Position numbers and translations under genes: made by a program | Assembly: GCA_965232545.1 (NCBI GenBank) | Contig: OZ246979.1 | Location: 4,623,521 to 4,687,520, forward strand | Source of the DNA: Candidatus Poribacteria bacterium | GTDB lineage: Bacteria; Poribacteria; WGA-4E; WGA-3G | Length of the DNA: 64,000 nucleotides | Direction of reading: 5' to 3' | Notes under the pieces: model-generated | Told to the model about the DNA's origin: nothing | Databases searched by the model: none | The model's input: only the letters and a program-made list of their open reading frames with translations | In this document: positions 1 through 64,000 of the stretch, one piece after another | Layout of the letters: each line of letters opens with the position of its first letter | Numbering within the stretch: position 1 is the first letter of the stretch

Positions 1-484
1 CATAACCACAGAAGTATCGGATGATCTCGTTATGACTCTTATAGATACCGGCGCGGATCTGCGCATCGCTATAGATGAACCAAAACACAGGAATCGCACG
101 ATGCCGAAACGGGATCGCAACGACAAGCGCTTTCCACCCAGCAATCAAATCCGTCTCATCAATGAGCAAATACAGATGATCACCCGCATCCTTGAAAAAC
201 CAGCGCAGAACCGACACAAACCAAGCTGCCTTGAGCGCATCAATCGGCAGCGGGGTTTCAAGCAAACGCAGAAACCTTTTCTGTTTCGACTTCTCCCGGG
301 CAACAACGACAGGCAACCGAGACGCAATCTCATTGATCCGAAACGTTTGGGCAACACCGATCGCAATCATGACGAACAGCAGATTCCGGAACATCGGCTT
401 TTTCATACCAACAGATTTCAATATTTCTTCAAAACGTGTTATCATCGGTTCTGGATTTACCCGTTTCGGGTACGTCTTTTTCAT
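1..484 (-). CDS. DDE-type transposase (IS4/IS701-like), N-terminal ~160 aa; the ORF runs off the window start
   Basis: Reverse-strand ORF starting at ATG (rc of 482-484) with SD AAGGAGG 8 nt upstream; it is open to position 1. Translation MKKTYPKRVNPEPMITRFEEILKS...HLYLLIDETDLIAGWKALVVAIPFRHRAIPVFWF resembles transposase N-terminal regions. Family assignment is from memory. Confidence 0.5.
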   Translation of the reverse strand, partial: MKKTYPKRVNPEPMITRFEEILKSVGMKKPMFRNLLFVMIAIGVAQTFRINEIASRLPVVVAREKSKQKRFLRLLETPLPIDALKAAWFVSVLRWFFKDAGDHLYLLIDETDLIAGWKALVVAIPFRHRAIPVFWFIYSDAQIRAGIYKSHNEIIRYFCGY

Positions 485-547
485 AAAATACCTCCTTACA
501 TGTTTTGTGAACTCCGTTTACAAACAGTAGCTGTAAGGAGGTATTTT
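485..547 (-). promoter_or_regulatory. Perfect 16-bp inverted repeat that sequesters the transposase ribosome-binding site
   Basis: AAAATACCTCCTTACA (485-500) is the exact reverse complement of TGTAAGGAGGTATTTT (532-547). On the minus-strand mRNA the AGGAGG sits in the 3' arm immediately 5' of the ATG, a classic fold-back translational control for IS transposases. Confidence 0.5.
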
Positions 548-722
548 ATCATAAACCCACTGAGTTTCTCACACGTTTTACAACAAAAACCTTTCACCAC
601 AAGCCTTCAGAAAAAAATGGGGGTAAGTGACCCTATTTTTCTCTTGACGCGAAAGGTGGATACGGTGTAATATATACGATGTGGCTTGTATACCAATATC
701 ACAAAATTTTGGGGTGATACAC

Positions 723-1121
723 GTGTTAAGATATAGTCAGCTCGCGTCTATCGCTATTCTCCTCTGCTGGATGCTATCCGGATGTGCTATAATATCGCGA
801 GATGTTACGCGGACTGAGGCTTACAATCGATTCGCAATCAAAGCGGCACAGGCGCAGCTCTGGAATGAAGCCGTCTTCCGGTGGAAGCAGGTTGTCAGTA
901 TCGATCCAGAGGACGCTAAAGCACATAATAACCTCGGTGTTGCTTACGAGGCACTCGGGAACATGGAGGAGGCTATTGCCTCTTACCAGCGCGCAGCAGA
1001 ATTAGAACCAAATAATAAATACTACAGACTCAACTATCGGCGGTGCCGTATACATCTTCGACGAAGTGGAGGGGACGATGAAGACGCACCGCAGTTAGAA
1101 GAACCACTACCTACGGAGTAG
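723..1121 (+). CDS. TPR-repeat lipoprotein
   Basis: GTG start preferred over ATG 681 because it yields signal peptide VLRYSQLASIAILLCWMLSGC with a lipobox. TPR-like repeats follow (NNLGVAYEALGNMEEAIASYQRAAELEP). A sigma70-like TTGACG-N17-TAATAT lies at ~646-680. Confidence 0.55.
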   Translation: MLRYSQLASIAILLCWMLSGCAIISRDVTRTEAYNRFAIKAAQAQLWNEAVFRWKQVVSIDPEDAKAHNNLGVAYEALGNMEEAIASYQRAAELEPNNKYYRLNYRRCRIHLRRSGGDDEDAPQLEEPLPTE

Positions 1122-1203
1122 CGGTCAGCAGTCGGTTCCTGTCAGGAAAGAGGTTTCTTGCTGGTAGCCGAAAGGGTTGCGTAGCAACCCGTGCTGATGG
1201 CTG

Positions 1204-1929
1204 ATGACTAATATGCAGATAGCGAAAAGAATAGGAATTCTATTAGGAGTCTTAACGCTTTGTGGATGTGGCAATGCTGTGACGCGTGTCTCTATTCCGG
1301 TGAAGGTCCAATCTGAAATCGACATTACTCGCTACTCCAACTTCGCCGTTTTACCGTTTATCAGCGAGAAACAGATAGAACGGAACGAAAAACTACCTCC
1401 AGAGATCGGCGAGGAGATCGCTTCAATACTTCGGAGGGGTTTAGCACGCCAGAAACATTTTGAGGTCGTCAGCACACAAGAAACAGCGAGGCTGCTCACT
1501 GGCGAGACCGTGGAAGAAGATTGGCTTTCTAATACAAAGCACTTGAGTGAGTTCGGTGAGTACTTTGAAGTAAAAGCGGTTATCATCGGAAGTTTCCGAT
1601 TCTATTCTGATAGTCGTCCAAGACGTTATTATGGGGAACGCTACTCCGTACAACGGCAACGCTACGTCGTGGATTATCAAGATTACATGCAGAAAACCTA
1701 TCTACTCTCGCTCCGTGTAATGATTGTTGATGTTGAAACCGAAGAGGTGGTTTGGGATGAGTCTTACCGCAGAAGCACTGCTGAGGCGCATACCATCGGG
1801 TCGTTCATTTTCTCACAGGTTGGACCCCAAGCGAATACGATTAGGGAACTCGGTAGACGTGCCGTATCGGAATTTACACGCCAAATCTCTCCACATTATG
1901 AGAACGAAGATAGATATTTAGTCAAGTAG
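1204..1929 (+). CDS. Hypothetical lipoprotein
   Basis: N-terminus MTNMQIAKRIGILLGVLTLCGCGN carries a lipoprotein signal. No recognisable catalytic motif. Confidence 0.5.
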   Translation: MTNMQIAKRIGILLGVLTLCGCGNAVTRVSIPVKVQSEIDITRYSNFAVLPFISEKQIERNEKLPPEIGEEIASILRRGLARQKHFEVVSTQETARLLTGETVEEDWLSNTKHLSEFGEYFEVKAVIIGSFRFYSDSRPRRYYGERYSVQRQRYVVDYQDYMQKTYLLSLRVMIVDVETEEVVWDESYRRSTAEAHTIGSFIFSQVGPQANTIRELGRRAVSEFTRQISPHYENEDRYLVK

Positions 1930-2029
1930 CAATCGGCGATCGGCGGTCAGCGGTCAGAAAAGAGAATCTTGTGGTAGGTGAAAACGGTAGCAATTGTCCG
2001 ATCTACCGAAAGCCAACGGCTGACAGCCA

Positions 2030-5000
2030 ATGGCTAAAGAAAAGGTAAGTGATGTGAAGGACGGTAAAAACAGAACTTCATTGATGGAATTGGAAGGCAG
2101 TAAGAAGGGACTGGAAGGTTGGAAAGTTGGAAGGTTGGGGGGCATCCATTCTTCCATTCTTCCATTCTTCCAACCAAGTTCTTCCACGTGGGTAGGCAGG
2201 GATGTCCTGTTGCTACTTGTTGTCCTAAGCTTGTTATCACCTTGTGTTGCGTGGTCTCAAAGTTTTGGAAAAAACAAGATTACCGATCAACGCTTCGATT
2301 GGCACATTCACCGGACAGAGCATTTTGATATTCACTACTACCCAAGTGAAGTGAAACTCGTGCCTATTATGGCAGCGATCGCCGAAGAGGCTTACGAGCA
2401 ACACAGCGAAGATTTTGAACATGAATTGCAAGACAGAACACCGCTCATCCTTTACAAATCCCACAAAGACTTTCAGGAAACCAACATAATTCTTCAAGAG
2501 CTTCACGAAGGCATTGGAGGTTTCGCGGAACTCTTTAAACACCGTATCGTTATACCCTTCACCGGATCCTTGGAAGCGTTCCGAGAGGTAATTTTTCACG
2601 AACTCATCCATATTTTCCAATACGATATTATTTATCAAAAACCGCATGCCCGTATCTATAGTGGTGAGTTTCTCTATTCCCCGCCAATCTGGTTTATAGA
2701 GGGGATGGCGGACTATTTTGCAGAAGACAATGACGCGATTGGGGAGATGGTCGTCCGTGATGCCAGCATGAATAACAATGTTGTGCCGCTGCCGCAGCTT
2801 CACAATTTCAACCGTCTCAGTTCACCCTTCGTTGGATATAAGTTGGGACAACTGGCAGTGGCGTATCTCACAGAGACTTATGGACGAGAGAAAATCGCTG
2901 AGATTTTGCAGGGGTTACGACAGAGTCGCACAAAGGACATCGACCATGTTTTCAGAGAGGTTCTCGGGGTAGAACTCGAAGAATTTGATAAGGCGTGGCG
3001 GCAGACAGTCCGAAAACGCTACTGGCCCCTCGTTGAGCATAGGGAATTGCCGGATCTGGTATCGAAGAACCTTACAGAGGAATCTCGATATTCCCATAAC
3101 ATTAAACCGGTCTGGTCACCGAGCGGCGATCTTATCGCTTACGTCACCGGAAATGACGGATTTCTGGAAATTGTCCTCATGTCCGCAAAAACAGGTGAAC
3201 GCATTGAGCGTGTCACGAAGCAGTTTTTCCGTGAGAAATATGAGGAGATCCGAACCGATTTCGGAGGATTTGGAAGAAGCCTCGCATGGGCACCAGATGG
3301 GGACAGGATCGCATTCATCGCTAAACATCACGATGCAAATTATCTCCTTGAAGTCAACATTTTGACTGAGGAACTGACGCAGTACTTCGAGTTGCATTTT
3401 GATAACGTCACTTCACCCGACTACGATGGCAGCGGTGAACGGATCGTCTTTTCTGCACTAAAAGAGGGACAGACGGATCTCTATGTAATCGAATTGCTGA
3501 CGGGTGAAGTGGACAGGCTTACTTTCGATCCATTTAACGATACGCATCCGTCGTGGCACCCAAGAACTGGGGAAATTGTCTATGCGTCCGAACGAGGTGC
3601 CAAAAATCGATTGGTACTGATAAATCTCAGCCAAGGTACGGAACGCATACTCACCGATGGCACCTATAACGCTATCAGTCCAAGCTGGACACCAGACGGA
3701 ACATCGATTCTTTTCTGTTCGGATCGTCAGAGTATTTACGATATACACAAACTTGAAATCGTGGAGAAGGACAGCAATCAGCAGTCAGCAATCAGCAGTC
3801 AGGAAAATAGCAATCAGCAATCAGCAGTCAGCGATCAGCAAGAAAACCTCGTTGCTAATGGTCAAGAACCGAGAGCCGAGGACCGTTCCTCTGATAGCCG
3901 GACAGTTCTCACTGCAGAGCAAGCCGAGAACCATGACAACGAAGAAGTCGTCTCGACTGAAAATGGTAGCACGGAACCTATGGGTTCTCGACCTTTAGAA
4001 GTTGAGTTGACCCGTCTTACGAATATGATGACAGGTTGTTTCAATCCGAGCTTGGCTCCGGATGGTAAACATCTGCTGTTTAGTGCCTATCAGAATGGAA
4101 AATACGATGTTTGTATCATGGAGAGTGCCAAAACGGTTGAGGAAAAAATTGGGGTTTCAAGCGTGTCGGAACCCTCTGTCATTTTGACGGAGGAAGAAGA
4201 AGAAAATTATAGGGTTGCCAAGCGAAAATACAGTACGAGATCTTCTTTTGCTTTAGATGCTATCTTCCCGAATTTCAGTTTCGGTGCGGATGGTATCCTA
4301 AGAAGTACAGTGCAAATCGTCGGCAGTGACATGTTAGGTAACCATCGTATCGGGGTGAGCGTGATGAACCAATCGAGTTACCTCGCACCCGATTTTATCG
4401 CACAATACGGTTTTTTGACACACCGAACTGATGTTGGTGCACTGATTTACAACTATCATGAATACCATATCTTGGGTGGTATACAGAGTAGGCGGGGCAT
4501 TCTACAACGGATTACCGGGCTTGGCGCGTATGTCAATTACCCATTTGACAGGTACCATCGACTCGACTTTGAGTTCTCGATGTACTCGAAGCCGTTTTCC
4601 TTTAACTTCCAAACGCGTGAGGCGTTGGATCCATACGACGATAGAGGCTTGCTCACGATGGGTTCCGTTGCGTTTGTTGGAGATACAACGATGTGGCGGG
4701 AGTGGGCACCTTATACAGGTTCGCGGTACCGTGTTGAACTTGAACAATCCTTCCCCGCACTCGGTAGTGAATTGTCACTAACAAATGTTATTTTTGATGC
4801 GCGACGCTATTTCGGTGTCGGCAGACGATCTACCATTGCGGCGCGATTGTTGCTCGGCGGTAGTTTCGGTGGTGATCGATCTTATTTTTATCTCGGTGGG
4901 ATTGATACGCTACGCGGCTATAATTATGAAGAGTTGGTCGGGACACGCATCGGACTCCTCAATCTTGAAGTCCGTATCCCGTTCATAGATGTGCTTCACT

Positions 5001-5284
5001 TCGGGTGGCCCGCCCCGTGGACGCTCGGTGGGATACGCGGCATAGCCTTCGCAGATTTAGGAGGGGCATGGTCGGATTGGCAATATGGACCGGAGACCCC
5101 TTTCAAAATATTTGTTCGCGATGAAAACGGTGTTCGCCTTGGCGATGTCAAAGCCTCAATCGGTGCTGGACTTCGCTTGCAACTCGGTGTGTTTTCGGTG
5201 GACTTCGCCGCCGCATGGCATACGGATCTGACCAGCATCGAACCCGGTATGAAATACCACCTCGGACTCGGACAAGCTTTTTAA
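2030..5284 (+). CDS. Large outer-membrane protein combining an HExxH motif region, a TolB-like PD40 beta-propeller and a C-terminal Omp85/BamA-type beta-barrel
   Basis: Long ORF. The first ~60 codons translate a GGAAGG/CCTTCC repeat region, so the true start is probably the TTG at ~2210 just before signal peptide LLLLVVLSLLSPCVAWSQ. HELIH sits at ~2590. There are six PD40-like repeats (WSPSGDLIAY, APDGDRIAF, SWTPDGTSILF, LAPDGKHLLFS…). The C-terminus (LGGIDTLRGY…GAGLRLQLGVFSVDFAAAWH…) resembles surface-antigen D15 barrels. Confidence 0.6.
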   Translation: MAKEKVSDVKDGKNRTSLMELEGSKKGLEGWKVGRLGGIHSSILPFFQPSSSTWVGRDVLLLLVVLSLLSPCVAWSQSFGKNKITDQRFDWHIHRTEHFDIHYYPSEVKLVPIMAAIAEEAYEQHSEDFEHELQDRTPLILYKSHKDFQETNIILQELHEGIGGFAELFKHRIVIPFTGSLEAFREVIFHELIHIFQYDIIYQKPHARIYSGEFLYSPPIWFIEGMADYFAEDNDAIGEMVVRDASMNNNVVPLPQLHNFNRLSSPFVGYKLGQLAVAYLTETYGREKIAEILQGLRQSRTKDIDHVFREVLGVELEEFDKAWRQTVRKRYWPLVEHRELPDLVSKNLTEESRYSHNIKPVWSPSGDLIAYVTGNDGFLEIVLMSAKTGERIERVTKQFFREKYEEIRTDFGGFGRSLAWAPDGDRIAFIAKHHDANYLLEVNILTEELTQYFELHFDNVTSPDYDGSGERIVFSALKEGQTDLYVIELLTGEVDRLTFDPFNDTHPSWHPRTGEIVYASERGAKNRLVLINLSQGTERILTDGTYNAISPSWTPDGTSILFCSDRQSIYDIHKLEIVEKDSNQQSAISSQENSNQQSAVSDQQENLVANGQEPRAEDRSSDSRTVLTAEQAENHDNEEVVSTENGSTEPMGSRPLEVELTRLTNMMTGCFNPSLAPDGKHLLFSAYQNGKYDVCIMESAKTVEEKIGVSSVSEPSVILTEEEEENYRVAKRKYSTRSSFALDAIFPNFSFGADGILRSTVQIVGSDMLGNHRIGVSVMNQSSYLAPDFIAQYGFLTHRTDVGALIYNYHEYHILGGIQSRRGILQRITGLGAYVNYPFDRYHRLDFEFSMYSKPFSFNFQTREALDPYDDRGLLTMGSVAFVGDTTMWREWAPYTGSRYRVELEQSFPALGSELSLTNVIFDARRYFGVGRRSTIAARLLLGGSFGGDRSYFYLGGIDTLRGYNYEELVGTRIGLLNLEVRIPFIDVLHFGWPAPWTLGGIRGIAFADLGGAWSDWQYGPETPFKIFVRDENGVRLGDVKASIGAGLRLQLGVFSVDFAAAWHTDLTSIEPGMKYHLGLGQAF

Positions 5285-5395
5285 GAGTTGTCAATTATCA
5301 GTTGTCAGTTAACATTACACCAAAATCGTAGCCTGCAACAACGGCGCAGGCGGATATGAGGAAGGCACGTTAACGTTCAAACGCATGTCATTCCT

Positions 5396-5415
5396 CCGCA
5401 AGGAATAATTAAAAT
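5396..5415 (+). promoter_or_regulatory. Upstream module copy (CCGCAAGGAATAATTAAAAT) abutting ATG of UPF0182 gene
   Basis: TATAAT-like -10 element 6-8 nt before ATG. An extended conserved block lies upstream (GGCGGATATGAGGAAGGCACGTTAACG…). Confidence 0.5.
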
Positions 5416-8400
5416 ATGGATTCACGAACCAAACGCTTTATTATTACTATCACCGTACTCGCGGTTATTGGCGGATTAGGTGCCATTTGGGTTAGTCTTT
5501 ATCCCGACTTCCTATGGTTTAAGGTGGTAGACTACTTCAGCGTTTACACTAAAATTCTCACAACAAAAATCTTCGTTGGTGTGATTGTTGGGGTGTGCTA
5601 TTTGGCAATCCTCCTGACGAACATCGCCCTGATTTATCGATTCACGCCAGCGCATCTGAGTCCTGCTTTTATGGGTGGTGCAGATTTCATGGGCGGTGCC
5701 ACAGACAACCCCGGTGATACGCGAAAACTGATTTATGGTGGACTTACACTACTCGCGGTCCTTTTTAGCGTCATGATGGGCTATGCCGCCAGTGATCGGT
5801 GGGAGGTCTATCTACGCTACACCAATGCCGAGAATCTCGCTTTCCGTGCCGCTACCCCTATTATTGTGGAAGAAAGCCTCAATTCTGCCGAGATTCCTGT
5901 CTCTCAACTCGAACTCCAAGCGAAAAATATAAGAGTCGGGGATCAGATAAACGTCCAGGTGGATGGAACAAATCAAGACGCGCGGGTTGAAGCAATTTTG
6001 GACCGCGGTGATATGGGGGCCATCCGTTTGAATACGCCTATTCAGATAGAACCCGGACAGAAGGCTTTTTTCACGTCTCCTGCGCGCGATCCTATCTTTG
6101 ATAAGGATGTCGCCTACTACGTCTTCAGGATGCCGGCAGAACGTTATGTTTGTGGGACGCTTTTCGGTATCTTTATGTTAGTGACGATATTTGCAGTCGT
6201 CGTCTACTTTTTTCACGGGTTAATCACGGGTGATACCAGCCAGTTTCGATTCCGTCCACCTTTCAACGTGAAAGCGCATTTGTTCACGCTTGTCGGTTTG
6301 ACACTCCTATTCCGAGCATGGAACTACCGCTTTGCTATGTTTGACCTGCTTTACACGACAAACGATGTTGTCCGTGGTGGTGGTGGATATGCCGCAATGA
6401 AAGCACGACTCCCTATATTGTACTTCTTGATTGGACTTACAATTCTGTGTGCTCTCATTTTCATCATTTCTATCTTCCTCCAACGCAACACCCTCGCTTT
6501 TGGTGGATTTGCTGTGTTTCTGATCGCGGGCTTTCTTGGACAAGTCTATCCGGTCGCTATACAAAGATGGCAGGTTGAACCCAGAAAACAGGTATTAGAG
6601 GCGGACTATATCAATTACAACATCACAGCGACACTCCAAGCGTATGGGTTGGCTGAGAACACTGTGACGGAAGAAGAATATCCGCTGACAGAACAACTCA
6701 GTTATGATGACATAAGAAGTCCCGAAAACGCTTCTGTTTTCAATAGTATTCGTCTCTGGGATTGGCGACCCTTGCGCAGAACTTTCCGCCAACTCCAAGA
6801 ATTGCGGACACAGTATGATTTCAACGATGTCGATATTGATCGCTATGTCGTTGATGGTGAAATTCGTCAGGTCATGCTCTCTGGACGAGAACTCAATATC
6901 AATGAGCTGCCTGCCGAGATCAGAAACGACTGGTATAAGCAGACCTATACCTACACGCACGGATACGGTGCCGTTGTGAGTCCCGTTAACGAAATTGAGA
7001 ACGGCAAACCTAACATGTATATTCAGGGATTGCCACCTATTGACTATAGTGAGCAGTGGCAGCACCGGTTTAGTGAAACACCGGGACCCCGTATCTATTA
7101 CGGTGAACGCACAGATCGCTACGTTATCGTGCATCCCGAACGGAGCCAAGGACTTGAGTTTGACTATCCGCAGGAGGGGCAACAATACGCCGAATATGCA
7201 TATCAAGGAAAGGGCGGCGTACAACTGAACTCTTTCTGGCGGAAAATGGTGTATATGCTTAAATTCGATAACGAAATTAACTTCGTGCTACCCGGTGAAA
7301 TTTCATCGGCAAGCCGAATCCTCTACGAACGGAATATCAAAAATCGGATCCAAAAAATCGCACCCTTCTTACGGTACGACGGGGATCCTTACATCATTCT
7401 CCATAATGGCAGATTGGTTTGGATGATTGATGCCTATACCATCACACATCGGTATCCTTATTCTGTTTCAATGCGAGAGTTCGTCAGCGAGAGAAGACGG
7501 CAGATCGCAAATGCACAGCGAGACAATGAACCGTGGGGGAACTACATCCGAAATTCTGTTAAAGTCGTTGTGGATGCTTACGATGGCACTGTCGATTTTT
7601 ACGTTATGGAACGAGAACAGGATCCGATCGCCGAATGTTACCGAAAGATTTTCCCCAGCCTGTTCAAGCCGTTTGAGGAGATGCCGGAAGAACTCAAGGC
7701 GCATATCCGGTACCCGACATCCATGTTCCTTATCCAAGCCCGTGTCTATCGGGATTATCACATGAAAGATCCGGTGACCTTTTACGCAGGGGAAGATAAA
7801 TGGGAGATCGGCAGAGAACTGTATGACAATACGGATGCCCAAACGCGACAGGCTTCGGCGCCTCCGCAACCCAGAAGTCCTTTTGCCCCGCAGCAAGTCC
7901 CCCAAAATTCCGGTGCAAATGGACAACCGGTTGAACCCTATTATGTGGTCATCAGACTACCCGGACAGGAACAATCGGAATTCATGTTGATGTTGCCTTT
8001 CACGCCGCTCAACAAACCTAATCTTACGGCTTGGCTCGCTGCCCGATGTGATTTGCCCCAATATGGGCAACTCCTCGTTTACCGATTCCCGAAAGGCAAG
8101 CAGATCGCGGGACCGATGCAGGTGGAGAACTTTATTAGCCAAGAACCGGAGATTTCACAGCAGATTAGTCTCTGGAATACGCAGGGGTCCCGCGTCTTAC
8201 GCGGAAACCTGTTGATTCTGCCGGTGAACAACTCGCTACTCTATGTTGAGCCTATCTATATACAATCCGAGGATGAAAAAACCGCTATTCCCGAATTAAG
8301 GCGGGTCGTCATCGGATATGGGAACGAAGTCGTATGGGGTGAAACGCTTGAGGAGGCACTCGTCAAGATGTTCGGACAGGGAACAAGGGGCCAGACCACC

Positions 8401-8607
8401 GCTGCGACAATGGCAACTGATGACATGGGTGCTGCTGATACTGAGTTTGTGGAAGGGGTTTCTAACCCCGATTCCGTACAAGGACTCATTGAACAAGCAA
8501 ACCGCTATTTCAATGAAGGACAGGATGCGCTACGCGCAGGGAATTGGACGGAATATGGGCGGTATCAGCGACTTTTAAAGGAAACTTTACGGCAACTTAC
8601 TCAATAA
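5416..8607 (+). CDS. UPF0182 family membrane protein
   Basis: 1063 aa. N-terminal TM helices with the LYPDFLWFKVVDYFSVY motif typical of UPF0182 (LYTDWLWF…). ATG directly abuts the CCGCAAGGAATAATTAAAAT module. Confidence 0.6.
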   Translation: MDSRTKRFIITITVLAVIGGLGAIWVSLYPDFLWFKVVDYFSVYTKILTTKIFVGVIVGVCYLAILLTNIALIYRFTPAHLSPAFMGGADFMGGATDNPGDTRKLIYGGLTLLAVLFSVMMGYAASDRWEVYLRYTNAENLAFRAATPIIVEESLNSAEIPVSQLELQAKNIRVGDQINVQVDGTNQDARVEAILDRGDMGAIRLNTPIQIEPGQKAFFTSPARDPIFDKDVAYYVFRMPAERYVCGTLFGIFMLVTIFAVVVYFFHGLITGDTSQFRFRPPFNVKAHLFTLVGLTLLFRAWNYRFAMFDLLYTTNDVVRGGGGYAAMKARLPILYFLIGLTILCALIFIISIFLQRNTLAFGGFAVFLIAGFLGQVYPVAIQRWQVEPRKQVLEADYINYNITATLQAYGLAENTVTEEEYPLTEQLSYDDIRSPENASVFNSIRLWDWRPLRRTFRQLQELRTQYDFNDVDIDRYVVDGEIRQVMLSGRELNINELPAEIRNDWYKQTYTYTHGYGAVVSPVNEIENGKPNMYIQGLPPIDYSEQWQHRFSETPGPRIYYGERTDRYVIVHPERSQGLEFDYPQEGQQYAEYAYQGKGGVQLNSFWRKMVYMLKFDNEINFVLPGEISSASRILYERNIKNRIQKIAPFLRYDGDPYIILHNGRLVWMIDAYTITHRYPYSVSMREFVSERRRQIANAQRDNEPWGNYIRNSVKVVVDAYDGTVDFYVMEREQDPIAECYRKIFPSLFKPFEEMPEELKAHIRYPTSMFLIQARVYRDYHMKDPVTFYAGEDKWEIGRELYDNTDAQTRQASAPPQPRSPFAPQQVPQNSGANGQPVEPYYVVIRLPGQEQSEFMLMLPFTPLNKPNLTAWLAARCDLPQYGQLLVYRFPKGKQIAGPMQVENFISQEPEISQQISLWNTQGSRVLRGNLLILPVNNSLLYVEPIYIQSEDEKTAIPELRRVVIGYGNEVVWGETLEEALVKMFGQGTRGQTTAATMATDDMGAADTEFVEGVSNPDSVQGLIEQANRYFNEGQDALRAGNWTEYGRYQRLLKETLRQLTQ

Positions 8608-8722
8608 CCATCAGCCATCAGCGGTCAGCCATCGGCAAGAAACCTATTTACTGGCGGTTTCCGATAGGTGCCAACCATTCCCGCTGTAAGCTGACTGCCG
8701 ATAGCCGACGGCTAATAACTAT
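8608..8722. repeat. Composite palindromic 7-bp-repeat element immediately upstream of the DUF5069-like gene
   Basis: Left arm CCATCAG-CCATCAG-CGGTCAG-CCATCGG (8608-8640). ~45-nt spacer. Right arm in opposite orientation CTGACTG-CCGATAG-CCGACGG (8690-8712). Confidence 0.55.
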
Positions 8723-8739
8723 TAAAGGAGGTGATACAG

Positions 8740-8985
8740 ATGGCTCTCGATTGGAAACCACGGCACCGGGATATGATTATTGGGGATATCCCATGGTTAG
8801 CCAGAATCAGTGATAAAGCCAATGCAAAACTGCAGGGCATCCTCGGCGAATATATCTACCCGTGACCGCAAGATAAGTTGTTCCTGGAGGAACACGAGAT
8901 AAGTGCTGAGAAATTCACTGATATGGTGAAAAATAATCCCTCAGACGAAGAAATGATTGCCGCTATGAAGAAATTGGATAGTTAG
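8740..8985 (+). CDS. DUF5069-like small protein with an in-frame TGA (candidate selenocysteine) at 8863-8865
   Basis: Strong SD AAAGGAGG at 8725-8732. ATG at 8740. Codon 42 is TGA within GEYIYP-TGA-PQDKLFLEEH, where I expect Cys (family memory GEYIYPCP). The frame stays open to TAG at 8983-8985 (81 aa total). A 6-bp stem-loop TGTTCC-TGGA-GGAACA at 8879-8894 starts 14 nt after the TGA. Confidence 0.45.
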
Positions 8986-8990
8986 TTTAA

Positions 8991-9040
8991 TAGCAGTCAG
9001 TGGTCAGCAAACCCGCTTTGCTGCTGGCAGCTGACTGCCA
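8991..9040. repeat. Palindromic 7-bp-repeat element downstream of the DUF5069-like gene
   Basis: GCAGTCAGTGGTCAGCAAA-cccgc-TTTGCTGCTGGCAGCTGACTGC, an imperfect hairpin built from GTCAG / CTGAC heptads. Confidence 0.55.
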
Positions 9041-9240
9041 TTAACACTGGAATCTATTTTGGCGGGTTAAAATGTAGGAGCGACCTGTAGTTCGCGTCGA
9101 ACACGGAAACCTTTATTGCACAGATCGTGATACTTATCCGTGATAGCACCCACAACCTAAAGGTTGGGGAAACCTCGGCTTCGTCGCGACTGCGGTTTTC
9201 TCAAAGAGATTACCGTAGACAGGGGCTTTAGCGGCGGAGT

Positions 9241-9280
9241 GGTAAGGTAAAATTAAAAATCCGCAAGGAAAGTCTAAAAA
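9241..9280 (+). promoter_or_regulatory. Tandem double copy of the upstream module before pheA
   Basis: GGTAAGGTAAAATTAAAAAT-CCGCAAGGAAAGTCTAAAAA-TTG. Confidence 0.5.
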
Positions 9281-10348
9281 TTGGATTTAACAAAGTACCG
9301 AGACCAAATCAACGAGATTGACGACCAAATTTTGGCACTGCTGCAGAAACGGGCTGAAGTTTCCAAGCAGGTCGGTGCGATGAAAGCAAAAACAGGCATT
9401 GCAGAGGTCTATGTTCCGCATCGGCAGAAGCAGATTATTGAACGTTTGAAGGAACAAAATCACGGCAGATTCCCTGAGTCCGCGCTTGAGGCGATCTGGA
9501 CCGAGATTTTATCTGCGTCCCGCTCCTTGCAGGATCCGGAGCGGGTAGCCTTCCTCGGACCGGTTGGCAGTTTCGGACACCTGGCGGCGCTGTCACATTT
9601 CGGGACGTCAACAGAGTTTATTCCTGTCCGCCCACAGGTTGACATTTTTACTGAGGTGGAATCTGGTAGAGCGGACTACGGTGTGGTGGCTATTGAAAAT
9701 TCGGCACAAGGGACTGTGCGTGATGTTTTGGAACGCTTCCAGCGCACACCGTTGTGGATTTGCGCGGAGACATTCCAACCGATAAAACAGCACCTTTTAT
9801 CAAGGTCACCGCTCGAGGAAATTCGGTGCGTCTACTCGCATCCGCAACCTTTCGCGCAATGTAAGACTTGGTTAAAGCGACATCTCGGTGGTGCTGAGCA
9901 GATCGAGGTCATTAGTACGTCTGAGGCGGCGGAACGCGCTGCACAAGAACCGTCAGCAGCTGCGATTGCGAGTGAACTTGCAAGCGAAATTTATCAGGTT
10001 CCAATCATCGCAAACTCCATTATGGATGACCCTGATAACACAACCCGCTTCTTTGTGATCGGAAAGCACATTCCAGACCCAAGCGGGCACGATCGGACTT
10101 CGTTGTTTTTCGCTATTCCGGACACGGTTGGGGCACTACACCAAGCCTTGGGTATTGTAGAGAAGGCGCAGTTAAATCTGAGTTATTTAGAATCTTTGCC
10201 GTCGCGAGACAAACCGTGGGAATATATTTTCTTTACTGAGATGGAGGGTCATATTGCCGACGAGCGCGTCATCGTGGCATTTGAGCAGCTTGAAGAATTG
10301 TGTCGGCACGTCAATGTCCTCGGATCCTATCCACGCGGAACGTTTTAA
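9281..10348 (+). CDS. pheA: Bifunctional chorismate mutase / prephenate dehydratase
   Basis: TTG start directly after a tandem double copy of the upstream module. CM domain (LDLTKYRDQINEIDDQILALLQKRAE), PDT domain (ESLPSRDKPWEY motif) and a C-terminal ACT domain. Confidence 0.85.
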   Translation: MDLTKYRDQINEIDDQILALLQKRAEVSKQVGAMKAKTGIAEVYVPHRQKQIIERLKEQNHGRFPESALEAIWTEILSASRSLQDPERVAFLGPVGSFGHLAALSHFGTSTEFIPVRPQVDIFTEVESGRADYGVVAIENSAQGTVRDVLERFQRTPLWICAETFQPIKQHLLSRSPLEEIRCVYSHPQPFAQCKTWLKRHLGGAEQIEVISTSEAAERAAQEPSAAAIASELASEIYQVPIIANSIMDDPDNTTRFFVIGKHIPDPSGHDRTSLFFAIPDTVGALHQALGIVEKAQLNLSYLESLPSRDKPWEYIFFTEMEGHIADERVIVAFEQLEELCRHVNVLGSYPRGTF

Positions 10349-10550
10349 TTTTTTAATGATACATGGCAGATAAGTAATGACATTTGTAACTTGATGGTTT
10401 TCGTGTTCGAGCTGAAAAAATGCCCAAGCAAAAACCCTGCGCCGTTGTTGCAGGCTGCTGCTTTGGGTGAAAAATTAAAGATAAAACGTGAGCGTAGCGG
10501 AGGACGGATATACGGGGAGGCACTTGAAAATTCAAACCTACCTCACCAAT

Positions 10551-10590
10551 CCGTAAGGAAAAATTAAAAATCCGCAAGGTGCAATTAAAA
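10551..10590 (+). promoter_or_regulatory. Tandem double copy of the upstream module, with the queG GTG start embedded
   Basis: CCGTAAGGAAAAATTAAAAAT-CCGCAAG-GTG-CAATTAAAAA. Confidence 0.45.
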
Positions 10591-11735
10591 AGCGAATTCA
10601 TAAGCGGGCAAACGAACTTGGATTTGAACTCGTCGGAATCACACCCGCCACGCAGAGTGAAACGATTGAACGGTATCGGCGGTGGATAGAAAGCGGGTAC
10701 GCTGGGGAGATGAACTATCTTGAAAAGCATCTTTCCCTTAAGACAGATGTCCGTCGACTTCTATCAGAGGCGAAATCTGTTATCAGTCTCGCGATGAATT
10801 ATTATACGCTTGATCCACCGAAGGCACTCACACAGGATCCGGGACGTGGACAAATCTCCCGCTACGCGTGGGGTGATGATTATCACGAACTTATTCGTGA
10901 ACGCCTTTTGGAACTCGTCACTTTTATCAAGCAGACCGCTGAAAGCGAATTGAAAACCCGTGTATGTGTAGATACCGCGCCTATTATTGAAAGGGAGTAC
11001 GCACAGAGAGCAGGTATCGGATGGATCGGTAAAAATACGAACTTGATTCATTGGCGTTCCGGTTCTTGGTATTTTCTCGCGGAGGTACTCGTCAGTGTCG
11101 CGTTGGAATCCGACACACCGGACCTTCGTGGGAGTTGTGGCACTTGCACACGTTGTATTGAAGCGTGTCCGACAGACGCAATTATTGAACCGAATCTGCT
11201 TGACTCCCGGCTTTGTATTTCTTATCTGACAATCGAGTTAAAGGAGAGCATACCGAAGGCACTTCGTCCCAAGATCGGTAACTTAATTTTTGGCTGCGAC
11301 ATCTGTCAAGAGGTCTGTCCGTGGAATAGTAAAGCCGTCCCAACGATCGAACCCGCGTTTCAGCCGCGCGATGGGAACCTCGCACCTGAGTTGCTTTCGC
11401 TTGTTGGTATGACGCAGCAAGAGTTTAGTCAGCAATTCAAGGGAAGTCCAGTCAAACGCGCGAAACGTCGAGGATTTTTGCGGAATGTGCTCGTTGCGAT
11501 CGGTAATTGGCGGGCGCGGCGTGCTGTTCCGGCACTCGAAGGTACATTAGCCGACCACGAACCTTTAGTTCGCGGACATGCCGCTTGGGCATTGGGAAGG
11601 ATCGGAGGTGAAACCGCCAAGCGAATATTGCAAACGCGACTCACCGTTGAAACGGATCAGGATGTTATCATTGAAATCCAAGACGCGCTCTTAGAAACAG
11701 AGCAATTATCAAGGAAAGAGGCAAAAAATGCGTGA
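10578..11735 (+). CDS. queG: Epoxyqueuosine reductase
   Basis: In-frame extension upstream of ATG 10710 restores the QueG N-terminus (LGFELVGITPA). The GTG start is embedded in module copy CCGCAAG-GTG-CAATTAAAAA. 4Fe-4S Cys clusters (CGTCTRCIEACP, CDICQEVCPWN). C-terminal HEAT-like repeats. Confidence 0.8.
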   Translation, partial: GAIKKRIHKRANELGFELVGITPATQSETIERYRRWIESGYAGEMNYLEKHLSLKTDVRRLLSEAKSVISLAMNYYTLDPPKALTQDPGRGQISRYAWGDDYHELIRERLLELVTFIKQTAESELKTRVCVDTAPIIEREYAQRAGIGWIGKNTNLIHWRSGSWYFLAEVLVSVALESDTPDLRGSCGTCTRCIEACPTDAIIEPNLLDSRLCISYLTIELKESIPKALRPKIGNLIFGCDICQEVCPWNSKAVPTIEPAFQPRDGNLAPELLSLVGMTQQEFSQQFKGSPVKRAKRRGFLRNVLVAIGNWRARRAVPALEGTLADHEPLVRGHAAWALGRIGGETAKRILQTRLTVETDQDVIIEIQDALLETEQLSRKEAKNA

Positions 11736-12345
11736 AACAAATGGACATCAAATCCCGGCACCTGGTGCTGGCACAAATGGACTCGCATGGCACGAAACAT
11801 CACTCTGGAGTGTTGAAGGGGTTGGGCCTATCCACAAAATCAACCCTGAAACCAGCGAGGTTGAACTGACGCTTACGCCTTCTTATCCCGGTGCCGCCGG
11901 TATAGAATGGGCTGGTGAGTATCTCTGGTATAATAGTATATGGCAACAAACCTTTTACAAACTCACGATTCCTGAATTGGAAGTCGTTACAACTTTCCGA
12001 TCACCCGGAGAAGGACCGCACGGGTTGGCTTATGATGGGGAACACCTCTGGAGCGTTGACATGAACACGAGTCGGTTCATCAAACAGTGTCCAGAAACTG
12101 GCGAAATCCTTGCTGAACTTCAGACCCCTGGTGGTCGCGCACATGGGCTGGCATGGGATGGAGAGGCACTTTGGAACGCCGATACAAACGACCATATCGT
12201 TTACCGAATTCATCCCGAATCAGGTGAGGTGCTCAATAGCATTGCATGTCCAAGTGAACCGCATGGGCTTACGTGGGATGGCACGGCGTTGTGGTACGGC
12301 GAAGATAAAGCAAAAAAGATTTATCGGCTCAGCATATCAGACTAA
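11728..12345 (+). CDS. Beta-propeller protein, glutaminyl-cyclase-like (Glu_cyclase_2-like)
   Basis: Overlaps the queG stop by 8 nt. Repeated GLAWDG/GLAYDG/GLTWDG…LW blade motifs. The family call is tentative. Confidence 0.45.
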   Translation: MRETNGHQIPAPGAGTNGLAWHETSLWSVEGVGPIHKINPETSEVELTLTPSYPGAAGIEWAGEYLWYNSIWQQTFYKLTIPELEVVTTFRSPGEGPHGLAYDGEHLWSVDMNTSRFIKQCPETGEILAELQTPGGRAHGLAWDGEALWNADTNDHIVYRIHPESGEVLNSIACPSEPHGLTWDGTALWYGEDKAKKIYRLSISD

Positions 12346-12622
12346 CGTTGACCGACGATTCTGTTCACTATGGTAAACCAGAAAAATAAGCAGACATTCT
12401 CCCCTCTCCGGGTAGGCGAGGTTTCTAACCTCGCCGGTTTAGATTTTAGATTAAAATTCAGATTTTTGCGGTTTTTCTGAAATTATGCACCTTTTTCGTC
12501 TGCAAATTGTGTCACTCATTAAACAAGGAAAAACGTTACCAGTCAAGAAAAATTACTTCAACTCATGCCTGTTTTTGTCGGTTCAGCGCATCAGGTAATG
12601 TTCAACAGCGAGGGAAAGAGAA

Positions 12623-15400
12623 TTGAGAAAATTACAGATAACCATACTGATCTTGTTTTTAGGAGTTGCGTGGGTCATGCAAAGCAGTGCCGATCGGGTG
12701 CAACTCAACACGAGTGCCGCTGTCCTCCAAGACAATCTCGGTTCGAGTGTCGGTATGAGTGGTGATTATGCGGTAATAGGTGTTCCGAACGATGATACCG
12801 ACTTTGGCAGAGACACAGGTTCACTTCAAGTCTTTCTACGCACAGAAACCGGATGGGTTCAACATCAAAAACTGTTCGCCAGCGATGCCGAGCCCGGCGA
12901 CCGATTCGGTACGACGCTCGCGGTGAGTGGCGATTACATCGTTGCTGGTGCCCCAAGGAAAGATGGAGGCGGGAGAAACTCAGGTGCCGCTTATGTTTTT
13001 AGGCGAACGGGGACTGAATGGTTAGAGCAAGCCAGGCTTGTCGCACCTAATCAAACGCGTGGTGACTATTTCGGTATCTCGGTAGCGATTGATGGAGATA
13101 CCGTCCTCGTTGGTGCGCATCGTACGAACGAACCTTTGGCAGATTGTGGCTCCGTCTACGTTTTTGAGAGGAACGGGGAAATTTGGAATCAGACAACCAG
13201 ACTCATTGCCCCAGACCCAGATAGTTTCGCATACTTCGGCTTCTCCGTTGGAATTGATGCGGATACCGCTATCGTTGGTGCGATTCGGGAGGATGAAGCC
13301 GGAAATGATGCCGGTGCTGCTTATATTTTCGTCCGAAACCAATTCGGATGGACGCCTCAAGCGAAACTTATCGGAAACAACACGGAAGCGGAAGATAACT
13401 TTGGGTATGCAGTTGATGTTGATGGAGATTTTGCCATTGCGACCTCACCTAAGAACAGAGGTGGTGGCTCTGCTTACATCTATAAGCGCGAAGGGATCGA
13501 ATGGGAGCAAAAAAGGAACCGTGTCCGTTTTCGTATGATTCCGATTGATCCAGATGGCGCGTCCGCTTTCGGTGTTTCTGTTGATATTAAGGGGGAGACC
13601 GCTGTCATTGGTGCGACAGGGGGCAACGTCGGACAAGATATTGTCGGTGCCGCTTATGTCTTTACACAAAATGAGCCTCCATTTTGGAACCAACACACAA
13701 AGTTGGTCGCAAGCGATAGAGGTGCCGGTGACCAGCTCGGATTTGCTGTTGCGATCGGTGAGAACGAAGTGATCGCTGGTGCACCAAGGCATAACGCCGG
13801 TGGATTATCATCGGGGGCTGCATATATTTTTGAACAAAGAGAAGAAGCTTCGTGGGTAGAGAGTGGCAAGTTGAGTGATGGTGAAACCGCTTCAGAAGAT
13901 CAGTTCGGCGTATCTGTTGCGATAAGCGGGAACTTCGCTGTCTCTGGTGCCCAACAAGACGATGACATCGCACCGAACGCGGGCGCCGCGTACATCTTCG
14001 AGCGTACCGGTACTCTCTGGCTGCAGCGCACAAAACTTACCGCTGACAACGCAAATGCTGGGGATCTATTCGGGAATGCTGTTGCGATGGATGGCGCAAC
14101 GGTCCTTGTTGGCGCGCCCGGGGTGGATCAGGCAGGACCGGAATCTGGCGCAGCATACATTTTCGTACAGGTCGGCGAAGAGTGGATTCAACAGGCGAGG
14201 TTAGTCGGTGACGACATCGGAATCTTTGATCGGTTCGGGTCAGCCGTGGCAGTCCATGAAAATACCGCTATCGTCGGGGCACACGGGAAAGACGAGGGGG
14301 GTGTGGATACCGGTGCCGCTTATGTCTTTGTCCGGAATGGTGCCTCTTGGACGCAACAGGCGAAACTCACCCACCGAGGTGCTGTACCGGGAGATCTATT
14401 CGGTTTTGCTGTTTCTGTCTATGGCGATAATGCCATCATCGGTGCCCATCAGAGCGACGCAGCGGGACCAGATTCAGGCGCAGTCTATCTCTTTACACGT
14501 ACGGGAGGCACATGGACGCAAGACCTCCTGCTGATGCCGAATGATATTGGCATCGGTGATGAATTCGGCTACGCTGTCAATTTAACTAAAGGTATCGCTA
14601 TTATCGGTGCACCTAAGGAGGACCGAAGACTTGCCGATCTCGGAGCCGCTTATGTTTTTGTGGAGGCACGAGATGGTTGGGTACAACAGGCAAAGCTAAC
14701 CGCATCCGATGCCGAGACTGGAGATGAGTTCGGTTCAGCAGTCGCTATTCATGAAGATACCGCTATCGTCGGGGCATGGAAAGATAATCACCCGTTGTCG
14801 GATCCGGATGGAGATCCATCAGTACAGATTGACAGAGGTTCAGCTTACTCATTTTTGCTCGACGGATTATCTTGGGTAGAGAAACGCCGAATTGAGGCTG
14901 CCGGCACAAACCGATCCGACCTATTTGGGGCATCTGTTGGAATCAGAGGTGCTTTTGCTATCGTTGGTGCCGCAGGTAGCGATAATGCCGGGGATAACTC
15001 AGGATCCGCGTTTATCTATAACCCAATTGATCTCGGATTCCGATCTGCGGATGTTCCTTTCTCTGTGGATCCGACATCACATGCGCTCTCGATGCTCGGA
15101 TATATTAAACAGACGACGATTCTCCAGAATTATCCGAACCCGTTTAATCCAGAGACATGGTTTCCCTACGATTTGGCAGAGGAAGCAGAAGTTATTCTGA
15201 AAATCTACGATGTCCGTGGGGGGCTTGTACGCCAGTTGAATATTGGGCTACAGGAACCCGGCAGGTATCGGAGCCAAGAGAAAGCCGCTTATTGGGATGG
15301 GAAAGACCAGTATGGAACGAAAGTCGCAAGTGGTATCTATTTCTACACGTTTTCCGCTGGCGATTTCCAACGCACCCGCCGACTGGTGATTCTCAAGTAG
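12623..15400 (+). CDS. FG-GAP repeat secreted protein with T9SS C-terminal sorting domain
   Basis: Signal peptide. More than 12 FG-GAP-like repeats (DxFGxSVAIxGDxAxVGA…GAAYVF). C-terminal NYPNPFNPETWFPY…GIYFYTFSAGDFQRTRRLVILK matches the T9SS CTD (type A sorting). Confidence 0.7.
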   Translation: MRKLQITILILFLGVAWVMQSSADRVQLNTSAAVLQDNLGSSVGMSGDYAVIGVPNDDTDFGRDTGSLQVFLRTETGWVQHQKLFASDAEPGDRFGTTLAVSGDYIVAGAPRKDGGGRNSGAAYVFRRTGTEWLEQARLVAPNQTRGDYFGISVAIDGDTVLVGAHRTNEPLADCGSVYVFERNGEIWNQTTRLIAPDPDSFAYFGFSVGIDADTAIVGAIREDEAGNDAGAAYIFVRNQFGWTPQAKLIGNNTEAEDNFGYAVDVDGDFAIATSPKNRGGGSAYIYKREGIEWEQKRNRVRFRMIPIDPDGASAFGVSVDIKGETAVIGATGGNVGQDIVGAAYVFTQNEPPFWNQHTKLVASDRGAGDQLGFAVAIGENEVIAGAPRHNAGGLSSGAAYIFEQREEASWVESGKLSDGETASEDQFGVSVAISGNFAVSGAQQDDDIAPNAGAAYIFERTGTLWLQRTKLTADNANAGDLFGNAVAMDGATVLVGAPGVDQAGPESGAAYIFVQVGEEWIQQARLVGDDIGIFDRFGSAVAVHENTAIVGAHGKDEGGVDTGAAYVFVRNGASWTQQAKLTHRGAVPGDLFGFAVSVYGDNAIIGAHQSDAAGPDSGAVYLFTRTGGTWTQDLLLMPNDIGIGDEFGYAVNLTKGIAIIGAPKEDRRLADLGAAYVFVEARDGWVQQAKLTASDAETGDEFGSAVAIHEDTAIVGAWKDNHPLSDPDGDPSVQIDRGSAYSFLLDGLSWVEKRRIEAAGTNRSDLFGASVGIRGAFAIVGAAGSDNAGDNSGSAFIYNPIDLGFRSADVPFSVDPTSHALSMLGYIKQTTILQNYPNPFNPETWFPYDLAEEAEVILKIYDVRGGLVRQLNIGLQEPGRYRSQEKAAYWDGKDQYGTKVASGIYFYTFSAGDFQRTRRLVILK

Positions 15401-15543
15401 CGGTCGGCAATCAGTCGTCAGCAGTCAGTTAAAGAGGCTATCCTCATGCGAGAAACTCCTTGTGACTGACAACTATTCCCCTAATTAATAAGGGCTGCTT
15501 CAGAAACACCTATCAATTAGGGAAAGGTGGAGTTAAACACTAA

Positions 15544-15936
15544 ATGAGTCAACAGACTGGCTATGATGATTTACAAACCCATATCCGTCAACTGGAAACA
15601 CCGCCAATTGAGACATGGGAAAATCAGTATAGCCACCGAGATTACACAATTGAGATTACCAACTTGGAGTTCACTGCTGTGTGTCCTAAAACGGGACTCC
15701 CGGATTTCGCGACACTTTGTATCAATTATGTGCCAGACCAGCACTGTGTTGAGTTAAAGTCGTTAAAGGAGTACTTCTTTTCCTATCGAGATGTCGGTAT
15801 CTTCCATGAACACGTTGTAAATAAAGTGTTGGAGGATTTTGTTGAAGCCTGCCAACCGCGGAGAGCAGAAGTTGTCGGTGATTTTAACATCCGCGGTGGC
15901 ATCAAAACGGTCGTGCGTGCAAGTTACCAGAGTTAA
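15544..15936 (+). CDS. queF: NADPH-dependent 7-cyano-7-deazaguanine reductase
   Basis: 130 aa. Catalytic Cys in EFTAVCPKTGLPDFA. KSLKEY and RGGIKT motifs of type I QueF. Confidence 0.85.
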   Translation: MSQQTGYDDLQTHIRQLETPPIETWENQYSHRDYTIEITNLEFTAVCPKTGLPDFATLCINYVPDQHCVELKSLKEYFFSYRDVGIFHEHVVNKVLEDFVEACQPRRAEVVGDFNIRGGIKTVVRASYQS

Positions 15937-15967
15937 GGTTGTCAGCGCGCGCGTTTTGTAGCGTAAA

Positions 15968-15999
15968 CTTGTAGGAGGGGTTTCTAACCCCGAATGCCT
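15968..15999. repeat. REP-like hairpin repeat, GTAGGAG family
   Basis: TGTAGGAGGGGTTTCTAACCCCGAATGCCT contains perfect hairpin GGGGTT-TCTA-AACCCC. A near-identical copy lies at 56768-56799. Confidence 0.55.
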
Positions 16000-16025
16000 G
16001 ATGAGGTGCTTCCGCCTCAGGTAAA

Positions 16026-17054
16026 TTAAAGAATTGGGACGGAACGACCTATCCGTGCGGATTCATAGAGCGCATCGAAGATTTTCGCAATGTTCAACAC
16101 CTCTTCAGCAGGAACAGGGGACGACAACCCTTCTCGGATAGCCGTGTGAAACGATTCAAATTCACTCGGTAATCCTGTGAGCAATTTTGGCGCGTAATTC
16201 ACCATCTCATCTTTTTTATCCAGATAAATCTGAAGCGGTTCATAAGTAGCACCGGCTAAGTCTCCCATGAAAAACGTCCCGCCGATGTTTTCGATATGCG
16301 ATGCCCACGCCGTTTCCAAGGTCACCGTCAATCCGCCCTCAAAGCGGATAGTCCCCATCGCGAAATCTTCCACTTCAAAATCTTCAGGATTCCATTTACC
16401 CCACGGGTTGATGACATTCTCTTTGTGCCCAAACTTCGTTGCCGTCATCCCGAACGCCTCGATAGGTTTCGGAGAACCGATCATCCAGAGCAACACATCG
16501 AGGATATGTACGCCAATATCAATCAACGGTCCGCCGCCTGCGATGGCTTTACTCAGAAAAGACGGTGAAGCAGGCACCCCACGCCGTCGCATTGACATTG
16601 CACGGGCATAATAGATGTCTCCGAAAAAGCCTTCGTCATAGAGTTTACGTAGCGTGCGCGCCTCAGCACGGAACCGAGATTGTAAGCCGATCTGTAGCAC
16701 TTTACCGCTTGCCTTTTGCGCGTCCACCATCGCTTGTCCGTCAATCGCATTAGCAGCAATCGGTTTTTCACAGATAACGTGTTTTCCGGCGTTCAACGCT
16801 GCGATAGTGGGTCCGGCGTGGAAGTTATTCGGTGTGCAAACGCTCACCGCATCCAGTTCATCCATCGCCGCTAATTCCTCATAATCGCTGAAGACGTGTG
16901 GAATGTCGTGCTTTTTAGCGAACGCTTTCGCGCGAGTTTCGTCGATGTCGCACGCCGCGATAATCGAAACGCCCTTGACACCTTTATGACCTGGAAGATG
17001 TTTGCCACCAGCAATACCACCACACCCAACTATACCTACCTTAATTTCTTTCAT
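16026..17054 (-). CDS. Gfo/Idh/MocA family NAD(P)-dependent oxidoreductase
   Basis: Start MKEIKVGIVGCGGIAGGKHLPGH (Rossmann). C-terminal dimerisation domain typical of the family. Confidence 0.75.
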   Translation of the reverse strand: MKEIKVGIVGCGGIAGGKHLPGHKGVKGVSIIAACDIDETRAKAFAKKHDIPHVFSDYEELAAMDELDAVSVCTPNNFHAGPTIAALNAGKHVICEKPIAANAIDGQAMVDAQKASGKVLQIGLQSRFRAEARTLRKLYDEGFFGDIYYARAMSMRRRGVPASPSFLSKAIAGGGPLIDIGVHILDVLLWMIGSPKPIEAFGMTATKFGHKENVINPWGKWNPEDFEVEDFAMGTIRFEGGLTVTLETAWASHIENIGGTFFMGDLAGATYEPLQIYLDKKDEMVNYAPKLLTGLPSEFESFHTAIREGLSSPVPAEEVLNIAKIFDALYESARIGRSVPIL

Positions 17055-17076
17055 GATTATTCCTCTTTTGCTTATT

Positions 17077-17925
17077 TTAGATTGGCACAACTTGCGGGGC
17101 TTGTTCCAAGTTTAGGTTATGTGCTGCTGCCCATTCCGAACCAGCCCAGTGTACCCCGTTCGGATCGCGTCTGCCTTGTGTGTCTGTGGATGCCCCGAGA
17201 AACTGCCTACCGAGATCGTCCAGATTTTCCACCAGTGTTTCATCTGGTTGCAGACTATCATTGTAATAGCGTAGATAATAATCCGGCTTAATCCAGCGAT
17301 AATGGTACCCGTAGATGACGACCTTAGAGATATTCTCTCTGAAGTTCAGTCCGGCGGCATGATAGATGCGACTTTCAAACAGAAACGCGTCTCCTGCATG
17401 GAGGAGCGGTTCGTCATACACAGGCGGGTCAACTTCACCTTCAGCGATACTCAACGGTTTACTCAGTTTGTGGCTCTTTCGGATAAACCACGTCGCACCT
17501 GAGTTTGGCACGCTGAAATCCGTTAAACAGTAACCAACCTTCAAGCCGACGCGCGGGCATCCTGCGTGCCCAACGTCCAGATGCACACCGACGTCTCGAT
17601 GCCAATTGCGGTTGTCAGGTTTTTCAGGTGCCTGTGGATGCTTGTGGATGAGTGCTGTGTTCGTGATATGGATATTTGTACCTAGCAGTTGCAGGATTAA
17701 TGGCACTGCCTTAGACTGTGTTGCAAGGTCAGCAAATGCGAGTTCTTGTACCAACCCGTCCCGCCGATGTGCGTAATAGTTGTGGTACTCAAACGATTCC
17801 ATGAGTCGGTCACCTGTCTCGGTCAGACGTTGAATCATCTCACTGTCAATTGCTGAGCGCACGATGAGGTAACCGTTCTCTTCAAATTCTTGGCGTTGTG
17901 TCTTTGTCAACTGAACAAATTCCAT
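17077..17925 (-). CDS. Phytanoyl-CoA dioxygenase (PhyH) family Fe(II)/2OG oxygenase, paralog A
   Basis: HxD (WHRDVG) and distal His (RIYHAAG) motifs. ATG directly abuts rc module GCTGACCGAACCACAAGGAATAATTAAAAG. ~75% identical to 30888-31703. Confidence 0.75.
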   Translation of the reverse strand: MEFVQLTKTQRQEFEENGYLIVRSAIDSEMIQRLTETGDRLMESFEYHNYYAHRRDGLVQELAFADLATQSKAVPLILQLLGTNIHITNTALIHKHPQAPEKPDNRNWHRDVGVHLDVGHAGCPRVGLKVGYCLTDFSVPNSGATWFIRKSHKLSKPLSIAEGEVDPPVYDEPLLHAGDAFLFESRIYHAAGLNFRENISKVVIYGYHYRWIKPDYYLRYYNDSLQPDETLVENLDDLGRQFLGASTDTQGRRDPNGVHWAGSEWAAAHNLNLEQAPQVVPI

Positions 17926-17960
17926 CTTTTAATTATTCCTTGTGGTTCGGTCAGCTGGGT
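17926..17960 (-). promoter_or_regulatory. Upstream module copy before PhyH paralog A
   Basis: rc reads GCTGACCGAACCACAAGGAATAATTAAAAG-ATG. Confidence 0.5.
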
Positions 17961-18168
17961 TTCGGACTTAACGTTCCTTTCCGTATATCCGCTCTCCATT
18001 TCATTACGAGCTATGCGTTTTCTTTAGTAGGCGGGGGAAACGCCTTATCAAAAACACTCCGATTCCCGACTTTTCGGATAAGTCGGACAAAGCCGTAAAA
18101 CTGAATAGTTGGCTCCATCCTGATAGAAAGTTGATAGACATTTAAAAATATGCTATCATGAGTGAAAA

Positions 18169-19347
18169 ATGATGTCTACAAATAAACAGATTTTATTTTT
18201 AAATATTGGGTTTTCGCGCTGCCTTTCTATCTTAATTTTTGCCCTATCGGTGGTGTGTCTTGCACCAGCAGAAGATGGCGAACCGGACGAGGCTGCACAG
18301 GCATATCAGGCAGGCTTACAAGCACTCACGCAAGCAAAGCATCATGATGCATTTGCGGCGTTTCAGCGGGCAGTAAAATTGGACCCAACCCACGCTGAAG
18401 CGCACTATCAACTCGGTGTGATTTACGGCAAACAATCGCAATGGAAACCAGCCATTGATGCACTTCAGACTGCGATTAGTCTCTCACCCGATTTTGCTGA
18501 TGCACACGTTCGCCTTGGCGAGGCATACCTGATCGGCATGGCGAGTGCTAAAGATGCGGCTAAACCCTTGGAACGTGCACTACAGTTGCAGCCCGACCAC
18601 TTACGCGCACGAAGGCTTTTAGGCGATGCATACCTCCGACAGAACCGATACGACGATGCGATTCAGCACCTTAAACAGTTGATACAGGACAGTGAAGCCC
18701 GTTACCTCCTCGGTCTTGCTTACTTCCAAAAAGAGGATTTCACGCAGGCGATACCACACTTTGAGGCAGTTATTAAACGCGCAAGTCGACATGCCAAAGC
18801 GCATTTCAATCTTGGGAATTGTTATCTCCGTACAGGGAAAGTCGCCGAAGGGCGCGCTGCGTTCCGCATGTTTGAGAAACTCACGCGCGAAGAGGAGCAA
18901 TTGGCATCACTGCAGCGTTTGATTCATAACGATCCGCAACGCCTGCAACCGCGTTATGAGCTTGCAGAACTATTTATAAAAAGAACCGAATGGGAACTGG
19001 CTACGGCGGAACTCAAAGTGTGTCTCGGCATCGCACCGCACGATGAGAAGGCATCTGAACTGCTCGGTTACATCTACCTGCAAACAGAGGCTTATCCAGA
19101 GGCACTTGAAGTCTATGGCGGTCTCGTTGAAGCACACCCAGAGAGCGCCATATACCGGAATAGTCTCGGCATTATCTATATGATGCAAAAGAAACCTCGG
19201 CAGGCGATCCCTCAGTTTGAAACGGCGACACGTCTTAACACAACCAACCCACAACTTTACCGAAACTTAGCGAATGCCTATCGGCAGGTCGGCGAACAGG
19301 CGAAAGCGGAGCAGGCGTATCGGCGTTACCGCTCCTTAACAAAATAG
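18169..19347 (+). CDS. TPR-repeat protein with signal peptide
   Basis: Sigma70-like TTGATA-N17-TATCAT ends 9 nt upstream. Signal peptide plus at least 8 TPR motifs (AHYQLGVIY, AHVRLGEAY…). Confidence 0.65.
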   Translation: MMSTNKQILFLNIGFSRCLSILIFALSVVCLAPAEDGEPDEAAQAYQAGLQALTQAKHHDAFAAFQRAVKLDPTHAEAHYQLGVIYGKQSQWKPAIDALQTAISLSPDFADAHVRLGEAYLIGMASAKDAAKPLERALQLQPDHLRARRLLGDAYLRQNRYDDAIQHLKQLIQDSEARYLLGLAYFQKEDFTQAIPHFEAVIKRASRHAKAHFNLGNCYLRTGKVAEGRAAFRMFEKLTREEEQLASLQRLIHNDPQRLQPRYELAELFIKRTEWELATAELKVCLGIAPHDEKASELLGYIYLQTEAYPEALEVYGGLVEAHPESAIYRNSLGIIYMMQKKPRQAIPQFETATRLNTTNPQLYRNLANAYRQVGEQAKAEQAYRRYRSLTK

Positions 19348-19408
19348 GAGTCAGCCGACAGCTATTCTTCTGACTGCCGACAACCGATGGCTGACAGCTA
19401 TTCCGCTA
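19348..19408. repeat. 7-bp-repeat element between the TPR and GMC genes
   Basis: GAGTCAG-CCGACAG-CTATTC … CTGACTG-CCGACAA-CCGATGG-CTGACAG-CTATTCC. Confidence 0.5.
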
Positions 19409-20961
19409 TGAATAAATCACAATCTTGGCTTTCAAATGCTACCAATATTCGACCCGCATGGTTGAAGAAAAAAGGTTTACAACGGCAGGAGCGTGCTGAC
19501 GTATGCGTTATCGGTTCCGGCGCGGGTGGCGCGGTCGTCGCGAAAGAACTTGCTGAAGCCGGACTATCGGTAATTATTTTAGAGGCAGGCGAAAATCACG
19601 ATCCGAGTAGTTTCGGCAGTTACGAACCGGAAATGCTGCGTCGCCTTTTCTGGGATAGCGGTTTACGGTGTACACAGGACGGGTCAATCGTCATTTCACA
19701 GGGTAAAGGGGTTGGTGGTTCAACAGTGCACAATCTCTGCTATGCAGTCCGTCCACCACAAGTGCCACTATACAACTGGGGCGTTCCTGAGATCTGGCCC
19801 CACTTTGCACAAGTAGAGCAGACGCTCGGTGTTACGCAGATACAAGAAACAGACGTAAATCAATTAAATACCGTTATCCGCCGTGGATGCGAAGCGATCG
19901 GATGGAAAGGGGGCGTCCAAAGACACAATCGCGGCGAATGCCCTACATGTGGAACTCAGTGTCTTTTTGGGTGTCCAGTTTCCAAAGCCTCGCAAAGCGA
20001 TTCAACAAGAACAGGGAAACAGAGCATGGCGGTTACATATATCCCTTTGGCACTTGCCGCAGATGCGACACTCTACAGCGACTGTGTGGCTGAGAAAATC
20101 CATGTGGAAAAAGGTAGAGTCACTGGTGTTTCTGCCGAGTTACCATCAGGCGAATTGTATGTTCAAAGCGATATAGTAGTACTCGCCGCAGGTGCGATCA
20201 ACTCACCACAACTCTGGTTAAAAAGTCGACTTCCCAATGCAAACCGTCGAGTCGGGAAAAATCTCCATCTGCATCCGGCTGCTTTCGTCGGTGGCATCTT
20301 TAACGAAACGATTAACGGACATCTCGGCATCCCGCAAAGTTACTATATCGACCAATTCCTCGACTTGCGACGCGCCCCAGACAGCGGCTATCTGCTCATG
20401 CCGGCTTTCGGTTCACAGATGATAGTTGCGGCGAGTCTACCGGGATTCGGTGAGGATCATCGCGGATTGATGGAACGCTATCACCACATCGCCGCGCTTC
20501 TTGTTCTTTTGCATGACAGAACAGCCGGACGAGTATCGGTAGATTTTAAAGGTTCTCCGGACATTTCATACCGACTGCGCCGTTCGGATAAAAAACTATT
20601 CGTTGAAGGGATCATCAACGCTGCCCGTCTGCTTTTTGCTGCAGGCGCGACAGAAATCCTGATGCCTTACACACAACATTTTCCTATTAAAACGGAGGCT
20701 GATCTTGAGATTATCCGCCGACGTGGCATCGTGCCGAATGACATCATGCTGGCTTCCAGTCATCCGCAGGGGACACTTCGGATGGGCGAAAATCCGAGCA
20801 GGAGCGTCGTTAATCTTTCAGGAGAGTCCCACGCCGTGAAAGGCTTATTTGTTGCCGATGCAAGCCTTTTCCCAACCTCTATCGGTGTGCCACCGACATT
20901 GACGATCGCCGCGCTCGCTACGCATGTTGCCCATCGGATTATGGAGAGCGGTATCGTGTAG
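19387..20961 (+). CDS. GMC family FAD-dependent oxidoreductase
   Basis: N-terminal VCVIGSGAGGAVVAKELAEAG Rossmann fold. C-terminal GMC_oxred_C signature HPQGTLRMGENP…LFVADASLFPTSIGVPPTLTIAALA. Confidence 0.75.
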   Translation: MADSYSAMNKSQSWLSNATNIRPAWLKKKGLQRQERADVCVIGSGAGGAVVAKELAEAGLSVIILEAGENHDPSSFGSYEPEMLRRLFWDSGLRCTQDGSIVISQGKGVGGSTVHNLCYAVRPPQVPLYNWGVPEIWPHFAQVEQTLGVTQIQETDVNQLNTVIRRGCEAIGWKGGVQRHNRGECPTCGTQCLFGCPVSKASQSDSTRTGKQSMAVTYIPLALAADATLYSDCVAEKIHVEKGRVTGVSAELPSGELYVQSDIVVLAAGAINSPQLWLKSRLPNANRRVGKNLHLHPAAFVGGIFNETINGHLGIPQSYYIDQFLDLRRAPDSGYLLMPAFGSQMIVAASLPGFGEDHRGLMERYHHIAALLVLLHDRTAGRVSVDFKGSPDISYRLRRSDKKLFVEGIINAARLLFAAGATEILMPYTQHFPIKTEADLEIIRRRGIVPNDIMLASSHPQGTLRMGENPSRSVVNLSGESHAVKGLFVADASLFPTSIGVPPTLTIAALATHVAHRIMESGIV

Positions 20962-21017
20962 TTCCACTGTAGGGGCAGGTCTCGTGCCTGCCCACTAACG
21001 AAAGACAAGCCAACAAA

Positions 21018-21989
21018 ATGATTGAATCAATCCCATACCTTCCGCTTGGAAACTTCCCAACACCGGTGGAGCATCTTTCAAACCTTGAACGTGCTCTCGG
21101 TTTCAAGTCGCTCTGGATAAAAAGAGATGATCTCAGCGGTCCGTTAGGTGGTGGTAATAAAGTACGTAAATTGGAGTACATGTTCGCAGCAGCGCAGGCA
21201 TCTCCAAATGGAGACGAGAAAAAGATGCTTTTTACGATTGGTCCAACAGGTTCCAACCACGTCCGAGCGACAGCCATTTATGGGAAGGCTTCGGGGTTTC
21301 GCGTGGAATGCTTGCTCTTTAAACAACCACCTACCGAATATTCCGAAGCAAACTATCACACGATTTGTGAGAATGCCTACCGAGTCTACGAAGTGAAACG
21401 TATGCATACAATGTTCGCCCGTTACGCCTATGAGCAGACGAAAACGGTTCTTGGAATAGGAGAGGAACGCTACTTTATCCAAGCGGGTGGTTCGTCGCCC
21501 CTCGGTTCCGTCGGTTATGTGAAGGCGGTTTTAGAACTGAAATCTCAGATTGAGGCGGACCTTTTGCCAGAGCCACGATTTATCTTTGTTCCGGTGGGTA
21601 CCTGTGGGACCATAGCGGGTTTGATCGTCGGTGTGCGACTCGCCGGATTGCGAACCCAAATTGTTGGTGTACGTGTCGCTGACGCAGTGGTAGCAAATTC
21701 GTGGGCAATCTCCCGTATGGTGCGGCGTATCCTGCGTCTTATTGGTGCAGTGGACGCTCACGACATCAATCCACGCCGTATTGAACTCTGGCACGGTGAT
21801 TTTGGGAGAGGGTATGCCGTTCCAACGGAAGTCGGGACGCGTGCAGTCGCGATGATGGCTGAGCATGAAGGTATTACACTTGAGAATACCTACACAGGCA
21901 AAACGTTAGCAGGACTCAGTCACTACATAAAGGAGCACGGATGTGAAGGCGAGCACGTCTTGTTCTGGAACACGTATGGCACAATGTAA
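21018..21989 (+). CDS. PLP-dependent ACC deaminase / D-cysteine desulfhydrase family enzyme
   Basis: FPTPVEHL…LWIKRDDLSG…GGNKVRKLEY motifs of the ACCD/DcyD family. Confidence 0.75.
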   Translation: MIESIPYLPLGNFPTPVEHLSNLERALGFKSLWIKRDDLSGPLGGGNKVRKLEYMFAAAQASPNGDEKKMLFTIGPTGSNHVRATAIYGKASGFRVECLLFKQPPTEYSEANYHTICENAYRVYEVKRMHTMFARYAYEQTKTVLGIGEERYFIQAGGSSPLGSVGYVKAVLELKSQIEADLLPEPRFIFVPVGTCGTIAGLIVGVRLAGLRTQIVGVRVADAVVANSWAISRMVRRILRLIGAVDAHDINPRRIELWHGDFGRGYAVPTEVGTRAVAMMAEHEGITLENTYTGKTLAGLSHYIKEHGCEGEHVLFWNTYGTM

Positions 21990-22006
21990 TACAAAGGAAA
22001 AAATAT

Positions 22007-23092
22007 ATGGAAAACGAGAACGGTAAACCCAATTTTATTCAGTCTGGCACGTCCATCATCGACTGCGACCTCCACAATCGGCTCCCCTCGCATCAGATGC
22101 TCTACCCGTACCTACCCGATTATTGGTGCGACTATTGCGAGGAGTCCGGCTTCCCCGGACCCGATGCAGACGACTATCCTGAGGGGGTCCCGACTTCATC
22201 ACGCCCGGATATTATATATCCCTCAGAAGACCGTCCCGCATCGGATTTAGTACTTTTGCGTCAACACGCCCTCGATTTCTGGGAAGTCGAATACGGTATA
22301 CTCACTTGTGGGTATCGGGTCCAGAGCGTACACAACGAAGACTTCGCAGCGGCACTCGCTTCAGCCGTCAACGACTGGCAGATCGAACACTATCTGGATC
22401 CAGAACCCCGATTACGCGGTTCGCTGATTGTGCCGAGCCAAAATCCAGAACTCGCCGCGAAGGAAATTGAGCGTCTCGGAGGACATCCAGGGTTCGTACA
22501 GGTCATGCTACCCGCCCGTTCCCAAACACCTTACGGCAACAGACGTTATCATCCGATCTACGCCGCCGCTGTGCGGCATCAGCTTGCAATCGGCATCCAT
22601 TACGGCGGTGCCCCCGGACTACCACCGACTTCTGTGGGATGGACCTCAACCTATCTGGAGGAATACGTCGGCATGTCGCAGGTATTTCAAGCGCAGGTGT
22701 TGAGTCTCGTATCAGAGGGAGTCTTTGAGGTGTTTCCCGACTTACGCGTTGCGCTCATAGAGACCGGTGTCACCTGGATGCCATCACTCATGTGGCGATT
22801 CGATAAGGAGTGGCGCGGCTTACGACATCTGACACCGTGGGTCAAACAGCTACCGTCAGCATATATCCGTCAACATATCCGTATGACGCTCCAACCGATT
22901 GATGCGCCACCAACCGCTGCAGAACTCCTTCAGATTGTTGGTCAACTCGACTCCGAGGACATGTTGATGTTTTCGAGCGACTATCCGCATTGGCACTTCG
23001 ACTCACCCGACGAGGCTTTTCCCGCACAGTTACCCCAGTCATTAGCACGCAAAATCCTATCCGAAAATGCAAGGGAATTCTATCACTTTTGA
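22007..23092 (+). CDS. Amidohydrolase-2 (metal-dependent TIM-barrel hydrolase) family, paralog A
   Basis: N-terminal IDCDLHN metal-binding motif. C-terminal DYPHWHFD. Paralogous to 29667-30743. Confidence 0.7.
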   Translation: MENENGKPNFIQSGTSIIDCDLHNRLPSHQMLYPYLPDYWCDYCEESGFPGPDADDYPEGVPTSSRPDIIYPSEDRPASDLVLLRQHALDFWEVEYGILTCGYRVQSVHNEDFAAALASAVNDWQIEHYLDPEPRLRGSLIVPSQNPELAAKEIERLGGHPGFVQVMLPARSQTPYGNRRYHPIYAAAVRHQLAIGIHYGGAPGLPPTSVGWTSTYLEEYVGMSQVFQAQVLSLVSEGVFEVFPDLRVALIETGVTWMPSLMWRFDKEWRGLRHLTPWVKQLPSAYIRQHIRMTLQPIDAPPTAAELLQIVGQLDSEDMLMFSSDYPHWHFDSPDEAFPAQLPQSLARKILSENAREFYHF

Positions 23093-23198
23093 GCCTGTGC
23101 TTTGTGTCGTGTAGAAGGCATTTCTGAGAGGGTTCCTGTGTGTTCCTCACAACTGGCGATTTAGCGAGTTTCCCTACCCAATTCCCCCGATCACCTTA

Positions 23199-23310
23199 AC
23201 TGATTATCGGTTGTCGGTTGTCGGTTTCCAGTGAAGAGATTTTTGTTTAACGACGGAAACACCCAAGCAAAAACACTCTCTTGTAACTGATAACTGACAA
23301 GAGTTGACAT
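23199..23310. repeat. Composite palindromic 7-bp-repeat element (minus-type arm, AAGAGA…CTCTT core hairpin, plus-type arm)
   Basis: CTGATTATCGGTTGTCGGTTGTCGGTTT … AAGAGA…CTCTT … GTAACTGATAACTGACAAG. Confidence 0.5.
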
Positions 23311-24750
23311 TTTGTCCGAAATGCGATATGATTCAGGTATCATGTTGGCAGACATGCTAAGCATTGTCGCTTGACAATGTGTCTGCCACCTACTTAGCAG
23401 GGGTTAAAAGCATGATACATGAAAGTCCATGAAAACAGAAACATACGAGTTCTACCATCAATCTAACTTGATACAGATCGGCAATTTGATTGACGATTTG
23501 CATGGTGTGCATGTTCACCTTTTGATGTTGCAGAGACGCTATTATCGTATCTATGGGAAATATGCGTCCTTTGCCCGCATCTGCAATCATATCACGAAGT
23601 TAAAACAGCGGACGAAACCGCATTGGAATCAACTGCCGAGTCAGGTCCTCCAACAAGTCGCAAAGCGTATTCACTTGGGATACGAAAAGTTCTTTGACAA
23701 CCTTAAGGATCGCAAAGCCGGTAAAACAAAACGTAAAATCGGTAGACCGAAAATCAAGCCGAATCATAAATATAACTCACTGACGTTCACACAAGCAGGT
23801 TTCAAATTAGAAGGCAATCGGTTGAAAATCAACTGTCTCGGTAAATCCTTCACATTTTGGAAACACCGCGAGTGGACGGGGCGTATCAAAACCGTCACAA
23901 TCAAGCGTGACCCCGTAGGCGACTACTATCTCTACATCACGTGTGAGGACTGTGAACCTTCCGAGAAACTCTCTTTGACCGGTAATGTGGCAGGGGCGGA
24001 CTTCGGAATGAAAACATTTCTCACACTTTCAGACGGGACGAAAATAGATTCGCCAGAATTCTATAAACAAGGTCTCAACGCAATCCGTTCAGCAAACAAG
24101 GCACTCTCCCGCAAGCAAAAGGGTTCAACTGCATGGTATCGTGCAAAGTGGCATTTCGCCCGTGTTCATAAGGAAATCGCCAATAAGAGACGCGATTGGT
24201 TCTTCAAATTGGCCCTTCGGCTTGTGCGAAAGTATGATACGATTGCGATAGAGACCTTGAACCTTGAGGGGATGAAACGCCTCTGGGGACGCAAGGTCTC
24301 TGATATTGCCTTCGGTGAGTTTGCTCTCATCCTGCAATGGACGTGTGCGAAATATGGTAAAACTTTCTTGAAAGCGGGACGTTGGGAAGCCACGACAAAA
24401 CCGTGTCGGACTTGTGGACATCACAATGAAAATCTAACACTCCAAGATAGGCAGTGGATATGCCCTGACTGTGGTTCACACCATGATAGGGACGTAAATG
24501 CTGCTATCAACATTTTGCAGGCTGGGGTACCCGCGTAACAATGCGCGATAAAGCCGTTGGATCACAACTTCGTGAGTGTGGCGGAGACGGAATAATAGCC
24601 TGCGGGTGGAGCGACAGTCAGACGGTGGACTCTCTGAGAAAACCGCAGTTGCTATGAAACCGAAGCCTACGCCTTTAGGCGTTGGGTAGTATCACAAAGC
24701 GAGTATATGGGGCATTCACCGCACGACTGATGGAGGTGAATCATGGCATA
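23310..24750 (+). mobile_element. IS200/IS605-family element carrying tnpB only (IS1341-like); boundaries approximate
   Basis: Left-end region has promoter-like TTGACA…TATGAT and hairpin GGCAGACA…TGTCTGCC (23362-23401). Structured sequence for ~200 nt after the tnpB stop, consistent with a right end / omega-RNA scaffold. No tnpA seen. Confidence 0.55.
23429..24538 (+). CDS. tnpB: TnpB (IS605 OrfB) RNA-guided endonuclease-type transposon protein
   Basis: RuvC-I (GADFGMKTF), RuvC-II (IAIETLNLEGM), RuvC-III (HHDRDVNAAINI) and a CxxC…CxxC zinc finger (CRTCGHHN…CPDCGSHH) are all intact. Confidence 0.8.
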   Translation: MKTETYEFYHQSNLIQIGNLIDDLHGVHVHLLMLQRRYYRIYGKYASFARICNHITKLKQRTKPHWNQLPSQVLQQVAKRIHLGYEKFFDNLKDRKAGKTKRKIGRPKIKPNHKYNSLTFTQAGFKLEGNRLKINCLGKSFTFWKHREWTGRIKTVTIKRDPVGDYYLYITCEDCEPSEKLSLTGNVAGADFGMKTFLTLSDGTKIDSPEFYKQGLNAIRSANKALSRKQKGSTAWYRAKWHFARVHKEIANKRRDWFFKLALRLVRKYDTIAIETLNLEGMKRLWGRKVSDIAFGEFALILQWTCAKYGKTFLKAGRWEATTKPCRTCGHHNENLTLQDRQWICPDCGSHHDRDVNAAINILQAGVPA

Positions 24751-24755
24751 TATTT

Positions 24756-25790
24756 ATGAATGGTGTGACCGGAACTATTGTAATTGATCTCGTCGTGTTT
24801 AACAACAGGTTATACGCCCATACCGGCTATGAAGTTTATCAATCAACGGATGGGGGTGGGTCTTGGAAAAAACTTTGGAATCATGGGCAGGAAGTTGTAC
24901 TCAACATCCCCACTACAAGGTTGAGTTTTGAGTCAAAACTGATACCTGTTGGCGACGTTCTTTATTCTCTTTCAGGTGTAGGGGACAATTTGATTATTTT
25001 TCGTTTATCTACCGATGGGAATATGCTCATTCCTGTTCAAGGTGTCCCCGTTTTCGATCGTAAAAAATTTGCCTATGAAAAATATCATAAGTCAAAGGAT
25101 CAAGAAGATCTTCGTTGGGGTCGTCTCAAAACTGAGACTGCTGCTGCGAGTCGTGATGTGTTTTATATAGAGTGCTTGGGAGAGCTTTTCAAATGGAAAC
25201 TTGGTGATTCGGAATGGACAAGCACTGGATTAGTAGATGATAGTCATCTACCTTTTAACAATTTCAGAAAGGGATTCAAATTAGCGGTTCTGGGAGAAAC
25301 TGTCTACGTAGGTAAACGGGACGGTAGATTGTTTCAGTCGTTTGATGAAGGAGAGAGTTGGAGAGATGTCACACCAAGCCTGCCGCTCCGCTTCACTCGC
25401 TTCAACGATATGGTCTTTGTAGGGACAACCCTTTATATCGCAACAGATAATGGCGTTATGGTTTCCAAAACCGCGGGACAGTGGCTTGTGCCAACCGATA
25501 ATGCAAGAGAGCGTCCTATCATAAATAACTTTGCTGTAGATGTGAGCAAAGTTTATGGTGTCAGCGATGGGGGTGTCTACCGTTTGGATACCCATAATCA
25601 ATGGACGCAGGTTCCTACAGACGTACCAGGTGGACTTGTTTCTCTCGCTATTACTGATGATAGACTCTATGGTGCTACCGACCAGATCGATAGTGCTAAA
25701 GAGAACGGGCTATTTTACATCTTGCTTGAAGGAAAACAAGTAACATCTAACGACACCTCATCAACAAATCAAGTTGTAAATGAGGAATAA
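24756..25790 (+). CDS. BNR-repeat beta-propeller protein, possibly N-terminally truncated
   Basis: BNR motifs YQSTDGGGSW and FQSFDEGESW. No signal peptide. The ORF begins immediately after the IS right end. Confidence 0.45.
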   Translation: MNGVTGTIVIDLVVFNNRLYAHTGYEVYQSTDGGGSWKKLWNHGQEVVLNIPTTRLSFESKLIPVGDVLYSLSGVGDNLIIFRLSTDGNMLIPVQGVPVFDRKKFAYEKYHKSKDQEDLRWGRLKTETAAASRDVFYIECLGELFKWKLGDSEWTSTGLVDDSHLPFNNFRKGFKLAVLGETVYVGKRDGRLFQSFDEGESWRDVTPSLPLRFTRFNDMVFVGTTLYIATDNGVMVSKTAGQWLVPTDNARERPIINNFAVDVSKVYGVSDGGVYRLDTHNQWTQVPTDVPGGLVSLAITDDRLYGATDQIDSAKENGLFYILLEGKQVTSNDTSSTNQVVNEE

Positions 25791-25816
25791 AATTAAAATC
25801 GAGGAGAATTACGGAA

Positions 25817-26698
25817 ATGAGATATCTACAAAATCTACCGCTTTTTGCATGCCTCTTTCTGATCGCACTAATCCCGTTGAGTGCTAAAGCATTCCCACCC
25901 CCTTCCCCCGCCGGTGGAAACTATTTAGTCCTTGACGGAGTGGACGACTCTGCGGTGTTAGACTTTAAAACCTTCGGTGTTCTCTTGCCGAAAGGCACAG
26001 ACGAATTCACTGTTGAAGCGTGGGTGTATCTGACCACACCGCCTGACGAGAACGTATATGCAATGATTCTCAGCCAACAGGTGGGAATGCGCCTCGCGAA
26101 CGATGACGAGGGATGGAGGGAGATAAAGAAACGTATCAATTGGCAGAAGGGGGATTTATTCCTAATAATTCAAGGGCATATTACGGCTGGGGGAAAGCCC
26201 GCTGGGACACCGTTCCACCCAGTAGCACTATCGCCGAACCAATGGCATCACATCGCATATCAGGCAAAAGGGAGAGAAACAATAACCATCCTTAACGACT
26301 TGGCACATATCTTACCGCAAGGAACAACGCTCGCACACGATCTCTCACACTTCCAGTACCCAAAGGATTTTACACTTGGCGGGTTTGGAGAGAAAATTAA
26401 GATTCGCGAAGACTACTTTTGGGGTTCCTTTGCGGGATGTATTGATGAGGTCCGTATCTCGACGGTTGCTCGCTACGATGTGGATAGAAACGGTTTCACG
26501 CCGCGCAGAAGGTTCACGGATGACGCAAAGACGATTGCGTTGTGGCATTTTGATGAACCGAGCGGAACACGGCAATTCTCAGACGCATCGGGCAACGCAC
26601 ATCATCTGGTAGGTAAAAATGGCGCAAAGACTGGAAATACACTCGCAGTTGACGCGCAAAGAAAACTCGCAACGGTATGGGGACGGCTTAAGGAATAA
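25817..26698 (+). CDS. Secreted LamG-like (concanavalin A-like lectin/glucanase fold) domain protein
   Basis: Signal peptide MRYLQNLPLFACLFLIALIPLSAKA. LamG_3-like features (LVLDGVDD…FTVEAWV…GCIDEVRIS). Confidence 0.6.
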   Translation: MRYLQNLPLFACLFLIALIPLSAKAFPPPSPAGGNYLVLDGVDDSAVLDFKTFGVLLPKGTDEFTVEAWVYLTTPPDENVYAMILSQQVGMRLANDDEGWREIKKRINWQKGDLFLIIQGHITAGGKPAGTPFHPVALSPNQWHHIAYQAKGRETITILNDLAHILPQGTTLAHDLSHFQYPKDFTLGGFGEKIKIREDYFWGSFAGCIDEVRISTVARYDVDRNGFTPRRRFTDDAKTIALWHFDEPSGTRQFSDASGNAHHLVGKNGAKTGNTLAVDAQRKLATVWGRLKE

Positions 26699-26719
26699 AA
26701 GAATGGAATTTCTCTGGAA

Positions 26720-27247
26720 TTGTTAAGGAAAGGAGAACATGATGCTCGCGAAATAATGGACTTTACGACCGCTGTCGTTGATGGAAAGATATACGTTATG
26801 GGTGGGAGGGTTGAGGAGATGCCTTTCAAGCCTATGCCGACAGATCTCGTCGAGGTCTATGATCCGTTGATTAATAAATGGGAGAAGCGAGCAGACATGC
26901 CAATGTTCAAATTTGGGTTCGCCTCTGTCGTTGTTAATAATGAGATTTATACAATAGGTGGTGTTAATCGGGAAAATAGGCTTTCATACATCAGCGATGT
27001 TGATGTTTATAATCCAACGGTTGACAAATGGCGTAAAGTGGAGTCACTAACAACCCCAAAAGAGGCGATGGCCGCTGTTGTTGTGAAGGGTACCATCTAT
27101 GTCTTAGGTGGTATTGAAGGTGTGGATGGTAAATTTACTACTTTTAAATTTACGCCAATCGTTGAAGCTTATGACACCGGCTTTCTATCAGTTGACCCAA
27201 AAGACAAACTGCTGACACACTGGGGGAAACTGAAAAAATCCCAATAA
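26720..27247 (+). CDS. Kelch-repeat protein fragment (3 blades only)
   Basis: TTG start. Three Kelch motifs only (KIYVMGG, EIYTIGG, TIYVLGG); a full propeller needs about 6. Lies beside a decayed region, so it is likely a remnant. Confidence 0.4.
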   Translation: MLRKGEHDAREIMDFTTAVVDGKIYVMGGRVEEMPFKPMPTDLVEVYDPLINKWEKRADMPMFKFGFASVVVNNEIYTIGGVNRENRLSYISDVDVYNPTVDKWRKVESLTTPKEAMAAVVVKGTIYVLGGIEGVDGKFTTFKFTPIVEAYDTGFLSVDPKDKLLTHWGKLKKSQ

Positions 27248-27438
27248 ACTATACAAATGTGAGTTTGCCTTAAGCGTTTATAGTGTAAATCTGTTGTAGC
27301 ACAAACTGTTAGTTTGTGCCATCCTGTGCCTCGAACTAATAGGTTGGGCTACATAGGTGTTTTATGCAACCTGAGACCCTATCTTATTTAGATTCAACCT
27401 ATATGCGATTCTTGAAAAAATAGAAACCTCACTGACCT

Positions 27439-27534
27439 TTCGACTTTCCCGACGAAGCCTTCCCTGCCCAGTTCCCGCGATCATTGGCGCGCAAAATCCT
27501 ATCTGAAAATGCCCATAAATTCTATAATCTTTAG
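27439..27534 (+). pseudogene. C-terminal remnant of a third amidohydrolase-2 paralog
   Basis: Translates DFPDEAFPAQFPRSLARKILSENAHKFYNL*, matching the C-termini of 22007-23092 (…DSPDEAFPAQLPQSLARKILSENAREFYHF*) and 29667-30743. No upstream ORF. Confidence 0.55.
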
Positions 27535-28217
27535 TCTGACATATCCCAAAGCGGTAGGTGTGGTTCCTAACCATATCGCTTAATTGTAGGTTGGGTAGAA
27601 CGAAGTAAAACCCATGGGTGTCGATTTAGGGTTTTCGGGGTCCCGTAGGTTGGGTAGAGCGGAATAGAAAACAGGGATGTGAGGGTTCCAAATGCCCGTG
27701 AAATCCGACCTATCGGTATATCCACTCATGAACGCAGCGAAACCCAACTTCATACTGTCAGAGTTCCCGAAACTGCGTAGATGTTGGGTTTCACTCAGTG
27801 TTGTTGGATGTAGGTGATATGGAGCAGACTTGATTTTTGGGTTACTTTTCAGAGTTTTGGTGGATTCCGTTCAACCCAACCTACGCTGCTGCATTGACCT
27901 TTTCCTTGACATCTGAACAAAATTTTATATAATGGAGATATTAAACTTATTAGTCTGTGGAAAAATTTTCGGTGAACTCACACTGGAACTGAATTTTTCG
28001 TTGGAGTTGAAGAGGTTCCTTATTAAGTAATGACACTCAAAGAACACATTGACGACATACGCAATAATTTGGAACAGGGACTGTTTACAAATACTATGGT
28101 GAATTATGAAAATAAGTTTACATTTTAATAGAAGCGAAAATCTACCGCCCCGCTGGCGAGGTTTCCTAACCTCGCCTTTATAGTGTATAGGTAATTCTAT
28201 AATCCACCATAAGAGGA

Positions 28218-29582
28218 ATGGCTATGGCAACTCAGACACTTGAAGCAAAAGTCGATCAGCTGTTTGCAGAATGGAACAAATCAGATTCTCCCGGTGCCGC
28301 CTTGGCAGTTACCAGAGATGGTGAAGTCGTCTATAAACAGGGATACGGGACGGCGAATCTGGAATATGACATCCCACTCACGACGACGACCATTTTCGAT
28401 ATCGCTTCAGTGTCCAAGCAGTTCGCGGCGTTCGCTATCGCCACATTATCATACAAAGGGAAATTTTCGTTAGATGACGATATCCGAACCTACCTGCCCG
28501 ATATGCCGGATTTTGGAAACACAATCACAATTCGGCATCTCCTGCATCACACCAGTGGACTGCGGGATTGGGTGCAATCCCTTGTCATCGCAGGTGATAT
28601 GATGGATGACGTAATTTCGTTTAAACACATCTTGAAAATGGCGAGGCATCAGAAGACACTCAATTTTGAGCCAGGAGCAGCGTTTTTATACAGCAATACC
28701 GGTTACAATCTATTGGCAGAAATCGTTGAAAAAGTAACTGAGGATTCATTCCGAGAGTGGACTGATGCTCACATCTTCAAACCGCTCGGCATGACGAACT
28801 CCCACTTTCACGATGACTACGAAATGATTCTGAAAAACCGGGCGTATTCATATCAAGCCATCGAAAACGGTGGGTTTAAACATGCTGTCAACAATACAAC
28901 CGCTCTCGGTTCAAGTTCCCTCTATTCAACAGCGGAGGATCTGGCGAAATGGATTCTGAATTTTGATGACACGCGTATCGGCGAACAAACAGTGATTGAA
29001 CAGATGCACCAGCGTGGCGTGCTGAATAACGGAGAGCAAATTGACTACGCCTTTGGGCTGAACATCGGTAGATATAGAGGGCTAAAAACGGTCGGACACA
29101 GCGGATCATGGCGCGGCTTTCGGAGTCATTTGGTGCGTTTTCCGGATCAGAAATTTGGCGTAGTCATCCTATGCAATCTCGACACCTTTAATCCACTCAG
29201 TTTGGCAGAAAAGGTCGCCGATCTCTATCTTGCGGATGTTCTCGCTCCCGTAGCAACCTCTGAACCAGAAAAAGCAACGGAACCGAATGAGGGTATTCAA
29301 TCTGAGCCTCTGTCGCCGGAACAGTTGGCAGAATTCGCGGGAGATTATTATATCGAGGAACTCGATACAACCTACACCATCGGTGTGCGCGAAGAAGGAC
29401 TCGTGGCGCAACACAGACGGCACGATGACATAGTGCTAACCTACGCCGACGGTCATTTCCGTGGGGACGCGTGGTTTTTTCCAGAGATTCACTTTGTCCG
29501 AGACGACACCGGGAACATTACAGGATTTGGATTGACGGGAAACCGGGTTAGAAATCTACACTTTGAGAAAAAGACACACTGA
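28218..29582 (+). CDS. Beta-lactamase-related serine hydrolase (class C / PBP-like fold)
   Basis: S-x-x-K motif SVSKQF. YSN-like and HSG (GHSGSW) motifs. Confidence 0.75.
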   Translation: MAMATQTLEAKVDQLFAEWNKSDSPGAALAVTRDGEVVYKQGYGTANLEYDIPLTTTTIFDIASVSKQFAAFAIATLSYKGKFSLDDDIRTYLPDMPDFGNTITIRHLLHHTSGLRDWVQSLVIAGDMMDDVISFKHILKMARHQKTLNFEPGAAFLYSNTGYNLLAEIVEKVTEDSFREWTDAHIFKPLGMTNSHFHDDYEMILKNRAYSYQAIENGGFKHAVNNTTALGSSSLYSTAEDLAKWILNFDDTRIGEQTVIEQMHQRGVLNNGEQIDYAFGLNIGRYRGLKTVGHSGSWRGFRSHLVRFPDQKFGVVILCNLDTFNPLSLAEKVADLYLADVLAPVATSEPEKATEPNEGIQSEPLSPEQLAEFAGDYYIEELDTTYTIGVREEGLVAQHRRHDDIVLTYADGHFRGDAWFFPEIHFVRDDTGNITGFGLTGNRVRNLHFEKKTH

Positions 29583-29666
29583 TCTTCTCCTAAACCCGCC
29601 CTGAAATTGACATTTTTCGAGATAAAGTGTATAATTTTAACAGATAGCATAAAAGGAGGGAAAGAG

Positions 29667-30743
29667 ATGGCAAAAACAGAGACACCCAAACAACAAAGAC
29701 CATCAGTGATCGACTGTGATGTACATAACACGCTCGCTTCCGAGACGGTGTTATACCCCTATCTCTCCGAACGGTGGCGCAAGCATCACAGTAGGGTCGG
29801 TACAACCGACCGCGTCGGCGCATATATCCCACGCGCCCACCCCTTCGGTGCGAGATACGATGCGTGGACACCCTCCGGACATCGCCCCGGATCCGATCTT
29901 GATTTCCTACGTGAGCAACTGCTGGACGCATTCAACATCGAATACGGTGTCCTCAACTGCTTGACCCCGGTCTGTGAGATGCCCAATCTCGCGTTCGCCG
30001 CGGCGTGGGCGAGTGCCGTGAACGACTGGCAAATCGAAGAGTGGCTTGAAAAAGAACCGAGACTCCGCGCCTCAATCATCGTCGCATGCGACGACGCAGA
30101 GTTCGCCACCGCCGAGATTAATAGAGTGGCAGACCATCCAGGGTTCGTGCAAATACTGCTGCTCGCTCGCACGATGGAACCTTTAGGACGACGTAGATAC
30201 TGGAAGATGTATGAAGCGGCAGTCGAGCATGACCTCCCGATCGGCATCCACTTCACCGGTGTGGGTGTCGGACCGATTACCGCTGTCGGTAGACCCTCAC
30301 ACTACATTGAAGATCATGCAGGAATGACGCAGGCGTTTCAGACACAGGTAACCAGTCTGGTCTGTGAGGGAGTCTTTGAACAATTCCCAACGCTTAAGGT
30401 AGCTCTCATTGAGGGCGGTTTCGCTTGGCTACCCCCGTTGATGTGGCGACTTGACCGGGCATGGAAAAAACTACACGATGAGGTGCCTGAGTTGAAACGG
30501 TTGCCTTCTGAGTATATCCGGGAACACTTCTGGGTTACAACGCAGCCGATTGAAGAACCACCCAAACAGGAATACTTTGATCAACTGCTCGCGCAACTCG
30601 ACTCCGATGATAAGTTGATGTTCGCAACCGACTATCCGCACTGGGACTTCGATTCCCCGGATCAGGCACTTCCGAAAAACCTCTCGCCAATGCTCAAACG
30701 CAAAATCATGGCGGAAAACGCTCGCGCCTTCTATCAGTTTTGA
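29667..30743 (+). CDS. Amidohydrolase-2 family, paralog B
   Basis: SD AAAGGAGG 8 nt upstream of ATG 29667, preferred over ATG 29607. IDCDVHN…DYPHWDFD. Paralogous to 22007-23092. Confidence 0.7.
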   Translation: MAKTETPKQQRPSVIDCDVHNTLASETVLYPYLSERWRKHHSRVGTTDRVGAYIPRAHPFGARYDAWTPSGHRPGSDLDFLREQLLDAFNIEYGVLNCLTPVCEMPNLAFAAAWASAVNDWQIEEWLEKEPRLRASIIVACDDAEFATAEINRVADHPGFVQILLLARTMEPLGRRRYWKMYEAAVEHDLPIGIHFTGVGVGPITAVGRPSHYIEDHAGMTQAFQTQVTSLVCEGVFEQFPTLKVALIEGGFAWLPPLMWRLDRAWKKLHDEVPELKRLPSEYIREHFWVTTQPIEEPPKQEYFDQLLAQLDSDDKLMFATDYPHWDFDSPDQALPKNLSPMLKRKIMAENARAFYQF

Positions 30744-30887
30744 GAGGATGGGATGCTCGCAAATAGGCGATAGATCGCCTCGCTATGAACACAGACCTCT
30801 TGTAAATACGAGCATTTCTCCAAAGCATAGCGGTTTGTAGTAGCGCAATTCATTGCGCCTTGCGTAAGTTCTGGAAGGAAAAGTTAG

Positions 30888-31703
30888 TTAAATTGTCACG
30901 ACGTGTGGGACGTCATCAAACTGCAAATTATGGTCTGCTGCCCACTGCGACGCTGCGTTTCCACCACCACCGAGAAATTGCCTGCCAAGGTCATCGAGAT
31001 TTTCCATCACCTTCTCTTCAGGTTGCAGTGTGTCGTTGTAATACAACAGATAATCCTCCGGTTTGAGCCATGCGTAGTGGTATCCGTAGATAACGACTTT
31101 AGCGACATTCTCTGTAAAGTTGATACCCGCGGTGTGATAGATACGGTTTTCAAAGAAAAACGCATCGCCTGCCCGCAAGACAGGTTCATCATAAGGTTCA
31201 ATCGGATCAATCTCGCCTTCAGGAATACCCAGCGGTTCACCCAATACATGGCTTTTTGGAACAAACAGCGTCCCACCGGAATTTGGCACGGTGAAATCCG
31301 TCAAGCAGTATCCTACTTTCAAGCCGACGCGTGGGCAATCCTTGTGTCCGAGATCTAAAAATACACCCGCATCTCGATGCCATCCACGGCTTTCCAGTTT
31401 CTCAGGCGGTTGCGGATGTTTGTAGATGAGCGCAGTATTCGTGATATGGATATTTGTGCCAAGCAGTTGGATGATCAAGGGAATCGCTTTTGTCTGCGAT
31501 GTGAGTTCCGCGAAGACACGTTCCTGCACCAAACCGTCTCGCTTATGCGCATAATAGCCGTTATATTCAAACGAATCCATGAGCCGGTCTCCTGCCTCGG
31601 TCAAGCGCTCTATCATGTCGCTGTCAAGGACCGACCGCACGATGAAGTATCCGTTCTCCTCAAATTCCTCACGTTGTGCGTTTGTCAACTGGACGAATTC
31701 CAT
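30888..31703 (-). CDS. PhyH family Fe(II)/2OG oxygenase, paralog B
   Basis: WHRDAG and RIYHTAG motifs. ATG abuts rc module CGTGACCGAACCGCAAGGAAGAATTAAAAA. Near-identical N-terminus to 17077-17925 (MEFVQLT…). Confidence 0.75.
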   Translation of the reverse strand: MEFVQLTNAQREEFEENGYFIVRSVLDSDMIERLTEAGDRLMDSFEYNGYYAHKRDGLVQERVFAELTSQTKAIPLIIQLLGTNIHITNTALIYKHPQPPEKLESRGWHRDAGVFLDLGHKDCPRVGLKVGYCLTDFTVPNSGGTLFVPKSHVLGEPLGIPEGEIDPIEPYDEPVLRAGDAFFFENRIYHTAGINFTENVAKVVIYGYHYAWLKPEDYLLYYNDTLQPEEKVMENLDDLGRQFLGGGGNAASQWAADHNLQFDDVPHVVTI

Positions 31704-31735
31704 TTTTTAATTCTTCCTTGCGGTTCGGTCACGGT
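31704..31735 (-). promoter_or_regulatory. Upstream module copy before PhyH paralog B
   Basis: rc reads CGTGACCGAACCGCAAGGAAGAATTAAAAA-ATG. Confidence 0.5.
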
Positions 31736-32004
31736 AGATTGGATAAATAACATGCTTTTCCGTATATCCGCCTGCCCCGTTGTTGCAGGCTATCTTCTTC
31801 CTTTTGAAATCCCGTAGACGGGTATCTGTGTAGAATCGTTATGAATAGGAATGTCTGAATATGGTATCATAAATTAAAACGACTGTCTACTGATACCTTT
31901 CTTCCCTTCTTCTGTAGTCTCTGTAGGAGGGATCTCCGAATCCCGACGCTTTCTGATAACGAACCACTGATTACTAACAGCCACTTTCAAGGATACACAA
32001 AAAC

Positions 32005-32784
32005 ATGATTCGCGTTTCGCATCTCACAAAAAAATATGGACGGACTACGGCAGTTGACGACATTAGTTTCAACATTCAACAAGGTGAAATCGTCGGCTAT
32101 CTCGGTCCCAATGGAGCAGGAAAAAGTACAACCCTTAAAATGCTCGTCGGCTTGCTTCAACCGACATCCGGTGAGATCTCGGTCGCCGGATATAATGCCG
32201 AAACCGAGTTGCTTGAGCTCAAACAGCATATCGGATACGTCCCAGAAGAAGCCCAACTCTACGAACACCTCACTTTGGTAGAACATCTACAATTAATGGG
32301 TAGGCTCTATCACGTAGAGGAAGTGTTAATCGTACAGAAAATAACGGACTTGGTAAGACTGTTCGATATGGATGCGCAGGCGAACCAAAGGATAAGCGGC
32401 TTTTCACAAGGCATGCGCCAAAAGGGGTTGATTATGTCTGCCCTGTTACATAACCCCGATGTCCTCTTTTTAGATGAACCCTTTACTAATCTGGATGTAA
32501 CAACAGTGACACTCATGAAGAGGGTGCTGCAACGCTTAGCCGAGTTAGGAAAAACGATCCTCTATTGTACACACATTCTTGAAGTCGCTGAGACCCTCTG
32601 TCCACGAATTATGATTATCAACGCTGGGAAGCTTATCGCCGACGCACCGGTGTCGGAATTGCGCAAGCAGACGAATCAGACGGCACTCAACGAGATTTTC
32701 GCGGAATTGACGGAAACAACAGGATTCGATGAAAAAACCGAGGAAGCGGTTCGGATTGTGATGGAGGACACCTCGGATGCTTGA
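32005..32784 (+). CDS. ABC transporter ATP-binding protein
   Basis: Walker A GPNGAGKST. Signature-like FSQGMRQK. Walker B LFLDEP. Confidence 0.85.
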   Translation: MIRVSHLTKKYGRTTAVDDISFNIQQGEIVGYLGPNGAGKSTTLKMLVGLLQPTSGEISVAGYNAETELLELKQHIGYVPEEAQLYEHLTLVEHLQLMGRLYHVEEVLIVQKITDLVRLFDMDAQANQRISGFSQGMRQKGLIMSALLHNPDVLFLDEPFTNLDVTTVTLMKRVLQRLAELGKTILYCTHILEVAETLCPRIMIINAGKLIADAPVSELRKQTNQTALNEIFAELTETTGFDEKTEEAVRIVMEDTSDA

Positions 32785-34420
32785 GACAACCAACAGCAAG
32801 TTTTCCGCTTACAAGTTGCGCGAAAAAATAGTAGAAATGCTCGGCGGCTCCCCAATCCAGTATAGGTATCTTTTAAACACAGAGAAATTGGTGGAGAAGC
32901 GCGCTCTTAGAGGGCAGCGCGGTGCCAACTTATCGCTCGCTTTGACCTGTGTTTTCTGCTTCGTCATGAGTCTCTCGATCGCATTCACGTTGCTCCTTTC
33001 CTTGGATGTGTTCACCTATGCACTTTTAGGTATAACGATGTCTATGATGGTCGTAGCATTCTGGACCGTCCCATACTTTGATATCCTTCTCAGTCCTACT
33101 AACTACCCTGTTGTGGCGCATACCCCAGTAACGTCGCGAACCTATTTTCTTGTGAAGTTAACACAACTCCTCACTTACACTGTCTTGTTGTTAGCAAGTT
33201 TGAATCTCTTACCTGCCTTCTGCGGTATCTGGATCCATGCCAGAGAGTCTTCTCGACTCGAATTTCTTTTTCCGTTTGTATATCTGCCGATCGTCTTTAT
33301 GTCCGGTTTTTTCACGATTGGTGTGATGACTGTATTTGCGGGATATTTGACGAAACTCTACACCAAGAAGGGTACCCGAAATATTGCACAGTACGCGCAA
33401 TTTGTGTTTCCGGCTCTTTTTCCTTTGCTGTGGGTTCTCTCGACTCGTTTACCACGGGAGGCCTCAACAGAAAGGCTGACTTCAGTTCTGAAATGGTTCT
33501 ATGCGCTTCCGAACGGTTGGTTTGCCGGGGCAGTTTCGCTTGTAATGGGACAAATAGAACGGCATTTTCTGATTTTAGCAGGACTAGCTGTTGCTTCAAC
33601 GCTCTTTTTGGTGTTGGTTCCACTTCGGAGTATCGCGAAAAGTTATTCAGAATATCTCTCTTACTTGCTGGAGTCTGGTAGCGGACAAAAATCCGAGTTA
33701 CGGGTGAAAACACCGCTGTTTGCGAGACTCTTCCGAAATTCTACGATGCGTGCTGGGTTTTGTCTCAGTGCTGCGTATCTGTGCCGCGATAGGCATATAC
33801 TGCGACAGTTCTTTGCCTTGATTGGGGCTATCCTGATAATGGTGGTTATCTTTGCTCAGGATGAGGTATTATCCCTAAAGTTTTTTTATGAGTCCTATGT
33901 CATCGGGCTAAGCCCAGGTTTCTCCGTTTTTTTCTGCTTTACGGGTACAAGTTTTATCGGTGGCTTCCTTTTACCTGTCAGGTATTCAGAACATTGGAAA
34001 GCGTCGTGGGTGTTGAAACTTGCGCCGTTTTCGACATCGCGTGATTTGTGGCGAGGTGTGCAGGCAGCTGCCCTTCTCTATATTGCCGTCCCATTTACGA
34101 TTCTTATGTCTTGCATCGCTATTTTTATTTGGGGGGTTTTTGGCGTATTTTACGTTTTACCCGGATTCATGAGCTTACTCTATTATATCCTCTTATACCC
34201 AAAGCCTCGGTCCGGATTACCGCTCTCTGAAGAATTTATCCAGAAACAGATGGCTTCAAAATCTTGGATCCCTCTTTTATGTAGTGGACTTGTTGTTATC
34301 GTCTTTGTAGGTGCATTATTTTTGGCGTACCTGCTGAATATATGGGTCTATTTTGGGGTCTACTGCGTCATGGTCATAGGCGGATTTATCGGTTTTGCCT
34401 GTTTTTGGGCAAGAAAATGA
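32777..34420 (+). CDS. Polytopic membrane protein, putative ABC-2-type permease partner
   Basis: Overlaps the ATPase stop by 8 nt (operon). At least 10 predicted hydrophobic helices. No signature motif. Confidence 0.5.
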   Translation: MLETTNSKFSAYKLREKIVEMLGGSPIQYRYLLNTEKLVEKRALRGQRGANLSLALTCVFCFVMSLSIAFTLLLSLDVFTYALLGITMSMMVVAFWTVPYFDILLSPTNYPVVAHTPVTSRTYFLVKLTQLLTYTVLLLASLNLLPAFCGIWIHARESSRLEFLFPFVYLPIVFMSGFFTIGVMTVFAGYLTKLYTKKGTRNIAQYAQFVFPALFPLLWVLSTRLPREASTERLTSVLKWFYALPNGWFAGAVSLVMGQIERHFLILAGLAVASTLFLVLVPLRSIAKSYSEYLSYLLESGSGQKSELRVKTPLFARLFRNSTMRAGFCLSAAYLCRDRHILRQFFALIGAILIMVVIFAQDEVLSLKFFYESYVIGLSPGFSVFFCFTGTSFIGGFLLPVRYSEHWKASWVLKLAPFSTSRDLWRGVQAAALLYIAVPFTILMSCIAIFIWGVFGVFYVLPGFMSLLYYILLYPKPRSGLPLSEEFIQKQMASKSWIPLLCSGLVVIVFVGALFLAYLLNIWVYFGVYCVMVIGGFIGFACFWARK

Positions 34421-34440
34421 AGCGCGTATAGGAGAACAAA

Positions 34441-35181
34441 ATGGCAACTCAATCCTCAAGAATCGAATGGACAGAATCCACATGGAATCCAGTGCGCGGG
34501 TGCACCCGTGTTTCAGAGGGCTGTCGGTTCTGTTACGCCGAACGGATAGCGGCACGATTTTCAGGCAAAGGTTTGGCTTACGAAGGTTTGGCTGAGAATA
34601 CCAAAGCAGGACCGCGGTGGACACAACGGGTGCTCCCTGTCCCGGTACTGCTTGACGAACCACTGAAGTGGAAAAAACCTCGTCGGATCTTCGTTAACTC
34701 CATGAGCGACCTGTTTCATGAAAAGATTGAGCTGGCTTATATTCAGAAAGTTTTTTCTGTTATGGAAAAGGCACATTGGCACCAATTCCAAGTCTTGACG
34801 AAGCGATCCGAGCGACTGCTGGAATTCAGCCCGAAGTTACCATGGTCCCCGAATGTTTGGATGGGGGTTAGTGTTGAGGACAATCGAGTGACCCATCGGA
34901 TTAATGCGCTCAGACAAACCGGCGCGCAGATCAAATTTCTCTCGCTTGAACCCCTGCTTGGCGCGCTTCCAAATTTAATGTTAGATGGAATAGGTTGGGT
35001 TATCGTGGGTGGTGAATCCGGTCCCGGCGCACGCGAGATGAAGGAAAAATGGGTGATTGATATCCGTGACCAGTGTGCGGATGCAAAAGTGCCGTTTTTC
35101 TTTAAGCAGTGGGGAGGCAAACGCAAATCGAAAACGGGGCGGGAATTAGATAAGCGGACTTATGATGAGATGCCGGTCTGA
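34441..35181 (+). CDS. Phage Gp37/Gp68 family (DUF5131) protein
   Basis: N-terminus RIEWTESTWNPVRGCTRVSEGCRFCYAERIA, a Cx6CxxC non-canonical Cys triad typical of the Gp37Gp68 family. Confidence 0.6.
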   Translation: MATQSSRIEWTESTWNPVRGCTRVSEGCRFCYAERIAARFSGKGLAYEGLAENTKAGPRWTQRVLPVPVLLDEPLKWKKPRRIFVNSMSDLFHEKIELAYIQKVFSVMEKAHWHQFQVLTKRSERLLEFSPKLPWSPNVWMGVSVEDNRVTHRINALRQTGAQIKFLSLEPLLGALPNLMLDGIGWVIVGGESGPGAREMKEKWVIDIRDQCADAKVPFFFKQWGGKRKSKTGRELDKRTYDEMPV

Positions 35182-35217
35182 ATCTCTCGCCAAATCCGGC
35201 ATCTTGAAACTTTAACC

Positions 35218-35703
35218 TCAAACCCTTGGCAAATCGTCTGCGAGCAAAGCCGCGGATATGGATTTTTTCGCTGATTCTTGTTCAGGGCGTTCGATATGGT
35301 AATAACGGAACCACTCTTTAAAATCTTCATCAAGAAAATTTCCATCATACTCTTCCTTGAACCCGTCATGGCATTCTTCCATATAGACGCGTAGATAACT
35401 ACTGGCGCGTTCAAGTGCTTTCCAATCAAAGATATTTGAAGGCATCTCAACAATACCACCCTCGAGCATATTACTTCGCATCTTCAAGTAGTAAGAATAC
35501 CGAGTGCTCATTATAAGATTAATAAGTTTGTCTAACATTTTTGAAGGAATCTGTACGATTTTACCGTTCAATAAACTGTGCCGAATGCCGATCTCCTTAT
35601 CCAGATCTCGATTAAGCATGAATCCAACGATAACATCAAAGATTTTGTCTAACATTTTATATGTGTCCTTTACGATATAACAGATTGTAAACGTAATACC
35701 CAC
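35218..35703 (-). CDS. Hypothetical protein (convergent with DUF5131 gene)
   Basis: ORF only. Internal duplicated MLDK(I/L)…I segments. A likely start is at the internal Met (MLDKIFDV). Confidence 0.3.
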   Translation of the reverse strand: MGITFTICYIVKDTYKMLDKIFDVIVGFMLNRDLDKEIGIRHSLLNGKIVQIPSKMLDKLINLIMSTRYSYYLKMRSNMLEGGIVEMPSNIFDWKALERASSYLRVYMEECHDGFKEEYDGNFLDEDFKEWFRYYHIERPEQESAKKSISAALLADDLPRV

Positions 35704-36036
35704 TCGGGTTTTGTTCGCGTTTATTTGTTTGTTGCAAAATTAATGCTAACATTAATGTGCAAAAGCGTCAAGGAAAAAAAATTAAATCCATTCAGCAATC
35801 TGAAAGTGGGTTTTTAATTTTTTGTGCTTGTGTCGTTGTGTCCGTTATCCTTGCGGATTTTCCGTTAAGACAGTCGGGCGGGGCCCCGTCGCTACGGGGT
35901 TGGAAGTTTTGGTGGAAAAAGATAAATCCAAGCGCGTAGCCCGCAAGCGGAACGGAGGGGTTTTTGATAGGGGTTTTTGATACGGTGTTTCCCTTTCTTC
36001 AGATATACGGAGAGGCACTTTCAGATCCCAACTCAC

Positions 36037-36066
36037 CTGACCGAACCGCAAGGTAAAATTAAAAAA
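36037..36066 (+). promoter_or_regulatory. Upstream module copy ~35 nt before the ZIP transporter gene
   Basis: CTGACCGAACCGCAAGGTAAAATTAAAAAA, followed by TATACT and ATG 36102. Confidence 0.45.
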
Positions 36067-36101
36067 TTGCATTACGATCCAAATTCTGCTATAGTTATAC
36101 T

Positions 36102-36851
36102 ATGCTTACATTCTATCTGGCAATTGCGGTGACGACGGTTCCACTCGGAGCGGGAATCGCTTTTGTTTCGCGGGGACGGCAAAAACATTTCGGACACATT
36201 TTTGGATTGACGGCGGGCGCAGTACTCGGCATCGTCTTAATTATGATGATGCACCTTTACACCGAGGTAGGTTACATCACAATCCTTGTGATGTGGGGTG
36301 GGTTTTTCCTAATTTCAGCAGTAGAACATCTCACGACACATCGACGCGGCGACACGGAGAGGGACACAAACAGGGCAGACAAGAGATGGGGCATCAACTT
36401 AACCGTTCTCGGACTATCGTTGCATTCACTGGCAGACGGACTTAATTTGGTTATCGCCGCGAGAGAGGAGATACTTGGTGGAGCACTTGCATTTGGCATA
36501 CTGGTCCATCGTCTACCAGTCGGGACACTTATCGCCGTCGCGCTCCTCCGAAATCATACCTTTGGTAAGGCACTGCTTCGACTGACACCGCTGATACTTG
36601 GACCGGTTATCGGAGCAGCACTCGGGGAACAGCTCCTCCGTGGGGCGTTCGGTGAATTGGCAGACTATCTGACAGCATTCGCTGTTGGTACGCTTTTACA
36701 TGTTGTGATGGACGGGTTTCGAGGCAACTATACTGTCGAGAAGATAGGAAACCTGAGCCGTTTTGAAAAAGTGCTTTTTGTCATCGGATTCGTCTTGACC
36801 TTTTGCGTTATCTATTTCTTTCAGGGATTTGAGGGTGAACATCTTCACTAA
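36102..36851 (+). CDS. ZIP (ZupT-like) family metal transporter
   Basis: 8 predicted TM helices. HSLADGLN motif in the family's conserved metal-binding helix. His-rich loop (HRRGDTERDTNRADKR). Confidence 0.6.
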   Translation: MLTFYLAIAVTTVPLGAGIAFVSRGRQKHFGHIFGLTAGAVLGIVLIMMMHLYTEVGYITILVMWGGFFLISAVEHLTTHRRGDTERDTNRADKRWGINLTVLGLSLHSLADGLNLVIAAREEILGGALAFGILVHRLPVGTLIAVALLRNHTFGKALLRLTPLILGPVIGAALGEQLLRGAFGELADYLTAFAVGTLLHVVMDGFRGNYTVEKIGNLSRFEKVLFVIGFVLTFCVIYFFQGFEGEHLH

Positions 36852-36987
36852 GAATAGCCGTTGGCAATCAGGTCGTTTTTTTTCTTCCGAAAAAAAACTT
36901 TCAGTGGTCAGTAAATCATTACGTCAGTTGCAAACGATTTTCACCGCTACACGATCCTCTTTGCTGACTGCTGACTGCCGACCGCTG

Positions 36988-39465
36988 ATGGCTTCTTTGC
37001 TAACGGTTATCTTCTGCATTGTCGTGTTCGTCCTACCAGTGAGGAGCGATCAAATTCCGATTGCGGTATCTGGTGAACCGAGAGCGACACTTCAGGTCGG
37101 CGCGAACGCCTCGGAACAGGAACAGTTCGCCGCCGCCGAAATCCAATCTTTTATCCAACAATTCACAGGTGCCAAACTCGACATCCGTACCAATCGTCAA
37201 CCAACGGAGACACAAACGGTGATTGTGCTTGGCACCCCAAGCTCGAATCCGACGATAGCAGGGTTACAGGCGAACGTGGAACTGGCGTTGGCAAAAGAAC
37301 TCGGAGACGAAGGCTATCGTATCAAAACGGTAGAGGTCGGCACAGAGATCGTCATTGTTGTGACAGCGCATACCGAGAGAGGCGTGGTCTATGGCGCGTA
37401 TGCCTTCATTGAAAACTGTATTACGGCGTTGACGGGTTTAAAGCCTGTCCATCCAGAGTTACCCGTCGCCAAAGCACAAGCACTGCTCGTGCCGTTCATG
37501 AACGAGACTTCATCACCATTTTATCCGGTGCGTGCTGTCTTGGAGATAGAGGATCCGGATTGGCTTGCACGCCACCGTATCAACATGAGTGGTGGCGAAG
37601 GCGTTTGGACAGGCACAGGTATTGAAGATGGGTTCGGGACGGCGTTTAAATATGTGGATGCCCCCGCGTTTGAAGCTTTGCAGGATGAACCGATAGGACA
37701 GCGGCGAGAACGCATCGCAGTGCTACAAAATCGGTTTGATGCACTCGAACGGCGTGGCATTGATGCCTATCTTTTCATGTATGTAACTGGCGAACCGACA
37801 GAGGCACTGATTCAACAGCGTCCCGATGTTCTTGGACCGAGGGTGCTTTACGGGGCTTCTCGGAATGAGGTATCTTATCGTCCGTTCTGCTGGTCAAAAC
37901 CCGCGTTTCATACGCTTGCGAGGGAACTGACACAGTCGATCGTGCGCGCCTATCCTGCGCTTGCCGGTTTTCATCTACGTTCTTGGGGGCATGAGACACG
38001 CGCATGTGATTGTCCTGACTGTGGTGATAGGACGGAACAGGGACAAGCAAAACTTTGGCAAGTCTACTTTACGATTATCAACGCTGCTCGCGAAGTGCGT
38101 CCGGACTTCAAATTTTATATCTCCGGGTATGACAGCAGTTGGCTCAAGGATGCCGCTGGCGTTTATGCACAGCAGCTGCCGAAAGGAACTATTTTCTCGC
38201 GGAAATGGGGCGCAGATGGCGAACCCGTCGCGAGCGCAGGCTTACCTATCCCACAAGTCAGGGCACTCGGAGAAATCGGGCATCGCTTTATAGTCCTTTC
38301 GCATGAAGTAGAGGAGGTGATGCCGCTCTGGATGCTCGAGAGTGATCTGTTCGTGCAAGGTGTTCGGCAACTTGCCAATAACCCCGAGGTCATCGGTCTC
38401 GGTGGGTTTACTGTCCAAGGCGCGACACAAGGGTTAGGGTACCTCGATCGCCTTGTCAGTGCAAGCCTTAATTGGGATATCAACCTTGATCATTATCAAC
38501 TCCTCCGAAACGAGTTGATTGCCCGGTACGGCACCGAAGCCGCGCCACATATTCTGAATGCCTTGCGGGTGAACGGATGGAACATGGCAAGTTATTTCAC
38601 GGATTATGCGGGATCCTTGACTGTAGGTGGCACTTATGGCAGCGGATCCGCCGGACTCGCAACGCGGTTCTGGACATTGATTGGACCACGGGCTGTTGAA
38701 GATACGTTGGCTATCCCGGAACTGGAGATTGCGAAACTCGCTGTGGACCGGTTCACGGCACTTTTGGCACCACAACAGCAGGCGGCAAACGAGATACGAG
38801 TAGCAAGTGAGATCGCAGAGCCTTTTGATCTGGAAGCAACCGAGGATTTACGCGATGCCCTCCACTTAATGGAACTGTGGGTCCTGTTCTTTGAAAGTCG
38901 AGCCAAGTTGGTAGAAGCGATAGCACTCGGCTATGAGCCTGGAACAGAGCAGGCAATCCGTGCCAAAATCACGAGTGCAATAGAATTTTCAAAGTCCATA
39001 CAACCACATATCAAAGGAATTGAGGAATTTATCCCACTCTTCGGGTATTCGCATCGGACGATTGAAGCGGAGTTACTGAGTACCTTAAACACAGAAGTCG
39101 CTTGGTTAACGAGTTTCGATTATAAGACGCTCCAGAAACATGATGAGGGCTTCTCACCAGAGGAAACCCCTTACCGAATTTGGGATGTTCATAACTTCCC
39201 GAATCCTCTGAAAGAAGAAACAACATTTACCTATCAGTTATCACTGGATTCAGATGAAGTCTCTATCACGATTTATGCTACATCCGGACGGGTTGTAAAT
39301 GTCTTGAAAGGGGCTTCTGGAAACGAAGGCTACAACGAGTTTATGTGGGATGCACGAGACGCTGACGGTCTATTACTTGCCAATGGTGTCTATTTTTTCA
39401 GGATACGTGCTGTCGCGGGAGACCAGACAGCACAGACCCTCGGACGCTTAGCAGTGTTGAGATAG
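36988..39465 (+). CDS. Large secreted protein with T9SS C-terminal sorting domain
   Basis: Start chosen at signal peptide MASLLTVIFCIVVFVLPVRS (36988). ATG 36829 upstream would read through an intergenic 7-bp-repeat element. C-terminal FPNPLKEETTFTYQLSL…GVYFFRIRAVAGDQ…LAVLR is a T9SS CTD. Confidence 0.6.
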   Translation: MASLLTVIFCIVVFVLPVRSDQIPIAVSGEPRATLQVGANASEQEQFAAAEIQSFIQQFTGAKLDIRTNRQPTETQTVIVLGTPSSNPTIAGLQANVELALAKELGDEGYRIKTVEVGTEIVIVVTAHTERGVVYGAYAFIENCITALTGLKPVHPELPVAKAQALLVPFMNETSSPFYPVRAVLEIEDPDWLARHRINMSGGEGVWTGTGIEDGFGTAFKYVDAPAFEALQDEPIGQRRERIAVLQNRFDALERRGIDAYLFMYVTGEPTEALIQQRPDVLGPRVLYGASRNEVSYRPFCWSKPAFHTLARELTQSIVRAYPALAGFHLRSWGHETRACDCPDCGDRTEQGQAKLWQVYFTIINAAREVRPDFKFYISGYDSSWLKDAAGVYAQQLPKGTIFSRKWGADGEPVASAGLPIPQVRALGEIGHRFIVLSHEVEEVMPLWMLESDLFVQGVRQLANNPEVIGLGGFTVQGATQGLGYLDRLVSASLNWDINLDHYQLLRNELIARYGTEAAPHILNALRVNGWNMASYFTDYAGSLTVGGTYGSGSAGLATRFWTLIGPRAVEDTLAIPELEIAKLAVDRFTALLAPQQQAANEIRVASEIAEPFDLEATEDLRDALHLMELWVLFFESRAKLVEAIALGYEPGTEQAIRAKITSAIEFSKSIQPHIKGIEEFIPLFGYSHRTIEAELLSTLNTEVAWLTSFDYKTLQKHDEGFSPEETPYRIWDVHNFPNPLKEETTFTYQLSLDSDEVSITIYATSGRVVNVLKGASGNEGYNEFMWDARDADGLLLANGVYFFRIRAVAGDQTAQTLGRLAVLR

Positions 39466-39522
39466 TTAGCCTACGGTTAGACTCATGCATAATTTACGTG
39501 TCGGAAATAAGGAGGTTGAATA

Positions 39523-39762
39523 ATGGGACACCAAATCACACTCAATATTCCAGACGCTGTGTACCAGCGTGCCCATCAAATTGCAAAAAGGCAAGGGGTC
39601 CAGTTGGAAAATGTCCTTGTTGATGTATTGAACGCGCATTGGTTTTCTACGGATGCTCTTCTTACTGATGGAGAAAAACTTGCAGCCGTTACTTCAAGTG
39701 TAGAATCAACGGGTTGGTGGGATGTCGATGGTGATAAGGAGTGGGATGAATGGACACCTTGA
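39523..39762 (+). CDS. Type II antitoxin (MazE-like partner)
   Basis: 79 aa. SD AAGGAGG. Overlaps the toxin gene by 13 nt. Confidence 0.5.
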   Translation: MGHQITLNIPDAVYQRAHQIAKRQGVQLENVLVDVLNAHWFSTDALLTDGEKLAAVTSSVESTGWWDVDGDKEWDEWTP

Positions 39763-40085
39763 AGCCCGGAGATGTAATTATCGCCGACTTTCCAGGAGTC
39801 ACAGGTGTTAAAAGGCGACCAGCAGTGGTTATTTCAACAGGGGATTATCATGCTACTCTTGGAGATGTGATTCTTGGAGCCGTAACAACTAACTTAGCAG
39901 TTGCCATTACACCAACGGATCACTTGATTACTAACTGGACGGAAGCTGGCTTACGTCGACCAAGCGCATTTAGAACGTTTCTCGTGACACTTCCACAGAG
40001 CGAAGTACTGGCAGTCATTGGACACCTATCATCTTCGGACTGGGTCGCAGTAAAAAAATGTATCCGCATTGCAATTGCTGTATGA
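39750..40085 (+). CDS. PemK/MazF family type II toxin (mRNA interferase)
   Basis: GDVIIADFPGVTGVKRRPAVVIS matches the MazF/PemK core. Confidence 0.7.
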   Translation: MDTLKPGDVIIADFPGVTGVKRRPAVVISTGDYHATLGDVILGAVTTNLAVAITPTDHLITNWTEAGLRRPSAFRTFLVTLPQSEVLAVIGHLSSSDWVAVKKCIRIAIAV

Positions 40086-40231
40086 ATGTTCACGAATTCG
40101 ATACTTTTAACTCTATGGATTTATGGTAGTTATCGACTTCATTGCCAAGAACTGTTGGATAGGATTGCGTTAACAACATACTCCTAATGCCTCTGGATTT
40201 AGGAGTAGATCAAGTGCAAAGGAGGTTAACA

Positions 40232-41332
40232 ATGCTGCGTATATGTACATGTCTGACGCTCTTACTTTCGATAATCGGTTGTAAATCGCAAACTTTGCAG
40301 GAACATCTTTTAGAACCGCCACCACCGCTCATCAATTTTGCGCTGAGCCGAAATGGGGCAATCGCGGATGCTTCACAATCCGTTCCAAACCATCGCGCAG
40401 CAGAGATAATTGATGGTGATACTAACTCTGAGACGTGGGATGAAGGCAGTGGATGGGGGAGTAGTTTAGAGCATCTGCGGACCTCAGATCTTAACAAGCG
40501 TTCTTATGTATCCGTGACGCTCGCTAAACCGGTCGATATTCGTAAAATTGTTATGTGGACGATCGACTCCGAGAAATATCCTGCACCGCAATTTGGGTTG
40601 AAGGACTATCGGATTGAGTATTGGCACGGCACCGGTTGGGGACTTATTCCATCGGGTGATACGAAAGACAAGCAGTATACAGCGCGAGATAATACCAAAG
40701 GTAAGCGGGTTCATGAAGTCCGCCAGCGCCTAATAGCCAGCAAGGTCCGGCTCGTTCCTGTTTCTTCGAATGATACGGTCCGCAATTACCAACACATGGC
40801 AGGCAAGCGACCTGTATATGAGGTGGAAGGCACTGCAAGAGTTATGGAATTGGAAATTTGGGGGTATGCCGCACCGGAAGTGCATACACTCAAACAGATT
40901 GCACAAGGGATCCCGCCAGAATCAATGGCGCATCCTGTAGCAACAGAGACACAGAAAGGTGAAAATCAAACCGAACCGACGATCAAAGAGATTATTCAGC
41001 GCGTCTTAAACCGATATGAACTCGGATACGACATGGCGGACCTAACGGAGGTTATGTCCTGTTTTTCAGAGGTGTATCACTCCAATGGTCGCACATATCA
41101 AGACGTTAAAACAAAGGTGTCCGAGTTTTTTGAAGTTTATCATCAGATTGATATGACACTGACCAACATTGACATCCATCCGAACATAGTTGATGATACG
41201 GCGATTGTAACGGGTGGCTACACGTTGCAATATGCCCCGAAAGTGAACGGTCAGGTTGAACAGACATCTGGCAAATTGACGTTGGTTTTCGCGAATGAAG
41301 CGGAAACATGGCGCATTATCCGGGCAGAATAA
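40232..41332 (+). CDS. Lipoprotein with discoidin (F5/8 type C)-like and NTF2-like (SnoaL/DUF4440) domains
   Basis: SD AAAGGAGG. Start MLRICTCLTLLLSIIGC (lipobox). A galactose-binding-like segment. C-terminal NTF2-like ~120 aa. Confidence 0.5.
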   Translation: MLRICTCLTLLLSIIGCKSQTLQEHLLEPPPPLINFALSRNGAIADASQSVPNHRAAEIIDGDTNSETWDEGSGWGSSLEHLRTSDLNKRSYVSVTLAKPVDIRKIVMWTIDSEKYPAPQFGLKDYRIEYWHGTGWGLIPSGDTKDKQYTARDNTKGKRVHEVRQRLIASKVRLVPVSSNDTVRNYQHMAGKRPVYEVEGTARVMELEIWGYAAPEVHTLKQIAQGIPPESMAHPVATETQKGENQTEPTIKEIIQRVLNRYELGYDMADLTEVMSCFSEVYHSNGRTYQDVKTKVSEFFEVYHQIDMTLTNIDIHPNIVDDTAIVTGGYTLQYAPKVNGQVEQTSGKLTLVFANEAETWRIIRAE

Positions 41333-41369
41333 CCCACGATTTCAAACTGCGGCGACAAAGGATCTGAAA

Positions 41370-42194
41370 ATGGTACAAGAGCAGTCCAATCTTTGGGCAA
41401 AATCATACATCAATGATGGCTATTTACTGCTTCCAGATATCATTACACTGGAAGAATGTAATGACCTGAAAGCAGAGATGCTAAAAATATTCCGTGGAGA
41501 TTACCCCTGTGAGGCGATCCCACCGATGCCGGAGACGGCAAGCGAAATGGAAGTTTTGGATAGAATCATGTGTGTTGGCGAACCACATGTCTTTAGTCCC
41601 TTAATTCGGCGTTATATTGAACATCCAAAAATCTGTGAAGTCCTTCGGACGATTGTTGGGGCACACATCCCATTTTGGGAGGGTGGTGTGAAATGTATGC
41701 AGTCGATGATGTTGAGCAAAGTACCGGGACATACGGGGAACCCATGGCATCAGGACGAACACCCGATTCCGACGCGTGATCGATCGCTGCTCGGTGTGTG
41801 GATTACATTAGATGATGCCACAGTTGAAAACGGTTGTCTCTGGGTTTTACCCGATAGCCACCGCTCTGGTGTAATTTATGACCGTTTCCCACACGACAAA
41901 CGCCATGAATTCGACAGTTGTCACGAAGCAGCCGGGTTTGATGACACCGGCGAAATCCCGATTGAGATGGCAGCCGGTAGCGTTCTCTTTTTCAACGGCT
42001 ACCTTTTACACCGTTCCAAGAAGAATCGGAGCGATACATTTCGGCGTATCCTTGTGAGCCACTATTGCTCAACAGCGTCGTGGTTAGGCTGGAAGGGACA
42101 GCGGAATTATCGCGGCGTTGTTACCGTCGCAGGCGAAGATCCTTACATTGGCGAAGGCTATGTCACACCAAATACCTGGGCACGATGGGAGTAG
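41370..42194 (+). CDS. PhyH family Fe(II)/2OG oxygenase, paralog C
   Basis: PWHQDEHP (HxD) and FFNGYLLHRS (distal His). Start shortened to MVQEQ… after GGATCTGAAA-ATG. Confidence 0.65.
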   Translation: MVQEQSNLWAKSYINDGYLLLPDIITLEECNDLKAEMLKIFRGDYPCEAIPPMPETASEMEVLDRIMCVGEPHVFSPLIRRYIEHPKICEVLRTIVGAHIPFWEGGVKCMQSMMLSKVPGHTGNPWHQDEHPIPTRDRSLLGVWITLDDATVENGCLWVLPDSHRSGVIYDRFPHDKRHEFDSCHEAAGFDDTGEIPIEMAAGSVLFFNGYLLHRSKKNRSDTFRRILVSHYCSTASWLGWKGQRNYRGVVTVAGEDPYIGEGYVTPNTWARWE

Positions 42195-42210
42195 TCTAAA
42201 CAACGCACCT

Positions 42211-42237
42211 GACCCAACCGCAAGGAAAGTTAAAAAT
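42211..42237 (+). promoter_or_regulatory. Upstream module copy before PhyH paralog D
   Basis: GACCCAACCGCAAGGAAAGTTAAAAAT-ATG. Confidence 0.5.
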
Positions 42238-43053
42238 ATGAAACTGACAGAACATCAAGTGAATTTTTTCAATACTTTCGGCTATCTCGCAATACCGGGC
42301 ATGTTTTCCCCAAGCGAGATGGAATGGATAATCGAAGAATTTGAGGTATCGATTCAGGAATTTGGAAGCGGCAAAAATCATGATGGCACAAGCCGCACAA
42401 TGTTCGGTGGTCCGATAGAGCATCGGCCTCGACTCTGTACCCTCCTTGATGATGAACGAGTTAAAGGACTCATCGGTGGTGTGATCGGTGCAGACTTCAA
42501 CTACGCTGGGGGCGATGGGAACTATTACACCGGCGATACCGGCTGGCATCCTGATGGAAGCTGGGGACGCCTCTTTGCTTGTAAGGTGGCATTTTATCTC
42601 GATCCTTTGACGAGAGACACAGGCTGCTTACGGATCATTCCCGGTAGCCAGAATCCGGCGCACTTCGTCAGAGCCGGAAAAATCGATCCAAATCAATCAG
42701 AGGCGTTATACGGTATACCGCCGCGCGATTTTCCAACCAGTGTTGCATTGGAGAGCACACCCGGCGATGTCGTGATCTTCAACCACGACACCTATCACGC
42801 AGCATTTGGGGGTGGGACCCGGAGACGGATGTTCACCATGAATTGCACACAACATTGTACGACCGAGCCAGATTTAGAGACGCTTCATCAGTACTTGAGC
42901 GTCCATTCAGCAGGCGGATATAAAATTGAGACAGGCGCGGGCATGTTTTTCCCAACGATGGTTGACACTGCGGACGCAAAACGACAAATCCATCTCCAGC
43001 AATGTAGTAATATCCATGACGAATTGTTCCCGCAATACGCTCGACGGTCTTAG
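42238..43053 (+). CDS. PhyH family Fe(II)/2OG oxygenase, paralog D
   Basis: Start MKLTEHQ… directly after module copy CCGCAAGGAAAGTTAAAAAT. GWHPDGS (HxD) and TYHAAFGG motifs. Confidence 0.65.
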   Translation: MKLTEHQVNFFNTFGYLAIPGMFSPSEMEWIIEEFEVSIQEFGSGKNHDGTSRTMFGGPIEHRPRLCTLLDDERVKGLIGGVIGADFNYAGGDGNYYTGDTGWHPDGSWGRLFACKVAFYLDPLTRDTGCLRIIPGSQNPAHFVRAGKIDPNQSEALYGIPPRDFPTSVALESTPGDVVIFNHDTYHAAFGGGTRRRMFTMNCTQHCTTEPDLETLHQYLSVHSAGGYKIETGAGMFFPTMVDTADAKRQIHLQQCSNIHDELFPQYARRS

Positions 43054-43092
43054 GTCTTAGCATTTCCATTGCAATCCCTACGCTTTTTGTGG

Positions 43093-43232
43093 TATTTTAT
43101 AGTTATCAGTTTTAGGAGTTGTCAATTATCAATTATCAGTTTTAGGAGTTGTCAATTATCAGTTAAAGAGGACCCTGGTTAAACGAAAACCTCTTAACCG
43201 GCAACTGACGACCGACAACCGATAACCATAAA
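43093..43232. repeat. Largest composite palindromic 7-bp-repeat element
   Basis: (AGTTATC AGTTTTAGG AGTTGTC AATTATC) x2, then AAGAGG…CCTCTT hairpin, then CAACTGA-CGACCGA-CAACCGA-TAACC in the opposite orientation. Confidence 0.55.
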
Positions 43233-43235
43233 AAA

Positions 43236-45746
43236 ATGGTTCCATCTTTATTTAGCAAGCATTTAGGGCACATTGGTAGAAATGTTATCTCCGCGGCACT
43301 CATCTGTGGGATAAGCACATTTTGTGTTGCTGCGCCGCCAAAGGCACGTACCCACTTACCTTCAAGTTCCATCGCTATGAGTGATGACGCCCTTGCTACC
43401 TTCTTTAATCCATCTGGACTTGCCGCAGGACACGGTCTGAACCTATACTACCTCCGAACATATCAAAGCGATTGGGCAGGCGATGACGCTTTCTTTCTTG
43501 CTGTCCCTGGCGCAGGTTTCGGTATAGAATTCGGCACTGCCGATGCTGATACTGACTTCACGCGCTATACGTTTTCGGGTGGCTATCATCTCGGAAGTGC
43601 TCTCTATTGGGGGACGAGTTACAGTTGGATGAATTCAGACAATGAGGGATACGACAGATTTCGTTCGCTCTCCATGGGCTTAATGTATCGACGACGTTAT
43701 CTCTCAATTGGCGCAGCCGCACGCGATCTCAATCGTCCTAAGTTGCTTGGAGAAAAACTCGGACGCACCTATGGTTTGGGATTAGCACTCCGTCCGGGGA
43801 CCTGGCGCACAACACTCTCAATTGACATGCAGAAAACGCAAGGAATTGAGGGGGTAGAACTCCGTTATGCTTTGGAGGTCCGCCCGATTCGCGAATTCAT
43901 GCTCCGCGGTACCCTAAATAATGATCTGAGTTTTGATGTCCGTTTCGGTGTGAATATCGGAAATTGGGGATTCGGAACCGGCAACGCTTTTGACAACAAT
44001 CGAGAAGCACAGTCGAGCGTCGGCTATTTTCATTTTTCCAACGCACCCAAAACTAAACCACTACCTCGCCGTAGAACGTTCCTTGACCTACCGATGTCCT
44101 CCCTCAAACAGGTCCTACCTATCGCAAAATGGGATGACGATGTCGCTGGGGTTCTTGTCCGTATTGACGGGAGTGGTTACGGGATCGCTCAGCTTCAAGA
44201 GATGTCAGATGCCATCTTGGATTTTAGGGAATCAGGACGTGTTGTGCTCTGCTACCTCTCTAATTGTTCCACTGGCGACTATATTGTCGCCTCTGCATGC
44301 GAAGGTATCCTGATCCATCCGTCTGCTGAGGTCAGGTTAATTGGGATACGCACAGAGCATTCCTTCTACAAGGGCGCGTTAGACATGCTCGGTATTCGGG
44401 CGAATCTTGAGCATCTCGGTGAGTACAAATCCGCATCGGAGGCGTTCACTCGACGCGATATGTCTGAAGCACACCGCGAGATCCAGAACATTATTTTGGA
44501 TGACCTGTATGAACAACTCATAGAGGCAATCGCAGCCGGGCGTGGATGGACGCACGAAGGGGTCAAAGAACGTATTGATGCTGGACCTTACACGGCACGT
44601 CAAGCCTTTGCCGCTGAACTGGTGGATAGACTCGTCTATGAGGATGAATTGCATGATGTCGTGACCGAACTCACGGATGCCAGGACCGATTTGGTGCCAC
44701 TGAGTGAATACGTAAGAAGTGGGCTGTACGCGCAAGAGTGGCAAGTACCAGGACCGCAGGTTGCAATCATTAAGGCTGAAGGATTGATGTTGACGGGTGA
44801 TAGTTTCGTCGACCCATTTATGGGTACTCAGGTGATGGGAGCAGATACAATCGCAGGTATTATCAAGGCGGTAAAAGACGACGATTCCATAAAGGCAGTT
44901 GTGTTGCGAATTGACAGCGGTGGTGGACTCGTTGTTGCCGCTGACATTATATGGCGTGAGTTGGTACGACTCAAAGAGGTTAAACCGTTCGTGGTATCAA
45001 TGGGGGATGTGGCGGCATCAGGTGGCTATTACATCGCTGCTCCCGCGGATACAATCGTTGCCGAACCCGGAACGATTACGGGTTCTATTGGCGTTGTTGG
45101 TGGTAAGTATAGTTTCAAGGGGCTTTATGAGAAACTCGGCATCCATAAGGAGATTCTCAAACGGGGACAGCATGCTGATTTTTACACCGATTACGGGGAC
45201 TATCCACTTACTGAAAAAGCGATCGTACAGAAACAAATTAAAGAGATTTACGACGATTTCATTGAAAAAGTGGCTCTCGGGCGAACCGGGTTAACAGTCG
45301 AGGATGTAGATAGACTTGGACAGGGACGTATCTGGTCAGGCAGACAGGCAAAGGAAAATGGGCTTGTCGATGAGTTAGGCGGTTTAAGCCTCGCAATCGC
45401 AATCGCGCGAGAACACGCAGGATTAGGAAAGAAGTCAATTGGGATCGTCGAATTTCCAAAAAAAACATGGATGTCACAACTACTCGGCAACTTTGGATTT
45501 CCATTCGTCTCATTGTGGACGGGAAAACACCCAAGCAAAAATACCCCGAATTCCTTTGAAAACATTGTCCCGCAGGTTCCCTCTATAGGAAACTTGCGCA
45601 AGGAAGACAACGGTGTGGGAACTGAGTCTTGGCTGCAGTTTATTACACAGTACGGTGGCTTGAGCACTACCGCCAGGCTCCTAAATACAATCAGAAAGCA
45701 TCGGTTATTTCTTCTTATGCCTTATCATATAAGCGTAGGGAACTAA
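43236..45746 (+). CDS. sppA: Signal peptide peptidase SppA (67K type, two S49 domains) with ~270-aa N-terminal extension
   Basis: Two ClpP/crotonase-like S49 domains (LVRIDGSGYGIAQ… and VVLRIDSGGGLVVAAD…MGDVAASGGYYIA with catalytic Ser in the GGY context). Extra N-terminal domain with signal peptide. Confidence 0.75.
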   Translation: MVPSLFSKHLGHIGRNVISAALICGISTFCVAAPPKARTHLPSSSIAMSDDALATFFNPSGLAAGHGLNLYYLRTYQSDWAGDDAFFLAVPGAGFGIEFGTADADTDFTRYTFSGGYHLGSALYWGTSYSWMNSDNEGYDRFRSLSMGLMYRRRYLSIGAAARDLNRPKLLGEKLGRTYGLGLALRPGTWRTTLSIDMQKTQGIEGVELRYALEVRPIREFMLRGTLNNDLSFDVRFGVNIGNWGFGTGNAFDNNREAQSSVGYFHFSNAPKTKPLPRRRTFLDLPMSSLKQVLPIAKWDDDVAGVLVRIDGSGYGIAQLQEMSDAILDFRESGRVVLCYLSNCSTGDYIVASACEGILIHPSAEVRLIGIRTEHSFYKGALDMLGIRANLEHLGEYKSASEAFTRRDMSEAHREIQNIILDDLYEQLIEAIAAGRGWTHEGVKERIDAGPYTARQAFAAELVDRLVYEDELHDVVTELTDARTDLVPLSEYVRSGLYAQEWQVPGPQVAIIKAEGLMLTGDSFVDPFMGTQVMGADTIAGIIKAVKDDDSIKAVVLRIDSGGGLVVAADIIWRELVRLKEVKPFVVSMGDVAASGGYYIAAPADTIVAEPGTITGSIGVVGGKYSFKGLYEKLGIHKEILKRGQHADFYTDYGDYPLTEKAIVQKQIKEIYDDFIEKVALGRTGLTVEDVDRLGQGRIWSGRQAKENGLVDELGGLSLAIAIAREHAGLGKKSIGIVEFPKKTWMSQLLGNFGFPFVSLWTGKHPSKNTPNSFENIVPQVPSIGNLRKEDNGVGTESWLQFITQYGGLSTTARLLNTIRKHRLFLLMPYHISVGN

Positions 45747-45785
45747 TATCACTTTTGTATCCTGTTCGTGGAATAAAATTGTAGG

Positions 45786-45917
45786 ACTTACGCACTTCCC
45801 TGGTAGGTGCGGAATGTAATACGAGGAATGGATTTGGTCTATTCCCAGACCAAATCCCCCAACCGCACCGAATGCGTCCAAATAGATGAAATTTACTGAT
45901 TTTGCGTAAGTCCTGAA
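45786..45917. ncRNA. Nested-hairpin structured element (candidate small RNA or MITE) between sppA and pcm
   Basis: Outer stem GGACTTACGCA (45786) / TGCGTAAGTCC (45907). Middle stem GGTGCGG / CCGCACC. Inner perfect 11-bp stem GGATTTGGTCT-attccc-AGACCAAATCC. Confidence 0.35.
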
Positions 45918-45991
45918 TAGTTTAACGCTCGCTGACGAGGGAGGTCCAAGTAAAACACCTCGCCCTCTGAAAACTGACTACTACTGAAAAA

Positions 45992-46654
45992 ATGCTGTTC
46001 GCCAAGAATTACGCGACACTACGTCGCAAAATGGTTCGGAACCAGATTGAAGCGCGTGGTATCCACAATCCTCAAGTGCTTGCTGTTATGCGAAAGGTGG
46101 AGCGACACCTGTTTGTAAAACCGCAATACCTCAATGTGGCGTATCAGGATGGAGCGTTACCAATCGATTCTGACCAAACGATCTCGCAACCGTATATCGT
46201 CGCGCTGATGACGGACTTGCTGAAGCTCACTTCAACTTCAAAAGTCCTTGAAATCGGAACCGGATGTGGCTATCAAACAGCAGTACTGGCAGAATTGGCG
46301 AGAGATGTGTACTCTGTTGAGATTATACCCGGACTTGTCGAAAGTGCGACAGCGCGATTAAAGGCACTCAACTATCGAAACATTCATCTCAAAAATGGAG
46401 ATGGATATTACGGTTGGCGAGAACACGCCCCTTATGATGCTGTGCTCGTCGCCGCAGCACCTACGGACGTGCCAGAGCGGCTCATTCAGCAACTCAAGCC
46501 GGGCGGTAGGATGGTGATACCTGTCGGGGGTTCTGAACAAAATCTCCTTTTAATTCAAAAAGGACTTCAAACTGGTGAGAATTCGGTACAATCTCTCGAA
46601 ACCACCGAGATTATCTCTGTCCGTTTTGTGCCGATGACAGATGGACTGAATTAA
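45992..46654 (+). CDS. pcm: Protein-L-isoaspartate O-methyltransferase
   Basis: SQPYIVALM, VLEIGTGCGYQTA (SAM motif I) and DAVLVAAAP motifs. Confidence 0.85.
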   Translation: MLFAKNYATLRRKMVRNQIEARGIHNPQVLAVMRKVERHLFVKPQYLNVAYQDGALPIDSDQTISQPYIVALMTDLLKLTSTSKVLEIGTGCGYQTAVLAELARDVYSVEIIPGLVESATARLKALNYRNIHLKNGDGYYGWREHAPYDAVLVAAAPTDVPERLIQQLKPGGRMVIPVGGSEQNLLLIQKGLQTGENSVQSLETTEIISVRFVPMTDGLN

Positions 46655-46777
46655 AGTGGGAGGGCTTGTAACCCCGAATTCCACTGAGTTGATACGGGGG
46701 CACTTTCAAGGTACATCTTCAGAAAAATAAGATAAATAATCCTAAAAAACATATATCACTATGAAGGAAATAATAGA

Positions 46778-47725
46778 TTGAAGCATATATTCTGTCTAAT
46801 TCTACTCATCGCGTTGCTTTTTCCAGCTGTCGCCGCTGCTACATTCAATAATATTGGTGTTGGCGCGAGACCGTTAGGTTTAGGTGGAGCGTTCGTCGCA
46901 CTCGCTGATGATAGTAACGCTGCAGATTACAACGCCGCAGGATTAGGTTATATTGATGGGATCCATCTCGGTGCTACGCATGCCCAACGCTTTAACGGGC
47001 TCATTACCTATAATGCCCTCAGTAGTGTTATTCCGCTCGGAAGAATTGGGGCAATTGGGGCAGGTTTCGGAGGTTTGGCAGAGGATTCCGAAATTTATAG
47101 TGAACAGACGTTGCGACTCTCTTACGGAAGTGCGCTTTTCAAACAATTCGCAATCGGTGCAAATCTGAAACTCTTCCGTGCCGCTTTTGACGAGACAAAT
47201 GAATTCGTCGTAGAGAATCCGTATTTCGTCAACACCTCGAGTTCAGCTGTCTCTTTTGATCTCGGTGTGATCGCAAAACCTTTCCAGAGTCTGAGTCTTG
47301 GTGCAGCGGTAGAGAACCTACTCCCCGCAGATATGAGCATATCTGACACGCAGACGGATTCGGTGCCGTTAAACATTCGTGCCGGTTTGGCATACAGACT
47401 TGCGTCTATGGCGGAGATGAGCGCGCAAGGTGCGGCGGTCAGTAACTTGTTGAGAGGTAGTCTTGGGAGCTTTGAGGTTGCGTCTCGCAATGGCGAAATT
47501 TATATACGCACCGGAATAGAAGTCTGGTTGAATAAATCTATCGCTGTTCGCGGCGGTTATGGCGTGAAAAATGGAGGGAGTTCGGCAACAACCCTGAGTT
47601 TCGGTGGGAGTGCTAAGCTGCCGATCAGTGGTACTGCCCTCCAACTTGACTATGGATTTCAACTGCTGAGTGGGAATCTTCAAGACAATATAACACAGCG
47701 GTTCTCCCTTAATCTGTTGCTTTAA
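46778..47725 (+). CDS. PorQ/PorV-like outer-membrane beta-barrel protein (T9SS-associated family)
   Basis: Signal peptide plus GARPLGLGGAFVALADDSNAADYNAAGL, a motif I associate with PorQ/PorV-type barrels. 315 aa fits PorQ size. Confidence 0.45.
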   Translation: MKHIFCLILLIALLFPAVAAATFNNIGVGARPLGLGGAFVALADDSNAADYNAAGLGYIDGIHLGATHAQRFNGLITYNALSSVIPLGRIGAIGAGFGGLAEDSEIYSEQTLRLSYGSALFKQFAIGANLKLFRAAFDETNEFVVENPYFVNTSSSAVSFDLGVIAKPFQSLSLGAAVENLLPADMSISDTQTDSVPLNIRAGLAYRLASMAEMSAQGAAVSNLLRGSLGSFEVASRNGEIYIRTGIEVWLNKSIAVRGGYGVKNGGSSATTLSFGGSAKLPISGTALQLDYGFQLLSGNLQDNITQRFSLNLLL

Positions 47726-47843
47726 TAGGTGTCGGTCGTCGGTTGCCAGCAGTCAGTAGCGAGATTTGCGTTAGATCCAAACCCATAGCCTGCAACAACG
47801 GCGCAGGCGGATCTACGGAAATAAACGTCAAGGTGCTAAGCCC

Positions 47844-47873
47844 CCTGACCGAACCGCAAGGTATAATTAAAAA
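47844..47873 (+). promoter_or_regulatory. Upstream module copy before the FN3/T9SS gene
   Basis: CCTGACCGAACCGCAAGGTATAATTAAAAA-ATG. Confidence 0.5.
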
Positions 47874-49262
47874 ATGAAAAACGTATCTATTGCTTTGATA
47901 CTTATCGGTAGTCTGTTCCTTAACGCTAACAGTTATGGAGCGGTTACCTCTGTTGGAGAGATTAACGTCGTTGGGCAAAAGGAAGGCGTTGTTCCTGCAA
48001 GTTCAACCGTGCCATTGCTCGTGGCGCTCGTAATTGACCGATCGTTGGCGGAACCGGGCGAAGAAATTAAAATTATTGAGATCACGATGCCACGCGGATT
48101 TCTAACCCAATCGTCCTATTTCAGAGGTATCTCGCGTGATGGTAACCAAATTGTAGCAAGGGCTGTTGTCTCTGGTGGAAGTGTTCTACGTGTCGAACTC
48201 GCAGACGCTATCGTTGATTTTCAGAACTCGCTCTATGAAATTACCTTTGAGTGTCAGACACCGAATACGCTTATTCCAGAGGCAGTTTTCAGAGCGCGCC
48301 TTCGCAACCTTCAAGACGGTCCCATCGGTGAATTCATCCGACCAGGGCAGGCAGATGGAAAACTCAATAACGACGATTTTACCTTACAGGTTATTCCGAA
48401 TGTGCCGCCTGATCCGGTTATAGGCTTCACCGCTGAAGCCGATGAAACCGGAGAAAACGATGTGACCCTCCGTTGGCAGAAATCGGAAGATCAGGATGTC
48501 AACGGTTACCTCATCTACAGAGACAAGGACGATACTACTATTAATGTCGAAAATCGTTCGTCAACGACGTTTCGCGATGTAAACGTTCCTCTGGGAAACC
48601 ATACCTATCAGATCACCGCTTACAAAACCTTATTCTTGCAGTCGGAACGTTCACCGATACAAATGGTAGACGTATCAGTGGACACAGCTGCGCCAGAACC
48701 ACCGACAATGCTCAGCATTATCACCTCAAGTGATGGCGTCGAAGTCTTGTGGAAACCGAGCATCAGTCGTGATGTCGTTGCGTATCGAGTCTTGTTCGGT
48801 TCGCCGGGTTCCGGTGAACCTGAACCTCTTCCCAACGGTGAAATCCGAGAAGTAAAAACGGAATATAGATTTATTGATGATCGTCCATTGTCTATAGGCA
48901 GTTTTACTTATGCTGTCATCGCCATTGACGAGGCGGATAACAAGTCCGCACCTGTACAAAAGAAACTTCGTATTTTTGACAAACCCTATCCGAACCCTTT
49001 TACACCGCTTTCTCCAGACGAGGATTTCAATCGGGTTGTCTTCCCGGCGCGCACACTTGAAGAGGCTTCAGGTGAATTCACAGTACTCATATTTGACATT
49101 GACGGAATGCTCGTGAAGACCCTGACCGCTCTGCCGGGTGAAACGGAGTTGATTTGGGATGGACACGACGAATCCGGTGAAATTGTGGAAAGCGGCGTTT
49201 ACCTCTATCAACTTCAAGTGGGAGAGAGTTTTGAGACAGGAACTTTAATTGTTGCGAAGTAG
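47874..49262 (+). CDS. Fibronectin type III-like secreted protein with T9SS C-terminal sorting domain
   Basis: ATG abuts CCGCAAGGTATAATTAAAAA. FN3-like repeats (TLRWQKSEDQDVNGYLIYR…). CTD PYPNPFTPLSP…GVYLYQLQVGESFETGTLIVAK. Confidence 0.6.
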   Translation: MKNVSIALILIGSLFLNANSYGAVTSVGEINVVGQKEGVVPASSTVPLLVALVIDRSLAEPGEEIKIIEITMPRGFLTQSSYFRGISRDGNQIVARAVVSGGSVLRVELADAIVDFQNSLYEITFECQTPNTLIPEAVFRARLRNLQDGPIGEFIRPGQADGKLNNDDFTLQVIPNVPPDPVIGFTAEADETGENDVTLRWQKSEDQDVNGYLIYRDKDDTTINVENRSSTTFRDVNVPLGNHTYQITAYKTLFLQSERSPIQMVDVSVDTAAPEPPTMLSIITSSDGVEVLWKPSISRDVVAYRVLFGSPGSGEPEPLPNGEIREVKTEYRFIDDRPLSIGSFTYAVIAIDEADNKSAPVQKKLRIFDKPYPNPFTPLSPDEDFNRVVFPARTLEEASGEFTVLIFDIDGMLVKTLTALPGETELIWDGHDESGEIVESGVYLYQLQVGESFETGTLIVAK

Positions 49263-49479
49263 CTATGTAGGTGGCGTTGAAACTCAGCCCCGCAATAGTA
49301 TGAGACTTTAGTTTTTCTGGATAGGGTTCCTGTTGCTTTCAAAGTCCCAACCCCTTGGGTGCTTGCGAAAAATCTATTGACTTGATTTCCGATTCAAGGT
49401 TATATTATAATTTCATGCTAGTGGCGAAAAAATAGCATACCCCGCACCGGGGAAATTAACAACAAAAAGGAGAATAACA

Positions 49480-50499
49480 ATGAACAAACTTGAGACACGC
49501 CTACTGACCGGAATAATGCTACTCGCAATCGTTGGCATTTTGGGTACCGTCCTACCGGCATTAGGAAATTGGAGTGTTTTACAAGAACGTGATCCAGAAG
49601 TTCGGGATTACATGTCAATAGCTTTTACAAGCATGAGTACGGGGTGGGTCGTCGGTGCTGCATCGTTTGAAGACTTTGAAAATCCCGGCTTTATCGGATA
49701 TACCATAGATGGTGGTAAATCATGGCAAAAATCGGAAATCAAAATTCCTGCCGATTTAGCAGAAGTGTACTTCCTTGATGATAAACACGGTTGGGCTGTC
49801 GGTGCGAATGGAGCAATTGTCAGTACCAATAACGGTAGAGACTGGGAAATGCAAACCAGCAAGGTTGGCAACGGACTTAAAGGCATCTATTTTATTACTA
49901 AAGAGACCGGGTACGCAGTAGGAGAAAGCGACACTATCCTTTCTACAAAAAATGGCGGGCGCTCATGGAAGATTCTTCAAGGTGGGCAACTCGGTGCGAT
50001 TGGTGATGATGACGCGAATATGTACAATGCCATTCAATTTTTTGGGGAAGAGATCGGATGGATCGCCGGAGTCCGCGTGAGTCCGAGTACACAGGGACAA
50101 CACGCCTTGATTCAGAAAACGATGGATGGTGGACAGACTTGGGTCACACAACCGACTAACAGAGAGGACATCCTTGAAGACATCTTTTTCCTTGATGCGT
50201 CAATGGGTTGGGCTGTTGGTGAAAATGGTGTAATCCTTCATACCAGCGACGGCGGCGAATCATGGAAAGATCAAGTGAGTGGCACAGAAGAAACACTACG
50301 GAGTGTTGGGTTCGCAGATGAGGAGAACGGTTGGGCCGTTGGTGGCGACTTTGGGGTCGGTGCCATTCTGCGTACCAGTGATGGTGGTGAAAATTGGGAA
50401 CTTGAAGATTCCAGGGAAAAATTAGTCAAAGTTTTTGTGCTTGACGGACAAAATGTGTGGGTAGCGAGTTCCACGGGTGCTATAATGCAAGCAGAATAA
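49480..50499 (+). CDS. Ycf48-like / BNR-repeat beta-propeller protein
   Basis: N-terminal TM/signal region. Six or more DGG(K/R/Q/E)SW repeats (DGGKSW, NNGRDW, KNGGRSW, MDGGQTW, SDGGESW, SDGGENW). Confidence 0.55.
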   Translation: MNKLETRLLTGIMLLAIVGILGTVLPALGNWSVLQERDPEVRDYMSIAFTSMSTGWVVGAASFEDFENPGFIGYTIDGGKSWQKSEIKIPADLAEVYFLDDKHGWAVGANGAIVSTNNGRDWEMQTSKVGNGLKGIYFITKETGYAVGESDTILSTKNGGRSWKILQGGQLGAIGDDDANMYNAIQFFGEEIGWIAGVRVSPSTQGQHALIQKTMDGGQTWVTQPTNREDILEDIFFLDASMGWAVGENGVILHTSDGGESWKDQVSGTEETLRSVGFADEENGWAVGGDFGVGAILRTSDGGENWELEDSREKLVKVFVLDGQNVWVASSTGAIMQAE

Positions 50500-50500
50500 A

Positions 50501-50608
50501 TAGCCGTCAGCGGTCGGCTTGCAGCCATCAGTGACCCTTGTGATAGGTGAAAACGTTCGCAGTACCTACGACGGTTACTGACAACTGACAGCCGATAGCC
50601 GATAGCCA
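50501..50608. repeat. Composite palindromic 7-bp-repeat element
   Basis: CCGTCAG-CGGTCGG…CCATCAG … spacer … ACTGACA-ACTGACA-GCCGATA-GCCGATA. Confidence 0.5.
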
Positions 50609-51799
50609 ATGCGCGGAGGTATAATTTTGGAAATATCCACATTCGCAACGCGGATGAGTCGATTAGGCACGGAATCCGCATTTGAAGTCTTAGCGAAAGC
50701 CAAACAGTTAGAGGCACAGGGCAAAGATATCATCCATCTGGAAATAGGACAGCCGGATTTTCCGACACCGATTAATATTATTGAGGCAGCGTACAAAGCA
50801 ATGAAGGACGGGCATACCGGCTACTGCCCATCTGCTGGTGTGCCGGAGTTTCGAGAGGTCGTCGCACAACATATAACTGAGACACGTGGTGTTACCATAC
50901 ACCCTGACGAAGTTACAGTGACACCCGGAGCGAAACCTATTATTTTCTTCACTATTTTGGCACTCATTGATGATGGTGATGAGGTCATCTATCCCGAACC
51001 CGGTTTCCCCGTCTACGAATCTGTTATCGACTTCATCGGCGGAAATGCCGTACCGCTACCCCTTCGCGAGGAGGTAGGCTTCCGATTCCGGCTTGAAGAT
51101 CTTGAAGCGGCAATCTCTGATCGGACGAAATTACTTATCCTCAACTCACCTCAGAATCCTACAGGTGGTACGCTCACCCTTCAAGACCTTGAAGCAATCG
51201 CCGAACTCGCACAGAAACACAATTTTTATGTGTTGACAGATGAAGTCTATTCACGCATCCTCTACGAAGGTGAACACCATAGCGTTCTCAGTCTGCCCGG
51301 TATGAAGGAACGAACAATCCTGATCGAAGGGCATTCTAAAACCTATGCAATGACAGGATGGCGGTTAGGCTATGGTATTGCTCCCCAAGAAATCGCTGAT
51401 AAAATCACGCAGTTAACTATTAACTCTAATTCCTGTACTGCCACCTTCACACAAATCGCTGGGATAGAGGCGCTGACAGGACCACAAGTCTCTGTTACCC
51501 AAATGGTTTCAGAATTTCAGAAACGACGCAACGCAATAGTAGATGGACTGAATGCAATTGAAGGCGTCAGCTGCATCAAACCGCTCGGTGCCTTCTATGT
51601 GTTTCCTAACGTTACGCAACTACCACTTTCATGTGAACCACTCGCCGACTATCTCATGGATGAAGCGGATGTTGCCCTGTTGCCTGGTACCTCTTTTGGC
51701 AAATATGGTGATGGATATCTCCGTCTCTCGTATGCTAATTCGTTAGATAATATCCAAGAGGCATTAGGCAGAATGGAAACTGCAATCTCGAAGTTGTAG
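50609..51799 (+). CDS. Class I/II PLP-dependent aminotransferase (aspartate aminotransferase-like)
   Basis: GQPDFPTP…GHSKTYAMTGWRLGY (PLP Lys). Start could instead be TTG 50627 just after TATAAT 50619-24. Confidence 0.8.
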   Translation: MRGGIILEISTFATRMSRLGTESAFEVLAKAKQLEAQGKDIIHLEIGQPDFPTPINIIEAAYKAMKDGHTGYCPSAGVPEFREVVAQHITETRGVTIHPDEVTVTPGAKPIIFFTILALIDDGDEVIYPEPGFPVYESVIDFIGGNAVPLPLREEVGFRFRLEDLEAAISDRTKLLILNSPQNPTGGTLTLQDLEAIAELAQKHNFYVLTDEVYSRILYEGEHHSVLSLPGMKERTILIEGHSKTYAMTGWRLGYGIAPQEIADKITQLTINSNSCTATFTQIAGIEALTGPQVSVTQMVSEFQKRRNAIVDGLNAIEGVSCIKPLGAFYVFPNVTQLPLSCEPLADYLMDEADVALLPGTSFGKYGDGYLRLSYANSLDNIQEALGRMETAISKL

Positions 51800-51852
51800 C
51801 CAATAGTTATCAGTTATTGGAGGAACACACGTCAAACTCGAAACGTCCGGTG

Positions 51853-51876
51853 TTCCTCCGCAAGGTATAATTAAAA
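51853..51876 (+). promoter_or_regulatory. Upstream module copy before thrB
   Basis: TTCCTCCGCAAGGTATAATTAAAA-ATG, preceded by inverted repeat GGAGGAACAC…GTGTTCCTCC. Confidence 0.5.
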
Positions 51877-52794
51877 ATGTCTCCTACTTTTGACCGAAAA
51901 GCTACCGCGCGGATCCCAGCAAGCACAACGAATCTGGGACCCGGATTCGATGTCTTAGGGCTCGCTCTCCAGCTCTATAGCACAGTTACGTTGGAACCGT
52001 CTGAAACCGACACCAAAGTTATTGTGAGCGGCGTAGATGCCGATAAAATCCCAAGTACGCCGGCGCATGTCGCGTTTCAAGCGGTGGAGCTTGTTTTTCA
52101 TCGAAGCGGAGCGGAACGTCCGAAGGGCTTTAAATTACAGATCGAAAATGGGATACCTGCGATTCGAGGTCTCGGCGGCAGTGGAACAGCGATTCTTGGT
52201 GGCTTGCTCACTGCAAACGCACTCTGTGGTACTCCATTTTCTAACCCAGAACTCCTCAACTTTGCGACTGAACTTGAAGGGCATCCGGATAACGTTGCCG
52301 CCTCATTGTATGGTGGACTCGTCGTTTCCGCACAGGAGGATGCTCAGGTTCATACTGTTCGATTAGAATGTCCGTCCCTCCTTTCGATTGTACTGGCAAT
52401 TCCCGATTTCCCACTGTCAACAGAACAGGCACGAGGGGTGCTACCAACGTCAGTGGGTTTCGCAGATGCAATCTACAATACAAGCCGGAGCACACTGCTA
52501 ATCGCCAGCATTGCCACGAGGCAATTTGAAATGTTGCGTGTTGCAATGAAAGATAGGTTGCATCAGCCTTATCGGACTTCGCTGATTCCAGGATTTGATG
52601 ATGTGGCGGAAGCCGCGACCACCGCTGGAGCACTTAGCGTGGCATTGAGTGGAGCAGGACCCACTGTCGCAGCCTATTGTCTTGAGCACACGGAACAGGT
52701 TGCTGAGAAGATGCAAGTTGCCTTCAAAAAGCACCAGATTGTGGCGGATATTAAAATTTTGAAGCCAGATGCTCGCGGAGCAACCGTTTTTTAA
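51877..52794 (+). CDS. thrB: Homoserine kinase
   Basis: GHMP kinase motifs IPASTTNLGPGFDVLGLAL and GLGGSGTA. ATG abuts CCGCAAGGTATAATTAAAA. Confidence 0.8.
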   Translation: MSPTFDRKATARIPASTTNLGPGFDVLGLALQLYSTVTLEPSETDTKVIVSGVDADKIPSTPAHVAFQAVELVFHRSGAERPKGFKLQIENGIPAIRGLGGSGTAILGGLLTANALCGTPFSNPELLNFATELEGHPDNVAASLYGGLVVSAQEDAQVHTVRLECPSLLSIVLAIPDFPLSTEQARGVLPTSVGFADAIYNTSRSTLLIASIATRQFEMLRVAMKDRLHQPYRTSLIPGFDDVAEAATTAGALSVALSGAGPTVAAYCLEHTEQVAEKMQVAFKKHQIVADIKILKPDARGATVF

Positions 52795-52816
52795 ACTATT
52801 AAATCTGGGCACCACT

Positions 52817-52917
52817 TTTAATAGTTGTCAGTTTTCAGTCGTCGGTTAAGAGGTTTCGTTTAACAATACCCTCTTGTAACCGATAGCCGATAACCGACAA
52901 CCGATAACCAGTAAAAA
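52817..52917. repeat. Composite palindromic 7-bp-repeat element with the same architecture as 43093-43232
   Basis: TAGTTGTCAGTTTTCAGTCGTCGGTT - AAGAGG…CCTCTT - GTAACCGATAGCCGATAACCGACAACCGATAACC, abutting the ATPase-homolog ATG. Confidence 0.55.
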
Positions 52918-52918
52918 C

Positions 52919-55798
52919 ATGTCAAATTTTCATGCGGAAAACATTGCATCAATACTAAATAAATTCGACTCCAACATGGAGCAGGGACTGAGTGCCGAAG
53001 CCTTTCAGAGAGCGAAAGCACAGCATGGTAAGAACGAAGTGTCCCCAGAGGAAGACGCTTTTCCTTTTAAAGCGTTTCTGAAATCGTTGCTCACGTGGCG
53101 TGTGATTGTTTTGGGAATCGGGACGGTCATCCTTGGAGTTTCCTTAGTCAACGGTACGAGTAACGTTACGGTCCATACAGTAGGCGTTGTCGGGGCAGTT
53201 TTGGTTATTCATGCCGTATCCGCATACATGATGGAACATCGCATTCGCAGTCGTGATACTAACCATAATAAACTCATGGTGCATAGTGTCAAGGTTATTC
53301 GACAAGGGAAATTAGATGAATGCGCGCCAGAGGACATTGTACCTGGGGACCTACTCCCTTTTAGTGCAGGAGACTATGTGCCCGCTGATGCCAGGATCAT
53401 TGAATCAGAAGGTCTTATGATTGACGAGTCCGTCCTCTTTGGCACCGAGGAACCTGTGCATAAGGTTGGGACGGATATTCAAGATAGTACTTTACCGCCT
53501 CAAGAACAGAAAAACATGGCGTTTGGCGGGACGTATGTTGTAGCAGGACATGGATTTGCAATTGTTGTTCAGACAGGAAGACAGTTGGAAATATGGAAAC
53601 AACGTCCGGATGCGCACCCAACGTTCGCTGCGAAGACCCGCGCTGAAATTGAGACGAGAGGTTTATATACCGCTCTAAAAGTTGTAGGTATGGTTGTGGG
53701 AGGTGTGGCTGTCGCAATCGCGTGGTGGTTTGAATATCAGAATCATGCTACCGATTGGCAATCTCTAATCCATTTAGGAATGATATTTGTTATCGCATCT
53801 GCCCCCCAAGATGTGATTCAGCTGCTCCGTTTATTCTTTTCTAAACACGCCCAAAGATTGTTGGAAAAAGGGGTTGTACTAAGAAATTCACGTAGCCTTG
53901 AAAAACTAAGTCGTATTACCACTTTTTTTGCGAATGAAAACGGGCTTTCCACCACACGTTCCCTAACAATTTCAAATATTTTTGTTGATGAACAACTGAT
54001 TGATGGTAAAACATGGAACGCATGGTTAAATTCTCTTAAAGAGCTTACCCCTGCAAAGCGGCAAGAAGTGATTGAGACAATGTCACCTGGTGGAAAAATA
54101 CCACAGGGTGCCCCCCACTTAATGTTTACGGCAGGACTTGGTACTTCTGATGGGCAGAATACCGACGGTGCCGACCCCCTTAACACACGGTCAGCTTCAG
54201 AAGCTATGTCTTCCGAAATGGGACCGTCCCCTCAGATTGCCATCCAACAGGATGTGAAAAAACTCGGCTACCAACTCGAAGGTGTGAAGGCTCGACTTCC
54301 GTTAGTGAACACGTATCCCTTTACGCGAAACTACCCCTATCAAATGCAAGTATTCGAGTCAGCCCCAGAGGATTATCTTAATATCATCTTTGGAGATGCT
54401 CGAACAGTACTTGACACCTGCGGTTATGTACTCATTAATGGCGAAGCTGCACCCTTATCAGATGACAGATACGAAATGTATCATGAAATCATAGATTATC
54501 TGATGAATACCAAGGCGCAGGTTTATGGCGTAGCCTTTCATTCCTCTGATGTTATTCTGAAACCGCAGGAAATGGAATACAATCCCATTTTTTTAGGGTT
54601 TATCAGTTTTTCTGTCAACAATGATGAACGGACGAAGGCAGTCCTGAAGTCCAGCCTTGATACTGGACTTAAAATTATTCTCATCACTGAAAACGAGGAA
54701 CAAGAAACAGTCGATCTCGCGAAGGATCTTGGGCTTATCCACAACCGAAAAGCAGTGGTGTCGGCGGCGGAACTTGACGCTGTCTCGCGTGAACAACTCG
54801 ATGGTGAAACAGCAAAGTGGACTGCTTATTCGCAACCAACGTGGCATCAACGTCGGAATATCGTCCTCAGTTTAAAACGTCAGGGACATGCAGTAGGATT
54901 TCTGGGTCAAAGTAGAAAAGATCTCCGAGCAATGACCGTTGCGGATATTACGCTTGCGAATAGAATTGATGCATCACATGTTGTGCAAGCCGCAGCCGAT
55001 GGACTCATTAACAGCGGAGGCTTCCAAGCTATCAGAGATGCACTGCTTCATGCTCGTGAGGCGTATCATAACGCCGCCGGTTTTCTACGGTGGAATTTCT
55101 CTTGTACACTCTCCCTACTCCTCACACTGACTTTCGGGACGGTGCTACACTATCTCTATAAGATGCCTATGCCGTTGACGTTAACACAGATGATTTGGAC
55201 CCAATTTCTCCTGACCCTATTACCGTCATTGGTTATAGGCACGGAACGGATATTTGCTGATGCCAATGATACCAATCGGCATCACCGTCCAACCCTATTT
55301 TCAGGATCGCGCTTCCTTTCAAAAACGACAGGTGTAGACCTCGTTTGCCGCGCTGTGACTGTTAGCCTGATGACAATCATTCCGTTCTTCTTTATTTTAT
55401 GGCGTTCGCCTGGGTTGTCAGACACATTCGGTGTTTCGACATTGATGACAGATGTCCTTTCAATTGGAGATGTGGGGGATCCGAATGCTCTGGATATCGC
55501 AATCGCGCGAACGGCAGCCTGTACTACGCTTATTTTCACTCAACTATCTACATGTTGGCAAGCTTTACGCTATCCATGGGAACCCCTCGTTCAGAGGGTA
55601 CTCGCGAATTCTCGTCTCATCATTATTTCGCTTGTGATTATAGCACTCCATTTGACAACGCTCTATGTCGAACCTGTGGCACAATTTTTTGGAATGGTGC
55701 GCCTCAAATGGGAATGGCAATGGACACTCCTGTTTAGTCTAACATTACTGCTATTACCACTGAATTTGGCAATAGGTTCGCGTCCGGATGAGAATTAA
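52919..55798 (+). CDS. P-type ATPase homolog with all catalytic motifs degenerate (putative pseudoenzyme)
   Basis: Cation_ATPase_N-like start (LSAEAFQRAKAQHGKNEV) and 8-10 TM helices. Signature positions read FGTEEP for TGES, PQDV for PEGL, ANENGLSTT for DKTGTLT, ITEN for TGD, and LGQSRKD for GDGVND. Confidence 0.6.
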   Translation: MSNFHAENIASILNKFDSNMEQGLSAEAFQRAKAQHGKNEVSPEEDAFPFKAFLKSLLTWRVIVLGIGTVILGVSLVNGTSNVTVHTVGVVGAVLVIHAVSAYMMEHRIRSRDTNHNKLMVHSVKVIRQGKLDECAPEDIVPGDLLPFSAGDYVPADARIIESEGLMIDESVLFGTEEPVHKVGTDIQDSTLPPQEQKNMAFGGTYVVAGHGFAIVVQTGRQLEIWKQRPDAHPTFAAKTRAEIETRGLYTALKVVGMVVGGVAVAIAWWFEYQNHATDWQSLIHLGMIFVIASAPQDVIQLLRLFFSKHAQRLLEKGVVLRNSRSLEKLSRITTFFANENGLSTTRSLTISNIFVDEQLIDGKTWNAWLNSLKELTPAKRQEVIETMSPGGKIPQGAPHLMFTAGLGTSDGQNTDGADPLNTRSASEAMSSEMGPSPQIAIQQDVKKLGYQLEGVKARLPLVNTYPFTRNYPYQMQVFESAPEDYLNIIFGDARTVLDTCGYVLINGEAAPLSDDRYEMYHEIIDYLMNTKAQVYGVAFHSSDVILKPQEMEYNPIFLGFISFSVNNDERTKAVLKSSLDTGLKIILITENEEQETVDLAKDLGLIHNRKAVVSAAELDAVSREQLDGETAKWTAYSQPTWHQRRNIVLSLKRQGHAVGFLGQSRKDLRAMTVADITLANRIDASHVVQAAADGLINSGGFQAIRDALLHAREAYHNAAGFLRWNFSCTLSLLLTLTFGTVLHYLYKMPMPLTLTQMIWTQFLLTLLPSLVIGTERIFADANDTNRHHRPTLFSGSRFLSKTTGVDLVCRAVTVSLMTIIPFFFILWRSPGLSDTFGVSTLMTDVLSIGDVGDPNALDIAIARTAACTTLIFTQLSTCWQALRYPWEPLVQRVLANSRLIIISLVIIALHLTTLYVEPVAQFFGMVRLKWEWQWTLLFSLTLLLLPLNLAIGSRPDEN

Positions 55799-55878
55799 AA
55801 AACGCGTAACTTGAAACGGGGTGGAGTGTCGATTTGCTAACTTCCGTAACCGAACCCCAAAGAACATTAAAAATCCTG

Positions 55879-57933
55879 CTACACCCAAAACCCGTAGGTC
55901 GGGATACCCGCGATAATCCCTAAGATTGTCCAGAGACTCCCCACTGTAAATTCTCCCAAGATTAACCCTAAGAAAAAGGGGGCTATCTTGCGGTGCCGAA
56001 TGACGCCGCCGTACTGAAGAATAAGCCATTTGATTAACCAACTCATGAAGAGGCAACTCCACGTAACGTTCATACCCCAGCTTGTAGAGATAGCGAACCC
56101 TGCGGGGTGAAATGGCCACCAAACGAATCGCATCCGAAAGAACATCAGCACTGTTGTCAGCAGAAACCCAATGCCCATGAATCCACTTTCAGGGATAAGT
56201 GTCTCTTCTGGGGCTTGCAACCATCCCGCAAGGCGACGATACGGCTCTATCCCAAAAGCACTCAAGGAGGGCCAGTACGCACGCACCTCCATGCCTAATC
56301 GATAACCTCGGTCTATTAATGCCCAAAATCCTGCTAATGATCCCAAAATAGTTGCCAGTGTTAAGGCGAAAATGATACGATTCATCTTCATGTTGGTCCG
56401 TTCCATGATCTTGAAACCTTCTAACTGATGCGGCATCGGGTGACTCCGATGTGCCCGATTAATGAACCAAAACATAGAGAACATAATGAGGTTGCTTCTC
56501 CCCAATCGACGTGTTCCAACAGTCCGAGTCAGAATTTCATCAGGACCGGAATAGTGCAGATCATGCACAGGTGTCCCCAGTTCGGCGCGCATCCGGGTTA
56601 TGGCGATCGAAATCATATAATAGATAACGAAAAATGCGAACATCACCCAAAGTTCAGCACCGCCATAGTAGCAGAAAAGCACAAGGAATACCATTACCGC
56701 AATAAGACCGAGCGTCGCCCCGCGATAGGACATCGGTTCCTGCCGGGTGTCCCCCGAAACCCTATCCTGTAGGAGGGGTTTGTAACCCCGATTCCTCAAT
56801 CCAAAAACGGTTTTCGCTACATCCAATAGATGTTTGCGACTTGCCCAGATAGCTAAAACGCACAGCGCAAGGTAACCACCTGATGCTTGCTCGTTCATGT
56901 AAGGAAAACGGGGTAGACTCCGTAGTCCAAGGGCGGCACCGAGAACCCGCATAAACCGCCAATACCAAAAGAAAAACCAGCATGAGAACGAAAGGTCAAG
57001 CGGGATGAAGAAACCGAGCCCGATTGCAAACGGGTAGAGTGAAAATGGGATCCGCCCCATAGCGTTCCAAGGGCTCTCTGTAAAGATTTGGAAACTTCGC
57101 ACGCGTGTCCGTAGTTCAGGTAAAATCGGATACAGAAAGTTAACACCATTCCACAGTGCGAGCGCACCAGCAATCCCAAAACCGAGCCACATCAATTTAT
57201 TCTGGAATAGGCGATTCTGTGGTGTCTCTGTCAATTGAAGGGGGAGTTGAATTATCGGGTAGCTTAATTTCTCATGTTCGATCCATTGTTTACGAACAAT
57301 TATATTGATGCAAAGCATACCGAAAATCAACATAGTAATGAAGGCGGTCCACCAGAGTACGGGCGTTGCCCAGCCGAGCAGTGTTTCAACTGTGTAGAGA
57401 GGTAACTCACCCTCATAATAACCGTATAAGAGGGTTGTGTTGCTGACGGTGAGCCACTTTGGCAGGAAAGGAACAAATAACTGTTGCCATTCATTTTCCG
57501 GAGTCACAAAGCGGAAGGCATGCCCTAACATCGGCACCAGAATCTCGAGCATATCGTGCCCAGTAATTCCCGAAGCGATGGAAAGCATTAGGTAAACAAC
57601 GACTAACTCGCTTTGTGCTAATGCCAAACTGGGGACAAAACGGCGTAATAGGGAGTTTACGCCGATAATCATGAACAGGCTGAAGATCACATTGAAAAAG
57701 AGGGAAATGGTCACAGGATGACCTGAATACCGAATAACCTCCATCTCAATAACCCAGTAGCAGTTAATCGGTATGAGAATAACAGCAATCAGAATAGATT
57801 TGAGTGTGACACCGTGGGCAGGGATTCGTGATGATGTTAGCGAAGCGGAAGTTTCAAATTTTTTAATTATTCCTTGCGGTTCGTTGAGGCAGGTTTGATG
57901 AATGAAGCGCCTTTTCGTAGAACCGCCCTCCAC
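55879..57933 (-). CDS. Large polytopic membrane protein of unknown function
   Basis: 684-aa ORF with at least 14 hydrophobic helices. The upstream-module sequence lies inside the annotated N-terminus (NEPQGIIKKFETS), so the true start is probably further downstream and remains uncertain. Confidence 0.45.
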   Translation of the reverse strand: MEGGSTKRRFIHQTCLNEPQGIIKKFETSASLTSSRIPAHGVTLKSILIAVILIPINCYWVIEMEVIRYSGHPVTISLFFNVIFSLFMIIGVNSLLRRFVPSLALAQSELVVVYLMLSIASGITGHDMLEILVPMLGHAFRFVTPENEWQQLFVPFLPKWLTVSNTTLLYGYYEGELPLYTVETLLGWATPVLWWTAFITMLIFGMLCINIIVRKQWIEHEKLSYPIIQLPLQLTETPQNRLFQNKLMWLGFGIAGALALWNGVNFLYPILPELRTRVRSFQIFTESPWNAMGRIPFSLYPFAIGLGFFIPLDLSFSCWFFFWYWRFMRVLGAALGLRSLPRFPYMNEQASGGYLALCVLAIWASRKHLLDVAKTVFGLRNRGYKPLLQDRVSGDTRQEPMSYRGATLGLIAVMVFLVLFCYYGGAELWVMFAFFVIYYMISIAITRMRAELGTPVHDLHYSGPDEILTRTVGTRRLGRSNLIMFSMFWFINRAHRSHPMPHQLEGFKIMERTNMKMNRIIFALTLATILGSLAGFWALIDRGYRLGMEVRAYWPSLSAFGIEPYRRLAGWLQAPEETLIPESGFMGIGFLLTTVLMFFRMRFVWWPFHPAGFAISTSWGMNVTWSCLFMSWLIKWLILQYGGVIRHRKIAPFFLGLILGEFTVGSLWTILGIIAGIPTYGFWV
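56768..56799. repeat. REP-like hairpin repeat, GTAGGAG family
   Basis: TGTAGGAGGGGTTTGTAACCCCGATTCCTC. Confidence 0.55.
57860..57884 (-). promoter_or_regulatory. Upstream module copy inside/at the 5' end of the 684-aa membrane protein ORF
   Basis: rc reads CAACGAACCGCAAGGAATAATTAAAAAATTTG. No ATG follows directly. Confidence 0.4.
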
Positions 57934-58365
57934 TTCGTTACGGGCTGCGCGTCAGTGATTAAGAATTTGCACATAGATAGACTGCAAGTTTGATAGTAGA
58001 TGGATACGTATTATTTTGGCGATCGCTACAAACGCCCGACCGCTATCTGTGAATATTCCTCAATCAATTTATCACACTTTTTTCAACAAGTCAACTTTAA
58101 AATCTCTTATACTTCTTAAGCCATCAATCGTATCGGCATCGTACTGAATAGGGCCAGTGTCGATTTTTTTTCAAGAATCCTTTCGGTTATCAGGTACAAA
58201 GAGTGTTAGGCGTATCATATCCGTCTTTTAACTGACTGCTGATTGCTAACGACTGACGGCTAATTACTGACTTTTTTAAATAACGTTTCCATGTTATAAT
58301 GGATGTCGCAATATGGCATTGCAGGTTGTGCCTAAATTGCATCTGTAACAACTTAGGATACAAAT

Positions 58366-59169
58366 ATGAAGCCATTCCACTATATTAAAAATCGAGTTGA
58401 GCGATTTTTTTACAATGCTTATCAGCGGCGTTTGGAATCCGAAGCCAATGCCTGGAAAATCCCACGCCATATTGGTGTAATTTTAGATGGGAACCGTCGG
58501 TATGCGAAAGCCAGTGGATTTGGAGATATCATCGAAGGACACCACGAGGGGGCAAACAAACTTGAAGAGGTGCTCCATTGGTGCGACGAACTCGGCGTTG
58601 AAATTTTCTCAATCTGGATTTTCTCCCTTGATAATTTCAAACGCGCGGCACATGAAGTGGAAGGAATTCTCGGACTTATTGAAAGGAAAATGCGGGAGCT
58701 CGTTACTATTGAGGGACTCCATGCTAACCAGATTAAGGTGCGCGCGATGGGGCAGATAGGGCTGTTACCACCCAGTCTGCAAGAAGCGATTCGGGAAGCG
58801 GAAGAAGCAACAAAACATTACGACAAGTTTATCTTAAATGTCGCTGTCGCTTATGGGGGGCGAGAGGAAATCGTTGACGCCTTTCGCGGACACCTAAAAG
58901 TCGAGAGTGAGAGTGGTAAACCTGTCCACCAGATTGCAGACGAACTCACGGTGGATAAGATTACACCTTATCTTTACACCTCAAACCTTCCGGATCCTGA
59001 GTTAATCATTCGTACCAGTGGTGAGGTACGGTTATCCGGGTTTTTGCTTTGGCAGAGTGTTTACTCGGAATTCTATTTCTGCGATACTTATTGGCCCTCA
59101 TTTCGGAAGATTGACTTTCTTCGTGCTTTGCGTGCTTATAGCCAGCGAAAACGGCGATTTGGAACATGA
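58366..59169 (+). CDS. uppS: Isoprenyl transferase (UppS family cis-prenyltransferase)
   Basis: PRHIGVILDGNRRYA, FSLDNFKR and IRTSGEVRLSGFLLWQS motifs of UPP synthase. Confidence 0.75.
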   Translation: MKPFHYIKNRVERFFYNAYQRRLESEANAWKIPRHIGVILDGNRRYAKASGFGDIIEGHHEGANKLEEVLHWCDELGVEIFSIWIFSLDNFKRAAHEVEGILGLIERKMRELVTIEGLHANQIKVRAMGQIGLLPPSLQEAIREAEEATKHYDKFILNVAVAYGGREEIVDAFRGHLKVESESGKPVHQIADELTVDKITPYLYTSNLPDPELIIRTSGEVRLSGFLLWQSVYSEFYFCDTYWPSFRKIDFLRALRAYSQRKRRFGT

Positions 59170-59183
59170 AAAGGAGTAAATGT

Positions 59184-59951
59184 ATGAGATTTGGGGTTTG
59201 TACAGGCTTAGAGAATGTCAATCGGCTCGCAGAAGTTGGATATGACTACATTGAATTAGGCGTGCGTCCGGGATTGATGCCCGAGGCGGATGAGGCGGAA
59301 TTCCAGAAAATTCGTGAACAGGTAGCGAACGCGCCCTTAAAGCCGGAGTCTTACGCTGGCTTTATTCCGGGGGACTTGCGGGTCGTAGGCGACACCGTGG
59401 ACTTTCCACGTTTATCTCGTTATGTAGAGACTGCATGTCGTAGAGGCAGTGAAATTGGGGGTGAAGTTATCGTCTACGGCAGCAGCGGTTCGCGGAGTAT
59501 AGAAGAAGGCTATTCGCGCGAGCGGGCATTGGCGCAAATTGCTGAGTTCCTCGATATGGCGGCGGATCATGCCGAAGCGCACAACATGACGATTGTCATC
59601 GAACCCATTTGTTGGCGAGAGGGAAACATCCTTCGGACCGTCGCAGATGGACTCGCTATGGCAAAACGCGTGAATCGTCCGGGTATCAAGGCGTTGGCAG
59701 ACCTCTATCACATCCATCAGGAAGAAGAACCGATGCAAAACACCATCGACGCTGCTGAGTGGCTCGCGCATGTTCACATTGCGGAACCTGTCAAGCGTTC
59801 CTATCCGGGAAACGACGATTTCGATTTCACAGATTTCTTCGCGGCACTCCAAAAAGCGGGCTATGACGGTCGCGTCTCCTGCGAGTGCAAGTTTGACAAT
59901 TTTGACGAGGATGTTGAGGTAGCTTTGGAAACCATGAAAACGTATGTCTAA
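59184..59951 (+). CDS. Sugar phosphate isomerase/epimerase (xylose isomerase-like TIM barrel)
   Basis: SD AAAAGGAG 7 nt upstream of ATG 59184. IEL…HVHIAEP metal-site-like residues typical of the AP_endonuc_2 fold. Confidence 0.65.
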   Translation: MRFGVCTGLENVNRLAEVGYDYIELGVRPGLMPEADEAEFQKIREQVANAPLKPESYAGFIPGDLRVVGDTVDFPRLSRYVETACRRGSEIGGEVIVYGSSGSRSIEEGYSRERALAQIAEFLDMAADHAEAHNMTIVIEPICWREGNILRTVADGLAMAKRVNRPGIKALADLYHIHQEEEPMQNTIDAAEWLAHVHIAEPVKRSYPGNDDFDFTDFFAALQKAGYDGRVSCECKFDNFDEDVEVALETMKTYV

Positions 59952-59977
59952 CATATTTTTAACGTAGGGGCAGCCCC

Positions 59978-60970
59978 TTGTGGCTGCCCTCCAGTTTCTT
60001 CCACGCTTTTAGGAGGTGGAGCCTTATCCTTACACGCGAACAAGGTAGAGTCATCCGAGCGCGGACAGGATTTTATGATGTCCAACATGATGATATTATC
60101 CTGCGATGCACGCTCCGTGGCACACTCAAACGGAGAAACCGATCTGAAACCGGACGCAGACTGTATGCCGACCCAGTTGCTGTCGGCGATTGGGTCATCT
60201 TCACGCAACTTGATATGGAAGAGGGTGTGATAGAGGATATTCTGCCTCGCCGGACAAAGTTCTCGCGGCAATACGCCGGAAGGCACGAGGACATTGAGCA
60301 GGTTATCGTCGCGAATGCCCATCAAATCGTAGCCGTTGTCTCTACGCTGATGCCACCCCTTAACTTTCGGACACTCGATAGGTTTCTTATCTTGGCAGAG
60401 GCTGGCGATATGGAAGCGGTGGTATGTCTCAACAAGATGGACTTAGTGGATGAAGCCCAACGAACAGAACTCACAGCGACGTTTGCTGTTTATGAGAAAT
60501 TAGGTTACCAGGTCATCTATACCAGTATCAATGTTCCTGAGAGTCTGGACGCACTCCGAAATGCATTAAAGGATAAATTTAGTGTTATTGTTGGCGCGTC
60601 GGGTGTCGGCAAATCCAGCCTGCTGAACGCACTCCAGCCAAGTTTAGACTTGCGCATTGGTGAAGTTGGTATCAGAACTCAGAAGGGACGACATACAACA
60701 ACACTTGTCGAACGATTTCCCTTAGATATCGGCGGCGAGGTTGCCGACACACCCGGTATACGGGAAGTTGGGTTGTGGGGTGTGGATACGGAAAACCTTG
60801 AGTACTATTTCCCAGAAATGGAACCGTATCTCGGCACCTGTAAATACAACGACTGTGCCCATGTTACGGAGCCCGATTGCACTATTCAGGATGCCGTTGA
60901 AGCGGGGGATATACATGCAGAACGGTATCGGAGTTATGTCGTGCTGCGGACAGAAGGGACAGAGGAGTAG
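59978..60970 (+). CDS. rsgA: Ribosome small-subunit-dependent GTPase A
   Basis: Circularly permuted GTPase (G4 NKMDLV, G1 GASGVGKSSLLNAL, GRHTTT). C-terminal zinc finger CKYNDCAHVTEPDC. The start is uncertain because TTG 59978 lies inside a hairpin. Confidence 0.8.
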   Translation: MWLPSSFFHAFRRWSLILTREQGRVIRARTGFYDVQHDDIILRCTLRGTLKRRNRSETGRRLYADPVAVGDWVIFTQLDMEEGVIEDILPRRTKFSRQYAGRHEDIEQVIVANAHQIVAVVSTLMPPLNFRTLDRFLILAEAGDMEAVVCLNKMDLVDEAQRTELTATFAVYEKLGYQVIYTSINVPESLDALRNALKDKFSVIVGASGVGKSSLLNALQPSLDLRIGEVGIRTQKGRHTTTLVERFPLDIGGEVADTPGIREVGLWGVDTENLEYYFPEMEPYLGTCKYNDCAHVTEPDCTIQDAVEAGDIHAERYRSYVVLRTEGTEE

Positions 60971-61022
60971 CCGTCAACAAAGAAGTCATTAGTAAAGAGG
61001 TGTATTCGTTAAAGATCACGCA

Positions 61023-61258
61023 GCTTGGAACGAAGTGGAGGACGGGTCTACGGAGAGGGACGTTAAATATTTTAACCCTACTGATCGAACCGCAAGGTAA
61101 AATTAAAAAACTGCTGAGATTGGGGTGTTGAAGTTTCTTTTATCTTGGAACCCTGAGACCCAAGCGCGTAGTCCGTAACGAAGTGGAGGACGGGTCTACG
61201 GAGAGGGACGTTAAATATTTTAACCCTACTGATCGAACCGCAAGGCAAAATTAAAAAT
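61023..61258 (+). repeat. Two direct copies (~78 bp each, ~80 bp apart) of the extended upstream module
   Basis: ACGAAGTGGAGGACGGGTCTACGGAGAGGGACGTTAAATATTTTAACCCTACTGATCGAACCGCAAGG(T/C)AAAATTAAAAA occurs at 61023-61100 and 61181-61258. Neither copy is followed by a credible gene; the second overlaps the stop of 61251-61931. Confidence 0.6.
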
Positions 61259-61931
61259 GTTTGCGGGCGTAAGCCAACCGTTCTGGGACACCGATATCGA
61301 TCCAGTCCGCGTCCGTTTGTAACACATAGAGATTACGAACATAAGGAAAAACATCTCGTTCCATAGAGAAGTTTTCTTGGTCATTTGGAAACGCGTCAGC
61401 AATACTTCGATCGAAAAGATACATCCCGCCGTTGATATATCCAGCGCGGCGGATAGACTGTTTCTCGTGAAACGCCTGAATTTTTCCCTCACCGTCCGAT
61501 ACAATCTCGCCATAGGGACGAATGTCCGGCACATGCACACTTAACAGCACACCTGCCATCCCTTGATCAAACCGATCAAACATTCGCCGCAACGAAAAGT
61601 TCGCGAGCAGAATATCACCGTTTAAAACAAAAAAGGGTGATGTATCGATCAGCTGCATCGCATTCTGAATCGCGCCGCCAGTGCCGAGTCTCTTTTCCTC
61701 TTTGGCATAACGAAGACACATCCCAGCGTAAGCGTCTCCTACGCGTTCATAAAGCACATCGTGAAGATGTCCCGAGGCGAGGATGGCTGAGGTGACACCG
61801 ACATCTCTTAGCAATTGGATTTGCCATTCTAAGACTGTCTTCCCAGCGATCTCCAGTAGAATTTTCGGAAGTGTTTTCGCTGTCTCACCGAGTCGCGTGG
61901 CAAGACCACCGCACAGAATAATCGCTTGCAT
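61251..61931 (-). CDS. Sugar-phosphate nucleotidyltransferase (NTP_transferase family)
   Basis: MQAIILCGGLATRLG…LPKILLEIAGK (G-x-G-T-R-L). ATG abuts rc module CTCCGCAAGGTAAAATTAAAAG. Confidence 0.75.
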   Translation of the reverse strand: MQAIILCGGLATRLGETAKTLPKILLEIAGKTVLEWQIQLLRDVGVTSAILASGHLHDVLYERVGDAYAGMCLRYAKEEKRLGTGGAIQNAMQLIDTSPFFVLNGDILLANFSLRRMFDRFDQGMAGVLLSVHVPDIRPYGEIVSDGEGKIQAFHEKQSIRRAGYINGGMYLFDRSIADAFPNDQENFSMERDVFPYVRNLYVLQTDADWIDIGVPERLAYARKHF

Positions 61932-61952
61932 CTTTTAATTTTACCTTGCGGA
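61932..61952 (-). promoter_or_regulatory. Upstream module copy before the nucleotidyltransferase gene
   Basis: rc reads CTCCGCAAGGTAAAATTAAAAG-ATG. Confidence 0.5.
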
Positions 61953-62080
61953 GAAAGGACGTGCGTTAGAACTATCGGATGCGTTCCTTAGATCCGCCTG
62001 CGCCTGCTTCGCAGTGAGAATGCAGGCTACCGGTTTTGATGCTATCTCAAGAGAAGCCCTTTGTTAGCCGCCCCCCTCTT

Positions 62081-62125
62081 AACCGAGAACTGACAACCGA
62101 CTGCCGATGGCTGACCGCTGACTAC
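62081..62125. repeat. 7-bp-repeat element (right-arm type) with CCTCTT core
   Basis: CCTCTT-AACCGAGAACTGACAACCGACTGCCGATGGCTGACCGCTGAC. Confidence 0.45.
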
Positions 62126-63006
62126 TATTCCGCCCTATGCATTGCTTTGCCGCGCGGGTTTTCAAAAGCATCTACCCACATATCACACCACGTTTGGTGT
62201 TCGGACAGGACAGTTTCGGGATTTTTGCGACTCCGGACGATGAAGTCTGGGTGTGCTGTTCGTCCTGTGTGCTGTCCTGTCGTCTGATAACGTAAGTCCA
62301 ACGACCAGCGGCACCGATCGGACGTGTTCGGTTCCGAGCGATGTGGTGTAAAACGGCTCAATAAGATGAGGTCACCGCGGTAGCATTCCAACATGAGCGG
62401 TTCAACATCCGGCATTAACTCCGGTTTGATCATCGTCCCACCCTCTTTCTGATGAGTCAAATACCCCTCTTCCTCGGTAATACCCGGTAATGCCTGAAGG
62501 CACCCCATCTCTACCGTGCTATCGCCCAAAGGAAGCCAACATGTAACGATAGTGGACCCTTCTGCCTCTGGCATCATAACACCAGCATCTTGATGCCATG
62601 GCACACCGCCTGCCCAACTCGCGTTTCCGTCTATAACGGGCGGTTTGGCACGTAGGTGCTGAATCGGATTGCAAGTAATTTCGGGACCAACAATGCCTTC
62701 AATGACATCTAAAAGGTTGTCATTCTTCAGGAATTCGAAAATGGCTTTGCCGCGGTAATGCATAATGTCCAAACCACCTACCATTTCACCGGACCGTGCC
62801 AGTAATTTTCCAAACCGTTTGTCAAAGGGTTCGTCTTCGTAAAGGTTTTCGATTTTGCCTTCCTGCTTTAAGGCAAGGGCGCGTTCCGAAATCCAATCCG
62901 AAATTTCGTCAATCACCGGCTGTAGGTCTTCATCAGTCAAGGCATCTTTGACGATCAATACGCCTTGTGCTTGGTAGGTTTCGCACTGCTCTTTCGTAAG
63001 TCTCAT
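62125..63006 (-). CDS. PhyH family Fe(II)/2OG oxygenase, paralog E
   Basis: PWHQDAG (HxD) and FTPHRSEPN (distal His). Confidence 0.65.
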   Translation of the reverse strand: MRLTKEQCETYQAQGVLIVKDALTDEDLQPVIDEISDWISERALALKQEGKIENLYEDEPFDKRFGKLLARSGEMVGGLDIMHYRGKAIFEFLKNDNLLDVIEGIVGPEITCNPIQHLRAKPPVIDGNASWAGGVPWHQDAGVMMPEAEGSTIVTCWLPLGDSTVEMGCLQALPGITEEEGYLTHQKEGGTMIKPELMPDVEPLMLECYRGDLILLSRFTPHRSEPNTSDRCRWSLDLRYQTTGQHTGRTAHPDFIVRSRKNPETVLSEHQTWCDMWVDAFENPRGKAMHRAE

Positions 63007-63127
63007 AAAGAAATATCTCCTTTTTAAGAGATCCAGTTCTGTGCCTGAAAGTTATAAAGAAAACGTAAGCCCAAACAACGTGCCGGGCTGACTCTACGCC
63101 GAGAAACGTCAAAGCCTCTATTCCACT

Positions 63128-63160
63128 TCATCGAACCGCAAGGAATAATTAAAAATAAAA
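63128..63160 (+). promoter_or_regulatory. Upstream module copy ~55 nt before the SD-led ADH gene
   Basis: ATCGAACCGCAAGGAATAATTAAAAATAAAAAAAG. Confidence 0.4.
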
Positions 63161-63216
63161 AAAGTTTTGCGAATATGATACCATAGTGGGAAAAATTCAA
63201 CAAGGAGCATTGCAGC

Positions 63217-64000
63217 ATGAAAGGCAAACGGATTGTGATGCCAGCGAAACGTTCGGCAACGCTGGAAGATTTTGAACTTGATGAGACACTCTCGCCGAAC
63301 CAAATTCTCTTAAAAACGCACTATAGTTTGATTAGTCCCGGCACCGAGGGGGCAGGATATACAGGACTCGAAAGCGGGACGCGGTTCCCGCACGGCTCTG
63401 GCTATACGTCGATTGGCGAGGTTCTCAAAGTCGGTGAAAACGTAACGAAATGCGCTGTCGGGGATCTCGCTTTCTGCTATGGTCCACACGCTTCTATCGC
63501 CAAGACGGAGGCAGTCCTTTTAGCACTGAAACCGCCTTTAGACATAGACGAGAAACTGGTCCCGTTCGTCCGAATGGCAACCGTCGCGATGACCTCTCTA
63601 CGAGTATCTTCCGCCGAATTTGGGGATACCGTCGCGGTTATCGGTTTGGGGTTGGTCGGCAACTCCGCATCCCAACTCTTCAACTTGGCAGGCATGAAAG
63701 TCATCAGCATCGAGCGGGTGCCGCGTCGGCTTGAAATCGCCCAGCAGTGCGGTATTCAGCATCTGATTAATCCTGACGAAGAAGATGCTCTGGAACGCGT
63801 CATCGCGTTGACAAATGGCGAAAAAACCGCAGTCACTGTTGAAGCGATCGGAAACCCACGACTCGTCGAGACCGCATACCAATTGACAGGGACCAAGGGT
63901 GAGGTCATCTTACTCGGTTCACCGCGAGGTGAATACGTTACGGATGCGACAGCGATTCTGAACTATAGCCACAGTATTGGTTTAGGCGCGATTACGCTTA
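63217..64000 (+). CDS. Zinc-dependent medium-chain alcohol dehydrogenase family (5' part, runs off window end)
   Basis: SD AAGGAG 9 nt upstream. LKTHYSLISPGTE…GYTSIGEV (catalytic Zn region). GLGLVG Rossmann motif. Confidence 0.7.
   Translation, partial: MKGKRIVMPAKRSATLEDFELDETLSPNQILLKTHYSLISPGTEGAGYTGLESGTRFPHGSGYTSIGEVLKVGENVTKCAVGDLAFCYGPHASIAKTEAVLLALKPPLDIDEKLVPFVRMATVAMTSLRVSSAEFGDTVAVIGLGLVGNSASQLFNLAGMKVISIERVPRRLEIAQQCGIQHLINPDEEDALERVIALTNGEKTAVTVEAIGNPRLVETAYQLTGTKGEVILLGSPRGEYVTDATAILNYSHSIGLGAITL

Follow-up and report, generated by a model that had tools for sequence, protein, structure and literature searches.

Cyanobacterial STRR (short tandemly repeated repetitive) heptamers reportedly form tandem families that are dispersed through the genome, mostly in intergenic DNA, and are also said to occur inside the RNase P RNA gene. 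Another group, the TAACTGA-type heptanucleotide direct repeats, is known from Beggiatoaceae, Cyanobacteria, and Bacteroidetes (MacGregor 2015, PMC4679880). These repeats are mostly intergenic, with arrays ending a few nucleotides from start codons; one orientation encodes stops (LITDN-stop), and the other is translatable (LSVISYQ) and has been found inside a few ORFs (PMC4679880). In-frame insertion into protein genes is described for Rickettsia palindromic elements (RPEs) and other MITE-like repeats, the RPEs being discrete elements of ~100 to 150 bp with a conserved encoded peptide that are spread over many genes (review PMC10969869). In the HMW adhesin genes of Haemophilus influenzae, the gain or loss of units in heptanucleotide tracts reportedly alters expression (PMC8262952).

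A period-7 array of RTCAGCN units lies at 3772-3841 in the window (the whole 64-kb stretch of Candidatus Poribacteria DNA analyzed), inside a long ORF (Table 1). We consider this element likely to be the 5' part of a repeat-derived, disordered, and rapidly remodelled linker where two blades meet in the periplasmic propeller of an Omp85-family protein. The locus is a well-documented new case of a known type of event, namely TAACTGA-type repeats in ORFs and RPE-like capture of a palindrome in frame, and not a new mechanism.

Tandem Repeats Finder describes the array as 9.9 copies of period 7 (score 82) or 4.9 copies of period 14 (score 94). The tract is imperfect (75% match), its longest perfect stretch being 30 nt of period 14 (2.1 copies of the 14-mer), and autocorrelation at period 7 in the linker reaches 0.41 compared with ~0.23 at other periods. 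The DNA letters quoted in the original prediction were confirmed: arm 1 (3773-3802) consists of AGCAATC AGCAGTC twice followed by AG, then comes GAAAAT (3803-3808), and arm 2 (3809-3842) consists of AGCAATC twice followed by AGCAGTC, AGCGATC, and AGCAAG. The arms had been described as two tandem arms of the intergenic heptamer family; they do belong to that family but, because GAAAAT or GAAAAC follows each arm, they make up two higher-order units in tandem, of 36 and 39 nt, and not arms around an unrelated spacer. As had also been proposed, the frame is kept through the insert, with codon 582 beginning at base 3773 and the host ORF remaining open; the in-frame array translates as SNQQSAISSQENSNQQSAVSDQQ. 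The heptamer element makes up only the 5' third of a lineage-specific linker of ~70 aa. Further into this linker, the degenerate reverse-orientation block is the counterpart, by DNA alignment, of clean NNCCGAN arrays in the linkers of orthologs such as L012 (TAACCGATAGCCGACAGCCGATAGCCGATAGCC).

Table 1. Coordinates of the coding repeat, its host gene, and neighboring intergenic repeats in the window
Feature	Position	Strand	Description
Intergenic forward array	1932-1959	+	Begins 2 nt past stop of ORF 1204-1929
Host gene ORF	2030-5284	+	1084 aa; from ORF list and translation; start codon uncertain
Whole lineage-specific linker	3773-3973	+	aa 582-648; hypervariable in length and sequence among orthologs (alignments)
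Higher-order unit 1	3773-3808	+	36 nt: 4.3 heptamers AGCAATC/AGCAGTC + GAAAAT; encodes SNQQSAISSQEN
Higher-order unit 2	3809-3847	+	39 nt: AGCAATC AGCAATC AGCAGTC AGCGATC AGCAA + GAAAAC; encodes SNQQSAVSDQQEN
Degenerate reverse-orientation heptamer block	3866-3905	+	GAACCGA GAGCCGA GGACCG ... TCTGATAGCCGG
Intergenic array, AGTTGTC type	5286-5310	+	Begins 1 nt past host gene stop
Intergenic module	8610-8709	+	Forward array 8610-8637 (2 nt past UPF0182 stop), central part, reverse array 8689-8709

Pfam searches place three domains in the host protein: an HExxH Peptidase_MA-like domain (aa 126-327), a TolB/PD40-type beta-propeller, and an Omp85 barrel at aa ~830-1084 (Omp85 domain at aa 830-1084, E = 1e-12). 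Its NCBIfam matches to TolB, Omp85, and BamA all fall under the curated cut-offs, with 28.7 bits for BamA (cut-off 297) and 53 for Omp85_fam (cut-off 200), and the N terminus is a peptidase-like domain plus propeller, not POTRA. Judged by these scores and this domain content, it is a member of the Omp85 superfamily and not a BamA or TamA orthologue. An identical protein (P0001) is encoded on a 5.89-Mb Poribacteria contig. We modeled the full-length protein with AlphaFold2 from a shallow alignment of 60 orthologs of at least 80% identity; the model is poor (mean pLDDT 43, with low values also in the peptidase and barrel domains), and only its contrast between propeller and linker was used. In this model, aa 582-648 score below 50, while the neighboring strands 571-579 and 656-662 sit in blocks scoring 70-89, so the linker is predicted to be intrinsically disordered. 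One more PD40-type blade follows the insert toward the C terminus (predicted strands at aa 656-698), so that the insert falls between blades within the propeller region; the placement first suggested, between propeller and barrel, was not upheld.

The coding array belongs to an abundant repeat family. Using a pattern of at least three tandem units with core RTCRG on either strand, we found 13 arrays in the window, compared with a mean of 0.02 in 100 second-order Markov simulations. Apart from the two coding arms, all of these arrays are non-coding and lie directly after stop codons or directly before start codons. Reverse-orientation arrays stop 0, 5, 12, and 13 nt short of start codons (36962, 50576, 43203, and 52878), and the forward array upstream of the host gene has a degenerate reverse partner at ~2016-2035. 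The array that follows the host gene differs in copy number in L002 and is missing at many orthologous loci. Stringent period-7 arrays deep inside long ORFs number 12 in ~0.94 Mb of Poribacteria loci, 11 of them in the linker of the host gene; the sample is small and biased, consisting of ~49 window genes plus the same few neighbors at each locus, and so does not establish that coding arrays are scarce genome-wide. Coverage amounts to 64 kb of the source genome and ~11 kb per relative.

These arrays resemble TAACTGA repeats in several respects. They are tandem 7-nt units with a CTGA core, they are mostly intergenic, and the reverse arrays end 0-13 nt before starts; inside the ORF, the window arms have the stop-free TCAG orientation, ortholog linkers contain LITDN peptides, and the QQSAISN of the window is the analogue of LSVISYQ. 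The coding units in the window are TCAGCAA and TCAGCAG, sharing the CTGA/TCAG core with TAACTGA repeats; CCGA variants are common, and AACTGAC, AACTGAT, and TCAGTTA units occur in the window arrays at 43203, 50576, 62088, and 5286 as well as in orthologs. The Poribacterial unit, however, is degenerate (NNCYGAY/RTCRGNN, of GC or AA type) and not a fixed TAACTGA; to judge from the letters, this seems to be a degenerate family related to them. PMC4679880 nowhere mentions Poribacteria, which are therefore absent from its list of hosts, and, unlike TAACTGA arrays, the Poribacterial ones also adjoin stop codons and form hairpin modules by pairing. The coding case differs as well, being situated in the middle of a conserved multi-domain protein and not at the protein periphery, and the Poribacterial "forward" orientation is made translatable by CTGA-to-CCGA alternation. 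The likeness to STRR repeats lies in dispersed tandem heptamers that a functional gene occasionally tolerates where its structure permits; phylum and heptamer sequences are different, and the intragenic STRR case that has been reported concerns an RNA gene instead of a protein loop.

To follow the linker through evolution, we compared 80 orthologous loci, plus variants within species-level clusters. On a tree of the orthologs, the basal clade has 2-14 aa at this site, L036 has 18 aa, and the middle clade has an acidic linker of 46-48 aa that shows no period 7; the linker is thus absent from distant orthologs, a comparison with orthologs having been suggested as a check. Linkers in the clade of the window are heptamer-built and 46-82 aa long, with period-7 autocorrelation of 0.29-0.52 (most at least 0.34) over a background of ~0.23, and separate heptamer takeovers (L029, L030, L034, and L035) are nested within the middle clade. 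Array density follows a similar distribution, at 0.19 per 10 kb in the basal clade versus 1.8-2.2 in both linker-bearing clades. Higher-order unit 2 is common to the whole clade of the window, SxQQSAVS-type heptamer sequence is common to the entire clade of 83-98% identity, and the CAGGAAAATAGC junction is also present in L004 (86% identity). Since this sequence is clade-wide and the junction is shared, the heptamer stretch is, on the loci compared, not a discrete recent insertion private to the source genome. The proposal that a non-coding repeat had been captured as coding sequence therefore holds in part: the heptamer family is the same and whole modules are found in the linkers of L030 and L047, but the event was not discrete and recent in the source genome.

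Length polymorphism at the site, which had been put forward as a check, is seen between genomes more than 90% identical. DNA alignment of the window with L001 (98% identity) gives an exact 36-nt indel, the missing segment being higher-order unit 1 (protein variants P0132, P0121, and P0128), and L002 differs from the window by 21 nt. Units of 7 and 12 aa distinguish the cluster relatives P0142, P0143, P0145, and P0146, and in P0014, P0158, P0163, and P0165 the linkers have been swapped wholesale for unrelated heptamer-derived sequence within 90%-identity clusters. In L081, a perfect (GGTCAGC)x9 tract puts the gene out of frame by a single unit, splitting it into ORFs of 607 and 437 aa; the ORF is fully restored with 5, 8, 11, or 14 units. 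A split gene in L082 was considered as a second case of slippage and rejected, as it has a 1-nt indel in the reverse block and not a unit change; this indel is probably an assembly error or an ordinary mutation. A conserved 18-mer that immediately precedes the linker (GAAATCGTGGAGAAGGAC) was used for a metagenome scan, which returned 95 matches, all by chance and none with a Poribacteria flank.

The L081 array raises the question of a contingency locus, in which the tract would be maintained since the gain or loss of one 7-nt unit switches an outer-membrane protein on or off in the symbiont population. The split gene would become a single intact ORF with one unit fewer (8) or two more (11), and, to go by its name (ctg..._57x_l), the contig comes from a HiFi assembly with 57x coverage. 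Phase variation of the Haemophilus HMW adhesins is reported to be driven by heptanucleotide tracts (PMC8262952), and the association of a tandem 7-nt tract with an outer-membrane or surface protein gene, together with an array off by one unit in L081, recalls those loci. The window differs in that its tract is imperfect and in frame and the segment is periplasmic or propeller-associated, not a demonstrated surface epitope. A long perfect tract is found in L081 and not in the window, where perfection extends over barely more than two 14-mers. Moreover, L081 is a single case among ~200 protein and locus sequences and its frame break may be an assembly error, differences between relatives, of 21 or 36 nt, mostly keep the frame, these assemblies have other fragmentary gene calls that lie outside the linker (P0127 and P0159), and the second split gene shows no unit change. 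We therefore regard phase variation as unlikely; if true, it would represent a rare contingency locus in an uncultivated mutualist.

Linkers rich in Q, S, N, and E are common in secreted and periplasmic proteins, and an old Q/S-rich heptad linker might have been kept by selection on the peptide, as a composition spacer or interaction motif, leaving the 7-nt period as a by-product of a 7-aa repeat. SxQQSAVS-like peptides do occur at the same position throughout the clade of the window, and S-x-QQSAVS is fairly well kept over 83-98% identity, so some protein-level constraint may persist. A 7-aa repeat, however, requires 21-nt periodicity, whereas here each 7-nt unit fits the intergenic consensus and units begin in all three codon phases (14, 24, and 13). 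Departures from the heptamer consensus amount to 0.164, 0.167, and 0.104 at codon positions 1, 2, and 3, without concentration at the third position, and thus synonymous positions show no excess variation. Basal orthologs without the segment and the wholesale replacement of linkers by heptamer-derived sequence also argue against peptide selection, which we judge quite improbable. The peptide is most likely a flexible spacer of no fixed sequence only, and its evolution may be close to neutral. A protein search with a synthetic (SDQQSAV)x7 query returned only two short hypothetical proteins; composition correction probably suppressed matches.

Homology between coding linkers and intergenic modules is evident in relatives of the window. 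A 19-nt hairpin, GGTTTTTCTGCGAAAAACC, with heptamers on either side occurs in identical form within the L030 and L047 coding linkers and in the intergenic DNA of L022 and L026, where the copies lie just after stop codons. The L030 and L047 linkers contain a complete intergenic-type module in frame, and the latter half of the one in L047 can be aligned with intergenic DNA of the window at 43155-43227. As with RPEs, a palindromic and normally non-coding element is thus translated at a position compatible with the fold, and the same element is both intergenic and in frame when L030 and L047 are set against L022 and L026; for the copy in the window, similarity is at the level of the array only. 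Unlike RPEs, the arms here are simple heptamer arrays that expand and contract, and only one gene is known to be affected. A likeness to the copy near 8608 had also been noted, and unit 2 indeed aligns with the array at 8604-8646 at 36 of 43 positions, including the junction GCAAG(A)AAACCT; beyond the array, the likeness was not significant. Homology of the linker flank to this module was accordingly rejected, the match being limited to the 12-nt junction (flank-only p ~0.06). By alignment, an inserted pre-formed module is indistinguishable from in-situ amplification or slippage for the window's own copy, though an intergenic-type module may have been its origin. The modules could also be pictured as mobile or recombining palindromic elements with heptamer arms that repeatedly entered one loop of the Omp85 protein in frame, with 7-nt slippage producing a locus variable in length and switched on and off; we find this improbable. 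A 27-nt palindrome in L083, considered as a dispersed element, had no other copy in the window or in any ortholog locus examined.

The intergenic modules fold into hairpins, and the coding copy could in principle be an embedded nucleic-acid element, such as a hairpin in the mRNA, a site of internal termination or attenuation, or a binding site for a protein, in which the forward arms pair with the reverse block. RNA from 8600-8720 forms a long hairpin (-38.7 kcal/mol, z = -3.3) that none of 200 shuffles matched in stability, the modules at 2100-2185 (z = -2.8) and 43095-43235 (z = -2.2) also fold significantly, and the forward-then-reverse arrangement is kept in the linker. Linker RNA at 3766-3910, in contrast, has z = -0.9 and is matched in stability by 32 of 200 shuffles, and a hairpin function of the coding element was rejected on this basis. 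The forward arms are TCAG and the reverse block is CCGA, so the two do not pair, and Rfam returned no match in window positions 1-10000. An embedded nucleic-acid element is thus highly improbable.

Returning to the repeat-derived linker, its history can probably be reconstructed as follows. Poribacteria of the window's clade and the neighboring clade carry an abundant heptamer family, whose core reads RTCRG on one strand and CYGAY on the opposite one, usually as hairpin-prone intergenic modules in which a forward array immediately follows a stop and a reverse array immediately precedes a start. Repeat DNA probably joined the reading frame at one structurally permissive loop, of 2-14 aa in basal lineages, and would then have been continually remodelled by replication slippage, unequal recombination between units, and occasional replacement by whole intergenic-type modules. 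Selection for an intact protein apparently acts as a mere filter. With regard to orientation, the forward arrays would pass in all three frames, as the TCAG orientation of the window arms does, and reverse arrays would survive only as in-frame CCGA (CGA, Arg) and not as CTGA (TGA, stop); the reverse blocks in the L040 and L047 linkers are readable because their in-frame unit is CCGA. With regard to length, any net change would have to be a multiple of 3, which would favor 21-nt (3-unit) changes and the 36-nt unit (four 7-mers and one 8-mer).

The locus provides a dense comparative view of non-coding simple-repeat DNA turning into protein sequence and then evolving, with a permissive loop growing from 2 aa to ~80 aa and frame selection seeming to decide which repeat orientation, unit variants, and higher-order period (36 nt) survive. 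It also extends heptamer-repeat biology, known from Cyanobacteria, Beggiatoaceae, Bacteroidetes, and Xanthomonas, to Poribacteria, an uncultivated phylum of sponge symbionts. For annotation, these arrays are a pitfall: having no stops in any frame, they let gene callers run ORFs on through the repeats, and they create hypervariable regions that break clustering and alignment. The array at 36962-36989 was considered as a second coding example and rejected, the upstream "ORF" being translated repeat DNA; the true start is the ATG at 36990, which is followed by a signal peptide, so the 5' extension that holds the array is spurious.

The repeat sequence quoted in the original prediction, which read it as an intergenic 7-bp repeat captured in frame, was found at its place in the window; the observation at 3770-3845 was confirmed, while its interpretation is supported only in part. 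The tract lies inside ORF 2030-5284 (plus strand, 1084 aa), with 3773 as the start of codon 582 and the translation SNQQSAISSQENSNQQSAVSDQQ. Tandem Repeats Finder described 3772-3841 with a period of 7 (9.9 copies, score 82) and a period of 14 (4.9 copies, score 94). Because GAAAAY follows each arm, the architecture is that of two tandem higher-order units, unit 1 (3773-3808, 36 nt) encoding SNQQSAISSQEN and unit 2 (3809-3847, 39 nt) encoding SNQQSAVSDQQEN.

Features of the host gene, its protein product, and the hairpin GGTTTTTCTGCGAAAAACC in relatives (nucleotide positions are those of the window or of the named orthologous locus)
Feature	Location	Description
Arm 1	3773-3802	Four heptamers, AGCAATC/AGCAGTC in alternation, then AG
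End of unit 1	3803-3808	GAAAAT after arm 1
Arm 2	3809-3842	AGCAATC AGCAATC AGCAGTC AGCGATC AGCAAG
Peptidase_MA-like domain	aa 126-327	HExxH
PD40/TolB-type propeller repeats		Middle part of host protein
Omp85 barrel	aa about 830-1084	C-terminal
Hairpin	L030 5588-5606	Coding linker, peptide FSAKNLS
Hairpin	L047 1103-1121	Coding linker, peptide FSAKNLS
Hairpin	L026 6945-6963	Intergenic, soon past the stop codon of the host-gene ortholog
Hairpin	L022 10302-10320	Intergenic, immediately past the UPF0182 stop codon

The host protein is an Omp85 superfamily member, not a BamA or TamA orthologue, and its NCBIfam TolB, Omp85_fam, and BamA matches all fall far under the curated cut-offs. An identical protein was found on a 5.89-Mb contig, every relative that carries a name is from Candidatus Poribacteria (a sponge-symbiont phylum), and synteny with the neighboring UPF0182 gene is kept in relatives. 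AlphaFold2, given a shallow alignment of 60 orthologs at ≥80% identity, returned a poor overall model (mean pLDDT 43) with the exception of the propeller (aa 358-581 and 649-719, pLDDT mostly 70-89). Linker residues 582-648 scored below 50 and are flanked by strands 571-579 and 656-662, the latter followed by four more strands, up to aa 698, that make another blade. Given the low pLDDT and the blade that follows, the insert is predicted to be a disordered excursion at a propeller blade boundary, which agrees with the short turn in basal orthologs and displaces the earlier placement between propeller and barrel. Between the last blade and the barrel there is a second low-complexity stretch, short and acidic (SVILTEEEEENYR, 4150-4200, aa ~707-727), and its length is conserved among orthologs, in contrast to the heptamer linker. 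At the RNA level, the fold of the linker was not significant (z = -0.9), and an Rfam search of window positions 1-10000 gave no match.

Homologs with E ≤1e-20 numbered 1260, the best 120 of which have 80-100% identity and 959-1084 aa, and alignment placed their length differences mainly at aa 578-650. We retrieved 80 Poribacteria loci at 57-98% identity, built a neighbor-joining tree without the linker, and measured the linker between the strands ...IYDxYKL and LTRLTN.... It is 2-14 aa long in basal lineages, 18 aa in L036, and 46-48 aa in a middle clade, where it is acidic and Thr-rich with a period-6 but no period-7 signal. In the window's clade it reaches 46-82 aa, with a period-7 autocorrelation of 0.29-0.52 (most ≥0.34) versus a background of about 0.23. 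Independent linkers built of other heptamers are nested in the middle clade; those of L034 and L035 set GTTACCA arms opposite TGGAAAC/ACTGGTT arms, and L029, L030, and L047 (the last too truncated for tree placement) have additional heptamer-built linkers. Since heptamer arrays in the flanking DNA of L001-L080 occur at 0.19 per 10 kb in the basal clade versus 1.8-2.2 in the two long-linker clades, a gap of about tenfold, linker growth tracks the heptamer load of the genome. Arrays past the stop codon of the host gene are also gained and lost between relatives and vary in copy number (e.g., L002 versus the window).

Every linker of the window's clade is made up of RTCRGCN heptamers and, after them, a block of NNCCGAN heptamers in reverse orientation, cleanly so in L012 (TAACCGATAGCCGACAGCCGATAGCCGATAGCC) and in degenerate form at window 3866-3905. 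Relative to L001 (98% identity) the difference in the window is precisely the 36-nt unit 1, and relative to L002 it amounts to 21 nt, or three heptamers. Because the junction CAGGAAAATAGC is common to the window and L004 (86% identity), the two-unit layout is old, and the simplest reading is that L001 has a deletion of the 36-nt unit. When proteins were clustered at 90% identity, the window's cluster held one-unit, two-unit, and SNQSGSNQQS alleles, a neighboring cluster showed steps of 7 and 12 aa (P0142, P0143, P0145, P0146), and another held entirely different heptamer-derived linkers (P0014, P0158, P0163, P0165). Heptamer units begin in all three codon phases, and departures from their consensus are not enriched at third positions (0.164, 0.167, and 0.104 at positions 1, 2, and 3), which argues that the tract evolves as a DNA repeat and not as a conserved peptide. 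One locus, L083, carries a private 27-nt palindrome, CCCGCAAGCC-CATAC-GCGGCTTGCG, at 3262-3290, in frame within its first heptamer unit block, which contributes residues of the SALSRKPIRGLRR type (P0124); neither the window nor any fetched locus yielded another copy.

Frame and orientation both leave a mark on these tracts. The linker of L081, a relative on an 899-kb contig, contains a perfect (GGTCAGC)x9 tract at 4239-4301, and its gene is split into ORFs of 607 and 437 aa. A single intact ORF returns in silico with 5, 8, 11, or 14 units, so that a change of one (to 8) or two (to 11) suffices. The tract is a candidate phase-off allele, the footprint of a single-unit slip, or else an assembly error. 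The split gene of L082 has only a 1-nt indel and was set aside as uninformative. As 21 nt is three units and 36 nt is four 7-mers plus one 8-mer, their prevalence is what would be left by frame selection acting on 7-nt slippage. Orientation is filtered as well: TCAG-type units have no stop in any frame, CTGA-type units bring an in-frame TGA every third unit, and the stop-prone unit in coding blocks is CCGA, read CGA (Arg), as in the peptide TDNRQLITDN of L040 and L047. The linker most likely functions as a neutral flexible spacer, and we think it improbable that the repeat serves phase variation.

With a pattern of three or more tandem units (core RTCRG, or CYGAY on the opposite strand), 13 arrays were found in the 64-kb window versus 0.02 in Markov simulations. 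The host-gene arms are the sole coding members. Array 36962-36989 was rejected as coding: ORF 36829-39465, in which it falls, really starts at ATG 36990, with a product that begins MASLLTVIF... as a signal peptide, and the array sits in the spurious 5' extension. The leader of this longest-ORF call (36829-36989, SGRFFSSEKKLSVVS...LLTADCRPL) is translated heptamer and hairpin sequence, and heptamer arrays that are open in all frames are thus an annotation trap. Relative to the gene, forward (TCAG) arrays start 1-2 nt past stop codons (1932, 5286, 8610, 15403, and 62088, the last adjoining a minus-strand gene), and reverse (CYGA) arrays finish 0-13 nt ahead of start codons (36962, 43203, 50576, 52878). 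Such placement, precise almost to the nucleotide, suggests either a function where translation stops or starts or transcripts end, or a rule of targeting. At 8600-8720 (z = -3.3) and 43095-43235 (z = -2.2), arrays of the two orientations pair as hairpin-prone modules. The intergenic module upstream of gene 43236 also contains, at 43103-43165, a higher-order duplication of heptamer units (TTATCAGTTTTAGGAGTTGTCAATTATCAA, 30 bp, x2.1, 96% match).

That a non-coding repeat can be captured as a coding spacer is directly demonstrated at the same site in relatives, where the 19-nt hairpin GGTTTTTCTGCGAAAAACC with its heptamer flanks is identical at four coding and intergenic sites in different genomes. 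In L047, moreover, the latter half of the linker aligns with the window's intergenic module 43155-43227. Such heptamer-flanked hairpins resemble members of a dispersed family of composite elements. The case for the window's own copy is weaker: its array matches the intergenic array at 8604 at 36/43 aligned positions with a common junction GCAAG(A)AAACCT, but similarity between the linker and the 8604 array in the non-array flank is not significant by itself. An analogous G-T8-CTTCC-G-A8-C hairpin lies amid heptamers at 36866-36900, upstream of ATG 36990.

Many bacteria have an excess of heptameric simple repeats, which as a rule lie between genes, close to stop and start codons (PMC4692102). 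The closest description to the Poribacteria family is that of the TAACTGA direct repeats of Beggiatoaceae, Cyanobacteria, and Bacteroidetes (MacGregor 2015, PMC4679880), which lie mostly directly upstream of start codons, translate to LITDN-stop in one orientation and LSVISYQ in the other, and occur in the translatable orientation in a few ORFs, mainly at protein termini. The two families share a CTGA core and placement rules. Unlike the TAACTGA repeats, however, the Poribacteria unit is degenerate, its arrays adjoin stop codons too and form palindromic modules, and the coding case lies mid-position in a conserved protein. The Rickettsia palindromic elements (review PMC10969869) provide a precedent for palindromic intergenic elements being captured in frame. 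Our literature search found no paper joining Poribacteria with heptanucleotide repeats. This is a known type of feature in a new phylum, exceptionally well documented by comparative data. [quoted passage not shown]

The annotated 5' end of the host ORF also contains repeats: facing 8-bp tandem arrays at 2106-2180 (TGGAAGGT x3.4 and TCCATTCT x3.5) form a hairpin (fold region 2100-2185, -34.1 kcal/mol, z = -2.8), and a similar inverted 8-mer-repeat pair lies in the coding linker of L040, the encoded peptides being alike (LPFFQPSS and LPTFQPRT). This leaves the true start codon uncertain, with ATG 2030, ATG 2084, and in-frame TTGs as candidates. Relatives carry N-terminal extensions that are unrelated, and some are themselves heptamer-encoded (SGQRSAISDQQ in P0142).

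Follow-up and report, generated by a model that had tools for sequence, protein, structure and literature searches.

A dispersed Poribacteria-specific repeat whose 3′ block keeps a fixed distance to the starts of unrelated genes and may act in translation initiation

Why do genes of unrelated function in one stretch of a Candidatus Poribacteria genome begin directly after what appears to be the same short sequence? In the window, by which we mean the whole 64,000-nt stretch that was analysed (contig OZ246979.1, positions 4,623,521 to 4,687,520), the initial annotation had described a conserved module abutting the start codons of at least 12 genes, with an embedded −10 box that would make their mRNAs leaderless. 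The repeat exists, and its frequency far exceeds chance: AAGGNANAATTAAAA with up to one mismatch matched the window 14 times, against 0.16 matches expected, and CGAACCGCAAGG with up to two mismatches matched 15 times, against 5.4 expected. In the 64 kb of the window there are 16 copies, which corresponds to about one gene start in five (Table 1). The AAGG of the copies lies at 5400, 9244/9265, 10555/10576, 36050, 42222, 47858, 51862, 61094, 61242 and 63140 on the plus strand and at 17941, 31719, 57875 and 61947 on the minus strand. Every position at which the motif had been placed carries a copy, and the genes 3′ of the copies are indeed unrelated, encoding UPF0182, chorismate mutase/prephenate dehydratase, QueG, three PhyH paralogs, an fn3/FlgD-Ig protein, a GHMP kinase, DUF6785 and an NTP transferase. 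The four recurrences reported for one block were not recovered: the 27-mer TAGCCTGCAACAACGGCGCAGGCGGAT was found three times within three mismatches, and the reverse-complement copy near 10432 is only a 12-nt fragment.

Table 1. Copies of the element in the 64-kb window, with one promoter-like site beside the first copy
Feature	Position	Strand	Details
Full module, UPF0182 gene	5326..5415	+	P1 5329-5355, middle region, 3′ block CCGCAAGGAATAATTAAAAT 5396-5415; ATG 5416
Sigma-70-like site TTGTCA-16-TAACAT	5288-5315		Just 5′ of P1 of the UPF0182 module
Two tandem 3′ blocks (GGTAAGG..., then CCGCAAGGAAAGTCTAAAAA)	9241..9280	+	Chorismate mutase/prephenate dehydratase TTG 9281
queG module, two tandem blocks	10488..10591	+	CCGTAAGG at 10551, CCGCAAGG at 10572
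Full module, PhyH gene	17926..18016	-	P1 stem GCUC/GAGC; ATG 17925
Full module, PhyH paralog	31704..31796	-	P1 31766-31792; ATG 31703
Module with GGGGTTTTTG... insert element in place of P1	35990..36065	+	36 nt 5′ of ATG 36102, not flush
Truncated module, PhyH gene	42195..42237	+	Block variant AAGGAAAGTTAAAAAT; ATG 42238
Full module, fn3/FlgD-Ig protein	47783..47873	+	P1 47786-47812; ATG 47874
Module without P1, GHMP kinase (thrB-like)	51812..51876	+	ATG 51877, offset 15
Full module, DUF6785 ORF reads through	57860..57951	-	No canonical start at junction
Two orphan modules between convergent genes	61016..61257	+	Blocks 61090-61109, 61238-61257; period 148 nt
Full module, enlarged P1, NTP-transferase gene	61932..62030	-	ATG 61931
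Full module	63064..63155	+	~60 nt 5′ of AAGGAG-led zinc-ADH-type gene, ATG 63217

The claim that at least 12 genes start directly after the motif held for eight copies only, in which the canonical start codon of a long ORF lies 15–16 nt after AAGG. At queG (10576) and the DUF6785 gene (57875) the ORFs read through the block, with no ATG, GTG or TTG at the junction. The copies at 36050 and 63140 stand away from the starts that follow them (the gene at 36102 encodes a ZIP-like protein), those at 61094 and 61242 have no gene downstream, and those at 9244 and 10555 are additional tandem 21-nt units. The truncated module at the third PhyH gene, 43 nt in length, runs from directly after the preceding stop codon (42194) right up to the ATG, and the NTP-transferase gene on the minus strand ends in a TAA (61251-61253) that the second orphan module provides. 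Ordinary genes led by AAGGAG Shine-Dalgarno (SD) sequences are present beside the module genes, as had been noted, and more than one initiation mode therefore exists in the genome. The sole transposase-like ORF in the window is an IS605 OrfB/TnpB (23429-24538); no tRNA genes were found in the window, and an exact-protein look-up for one window gene returned no record.

Scanning CCGCAAGGNANAATTAAAA across 185,579 species-representative genomes gave at least 110 matching stretches. Among the 80 matches listed, all except one chance match belong to Candidatus Poribacteria or to ‘uncultured bacterium’ MAGs, one of which is syntenic with the window. The module is lineage-specific, as proposed, since the matches listed are confined to Poribacteria apart from chance. 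The set of copies analysed below was drawn from the scan loci, eight orthologous metagenome loci and the window, about 1 Mb of Poribacteria DNA in total, and holds 196–215 copies, i.e. about 200; these copies share descent, so that the counts are not independent events. Extrapolation from this set suggests hundreds of copies or more per genome. The element had no match in Rfam, either at the gathering threshold or at E ≤ 1, and a search of the literature found nothing on leaderless genes, RNA motifs or repeats in Poribacteria. Use of the block by phages was also considered; the eight matches in viral contigs all lie in unrelated contexts and are due to chance.

The element is a mosaic of an invariant 3′ block, a semi-conserved stretch and an optional hairpin, P1. 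The consensus of the 3′ block is CCGCAAGG-W-A-W-AAT-TAAAA(A), and among 215 nhmmer matches the positions C-4, C-3, A0, A1, G2, G3, A+5 and T+9 were changed in 0–2 copies, in contrast to the free positions +4 (T in 121, A in 86) and +6 (A in 134, T in 76). The block may occur alone, and tandem repeats with a 21-nt period are frequent. On its 5′ side lie about 25 semi-conserved nucleotides (AAAC.CAC.T...), which fall into three subfamilies according to their ends (...ACCGAA; ...TTTCT or ...TTTAA; ...CTTAT). The middle region diverges (mean column identity of 50% in 14 copies), whereas P1 and the block are near-identical between copies.

P1 consists of RTAG, a stem of 4–6 bp that varies in sequence, and a loop that is conserved (UAAYGNARUGGA or AACAACGGC); in most module copies, (C/T)(G/A)TAG lies immediately 5′ of the stem. 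A P1-type loop was present within 100 nt upstream in 88 of 212 blocks. The stem was paired in 90% of cases, compared to 74% in shuffles and 42–53% in slid controls, and 40 double-change cells were counted against 8.4 ± 2.5, with compensatory changes in all four pairs. P1 also occurs without the rest of the element (19 of 63 instances), and it is sometimes split by GTTTTTGCTTGGGTGTTTC, an independent insert ~25 nt long, which was seen in both orientations.

A second helix, P2 (GCGG...CCGC enclosing CGG/CCG and AGG/CCU), was first read from hand-picked copies and failed every test: its complementarity showed no excess within copies over permuted copies (4.25 versus 4.11 ± 0.06), G-U pairs were as numerous as A-C mismatches, and pair probabilities were at most 0.1. 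Covariation is thus restricted to P1, which falls short of what identifies a structured cis-regulatory RNA. Three further candidates were set aside. Extending a CC-GCAA-GG mini-hairpin by position −5 versus +4 gave no consistent pairing by eye in five window copies. As an intrinsic terminator, P1 has too long a loop and an insufficient U-tract by the scan criteria. For a MITE, terminal inverted repeats are missing, and flanking direct repeats or a target-site duplication were looked for in three full copies and not seen.

The register between block and start codon was then evident across the copy set. In 91 of 199 unique copies (46%), the start codon of a long ORF lies 15–18 nt after AAGG, confirming that the module stands in fixed register with the starts of unrelated genes. 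The offset from AAGG to the start was 16 nt in 63 cases (~73%), 17 nt in 13, 15 nt in eight and 18 nt in two, and the start codon was ATG in 79 of 86 (92%). Copies that abut an ORF start are in the sense orientation without exception, and a co-directional ORF lies 5′ of most of them (49 of 56 or 75 of 85, depending on the count). The gaps to the upstream ORF range from ~300 nt down to 1–28 nt; in the tightest operon junctions only the 17–21-nt block is left, within the 3′ end of the upstream gene. In about 10 copies, a canonical AGGAG and a start codon directly follow the block. By inspection, copies are largely single and point to the downstream gene. In 31 copies the orientation is antisense to an ORF of ≥120 codons, whose 3′ end the copy adjoins, and in 23 of these the TAA stop of the ORF is the reverse complement of the block's TTA. 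The three antisense ORFs that were checked, which encode TrkH, a FemAB/GNAT protein and the window NTP transferase, are all real genes.

Orthologous sites carry the module in some species and lack it in others. For the NTP-transferase gene, the module is flush with the ATG in the window, L111/112 and L118, and the orthologs in L113–117, L011 and L006 (73–83% amino-acid identity) have the same ATG and no module, with unrelated upstream sequence that bears ordinary SD-like motifs. The DUF6785 gene of the window carries a module, and its ortholog in L011 has none and an ATG at the equivalent codon. These comparisons show that the block takes over the native upstream region up to the start codon, with the start codon unmoved, as at the NTP-transferase gene. 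The two orphan copies at 61016-61257 are missing at the orthologous site in L011, L006 and L113/114, and L111/112 has one copy. They stand in place of a 33–37-nt spacer that is found in L011 and L006, and they shorten the convergent gene by three codons (KHFPRF-stop to KHF-stop). The junction at this site falls within a shared A-run, and the comparison of filled and empty sites revealed only A-tract microhomology at the 3′ junction; from this one comparison, we infer that joins form at A-rich tracts beside ORF boundaries. Other copies have been kept: the copy at 63140 is present in three species (the window, L006 and L011), and orthologous copies are retained across species at ~80% nucleotide identity. 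Presence and absence at orthologs, together with the kept copies, indicate that gain and loss of the element keep pace with the divergence of species, while some copies are retained. The initial annotation had named as contrary evidence a dispersed mobile element unrelated to gene starts; the element is a dispersed repeat with gain and loss, yet it is linked to gene starts.

Such behaviour would also be expected of a selfish or neutral repeat with no role in expression, whose flush position merely reflects insertion at A-tracts beside ORF ends. Its presence and absence differ between species, both whole modules and 21-nt units are amplified in tandem, some copies directly adjoin the stop codons of antisense genes, and P1 is REP-like and is also found by itself. 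However, flush insertion deletes the native SD of genes such as trpB, proC, thrB and pheA, so that the block must supply a working replacement signal. The retention of orthologous copies and the uniformly sense orientation of the start-abutting copies, which make up 46% of the total, are likewise at odds with a neutral repeat, and we consider this explanation highly improbable.

The leaderless-promoter reading of the initial annotation takes W-A-W-A-A-T as a −10 box, with transcription beginning 7 nt 3′ of it, on the A of the start codon, and 70S ribosomes translating the leaderless mRNA. Its geometry stands. The hexamer at +4 to +9, which occupies −12 to −7 of the ATG, reads xAxxxT in 215 of 215 copies, with T at its first position in 56%, and the spacer to the start codon, predominantly ATG as noted above, is 5–7 nt. 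Moreover, A+5 and T+9 are invariant while hexamer positions 1 and 3–5 vary, which is a TANNNT signature. In Actinobacteria and Deinococcus-Thermus, a TANNNT-like hexamer about 12 nt 5′ of the start characterizes TA-led genes (Zheng et al. 2011, PMC3160421), and the hexamer of the block falls within the in-silico definition given there. The non-module genes show a TANNNT peak at −12, and some of them have canonical promoters of the leaderless type, several with a −35/−10 pair six nucleotides before the ATG (TTGAAA-17-TACAAT-6-ATG and TGgTATAAT-6-ATG; window 18131-18169, gene at 18169). In addition, strong upstream sense promoters are less frequent for module genes (11%) than for SD-led genes (20.5%), and the copies followed by AGGAG and a start codon are compatible with a promoter and a short leader.

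Several observations nevertheless disfavour transcription that starts at the start codon. The hexamer has neither a −35 partner nor a TGn extension, and a two-hexamer sigma-70 scan of six module-bearing window regions found no site at the block. The −35 position reads ACCCAC or ACGCAC, and AAGG places G at −14 but A at −15. A is found at −12 in 40% of copies, and such copies are enriched among those that abut a start; the start-abutting copies thus favour a longer SD match and a poorer −10 hexamer, the opposite of what the promoter model predicts. The invariant CCGCAAGG has no explanation in that model, and the 31 antisense copies would fire into the ORFs at whose 3′ ends they lie. Perfect promoters of the TTGACA-17-TATAAT type lie 90–200 nt 5′ of several flush copies, and one canonical upstream promoter, that of the DUF6785 gene (TTGACT-17-TAAATT, 58094-58066), is conserved as TTGAC(T/A)-17-TGnTAAATT in L011, which lacks the module at this gene. 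The signals of TA-led genes also differ in kind, being degenerate −10 boxes that evolved in place, whereas the Poribacteria block is a 20-nt invariant repeat, without T at −12 in 40% of copies and lying within mRNAs or ORFs in at least 26 cases. Promoter consensus sequences of the sigma-54, ECF, sigma-H and Bacteroidetes types, compared by eye, did not fit the block.

The strongest evidence against a leaderless start comes from the ORFs that read through the block. In the copy set, 26 long ORFs cross it with no start codon at offsets 14–19. The block therefore lies inside the mRNA of these fused genes, and probably inside the ORF, and this rules out transcription from offset 16 in these genes. 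Taken together, these observations make the leaderless-promoter cassette an unlikely explanation, though copies of the TAWAAT type may have a secondary promoter role.

In these fused genes, the family profiles of QueG, the DgcA racemase, MTOX/DAO, ProC and DUF6785 start at or inside the block. Position 1 of TIGR00276 (QueG) corresponds to residue 5 after the block's ATT (10584 in the window), DgcA profile position 2 to residue 2, and MTOX profile position 3 to residue 3; the ProC Rossmann strand runs from residue 5. Position 1 of the DUF6785 profile corresponds to residue 21, and the first canonical start to residue 42. Two classes can be told apart among the public ProC and QueG proteins, one with a native N-terminus (MVKDL..., MSTLTQQI...) and one with a module-coded N-terminus (...NEPQGIIKN..., MYQTHLTEPQGKIK...) of the form ...EPQG(K/I)IK.... 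Farther 5′ in the module, an ATG or GTG in frame is available in most fused copies. For the window queG, the TAA in CCGTAAGG closes the upstream frame 13 codons before the family N-terminus, and the ORF leaves the second block without a canonical start, so that AUU codons are the sole option (candidate ATT codons at 10584 and 10596).

These fusions bring in the possibility that the module is itself a coding cassette, equipped with a start codon, an SD-like GGAGAGG or GAAAGG and an open frame reading ...Q-T-H-L-T-E-P-Q-G-(K/I)-I-K-K, and that its product is a leader peptide or an N-terminal tag. The start codon in this case would be a mid-module ATG, or an ATG or GTG in the P1 loop. Frame 2 is open across the module in every fused copy examined, the in-frame ATG or GTG is available in most of them, and the fusion has been kept in large ProC and QueG clades, one such module-coded QueG bearing an NCBI product name. 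Three-base periodicity was examined as evidence of coding: changes at −2, +1 and +4 are synonymous in frame 2 and thus suggestive, but the highly variable +6 is a second codon position, where it causes a Lys/Ile switch, and contradicts it. Furthermore, the ATG of the gene is out of frame in the 46% of copies that are flush, the in-module ATG is missing from most copies, and the TAA closes the frame in the window queG. A coding function of the module is accordingly improbable.

We propose instead that the element is a portable translation-initiation cassette, dispersed, specific to Poribacteria and acting in 5′ UTRs and at operon junctions; judged from sequence comparison, we give this explanation about an even chance. 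AAGG, or AAGGA in most start-abutting copies, would pair with the 3′ CCUU(U) of the canonical anti-SD tail. Pairing would begin at −16, within the range in which AAGG occurs in the AAGGAG of the ordinary genes of the phylum, and the A/U tract that follows would leave the start codon unstructured. The 17–21-nt block alone would suffice, and persists by itself in tight operon junctions; the semi-conserved 25 nt and the REP-like P1 would be optional passengers, with a possible separate role. Imprecise joins would remove the native ATG, with the result that the gene is read through the block's open frame and presumably starts at a codon inside the module or at the block's own AUU.

The 3′ end of the 16S rRNA is canonical (GGATCACCTCCTTTCT), with the tail GGAUCACCUCCUUUCU in L096, and AAGG or AAGGA is complementary to the CCUU(U) of GGAUCACCUCCUUUCU, although the match of 4–5 nt is weak. 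At 680 non-module gene starts, AAGG peaks at −16 to −11 (21, 18, 21, 21, 16 and 14) and GGAG at −14 to −9, so that the AAGG of the module at −16 is within the range of AAGG in ordinary genes. Among copies with the exact pattern, an ATG lies at offset 15–17 in 42 of 68 AAGGA blocks, compared to 32 of 100 AAGGT blocks (chi-square ~14.6, calculated by hand). The loss of the native SD at flush insertions, described above, points in the same direction.

Certain features fit a translation-initiation cassette less well. The AAGG match lies at the far edge of the SD spacing range and is short, AAGGAG was never seen in the block, and an SD with an A/U spacer gives no reason for the near-invariant CC, A+5 and T+9. 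The copy at 63140 cannot be acting as a translation-initiation region, because it lies ~60 nt from an SD-led start and is conserved all the same. Some of these features would be expected if the block were the binding site of one sequence-specific factor, protein or RNA, that co-regulates hundreds of genes on the DNA or on the mRNA, its likeness to an SD or a −10 box being incidental. About 12 of its 20 positions are essentially invariant phylum-wide, beyond the needs of a generic SD or −10 box, tandem units at 21 nt correspond to two helical turns, and conservation at 63140 away from a start codon would be accounted for. Conversely, neither a candidate factor nor any palindromic or dyad symmetry emerged, the genes share no functional theme, and orphan and antisense copies are common. 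A factor-binding site has, in our estimate, a low probability.

The element might be a mobile ‘start cassette’ that carries a complete translation start and grafts onto the 5′ edge of any ORF via A-tract microhomology, a tentative idea that we regard as possible but doubtful. Such a start would comprise the SD-like AAGG, the unstructured spacer and, where the native ATG has been lost, an open frame of the cassette with an internal ATG or an AUU start.

Among known repeats, the REP/BIME elements of Enterobacteria and Pseudomonas, which are associated with REP-associated tyrosine transposases, have a GTAG beside an imperfect palindrome and lie mostly 3′ of genes, in inverted pairs. P1 resembles them in its GTAG (RTAG) directly 5′ of an imperfect palindrome with a co-varying stem, and the element shares their mosaic build, as also found in BOX repeats, and their tandem amplification. 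Unlike REP, it faces the gene 3′ of it, and the block in which it terminates, at the start codon, is not palindromic. Correia (CREE), BOX, RUP and ERIC-type MITEs are small, non-autonomous intergenic repeats that can supply promoter or processing signals and vary between strains, with no fixed phase relative to start codons; the Poribacteria element differs from such Correia-like MITEs in having neither terminal inverted repeats nor target-site duplication.

The start region itself recalls other systems. A purine element followed by an unstructured A-rich tract 5′ of the AUG, i.e. an SD with an A/U-rich spacer, is a statistical preference and not a copied sequence. Bacteroidia reportedly have A-rich ‘Kozak-like’ start contexts, which Baez and colleagues are said to have described in 2019. 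The native Poribacteria starts are similar in being often A-rich at −1 to −6, and differ from those of Bacteroidia in that the anti-SD is evidently in use.

The nearest published concept is that of putative mobile promoters (PMPs), similar sequences of 50–100 nt before non-homologous genes, some families of which span genera and which are interpreted as recyclable regulatory DNA (Matus-Garcia, Nijveen & van Passel 2012, PMC3488235). PMPs were defined by at least 50 nt at ≥80% identity before non-homologous CDSs whose neighbouring CDSs are also non-homologous, and were sought 50–150 nt 5′ of the start, the first 50 nt being ignored; the largest family has 93 members (PMC3488235). The Poribacteria family also precedes non-homologous genes. 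It stands apart in its start-codon register, its very high copy number (hundreds or more per genome by extrapolation, compared to the PMP maximum of 93) and its phylum-wide invariance: its invariant part is made up of the final 20 nt, whose distance to the start codon is fixed, and promoter activity is unsupported.

The motif is a clean marker for binning Poribacteria contigs. For annotation, the fusions mean that gene callers misplace or extend the starts of module-fused genes, and that some ProC and QueG proteins in databases have module-coded N-termini or are truncated. If the start cassette is real, hundreds of unrelated genes per genome (extrapolated from about one-fifth of those in the window) would share one ribosome-loading sequence, and clades of ProC, QueG, TrpB and other enzymes would have a cassette-coded N-terminus or a non-AUG start. 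A whole phylum would then have standardised the translation start of many of its genes by one copy-and-paste cassette, a natural counterpart of the standard ribosome-binding parts of synthetic biology, and repeats would have a new route by which to rewire expression, via translation instead of promoters.

For queG, an ORF that reads through the 3' block of the dispersed module, 38 conserved N-terminal residues are encoded 5' of the first ATG, GTG or TTG. A TAA closes the frame 13 codons farther upstream, and AUU codons are the sole start codons on offer. The N-terminus of this intact gene is therefore accounted for by one of three readings: widespread AUU initiation; a 10-codon uORF (TTG at 10521) followed by reinitiation; or a CAA-to-TAA change, either a very recent nonsense mutation or a sequencing change.

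Features located in the window and at the other Poribacteria-type loci (L-numbers)
Feature	Location	Strand	Remarks
queG	window 10584-11735		intact QueG; TIGR00276 match, 390 bits
Internal likeness within module	window 47824-47862
P1 insert	window 35955-36000; L001, L005, L010, L014, L016, L023, L025, L031 and others
Module copy	L073, oriented index 5248	-	A-run adjoins TGGAGCAGACGGGATTTGAACCCGT
IS605 OrfB/TnpB-type ORF	window 23429-24538		domains OrfB_IS605 and Cas12f1-like TNB
7-nt-unit repeat	window 1150-1200, 2005-2029, 5290-5312, 19365-19386, 36965-36987, 43212-43235, 50585-50608, 51810-51830, 52895-52918, 58200-58260
Non-module genes with start-proximal sigma-70 site	window 18131-18171; L022/L026, L060, L072, L102

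Within the module, AACGTCAAGGT in the middle region is similar to AACCGCAAGGT of the block, and the middle region also carries a second SD-like motif, GAAAGG or GGAGAGG. The module may derive from a ~28-nt unit that was duplicated internally.

The REP-like hairpin P1 contains, in 26 of the 212 modules, an insert of ~25 nt with the sequence GGGGTTTTTGCTTGGG(T/C)(G/A)TTTC, which either takes the place of the P1 3' arm or lies in reverse orientation within the P1 loop (GAAACACCCAAGCAAAAAC). The insert behaves as a mini-element nested in the module. P1-type hairpins were also observed standing alone at several loci, with no module 3' of them. These have longer, 6-bp stems (for example, ACCACCGCG-TAATGTAATGGA-GCGGTGCCC) and are flanked by ACC...(G/T)CC in place of GTAG; they may constitute a separate family that has the conserved loop in common with P1.

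For the L073 copy, the adjoining TGGAGCAGACGGGATTTGAACCCGT, read as its reverse complement, resembles a tRNA 3' end with CCA; this copy would then lie directly behind a candidate tRNA gene. The IS605 OrfB/TnpB-type ORF, relatives of which occur in L101 and L047, has no module sequence at its ends.

Another intergenic repeat family in the window, unrelated to the module, is built from 7-nt TTGTCAG-, TTATCAG- or CTGACAG-type units in tandem, as in gtcaattatcagttgtcagttaac and ctgacagccgatagccgatagcc, and is present in L006 and L011 as well. Members of this family are often found immediately 5' of the start codon of a gene lacking an SD sequence, and some units contain the -35-like TTGTCA.

In some non-module genes, canonical sigma-70 sites end 6-9 nt 5' of the ATG, as in TTGATA-17-TGcTATCAT-9-ATG and TTGAAA-17-TACAAT-6-ATG. 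Judged from these sequences, Poribacteria probably have true leaderless or near-leaderless genes, independent of the module.

Follow-up and report, generated by a model that had tools for sequence, protein, structure and literature searches.

A DUF5069-family gene of Candidatus Poribacteria with an in-frame UGA and a compact SECIS-type hairpin probably encodes a small selenoprotein

The closest described counterpart of the locus reported here is the intragenic SECIS of the E. coli fdhF type, as represented in the bSECISearch model. In both, an in-frame UGA is aligned with a Cys of homologs, a hairpin with a G in its apical loop ~19 nt away lies in the coding region just past the UGA, and the RNA structure limits codon choice. 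The element described here differs from the fdhF type in being very small, with a 6–7 bp stem, a 4-nt UGGA loop and a lower helix that is not conserved, and in having a core, UUCC-UGGA-GGAA, that is invariant across several phyla. The stem of the fdhF SECIS contains a bulged U, which is possibly required for its function; this bulge is absent from the stem modelled here. A second point of reference is provided by the catalogued small families with a single selenocysteine (Sec), namely DUF1858, DUF166, DUF3179 and GOS_A/B/C, which are likewise DUF-type proteins with Sec in place of a conserved Cys and were likewise recognised by comparative genomics alone. Unlike these, the protein studied here belongs to a different family and has neither a UxxC/CxxU motif nor a thioredoxin-like fold. 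Its P-U-P-x-D motif and predicted all-helical fold also place it outside the thioredoxin-fold, CxxC-type selenoproteins. GOS_A was considered as a possible prior description and was found to be unrelated in sequence. The closest solved structure, PDB 3OMD, is that of an uncharacterised DUF5069 protein from Leptospirillum rubarum, in comparison with which our protein is shorter (the N-terminal ~75 of 133 profile positions) and would have Sec for Cys. Here, we analysed a 64-kb stretch of Candidatus Poribacteria DNA (hereafter, the window) and conclude from sequence comparisons that its gene at 8740–8985 very probably encodes an 81-residue DUF5069 selenoprotein, the UGA of which would be recoded as Sec by the standard bacterial route.

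The gene lies on the forward strand and consists of 81 codons, with the putative Sec at codon 42, followed by a TAG at 8983–8985. A preliminary description of this DNA had proposed a strong Shine-Dalgarno sequence, a clean ATG and a DUF5069-like frame broken only once, by a TGA, and each of these proposals held. The sequence AAGGAGGT upstream of the ATG at 8740, read directly, contains GGAGG at 8727–8731 (+), with a spacer of 8 nt to the start codon; it is kept in the orthologs, where it appears as an in-frame 'KEV' before the Met of over-extended database proteins (P0011–P0014). The sole interruption of the frame is the TGA at 8863–8865, in the context GEYIYP-(TGA)-PQDKLF. With Cys substituted for this stop, the product matched Pfam DUF5069 (PF16798) with an E-value of 7e-14 and a score of 52.6 bits, above the gathering cutoff of 27 bits. 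Because this match is limited to profile positions 4–75 of 133, the window protein represents a short form of the DUF5069 domain. A systematic ORF-TGA-ORF scan of the window yielded this gene and no second selenoprotein gene.

To place the UGA in its family context, homologs were collected with one genome per GTDB species. The scan returned 80 loci from Candidatus Poribacteria, Latescibacterota and Gemmatimonadota, together with single Opitutales, Planctomycetota and Alphaproteobacteria MAGs. Among these species-representative loci, all close homologs, the codon aligned to 8863–8865 (+; motif G-E-Y-I-Y-P-U-P-Q-D) is TGA in 70 of 80 and a Cys codon (TGT or TGC) in the remaining 10, and the ratio of Sec forms to Cys forms across Poribacteria, Latescibacterota and Gemmatimonadota is ~7 to 1. 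Complete Poribacteria and Latescibacterota chromosomes with the TGA form include OZ220722.1, OZ242381.1 and OZ241867.1. For the wider family, 392 DUF5069 members were retrieved at E ≤ 1e-3 when 1.84 billion representative proteins were searched with a profile. The Sec-aligned column, assessed in 184 aligned domains, is occupied by Cys in 103, by Ser in 29 and by an artefactual W in 10, and 20 domains end there. The Cys forms of the wider family carry a YxYPCPxD motif, and Cys is also found at this position in the solved homolog 3OMD. The homolog alignment thus confirms Cys at the aligned column, which the preliminary description had given as YPCP. Tandem DUF5069 proteins with two or three domains were also observed (P0018, P0024, P0027 and P0031; ~430 aa), and in the majority of their repeats the position aligned with Sec is occupied by Ser rather than Cys (YGSGLD). 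Since some paralogous domains have Ser, the residue at the Sec/Cys site appears to be dispensable in some DUF5069 members.

An alternative reading of the codon is a true stop, in which case the locus would be a pseudogene, be misassembled or encode a genuine 41-residue peptide, and the hairpin and the downstream frame would be leftovers or a regulatory or terminator structure. Public annotation agrees with such a reading: the database proteins P0011–P0015 (e.g., L002:10001-10237 and L007:4580-4825), which come from long contigs that include NCBI MAGs, are cut at ...EYIYP and often bear a spurious N-terminal extension in which the Shine-Dalgarno sequence is read as 'KEV'. In addition, the hairpin scores terminator-like on the minus strand. 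However, the identical TGA is present in 70 independent species genomes, and it recurs in independent assemblies with conserved synteny. Moreover, the 39 codons 3′ of the TGA are conserved as protein and align with the Cys homologs and with 3OMD, indicating that P0011–P0015 derive from this gene by truncation at the TGA. Synonymous variation in this region is evident at invariant residues: F+17 is encoded by TTC in 40 sequences and by TTT in 28, D+27 by GAC in 49 and by GAT in 19, and V+21 by four different codons. Between the UGA and the hairpin, the orthologs share no start codon; codon +5 specifies M, L, H, R, S, A or K. Translation of the post-UGA frame, together with this variability, excludes the alternative of a 41-residue product with a separate gene behind it. 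A sequencing error is likewise excluded, because 70 of 80 independent genomes, representing several phyla, have this TGA and the frame downstream of it is conserved at the amino-acid level with synonymous variation. On this evidence, we regard termination at codon 42 as highly improbable.

Protein databases also contain a different version of the gene. The close homologs found in a large protein collection comprise nine proteins with YIYP-W-PQDK, five ending at ...EYIYP and one with Cys (P0010); the Sec forms are therein represented by unnamed proteins only, either truncated or W-containing. The nine ENA/Logan proteins that read YIYPWPQDK (P0001–P0009) are what would be expected if TGA were a sense codon, for Trp or Gly, in this organism. 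Against this, the W residues stand for TGA codons, located on contigs no longer than ~1.2 kb, from which the database protein is not obtained under table 11. W-type proteins (P0001–P0009 and P0017; e.g., L001:460-705) derive from very short ENA/Logan contigs, and the TGA codon was confirmed for L001. Given the TGA codon and this mismatch between contig and protein, the simplest explanation of the W is a gene-caller artefact, in which a code-4 model was picked on a short contig. Furthermore, Cys is what homologs carry at this column, where a genuine Trp is never found. Alternative codes (tables 4 and 25) were also considered for the window and rejected, as TGA serves as an ordinary stop that terminates 8 of the 42 long ORFs, including an amidohydrolase ORF whose Pfam match reaches the last residue before the TGA. 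The probability of a TGA-sense code is, in our view, negligible. Both types of annotation error, the cut at the UGA and the replacement by Trp, have spread into clustered protein databases.

Downstream of the UGA, a 13-nt spacer (8866–8878, +) encodes P-x-D-[KQ], a sequence conserved in Sec forms as well as in Cys forms, and leads to a SECIS-type hairpin at 8879–8894 (+). The stem is formed by 8879–8884 and 8889–8894 (UGUUCC/GGAACA), the apical loop UGGA occupies 8885–8888, and the whole element overlaps the codons of L-F-L-E-E-H. The stem begins 13 nt past the TGA, its first base being the 14th nucleotide downstream; the spacer is 12 nt in orthologs with a 7-bp stem. The core TTCCTGGAGGAA occurs once in the window. 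When the window sequence was folded by itself (8863–8925), the hairpin formed with a z-score of 0.13 relative to shuffled sequences, i.e., it was no more stable than these, and its significance therefore lies solely in the comparative data. Searches against Rfam gave no match, either for the whole window at the gathering threshold or for 8830–8950 at a permissive threshold. A lower helix suggested by some minimum-free-energy folds is not conserved, with 53–85% pairing in its best register.

Comparison of the Sec forms revealed a far more regular structure. In all of them, the hairpin is found at a fixed offset, its loop is invariably UGGA and its core is UUCC/GGAA. Across 50 distinct sequences, 97.1% of the cells of the 7-pair helix are paired, versus 34–72% in slid registers. 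Compensatory changes are seen at three of the seven stem pairs (CG/AU/GC; UA/GU/AU/GC; CG/GC), and none of 500 shuffles reached the observed covariation score.

As F-L-E is conserved at the protein level in Sec and Cys forms alike, and as TTCCTGGAGGAA is intrinsically self-complementary, the hairpin might be regarded as a by-product of the F-L-E-E peptide that lacks any RNA function, with read-through, if any, depending on another signal. Codon usage argues strongly against this idea. In 68 distinct Sec forms, F-L-E-E is encoded by TTC in 66 and by CTG, GAG and GAA in all 68, whereas the equally invariant Leu at −22 is encoded by CTG in 34, TTA in 11, CTC in 9, CTT in 8 and others in the rest, that is, by at least four codons. 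In contrast, the F-L-E-E codons vary freely in six distinct Cys forms, which encode the same or a similar peptide and from which the hairpin is mostly gone. Moreover, codons +5 and +10, which form the outer stem, co-vary as reverse complements and change the amino acids jointly while keeping complementarity (ATG/CAT for M/H, CAC/GTG for H/V and CGC/GCG for R/A). In a variant clade with F-L-E-G, the change of GAA to GGA, and thus of E to G, turns a U-A pair into U·G, so that pairing is kept. We therefore consider a mere coding by-product very unlikely. Rather, the distribution of substitutions shows the hairpin to be an RNA element under selection only in the UGA-containing genes.

The Cys forms illustrate the loss of this element. 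The hairpin has disappeared from the Cys form of Poribacteria KatS3mg115 (L078:3127-3170) and from those of L010–L014. One Latescibacterota Cys form (L019:3136-3180) retains the full stem with a UACA loop in place of UGGA, and this looks like a SECIS fossil left by a recent Sec-to-Cys conversion.

The bSECIS rule that Zhang and Gladyshev are said to have set out in 2005 requires an apical loop 16–37 nt from the UGA and a G within the first two loop bases. Here, the apical loop starts 19 nt past the UGA and has G at position 2, and hence its geometry fits the bSECIS consensus. The preliminary description had pointed to this hairpin, at 14 nt from the TGA, as lying within the SECIS range; we find it to be conserved and covarying, with synonymous sites that are frozen only in the Sec forms. 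Its central suggestion, a candidate selenoprotein with TGA at a Cys site, is likewise supported by the Sec/Cys pairing, the conserved downstream frame and the hairpin taken together.

Based on these findings, we propose a plausible mechanism for expression of the gene. Codon 42, the UGA, would be recoded as selenocysteine as the mRNA is translated. To this end, a presumed SelB–GTP–Sec-tRNASec complex would bind the hairpin 13 nt 3′ of the UGA, inside the coding sequence, and would bring Sec to the ribosome, probably displacing release factor 2. The predicted product would be a small all-helical domain equivalent to the N-terminal half of the 3OMD fold, with Sec placed in a loop just before helix 2, within the motif G-[ED]-Y-x-[YF]-P-U-[PG]-x-D, where it would replace the single conserved Cys of DUF5069. 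The 64-kb window contains no tRNA genes of any kind, and thus no tRNA-Sec, and no tRNA-Sec was detected in 60 related loci. Among the 42 long ORFs, 20 of a size fitting SelA, SelB or SelD were scanned with Pfam, and none of these proteins was found. At a broader scale, most sponge-symbiont bins, from several phyla, contain SelA together with SelB (PMC5649159), and Sec-type group 4 hydrogenases have been reported in Poribacteria MAGs (PMC13582414).

The same SECIS/SelB route could in principle be served by a tRNA-ReC-type tRNA (SelC*) that inserts cysteine. tRNA-ReC-like genes occur in some MAG lineages with SECIS-dependent UGA codons (PMC13582414), and the window contains nothing that separates insertion of Cys from that of Sec. 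Nonetheless, tRNA-ReC is present in a minority of genomes, ~13–17% (PMC13582414), and the retention of a costly UGA and SECIS in 70 of 80 species is hard to explain for Cys, for which TGY suffices, as it does in 10 species. Insertion of cysteine thus appears quite unlikely, and we retain Sec as the residue at position 42.

The preliminary description had also placed the gene between two palindromic repeat elements. Both were found. The upstream imperfect palindrome spans 8598–8721 (arms 8598–8637 and 8690–8721) and is a copy of a dispersed intergenic repeat; the downstream one, at 8987–9044 (arms 8987–9009 and 9022–9044, each of 23 nt, 83% complementary), lies directly past the stop codon. However, they are not specific to this gene, as they belong to a genome-wide repeat. 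The dispersed, heptad-like palindromic element (TCAGYGGTCAGC and its complement) has 14 matches in the window versus 0.42 expected, mostly just past gene ends, with copies at 1940–1958, 3778–3839, 8611–8637, 8992–9044, 15411–15422, 36901–36988, 50507–50518 and 62110–62121. It resembles a REP-like element, and two tandem copies lie within the ORF at 2030–5284. The flanking palindromes are background and stand outside the recoding mechanism. The downstream palindrome (8987–9044) may act as a terminator or as an mRNA-end hairpin; having no T-run, it was not called in a terminator scan.

Several further features of the window were recorded. An exact 19-nt direct repeat, AAATTAAAAATCCGCAAGG, is present at 9250–9268 and 10561–10579 (2 matches versus 0.02 expected). 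The first copy lies just 5′ of pheA, which starts with TTG at 9281, and the second just 5′ of the conserved N-terminus of queG; the two genes may share it for regulation or initiation. In QueG, the ~42 conserved N-terminal residues (10554–10712) lie in frame past a TAA at 10554–10556, and no ATG, GTG or TTG precedes 10710; hence, either queG starts at a non-canonical codon, for example ATT, or its start codon has been lost. At 23429–24538 (+), a 369-residue protein with OrfB_IS605 and Cas12f1-like TNB domains is encoded, a TnpB-type transposon-associated nuclease. Two adjacent ORFs for PhyH-family dioxygenases, at 41295–42194 and 42118–43053 (+), overlap by ~77 nt as listed.

Fold prediction for the window protein gave an all-helical structure with the same fold as the solved member 3OMD, and fold searches for functional relatives returned 3OMD only. 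The Sec motif is P-U-P-x-D, and no second Cys is conserved. Because the single conserved Cys of the family is the residue replaced and no nearby second Cys is conserved, Sec would be a lone centre rather than part of a CxxC-type dithiol; such a centre at residue 42 is most likely redox-active or nucleophilic.

The genes that surround the DUF5069 gene vary from phylum to phylum. In Latescibacterota and Gemmatimonadota, it is directly 3′ of a conserved ~345-residue protein without a Pfam family (46 loci), and an FNR-type NAD-binding oxidoreductase (PF00175) is encoded directly 3′ of the gene in 28 loci. A shared gene arrangement was observed from −1170 to +1020 of the UGA in L022 and 45 other loci of these two phyla; it comprises, in order, genes for a 125-aa and a ~345-aa protein (neither with a Pfam family), the DUF5069 selenoprotein, the PF00175 protein, a GT2 glycosyltransferase and an ArgC-like dehydrogenase. 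In L022, the FNR-type protein is encoded 133–1021 nt past the UGA. The FNR-type NAD(P)-binding neighbour weakly suggests an electron-transfer partner, and the selenol might possibly be serviced by a flavin reductase. The FNR-type neighbourhood is absent from Poribacteria, in which the gene order of the window, UPF0182, DUF5069, pheA and queG, is common to about two dozen loci. Among the loci fetched, the closest (L082) has ~80–83% DNA identity to the window.

We also asked how the family relates to existing catalogues. PF16798 is absent from the 119 prokaryotic selenoprotein families of Table 1 in a compilation of May 2026 (PMC13188914), and NCBIfam release 20 contains no model that matches the window protein at E ≤ 1. 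Within the portion of the literature covered, neither a mention of DUF5069, PF16798 or IPR031849 nor a description of such a selenoprotein family from Poribacteria, Latescibacteria or Gemmatimonadetes was found. As judged from sequence data, the putative DUF5069 selenoprotein is thus an uncatalogued family, and a known kind of gene, one with an intragenic SECIS. We lean towards a fuller interpretation, in which short-form DUF5069 proteins would constitute an unrecognised bacterial selenoprotein family characterised by an unusually small, invariant SECIS (UUCC-UGGA-GGAA), an orphan helical fold with a lone Sec and possible coupling to the adjacent FNR-type reductase.

These results provide a first functional clue to DUF5069, a family with a solved structure (3OMD): its conserved Cys is apparently important enough for most species of three phyla to have upgraded it to Sec. 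The list of ~119 prokaryotic selenoprotein families would gain one member, and Sec usage that had not been catalogued is indicated for phyla of sponge symbionts and sediments. The invariant, compact hairpin, as a minimal element that occurs naturally, would be convenient for studies of how SelB recognises its target in bacteria other than Proteobacteria and Firmicutes. If the proposed reading is true, the lone Sec and its orphan fold would imply redox or nucleophilic chemistry beyond that of the thioredoxin-like selenoproteins.

Follow-up and report, generated by a model that had tools for sequence, protein, structure and literature searches.

Heptanucleotide-repeat elements with inverted arms at gene junctions of a Candidatus Poribacteria genome

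Elements between stop and start codons

The DNA analysed here, a 64-kb stretch referred to below as the window, encodes an SppA whose best named homologues come from Candidatus Poribacteria and not from cyanobacteria; type IX secretion-type C-terminal domains are also encoded in it. Many of its gene junctions hold elements made of tandem 7-nt units. In the usual order, a forward arm comes after the stop codon and a reverse-complement arm before the start codon, with a core hairpin (AAGAGG..CCTCTT) between the arms in some cases. The sites are as follows, dG and z being those of the predicted folding.

1119-1208, forward strand: two-armed element (dG -43.7, z -5.1); first bases are the TAG stop of gene 681-1121; arms at 1121-1134 (forward) and 1195-1208 (reverse) with inner hairpins between them, the reverse arm containing the next gene's ATG (1204).
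1927-2035, forward strand: two-armed element; TAG stop 1927-1929; forward arm 1929-1956; second-type core (CTTGTGGTAGGTGAAAACG..); reverse arm 2013-2035, containing ATG 2030.
3774-3837, forward strand: intragenic double array, two forward-type arrays of 4 units each, in frame within ORF 2030-5284 and encoding SNQQSAISSQ..NSNQQSAVSDQQ.
5287-5314, forward strand: single forward arm 2 nt past the stop of gene 2030-5284, then a REP-like palindrome and a pre-start cassette ending at ATG 5416 (families D15, D2/D4).
8607-8719, forward strand: two-armed element (z -3.8) directly past the TAA stop of gene 5416-8607; arms at 8607-8634 (forward) and 8692-8719 (reverse), with a GGAGG Shine-Dalgarno motif following.
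8990-9041, forward strand: short two-armed element, ATAG-GCAGTCAGTGGTCA..GCTGGCAGCTGACTGCCAT (z -3.6).
15398-15479, forward strand: element starting with the TAG stop of gene 12623-15400; forward arm 15400-15427; core AAAGAGG..CTCCTT 15431-15461; short reverse arm ending CTATTCC.
19345-19404, forward strand: element starting with the TAG stop of gene 18169-19347; a short forward arm and a TTCTTCT loop precede the reverse arm (19371-19398), which ends in CTATTCC and leaves 4 nt to ATG 19409.
23199-23302, forward strand: full-architecture element upstream of the TnpB gene (z -3.1); forward arm 23203-23223; core AAGAGA..TCTCTT 23233-23283, split by a nested 22-nt repeat 23254-23275 (family D20); reverse arm TAACTGATAACTGAC at 23284-23301.
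36852-36992, forward strand: full element between the stop of a Zip-like gene (36851) and a GH67N-like gene; arms at 36852-36872 (forward) and 36965-36992 (reverse) with inner hairpins between them; CTGATGG, the final unit of the reverse arm, contains the likely ATG 36987.
43093-43232, forward strand: the site first noted; ATAG and forward arm 43098-43165, within which 30 nt are tandemly duplicated; the AAGAGG..CCTCTT core occupies 43166-43195 and is followed by the reverse arm at 43199-43226, CATAAAAAA and ATG 43236.
47726-47760, forward strand: single forward arm in TAATAG-GTGTCGGTCGTCGG.., then a REP-like palindrome and a pre-start cassette ending at ATG 47874.
50500-50610, forward strand: two-armed element (dG -43.5, z -4.3); ATAG; arms at 50503-50533 (forward) and 50572-50606 (reverse) around a second-type core (50534-50571); a GGAGG Shine-Dalgarno motif follows.
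51800-51820, forward strand: minimal forward arm CCAATAGTTATCAGTTATTGG past the stop at 51799, then a pre-start cassette (family D4).
52817-52912, forward strand: full-architecture element (dG -28.4, z -5.1); ATAG 52821-52824; arms at 52824-52844 (forward) and 52881-52908 (reverse) around the core at 52848-52875, with 10 nt left to ATG 52919.
58233-58267, forward strand: single array of five reverse-type units, located upstream of gene 58366-59169 in a divergent spacer (family D6).
62047-62127, reverse strand: element with the TAG stop of gene 62125-63006; forward arm of 6 units from 62125 down to 62084; core AAGAG..CTCTT from 62080 down to 62047 (families D12, D18); the pre-start cassette of gene 61251-61931 lies further on.

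All 16 intergenic sites that a preliminary description had listed as carrying heptamer runs do carry them, and their position just after stop codons is confirmed, the terminal TAG of the element being itself the stop codon of the gene at 1121, 1929, 15400 and 19347; on the other side, the reverse arm contributes the ATG at 1204, 2030 and 36987. The full architecture ascribed to the sites 43093, 52817 and 23199 was found at each, with the core at 43166-43195 and 52848-52875 and a compensated variant of it at 23233-23283. That a reverse-complement arm usually follows the forward arm stands for the nine junctions at which both arms are present and fails at about six one-armed sites (5287, 47728, 51803, 58233, 62084), while the array placed at 36958 does exist, at 36965, and is the right arm of the full element 36852-36992.

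Regarding the ends, TAG stands at exactly -5..-3 before 9 of 28 Poribacteria arrays (RTAG at a fixed offset, ATAG being commoner than GTAG), an enrichment at array starts that holds in Poribacteria and not clearly in other phyla, and many right arms are closed by CTAT(TCC). The core occurs in both orientations relative to transcription, and A-rich leaders and start codons are found downstream of reverse arms. Besides, a non-heptamer leader, TTTTARGAGTTGTCAATTATCA, is common to the distant loci 5279, 43110 and 43140 at 91% identity (family D15), and a separate, more REP-like family (TAGCCTGCAACAACGGCGCAGGCGGAT) is also present in the window.

Period, unit and folding of the arrays

A strict scan for the unit G-Y-N-R-T-C-R recovered 21 arrays in the window against about 0.5 expected, ten Markov-1 controls giving 0-2 arrays. 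Wholly non-coding sequence, which makes up 13% of the window, holds 18 of the 21, and with the start of the GH67N-like gene re-read the array 36965-36992 is a nineteenth. Self-matching points to the same period: at lag 7, five windows reached at least 18/21 matches versus none in dinucleotide shuffles, and no window did so at the other lags from 3 to 12, except one at lag 8. Likewise, chains of at least three RTCR/YGAY cores numbered 9 + 7 at 7-nt spacing and 0-3 at the other spacings from 4 to 12, so that 7 is the only period enriched in the window. The same arrays were recovered independently by Tandem Repeats Finder and a second repeat search (families D6, D8, D12 and D15). They contain 2-6 units, GTTGTCA being among the commonest, and the logo over 116 units reads G (98/116) Y N R T C R. 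An intergenic family with inverted arms and a 7-nt unit, as initially proposed, is borne out.

Most elements have z-scores of -3 to -5 in predicted folding, in which the outer helix of the nine two-armed junctions begins at most 6 nt from the stop in six and ends at most 4 nt from the start in five; at the four junctions where the helix lies near both stop and start, none has a Shine-Dalgarno motif. Each arm consists of tandem heptamers that are not self-complementary, and pairing requires the opposite arm. By duplex energy, left arms gain little in pairing with the right arm of their own element over those of other elements (permutation p about 0.1), the arm mismatches fall on the degenerate positions of the unit, and no compensatory change was found within the arms. 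The palindromy derives from the shared consensus only, and selection on pairing is not demonstrated, since element-specific complementarity and compensatory arm changes are both lacking. The term palindromic used at the outset therefore applies to the inverted arms at the level of the consensus, several sites being single arms joined to other repeat modules. Besides, the sense transcript is predicted to fold worse than the antisense strand in 10 of 12 elements (p = 0.016; arms only, p = 0.09), because left arms favour TCAG and right arms CCGA, which leads to A.C mismatches; this is contrary to what a selected mRNA hairpin predicts. No sense-strand advantage from G.U pairs was found, the trend running the opposite way.

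Conservation of five of the seven unit positions, with no conservation of pairing between the variable ones, is what a repeated recognition site would be expected to show, and the arrays could accordingly be DNA or RNA binding sites for a heptamer-recognising protein, e.g. ribosomal protein S1, a cold-shock or nucleoid protein, or a regulator; binding would be cooperative over the tandem and inverted copies, and the hairpin incidental. The A/C-rich reverse arms lie where ribosomes bind, the unit type is found in many phyla, binding of S1, Csp or CsrA has been proposed by MacGregor for the TAACTGA repeats (PMC4679880), and heptamer repeats are reported to affect reporters in Nostoc 7120 (bioRxiv 10.1101/2022.06.06.494920). 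Still, no candidate protein is tied to the elements in the window or in related loci, copies are freely lost or replaced between close strains, the flanking genes are functionally unrelated so that no regulon is visible, and neighbouring sites 7 bp apart would not share a face of the B-DNA helix, which together make such binding arrays improbable.

Shine-Dalgarno-like motifs are found at 77 of 113 other starts and at none of the eight starts abutting a reverse arm (Fisher p = 2e-4), these eight amounting to about five independent cases. Where that motif would be expected, the reverse arm is found instead. The absence of the motif is partly a matter of space, and nearness to stop and start codons is partly automatic, since about 100 nt are inserted into a spacer of 15-40 nt.

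As the elements begin on stop codons or a few bases from them and are predicted to form stable hairpins, they might be taken for transcription terminators or attenuators at gene ends, and among the matches listed from other taxa, 15 of 47 forward..reverse pairs are flanked by convergent ORF ends on both sides. Within the window, however, arrays occupy 13 of about 36 co-directional spacers and none of the five convergent ones, no T-run follows the reverse arms, and a sense-strand terminator scan of 42-61 kb found none at the elements; moreover, the reverse arm runs into the next start, and termination there would silence the downstream genes of the operon. A terminator role is thus very unlikely, in line with the first impression that these are not canonical terminators. 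Rfam gave no match at or above the gathering threshold across the whole window.

Turnover among related genomes and the question of mobility

Seven related genomes with conserved gene order allowed 11 syntenic junctions to be compared in eight genomes; arrays occur in the seven related loci as well, and the same junction can be filled, empty (15-47 nt) or occupied by another repeat, differences being seen even with L001, which has an SppA of 98% identity. One set of arms surrounds three different centres at the BNR>aminotransferase junction. The length gaps between orthologous arms are 14, 14, 13+1, 14, 7 and 14 nt: arms lengthen and shorten in 7-nt steps, and gain, loss and exchange of whole elements and of their cores among close relatives far outpace change in the genes on either side. 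The presence/absence polymorphism proposed beforehand as a sign of mobility is thus clearly present at orthologous junctions. From this rapid loss and replacement between strains it can be argued that no single copy is needed.

Such turnover, extending to wholesale replacement at the junctions of a relative with a 98% identical SppA, raises the alternative of purely selfish miniature mobile elements (MITE, REPIN or small dispersed repeat-like) with no role in gene expression, the heptamer arms acting as terminal inverted repeats bounded by RTAG...CTAY and the mover being a transposase encoded elsewhere, e.g. a RAYT or another IS200/IS605 Y1 enzyme. The defined termini (TAG at -5..-3 in 9 of 28 Poribacteria arrays, CTATTCC at right ends) fit this, as do the leader common to distant loci at 91% identity, the core found in either orientation and the 22-nt repeat nested in one core. 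The polarity is fixed as for terminal inverted repeats, with 55 forward..reverse pairs versus 10 reverse..forward in Poribacteria, genome and viral loci among the matches listed. TnpB, IS607 and DDE transposases do occur in these genomes, and head-to-head GTAG-tagged REPs with GTAG outside offer a precedent (PMC3733652).

REP and REPIN sequences are GTAG-tagged palindromes mobilised by RAYT transposases (PMC3733652, PMC3116915), and the Poribacteria elements resemble them as short extragenic repeats between genes (co-directional or convergent), of strain-variable abundance, and, where an RTAG precedes the array, as head-to-head pairs with xTAG outside that would form a larger hairpin. They are nonetheless not classical REPs, as had been surmised, their arms being tandem heptamers and not 20-40 nt imperfect palindromes, i.e. 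not self-complementary REP units, and no RAYT gene was found in the sampled DNA. No Y1 or RAYT transposase was found among the approximately 47 window proteins (Pfam) or in the gene tables of the seven related loci, a search that covered about 0.2 Mb of multi-megabase genomes. Nor was an insertion sequence with ends matching the arms found in the sampled DNA, the TnpB at 23429 having its own hairpin end downstream of the element, and no target-site duplication is definable from filled versus empty sites (11 junctions, eight genomes). Copies are only 60-90% alike rather than near-identical, and the 7-nt length steps point to local slippage and not to copy-and-paste, which leaves purely mobile elements as a possible but rather unlikely explanation.

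Small dispersed repeats of about 20-30 nt, hairpin-forming and insertion-like, were reportedly described in Nostoc punctiforme by Elhai and colleagues in 2008, and are said to lie in either orientation and to nest in other repeats, including heptamer arrays. By that description, the AAGAGG core and the 22-nt AAACACCCAAGCAAAAACAC repeat act in the same way, although the host phylum differs and mobility is read here solely from the comparison of orthologous junctions.

Known heptanucleotide repeats and a possible role

Among long simple repeats of bacteria, heptanucleotide repeats form the commonest class, and in cyanobacteria they have been on record since 1990, when the STRR (short tandemly repeated repetitive) heptanucleotide sequences were reportedly described by Mazel and colleagues. 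The original STRR1-3 units are CCCCAGT, TTGGTCA and CAACAGT, among which only TTGGTCA resembles the Poribacteria unit. Like the Poribacteria elements, cyanobacterial STRR consist of tandem 7-nt units dispersed through intergenic DNA, and include inverted arrays able to form a hairpin between operon genes (predicted here). Between the co-transcribed genes hupS and hupL of filamentous cyanobacteria, 7-bp STRR hairpins have been proposed to act in transcript stability or translational coupling (PMC2670836), and in Nostoc 7120 three copies in tandem of the unit ttgtcag, which is the same unit as the Poribacteria GTTGTCA, occur 44 times (PMC2408588). Unlike STRR, the present elements belong to a Poribacteria-like host of about 48% G+C and not to a filamentous or heterocystous cyanobacterium, have only 2-6 units, strongly degenerate ones, in place of a single unit repeated over a long stretch, and are bounded by RTAG..CTAY, often with an AAGAGG..CCTCTT core.

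A second parallel is offered by the TAACTGA heptamer repeats of marine Beggiatoaceae, some Cyanobacteria and Bacteroidetes (MacGregor 2015, PMC4679880). TAACTGA is a variant of the Poribacteria reverse-arm unit (TGATAAC; e.g. 23284-23301), exact copies being few (23284-23301; L001 17305-17325) and most units other variants. Both TAACTGA repeats and Poribacteria reverse arms lie a few bases upstream of starts, in that orientation, replacing ribosome-binding sites, and both systems show strain differences in 7-nt steps and empty spacers in related genomes. While the 'Maribeggiatoa' repeats are almost all direct (169 sets versus one indirect) and made of one exact heptamer (PMC4679880), in Poribacteria a degenerate unit and inverted pairs are usual. 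There is precedent for the design, then, as it matches both the STRR hairpins (PMC2670836, PMC2408588) and the TAACTGA repeats (PMC4679880). The kind is shared and the taxon is new, the host being Poribacteria-like by its SppA homologues; a cyanobacterial origin, which the repeat type might suggest, was rejected on these homologues and on the type IX secretion-type domains.

On balance, and with middling confidence, we read the elements as STRR-type heptanucleotide repeats, i.e. repeat DNA shaped by slippage and turnover that, once transcribed, would bring stop and start codons together; the slippage part of this reading stems from orthologous arm gaps of mostly 7 or 14 nt. Arrays would arise by replication slippage on the 7-nt unit, and would spread or be exchanged as small non-autonomous modules via recombination or transposition. 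In an operon transcript, the two arms would form a long imperfect hairpin, the base of which brings the upstream stop and the downstream start together; a ribosome terminating upstream could then melt the base of the helix and pass to a start codon devoid of a Shine-Dalgarno motif, which amounts to translational coupling, and the hairpin may also shield the upstream cistron from 3' exonucleases. From the sequence, a role in translational coupling or mRNA stability may be inferred, the elements probably being tolerated or selfish first and useful second.

Beyond Poribacteria, a genome-collection scan returned the unit type G-Y-N-R-T-C-R in at least eight phyla among the matches listed, the forward arm strongly tending to precede the reverse one (the 55 versus 10 pairs given above). 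As the scan pattern presets the unit type, a preference for this unit over other heptamers is not readable from it; in a near-random sample of 0.78 Mb, period 7 is dominant but with several unit types. A metagenome scan for the core AAGAGG..GTTWAAC..CCTCTT gave mostly chance matches, about 4 of the 121 listed having heptamer flanks. A bolder proposal, which we consider doubtful, is that the Poribacteria elements are one face of a multi-phylum class of polar heptamer hairpins, produced or moved by one conserved mechanism, replacing the Shine-Dalgarno motif and coupling translation. Such a class may read 5'-(GYNRTCR)n .. (YGAYNRC)n-3' next to gene ends, may range over Cyanobacteria, Acidobacteriota, Planctomycetota, Chloroflexota, Verrucomicrobiota, Bacteroidota, KSB1, Calditrichia and Poribacteria, and may serve as a transferable module that links a stop codon to the next start codon.

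Poribacteria are an uncultivated lineage best known from sponges, and no paper linking them to heptanucleotide repeats was found in the literature searched. The feature is of a known heptanucleotide-repeat kind, here in Poribacteria. For annotation, the forward arms are free of stop codons and gene callers therefore run ORFs through them, as at 36829-36987. The elements have a clear grammar, i.e. stop codon, forward arm, core, reverse arm and start codon, and close relatives catch them in the course of gain, loss, 7-nt resizing and exchange. This comparative series, together with the fixed polarity across phyla, yields testable predictions on slippage, on the coupling of translation and on a possible mobilising enzyme.

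Architecture of the heptamer elements

The preliminary description of intergenic elements built from 7-nt units was of something real and well described, heptamer runs being present on reading at every one of its 16 coordinates (three sites of full architecture and 13 others). The period-7 design is enriched over shuffles and Markov controls, and is thus statistical and not a visual impression: with lags 3-12 tested, lag 7 gave five windows of at least 18/21 self-matches vs none in dinucleotide shuffles, the other lags giving zero save one at lag 8; chains of at least three RTCR (or YGAY) cores at exact 7-nt spacing numbered 9 + 7 vs 0-3 at other spacings; and a stricter whole-unit scan of the window found 21 arrays vs 0-2 in Markov controls. 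The same arrays were recovered by Tandem Repeats Finder and a generic repeat finder, and repeat-finder grouping sorted them into families of left arms, of right arms and of core plus arm. The unit logo reads G, Y, N, R, T, C, R (116 units from the window and related loci), with two flavours, namely GC-N-R-TC-R (GCAGTCA, GCCATCA) and GTT-R-TC-R (GTTGTCA, GTTATCA).

Read along transcription, the grammar goes from the stop codon through a forward arm (GYNRTCR)n, an optional centre and a reverse arm (YGAYNRC)n to the start codon. Often the terminal TAG of the element itself serves as the stop codon (1121, 1929, 15400, 19347), the reverse arm terminates in CTAT(TCC), and the start codon sometimes lies within its last unit (1204, 2030, 36987). 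Several types of centre occur in the window:

19366, TTCTTCT loop alone
43166-43195 and 52848-52875, AAGAGG..GTTWAAC..CCTCTT hairpin
23233-23283, compensated AAGAGA..TCTCTT with a nested 22-nt repeat
15431 and 62047, core variants
1960 and 50534, second core type CTTGTGRTAGGTGAAAACG..

The AAGAGG core is seen in both orientations relative to genes. Four sites are devoid of a reverse arm (5287, 47728, 51803 and, on the minus strand, 62084), its slot being occupied by two other modules, a palindrome of REP-like type and a cassette of 60-80 nt that ends ..CCGCAAGGWAWAATTAAAAA-ATG.

The intergenic placement initially noted is confirmed by 18 of the 21 arrays, which lie wholly inside the non-coding 13% of the window; the array at 36965 is likewise non-coding, and forms the right arm in the full element at 36852-36992. 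There, a long ORF call for a GH67N-like gene, from TTG 36829, passes through the element (36829-36987), while orthologue comparison places the true start at ATG 36987, supplied by the last unit CTGATGG; the same over-extension by gene callers affects the relatives' gene calls. Stops are absent from all three frames of forward arrays and present in all three of TGA-type reverse arrays, which explains both the extension of ORFs across forward arms and the forward orientation of the only array truly within a gene. This double array (3774-3837) lies in frame in the gene of an Omp85/PD40 protein (2030-5284) and encodes a Ser/Gln-rich linker.

Known relatives and distribution

The window elements are of a kind already known, being heptanucleotide hairpin repeats of the STRR type (STRR, short tandemly repeated repetitive sequences of cyanobacteria). 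These tandem repeats were reportedly described from heterocystous cyanobacteria in 1990, and the nested small cores of the window elements recall the small dispersed repeats said to have been described by Elhai. In several filamentous cyanobacteria, STRR, usually 7-bp repeats, form hupS-hupL intergenic hairpins (PMC2670836), and a Nostoc 7120 spacer contains ttgtcagttgtcagttgtca (44 genomic copies) and ccactgactactgac (PMC2408588), which correspond to the forward and reverse units of the window elements, respectively. TAACTGA repeats occur in Beggiatoaceae, 15 Cyanobacteria and 5 Bacteroidetes (PMC4679880), and Mrazek 2007, as far as it is cited there, ranks heptamers first in abundance among long simple repeats and invokes polymerase slippage; besides, heptamer repeats affect reporters according to a Nostoc preprint (bioRxiv 10.1101/2022.06.06.494920). 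The window elements resemble REP/REPIN in their head-to-head hairpin and, for part of them, in an xTAG tag on the outside (RTAG precedes 9 of 28 Poribacteria arrays, ATAG being commoner than GTAG), but their units are built differently; a search of about 47 window proteins and seven related loci found no RAYT. No paper in the literature searched linked Poribacteria to such repeats, which had not previously been reported in this phylum.

One genome per species was scanned for five consecutive GYNRTCR units, a pattern that presets the unit type and hence gives no evidence of GYNRTCR being favoured over other heptamers. The matches listed include many Cyanobacteria (Moorena, Okeania, Microcystis, Anabaena, Microcoleus, Scytonema, Tychonema), Acidobacteriota, Planctomycetota, Chloroflexota, Verrucomicrobiota, Bacteroidota, KSB1, Calditrichia, Rhodothermales and one Candidatus Poribacteria genome, and among them the forward-centre-reverse layout recurs in loci L131, L137, L147, L228 and others. 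Over the Poribacteria loci and the genome and viral loci among the matches listed, forward..reverse neighbours outnumber reverse..forward ones (55 vs 10); as the two are not interchangeable by a strand switch, the elements have a real and fixed arm polarity. Of the 47 forward..reverse pairs in the non-Poribacteria loci listed, 35 have, on one side or both, the stop codon of an ORF of 100 codons or more directly next to them. Period 7 was by far the commonest in a near-random metagenome sample of 0.78 Mb (12 arrays, of several unit types, vs at most 2 per other period). A viral-contig scan with the GYNRTCR pattern lists among its matches L038, L059, L094 and L027, putative viral contigs of IMG/VR with dense arrays, forward..reverse pairs and up to 6 arrays per 7-9 kb.

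Turnover and neighbouring repeats

The SppA homologue search led to Candidatus Poribacteria (named matches 70-78% identical, metagenomic ones up to 98%), and the comparison drew on seven related loci in which gene order is conserved (SppA identity 98, 89, 88, 86, 80, 78 and 73%). The window's flanking genes encode proteins of ordinary metabolic and envelope types, with no Y1 transposase among them. Across 11 orthologous junctions the elements are strikingly unstable, the suggested presence/absence check revealing junctions that are filled, empty or hold a different repeat. Between the GHMP kinase and P-type ATPase genes, a full element sits in the window's 124-nt spacer; L006 has the same element with each arm two units shorter, L005 and L007 have a 32-nt spacer without it, and L001, at 98% SppA identity, has a wholly different repeat. 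Between the BNR and aminotransferase genes, the outer arms are common to the window, L005, L006 and L001 and the centres differ, with the second core type (window, L005), the AAGAGG core (L006) or a short loop only (L001). Empty junctions measure 15-47 nt, usually with a Shine-Dalgarno motif. Gaps between aligned orthologous elements (14, 14, 13+1, 14, 7 and 14 nt) are the signature of whole-unit gain or loss, and a non-heptamer leader, TTTTARGAGTTGTCAATTATCA, is 91% identical between loci 38 kb apart, so that some inter-locus copying also happens. The elements are thus resized by 7-nt steps and subject to rapid gain, loss and module exchange.

Of note, the left arm at 43103-43165 contains a tandem duplication of 30 nt, and each of its two copies differs from L001 (9868-9930), the strain of 98% SppA identity, by one and the same substitution (TTTTAGGAG vs TTTTAAGAG), which would suggest either concerted change or duplications of independent origin. 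Directly after the element at 23199 comes a lone TnpB (OrfB_IS605) gene (23429-24538). In the window, a spacer that measures only 2-19 nt in most relatives houses a MazF-like toxin pair (39520-40085, toxin at 39750), and the matching L001 spacer holds an IS607 (resolvase and TnpB, 4964-6686); the TnpB and MazF/IS607 spacers are insertion hot spots. The SppA>methyltransferase spacer contains a 12-nt perfect inverted repeat, AGGACTTACGCA / TGCGTAAGTCCT (45783-45914), flanking 108 nt with an inner 11-bp hairpin, missing in relatives (46-121 nt there).

A second abundant repeat is a 60-80 nt cassette ending ..GACCGAACCGCAAGGWAWAATTAAAAA, with 14 copies in the window, most abutting a start codon:

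5352-5415, 9261-9283, 10507-10570 and 36002-36065, plus strand, cassette copies
42218-42240, 47810-47873, 51820-51876 and 63075-63155, plus strand, cassette copies
17920-17945, 31698-31723, 57854-57879 and 61926-61951, minus strand, cassette copies

The cassette looks like a portable ribosome-binding or leader module; tandem and inverted copies also occur in related genomes (L004). The copies at 61029-61109 and 61177-61257 (81 nt, 99% identical, 148 nt apart) lie in a convergent spacer with no gene ahead on their strand, and suggest a recent duplication or insertion. The xTAG-tagged REP-like palindrome TAGCCTGCAACAACGGCGCAGGCGGAT (5322-5350, 47783-47811) is the upstream part of the cassette family and resembles the GTAG-tagged REP superfamily (PMC3733652). 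In addition, a dispersed 20-22 nt repeat, AAACACCCAAGCAAAAACAC, is found in both orientations (23257-23276, 45525-45544, 10418-10437) and in L001, L004, L006, L007 and L009; its copy at 23254-23275 is nested in the AAGAGA..TCTCTT core and that at 45525 lies inside the SppA gene. Finally, four copies of a small hairpin repeat, GGGTTTCTAACCCCGAATKCC, occur in the window (8456, 15978, 46662, 56776); the two just past stop codons, at 15978 (convergent spacer) and 46662 (behind the methyltransferase gene), could be genuine 3'-end hairpins.

Arm pairing and position relative to genes

Computed folds are long imperfect hairpins (z -3 to -5 in most elements), with mismatches located at the degenerate unit positions. 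The arms, initially described as palindromic, are a single consensus arrayed twice, in opposite orientations, and not co-evolving partners: a left arm duplexes with its own right arm about as well as with those of other elements (residual -1.7 kcal/mol, permutation p ~0.1). The antisense strand is more stable than the sense one in 10/12 elements (p = 0.016; arms only, p = 0.09), left arms favouring TCAG (70% A at unit position 7) and right arms being evenly CTGA/CCGA; this effect is weak, and speaks against the mRNA hairpin being under strong selection for maximal stability.

The base of the hairpin spans gene boundaries: the outermost helix starts at most 6 nt from the stop codon in 6/9 two-armed junctions and ends at most 4 nt from the start codon in 5/9, the four junctions combining both being without a Shine-Dalgarno motif. 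Such a motif is displaced from starts abutting a reverse arm (0/8, about five of these cases being independent, vs 77/113 others; p = 2e-4; 121 start codons from the window and relatives), which is partly a matter of lack of space. As initially proposed, the elements are not typical terminators: a terminator scan of 42-61 kb found no T-tailed hairpin coinciding with them on the sense strand, none of the window's five convergent spacers holds one, and the reverse arm continues into the next start codon. No Rfam family was matched anywhere in the window.

Slippage would be the generator of the arrays, and some further route would disperse the elements. That they are purely selfish is a strong rival explanation, itself compatible with an effect at the RNA level. 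Such an effect may consist in translational coupling, through a hairpin bridging stop and start codons, or in protection of the upstream cistron.
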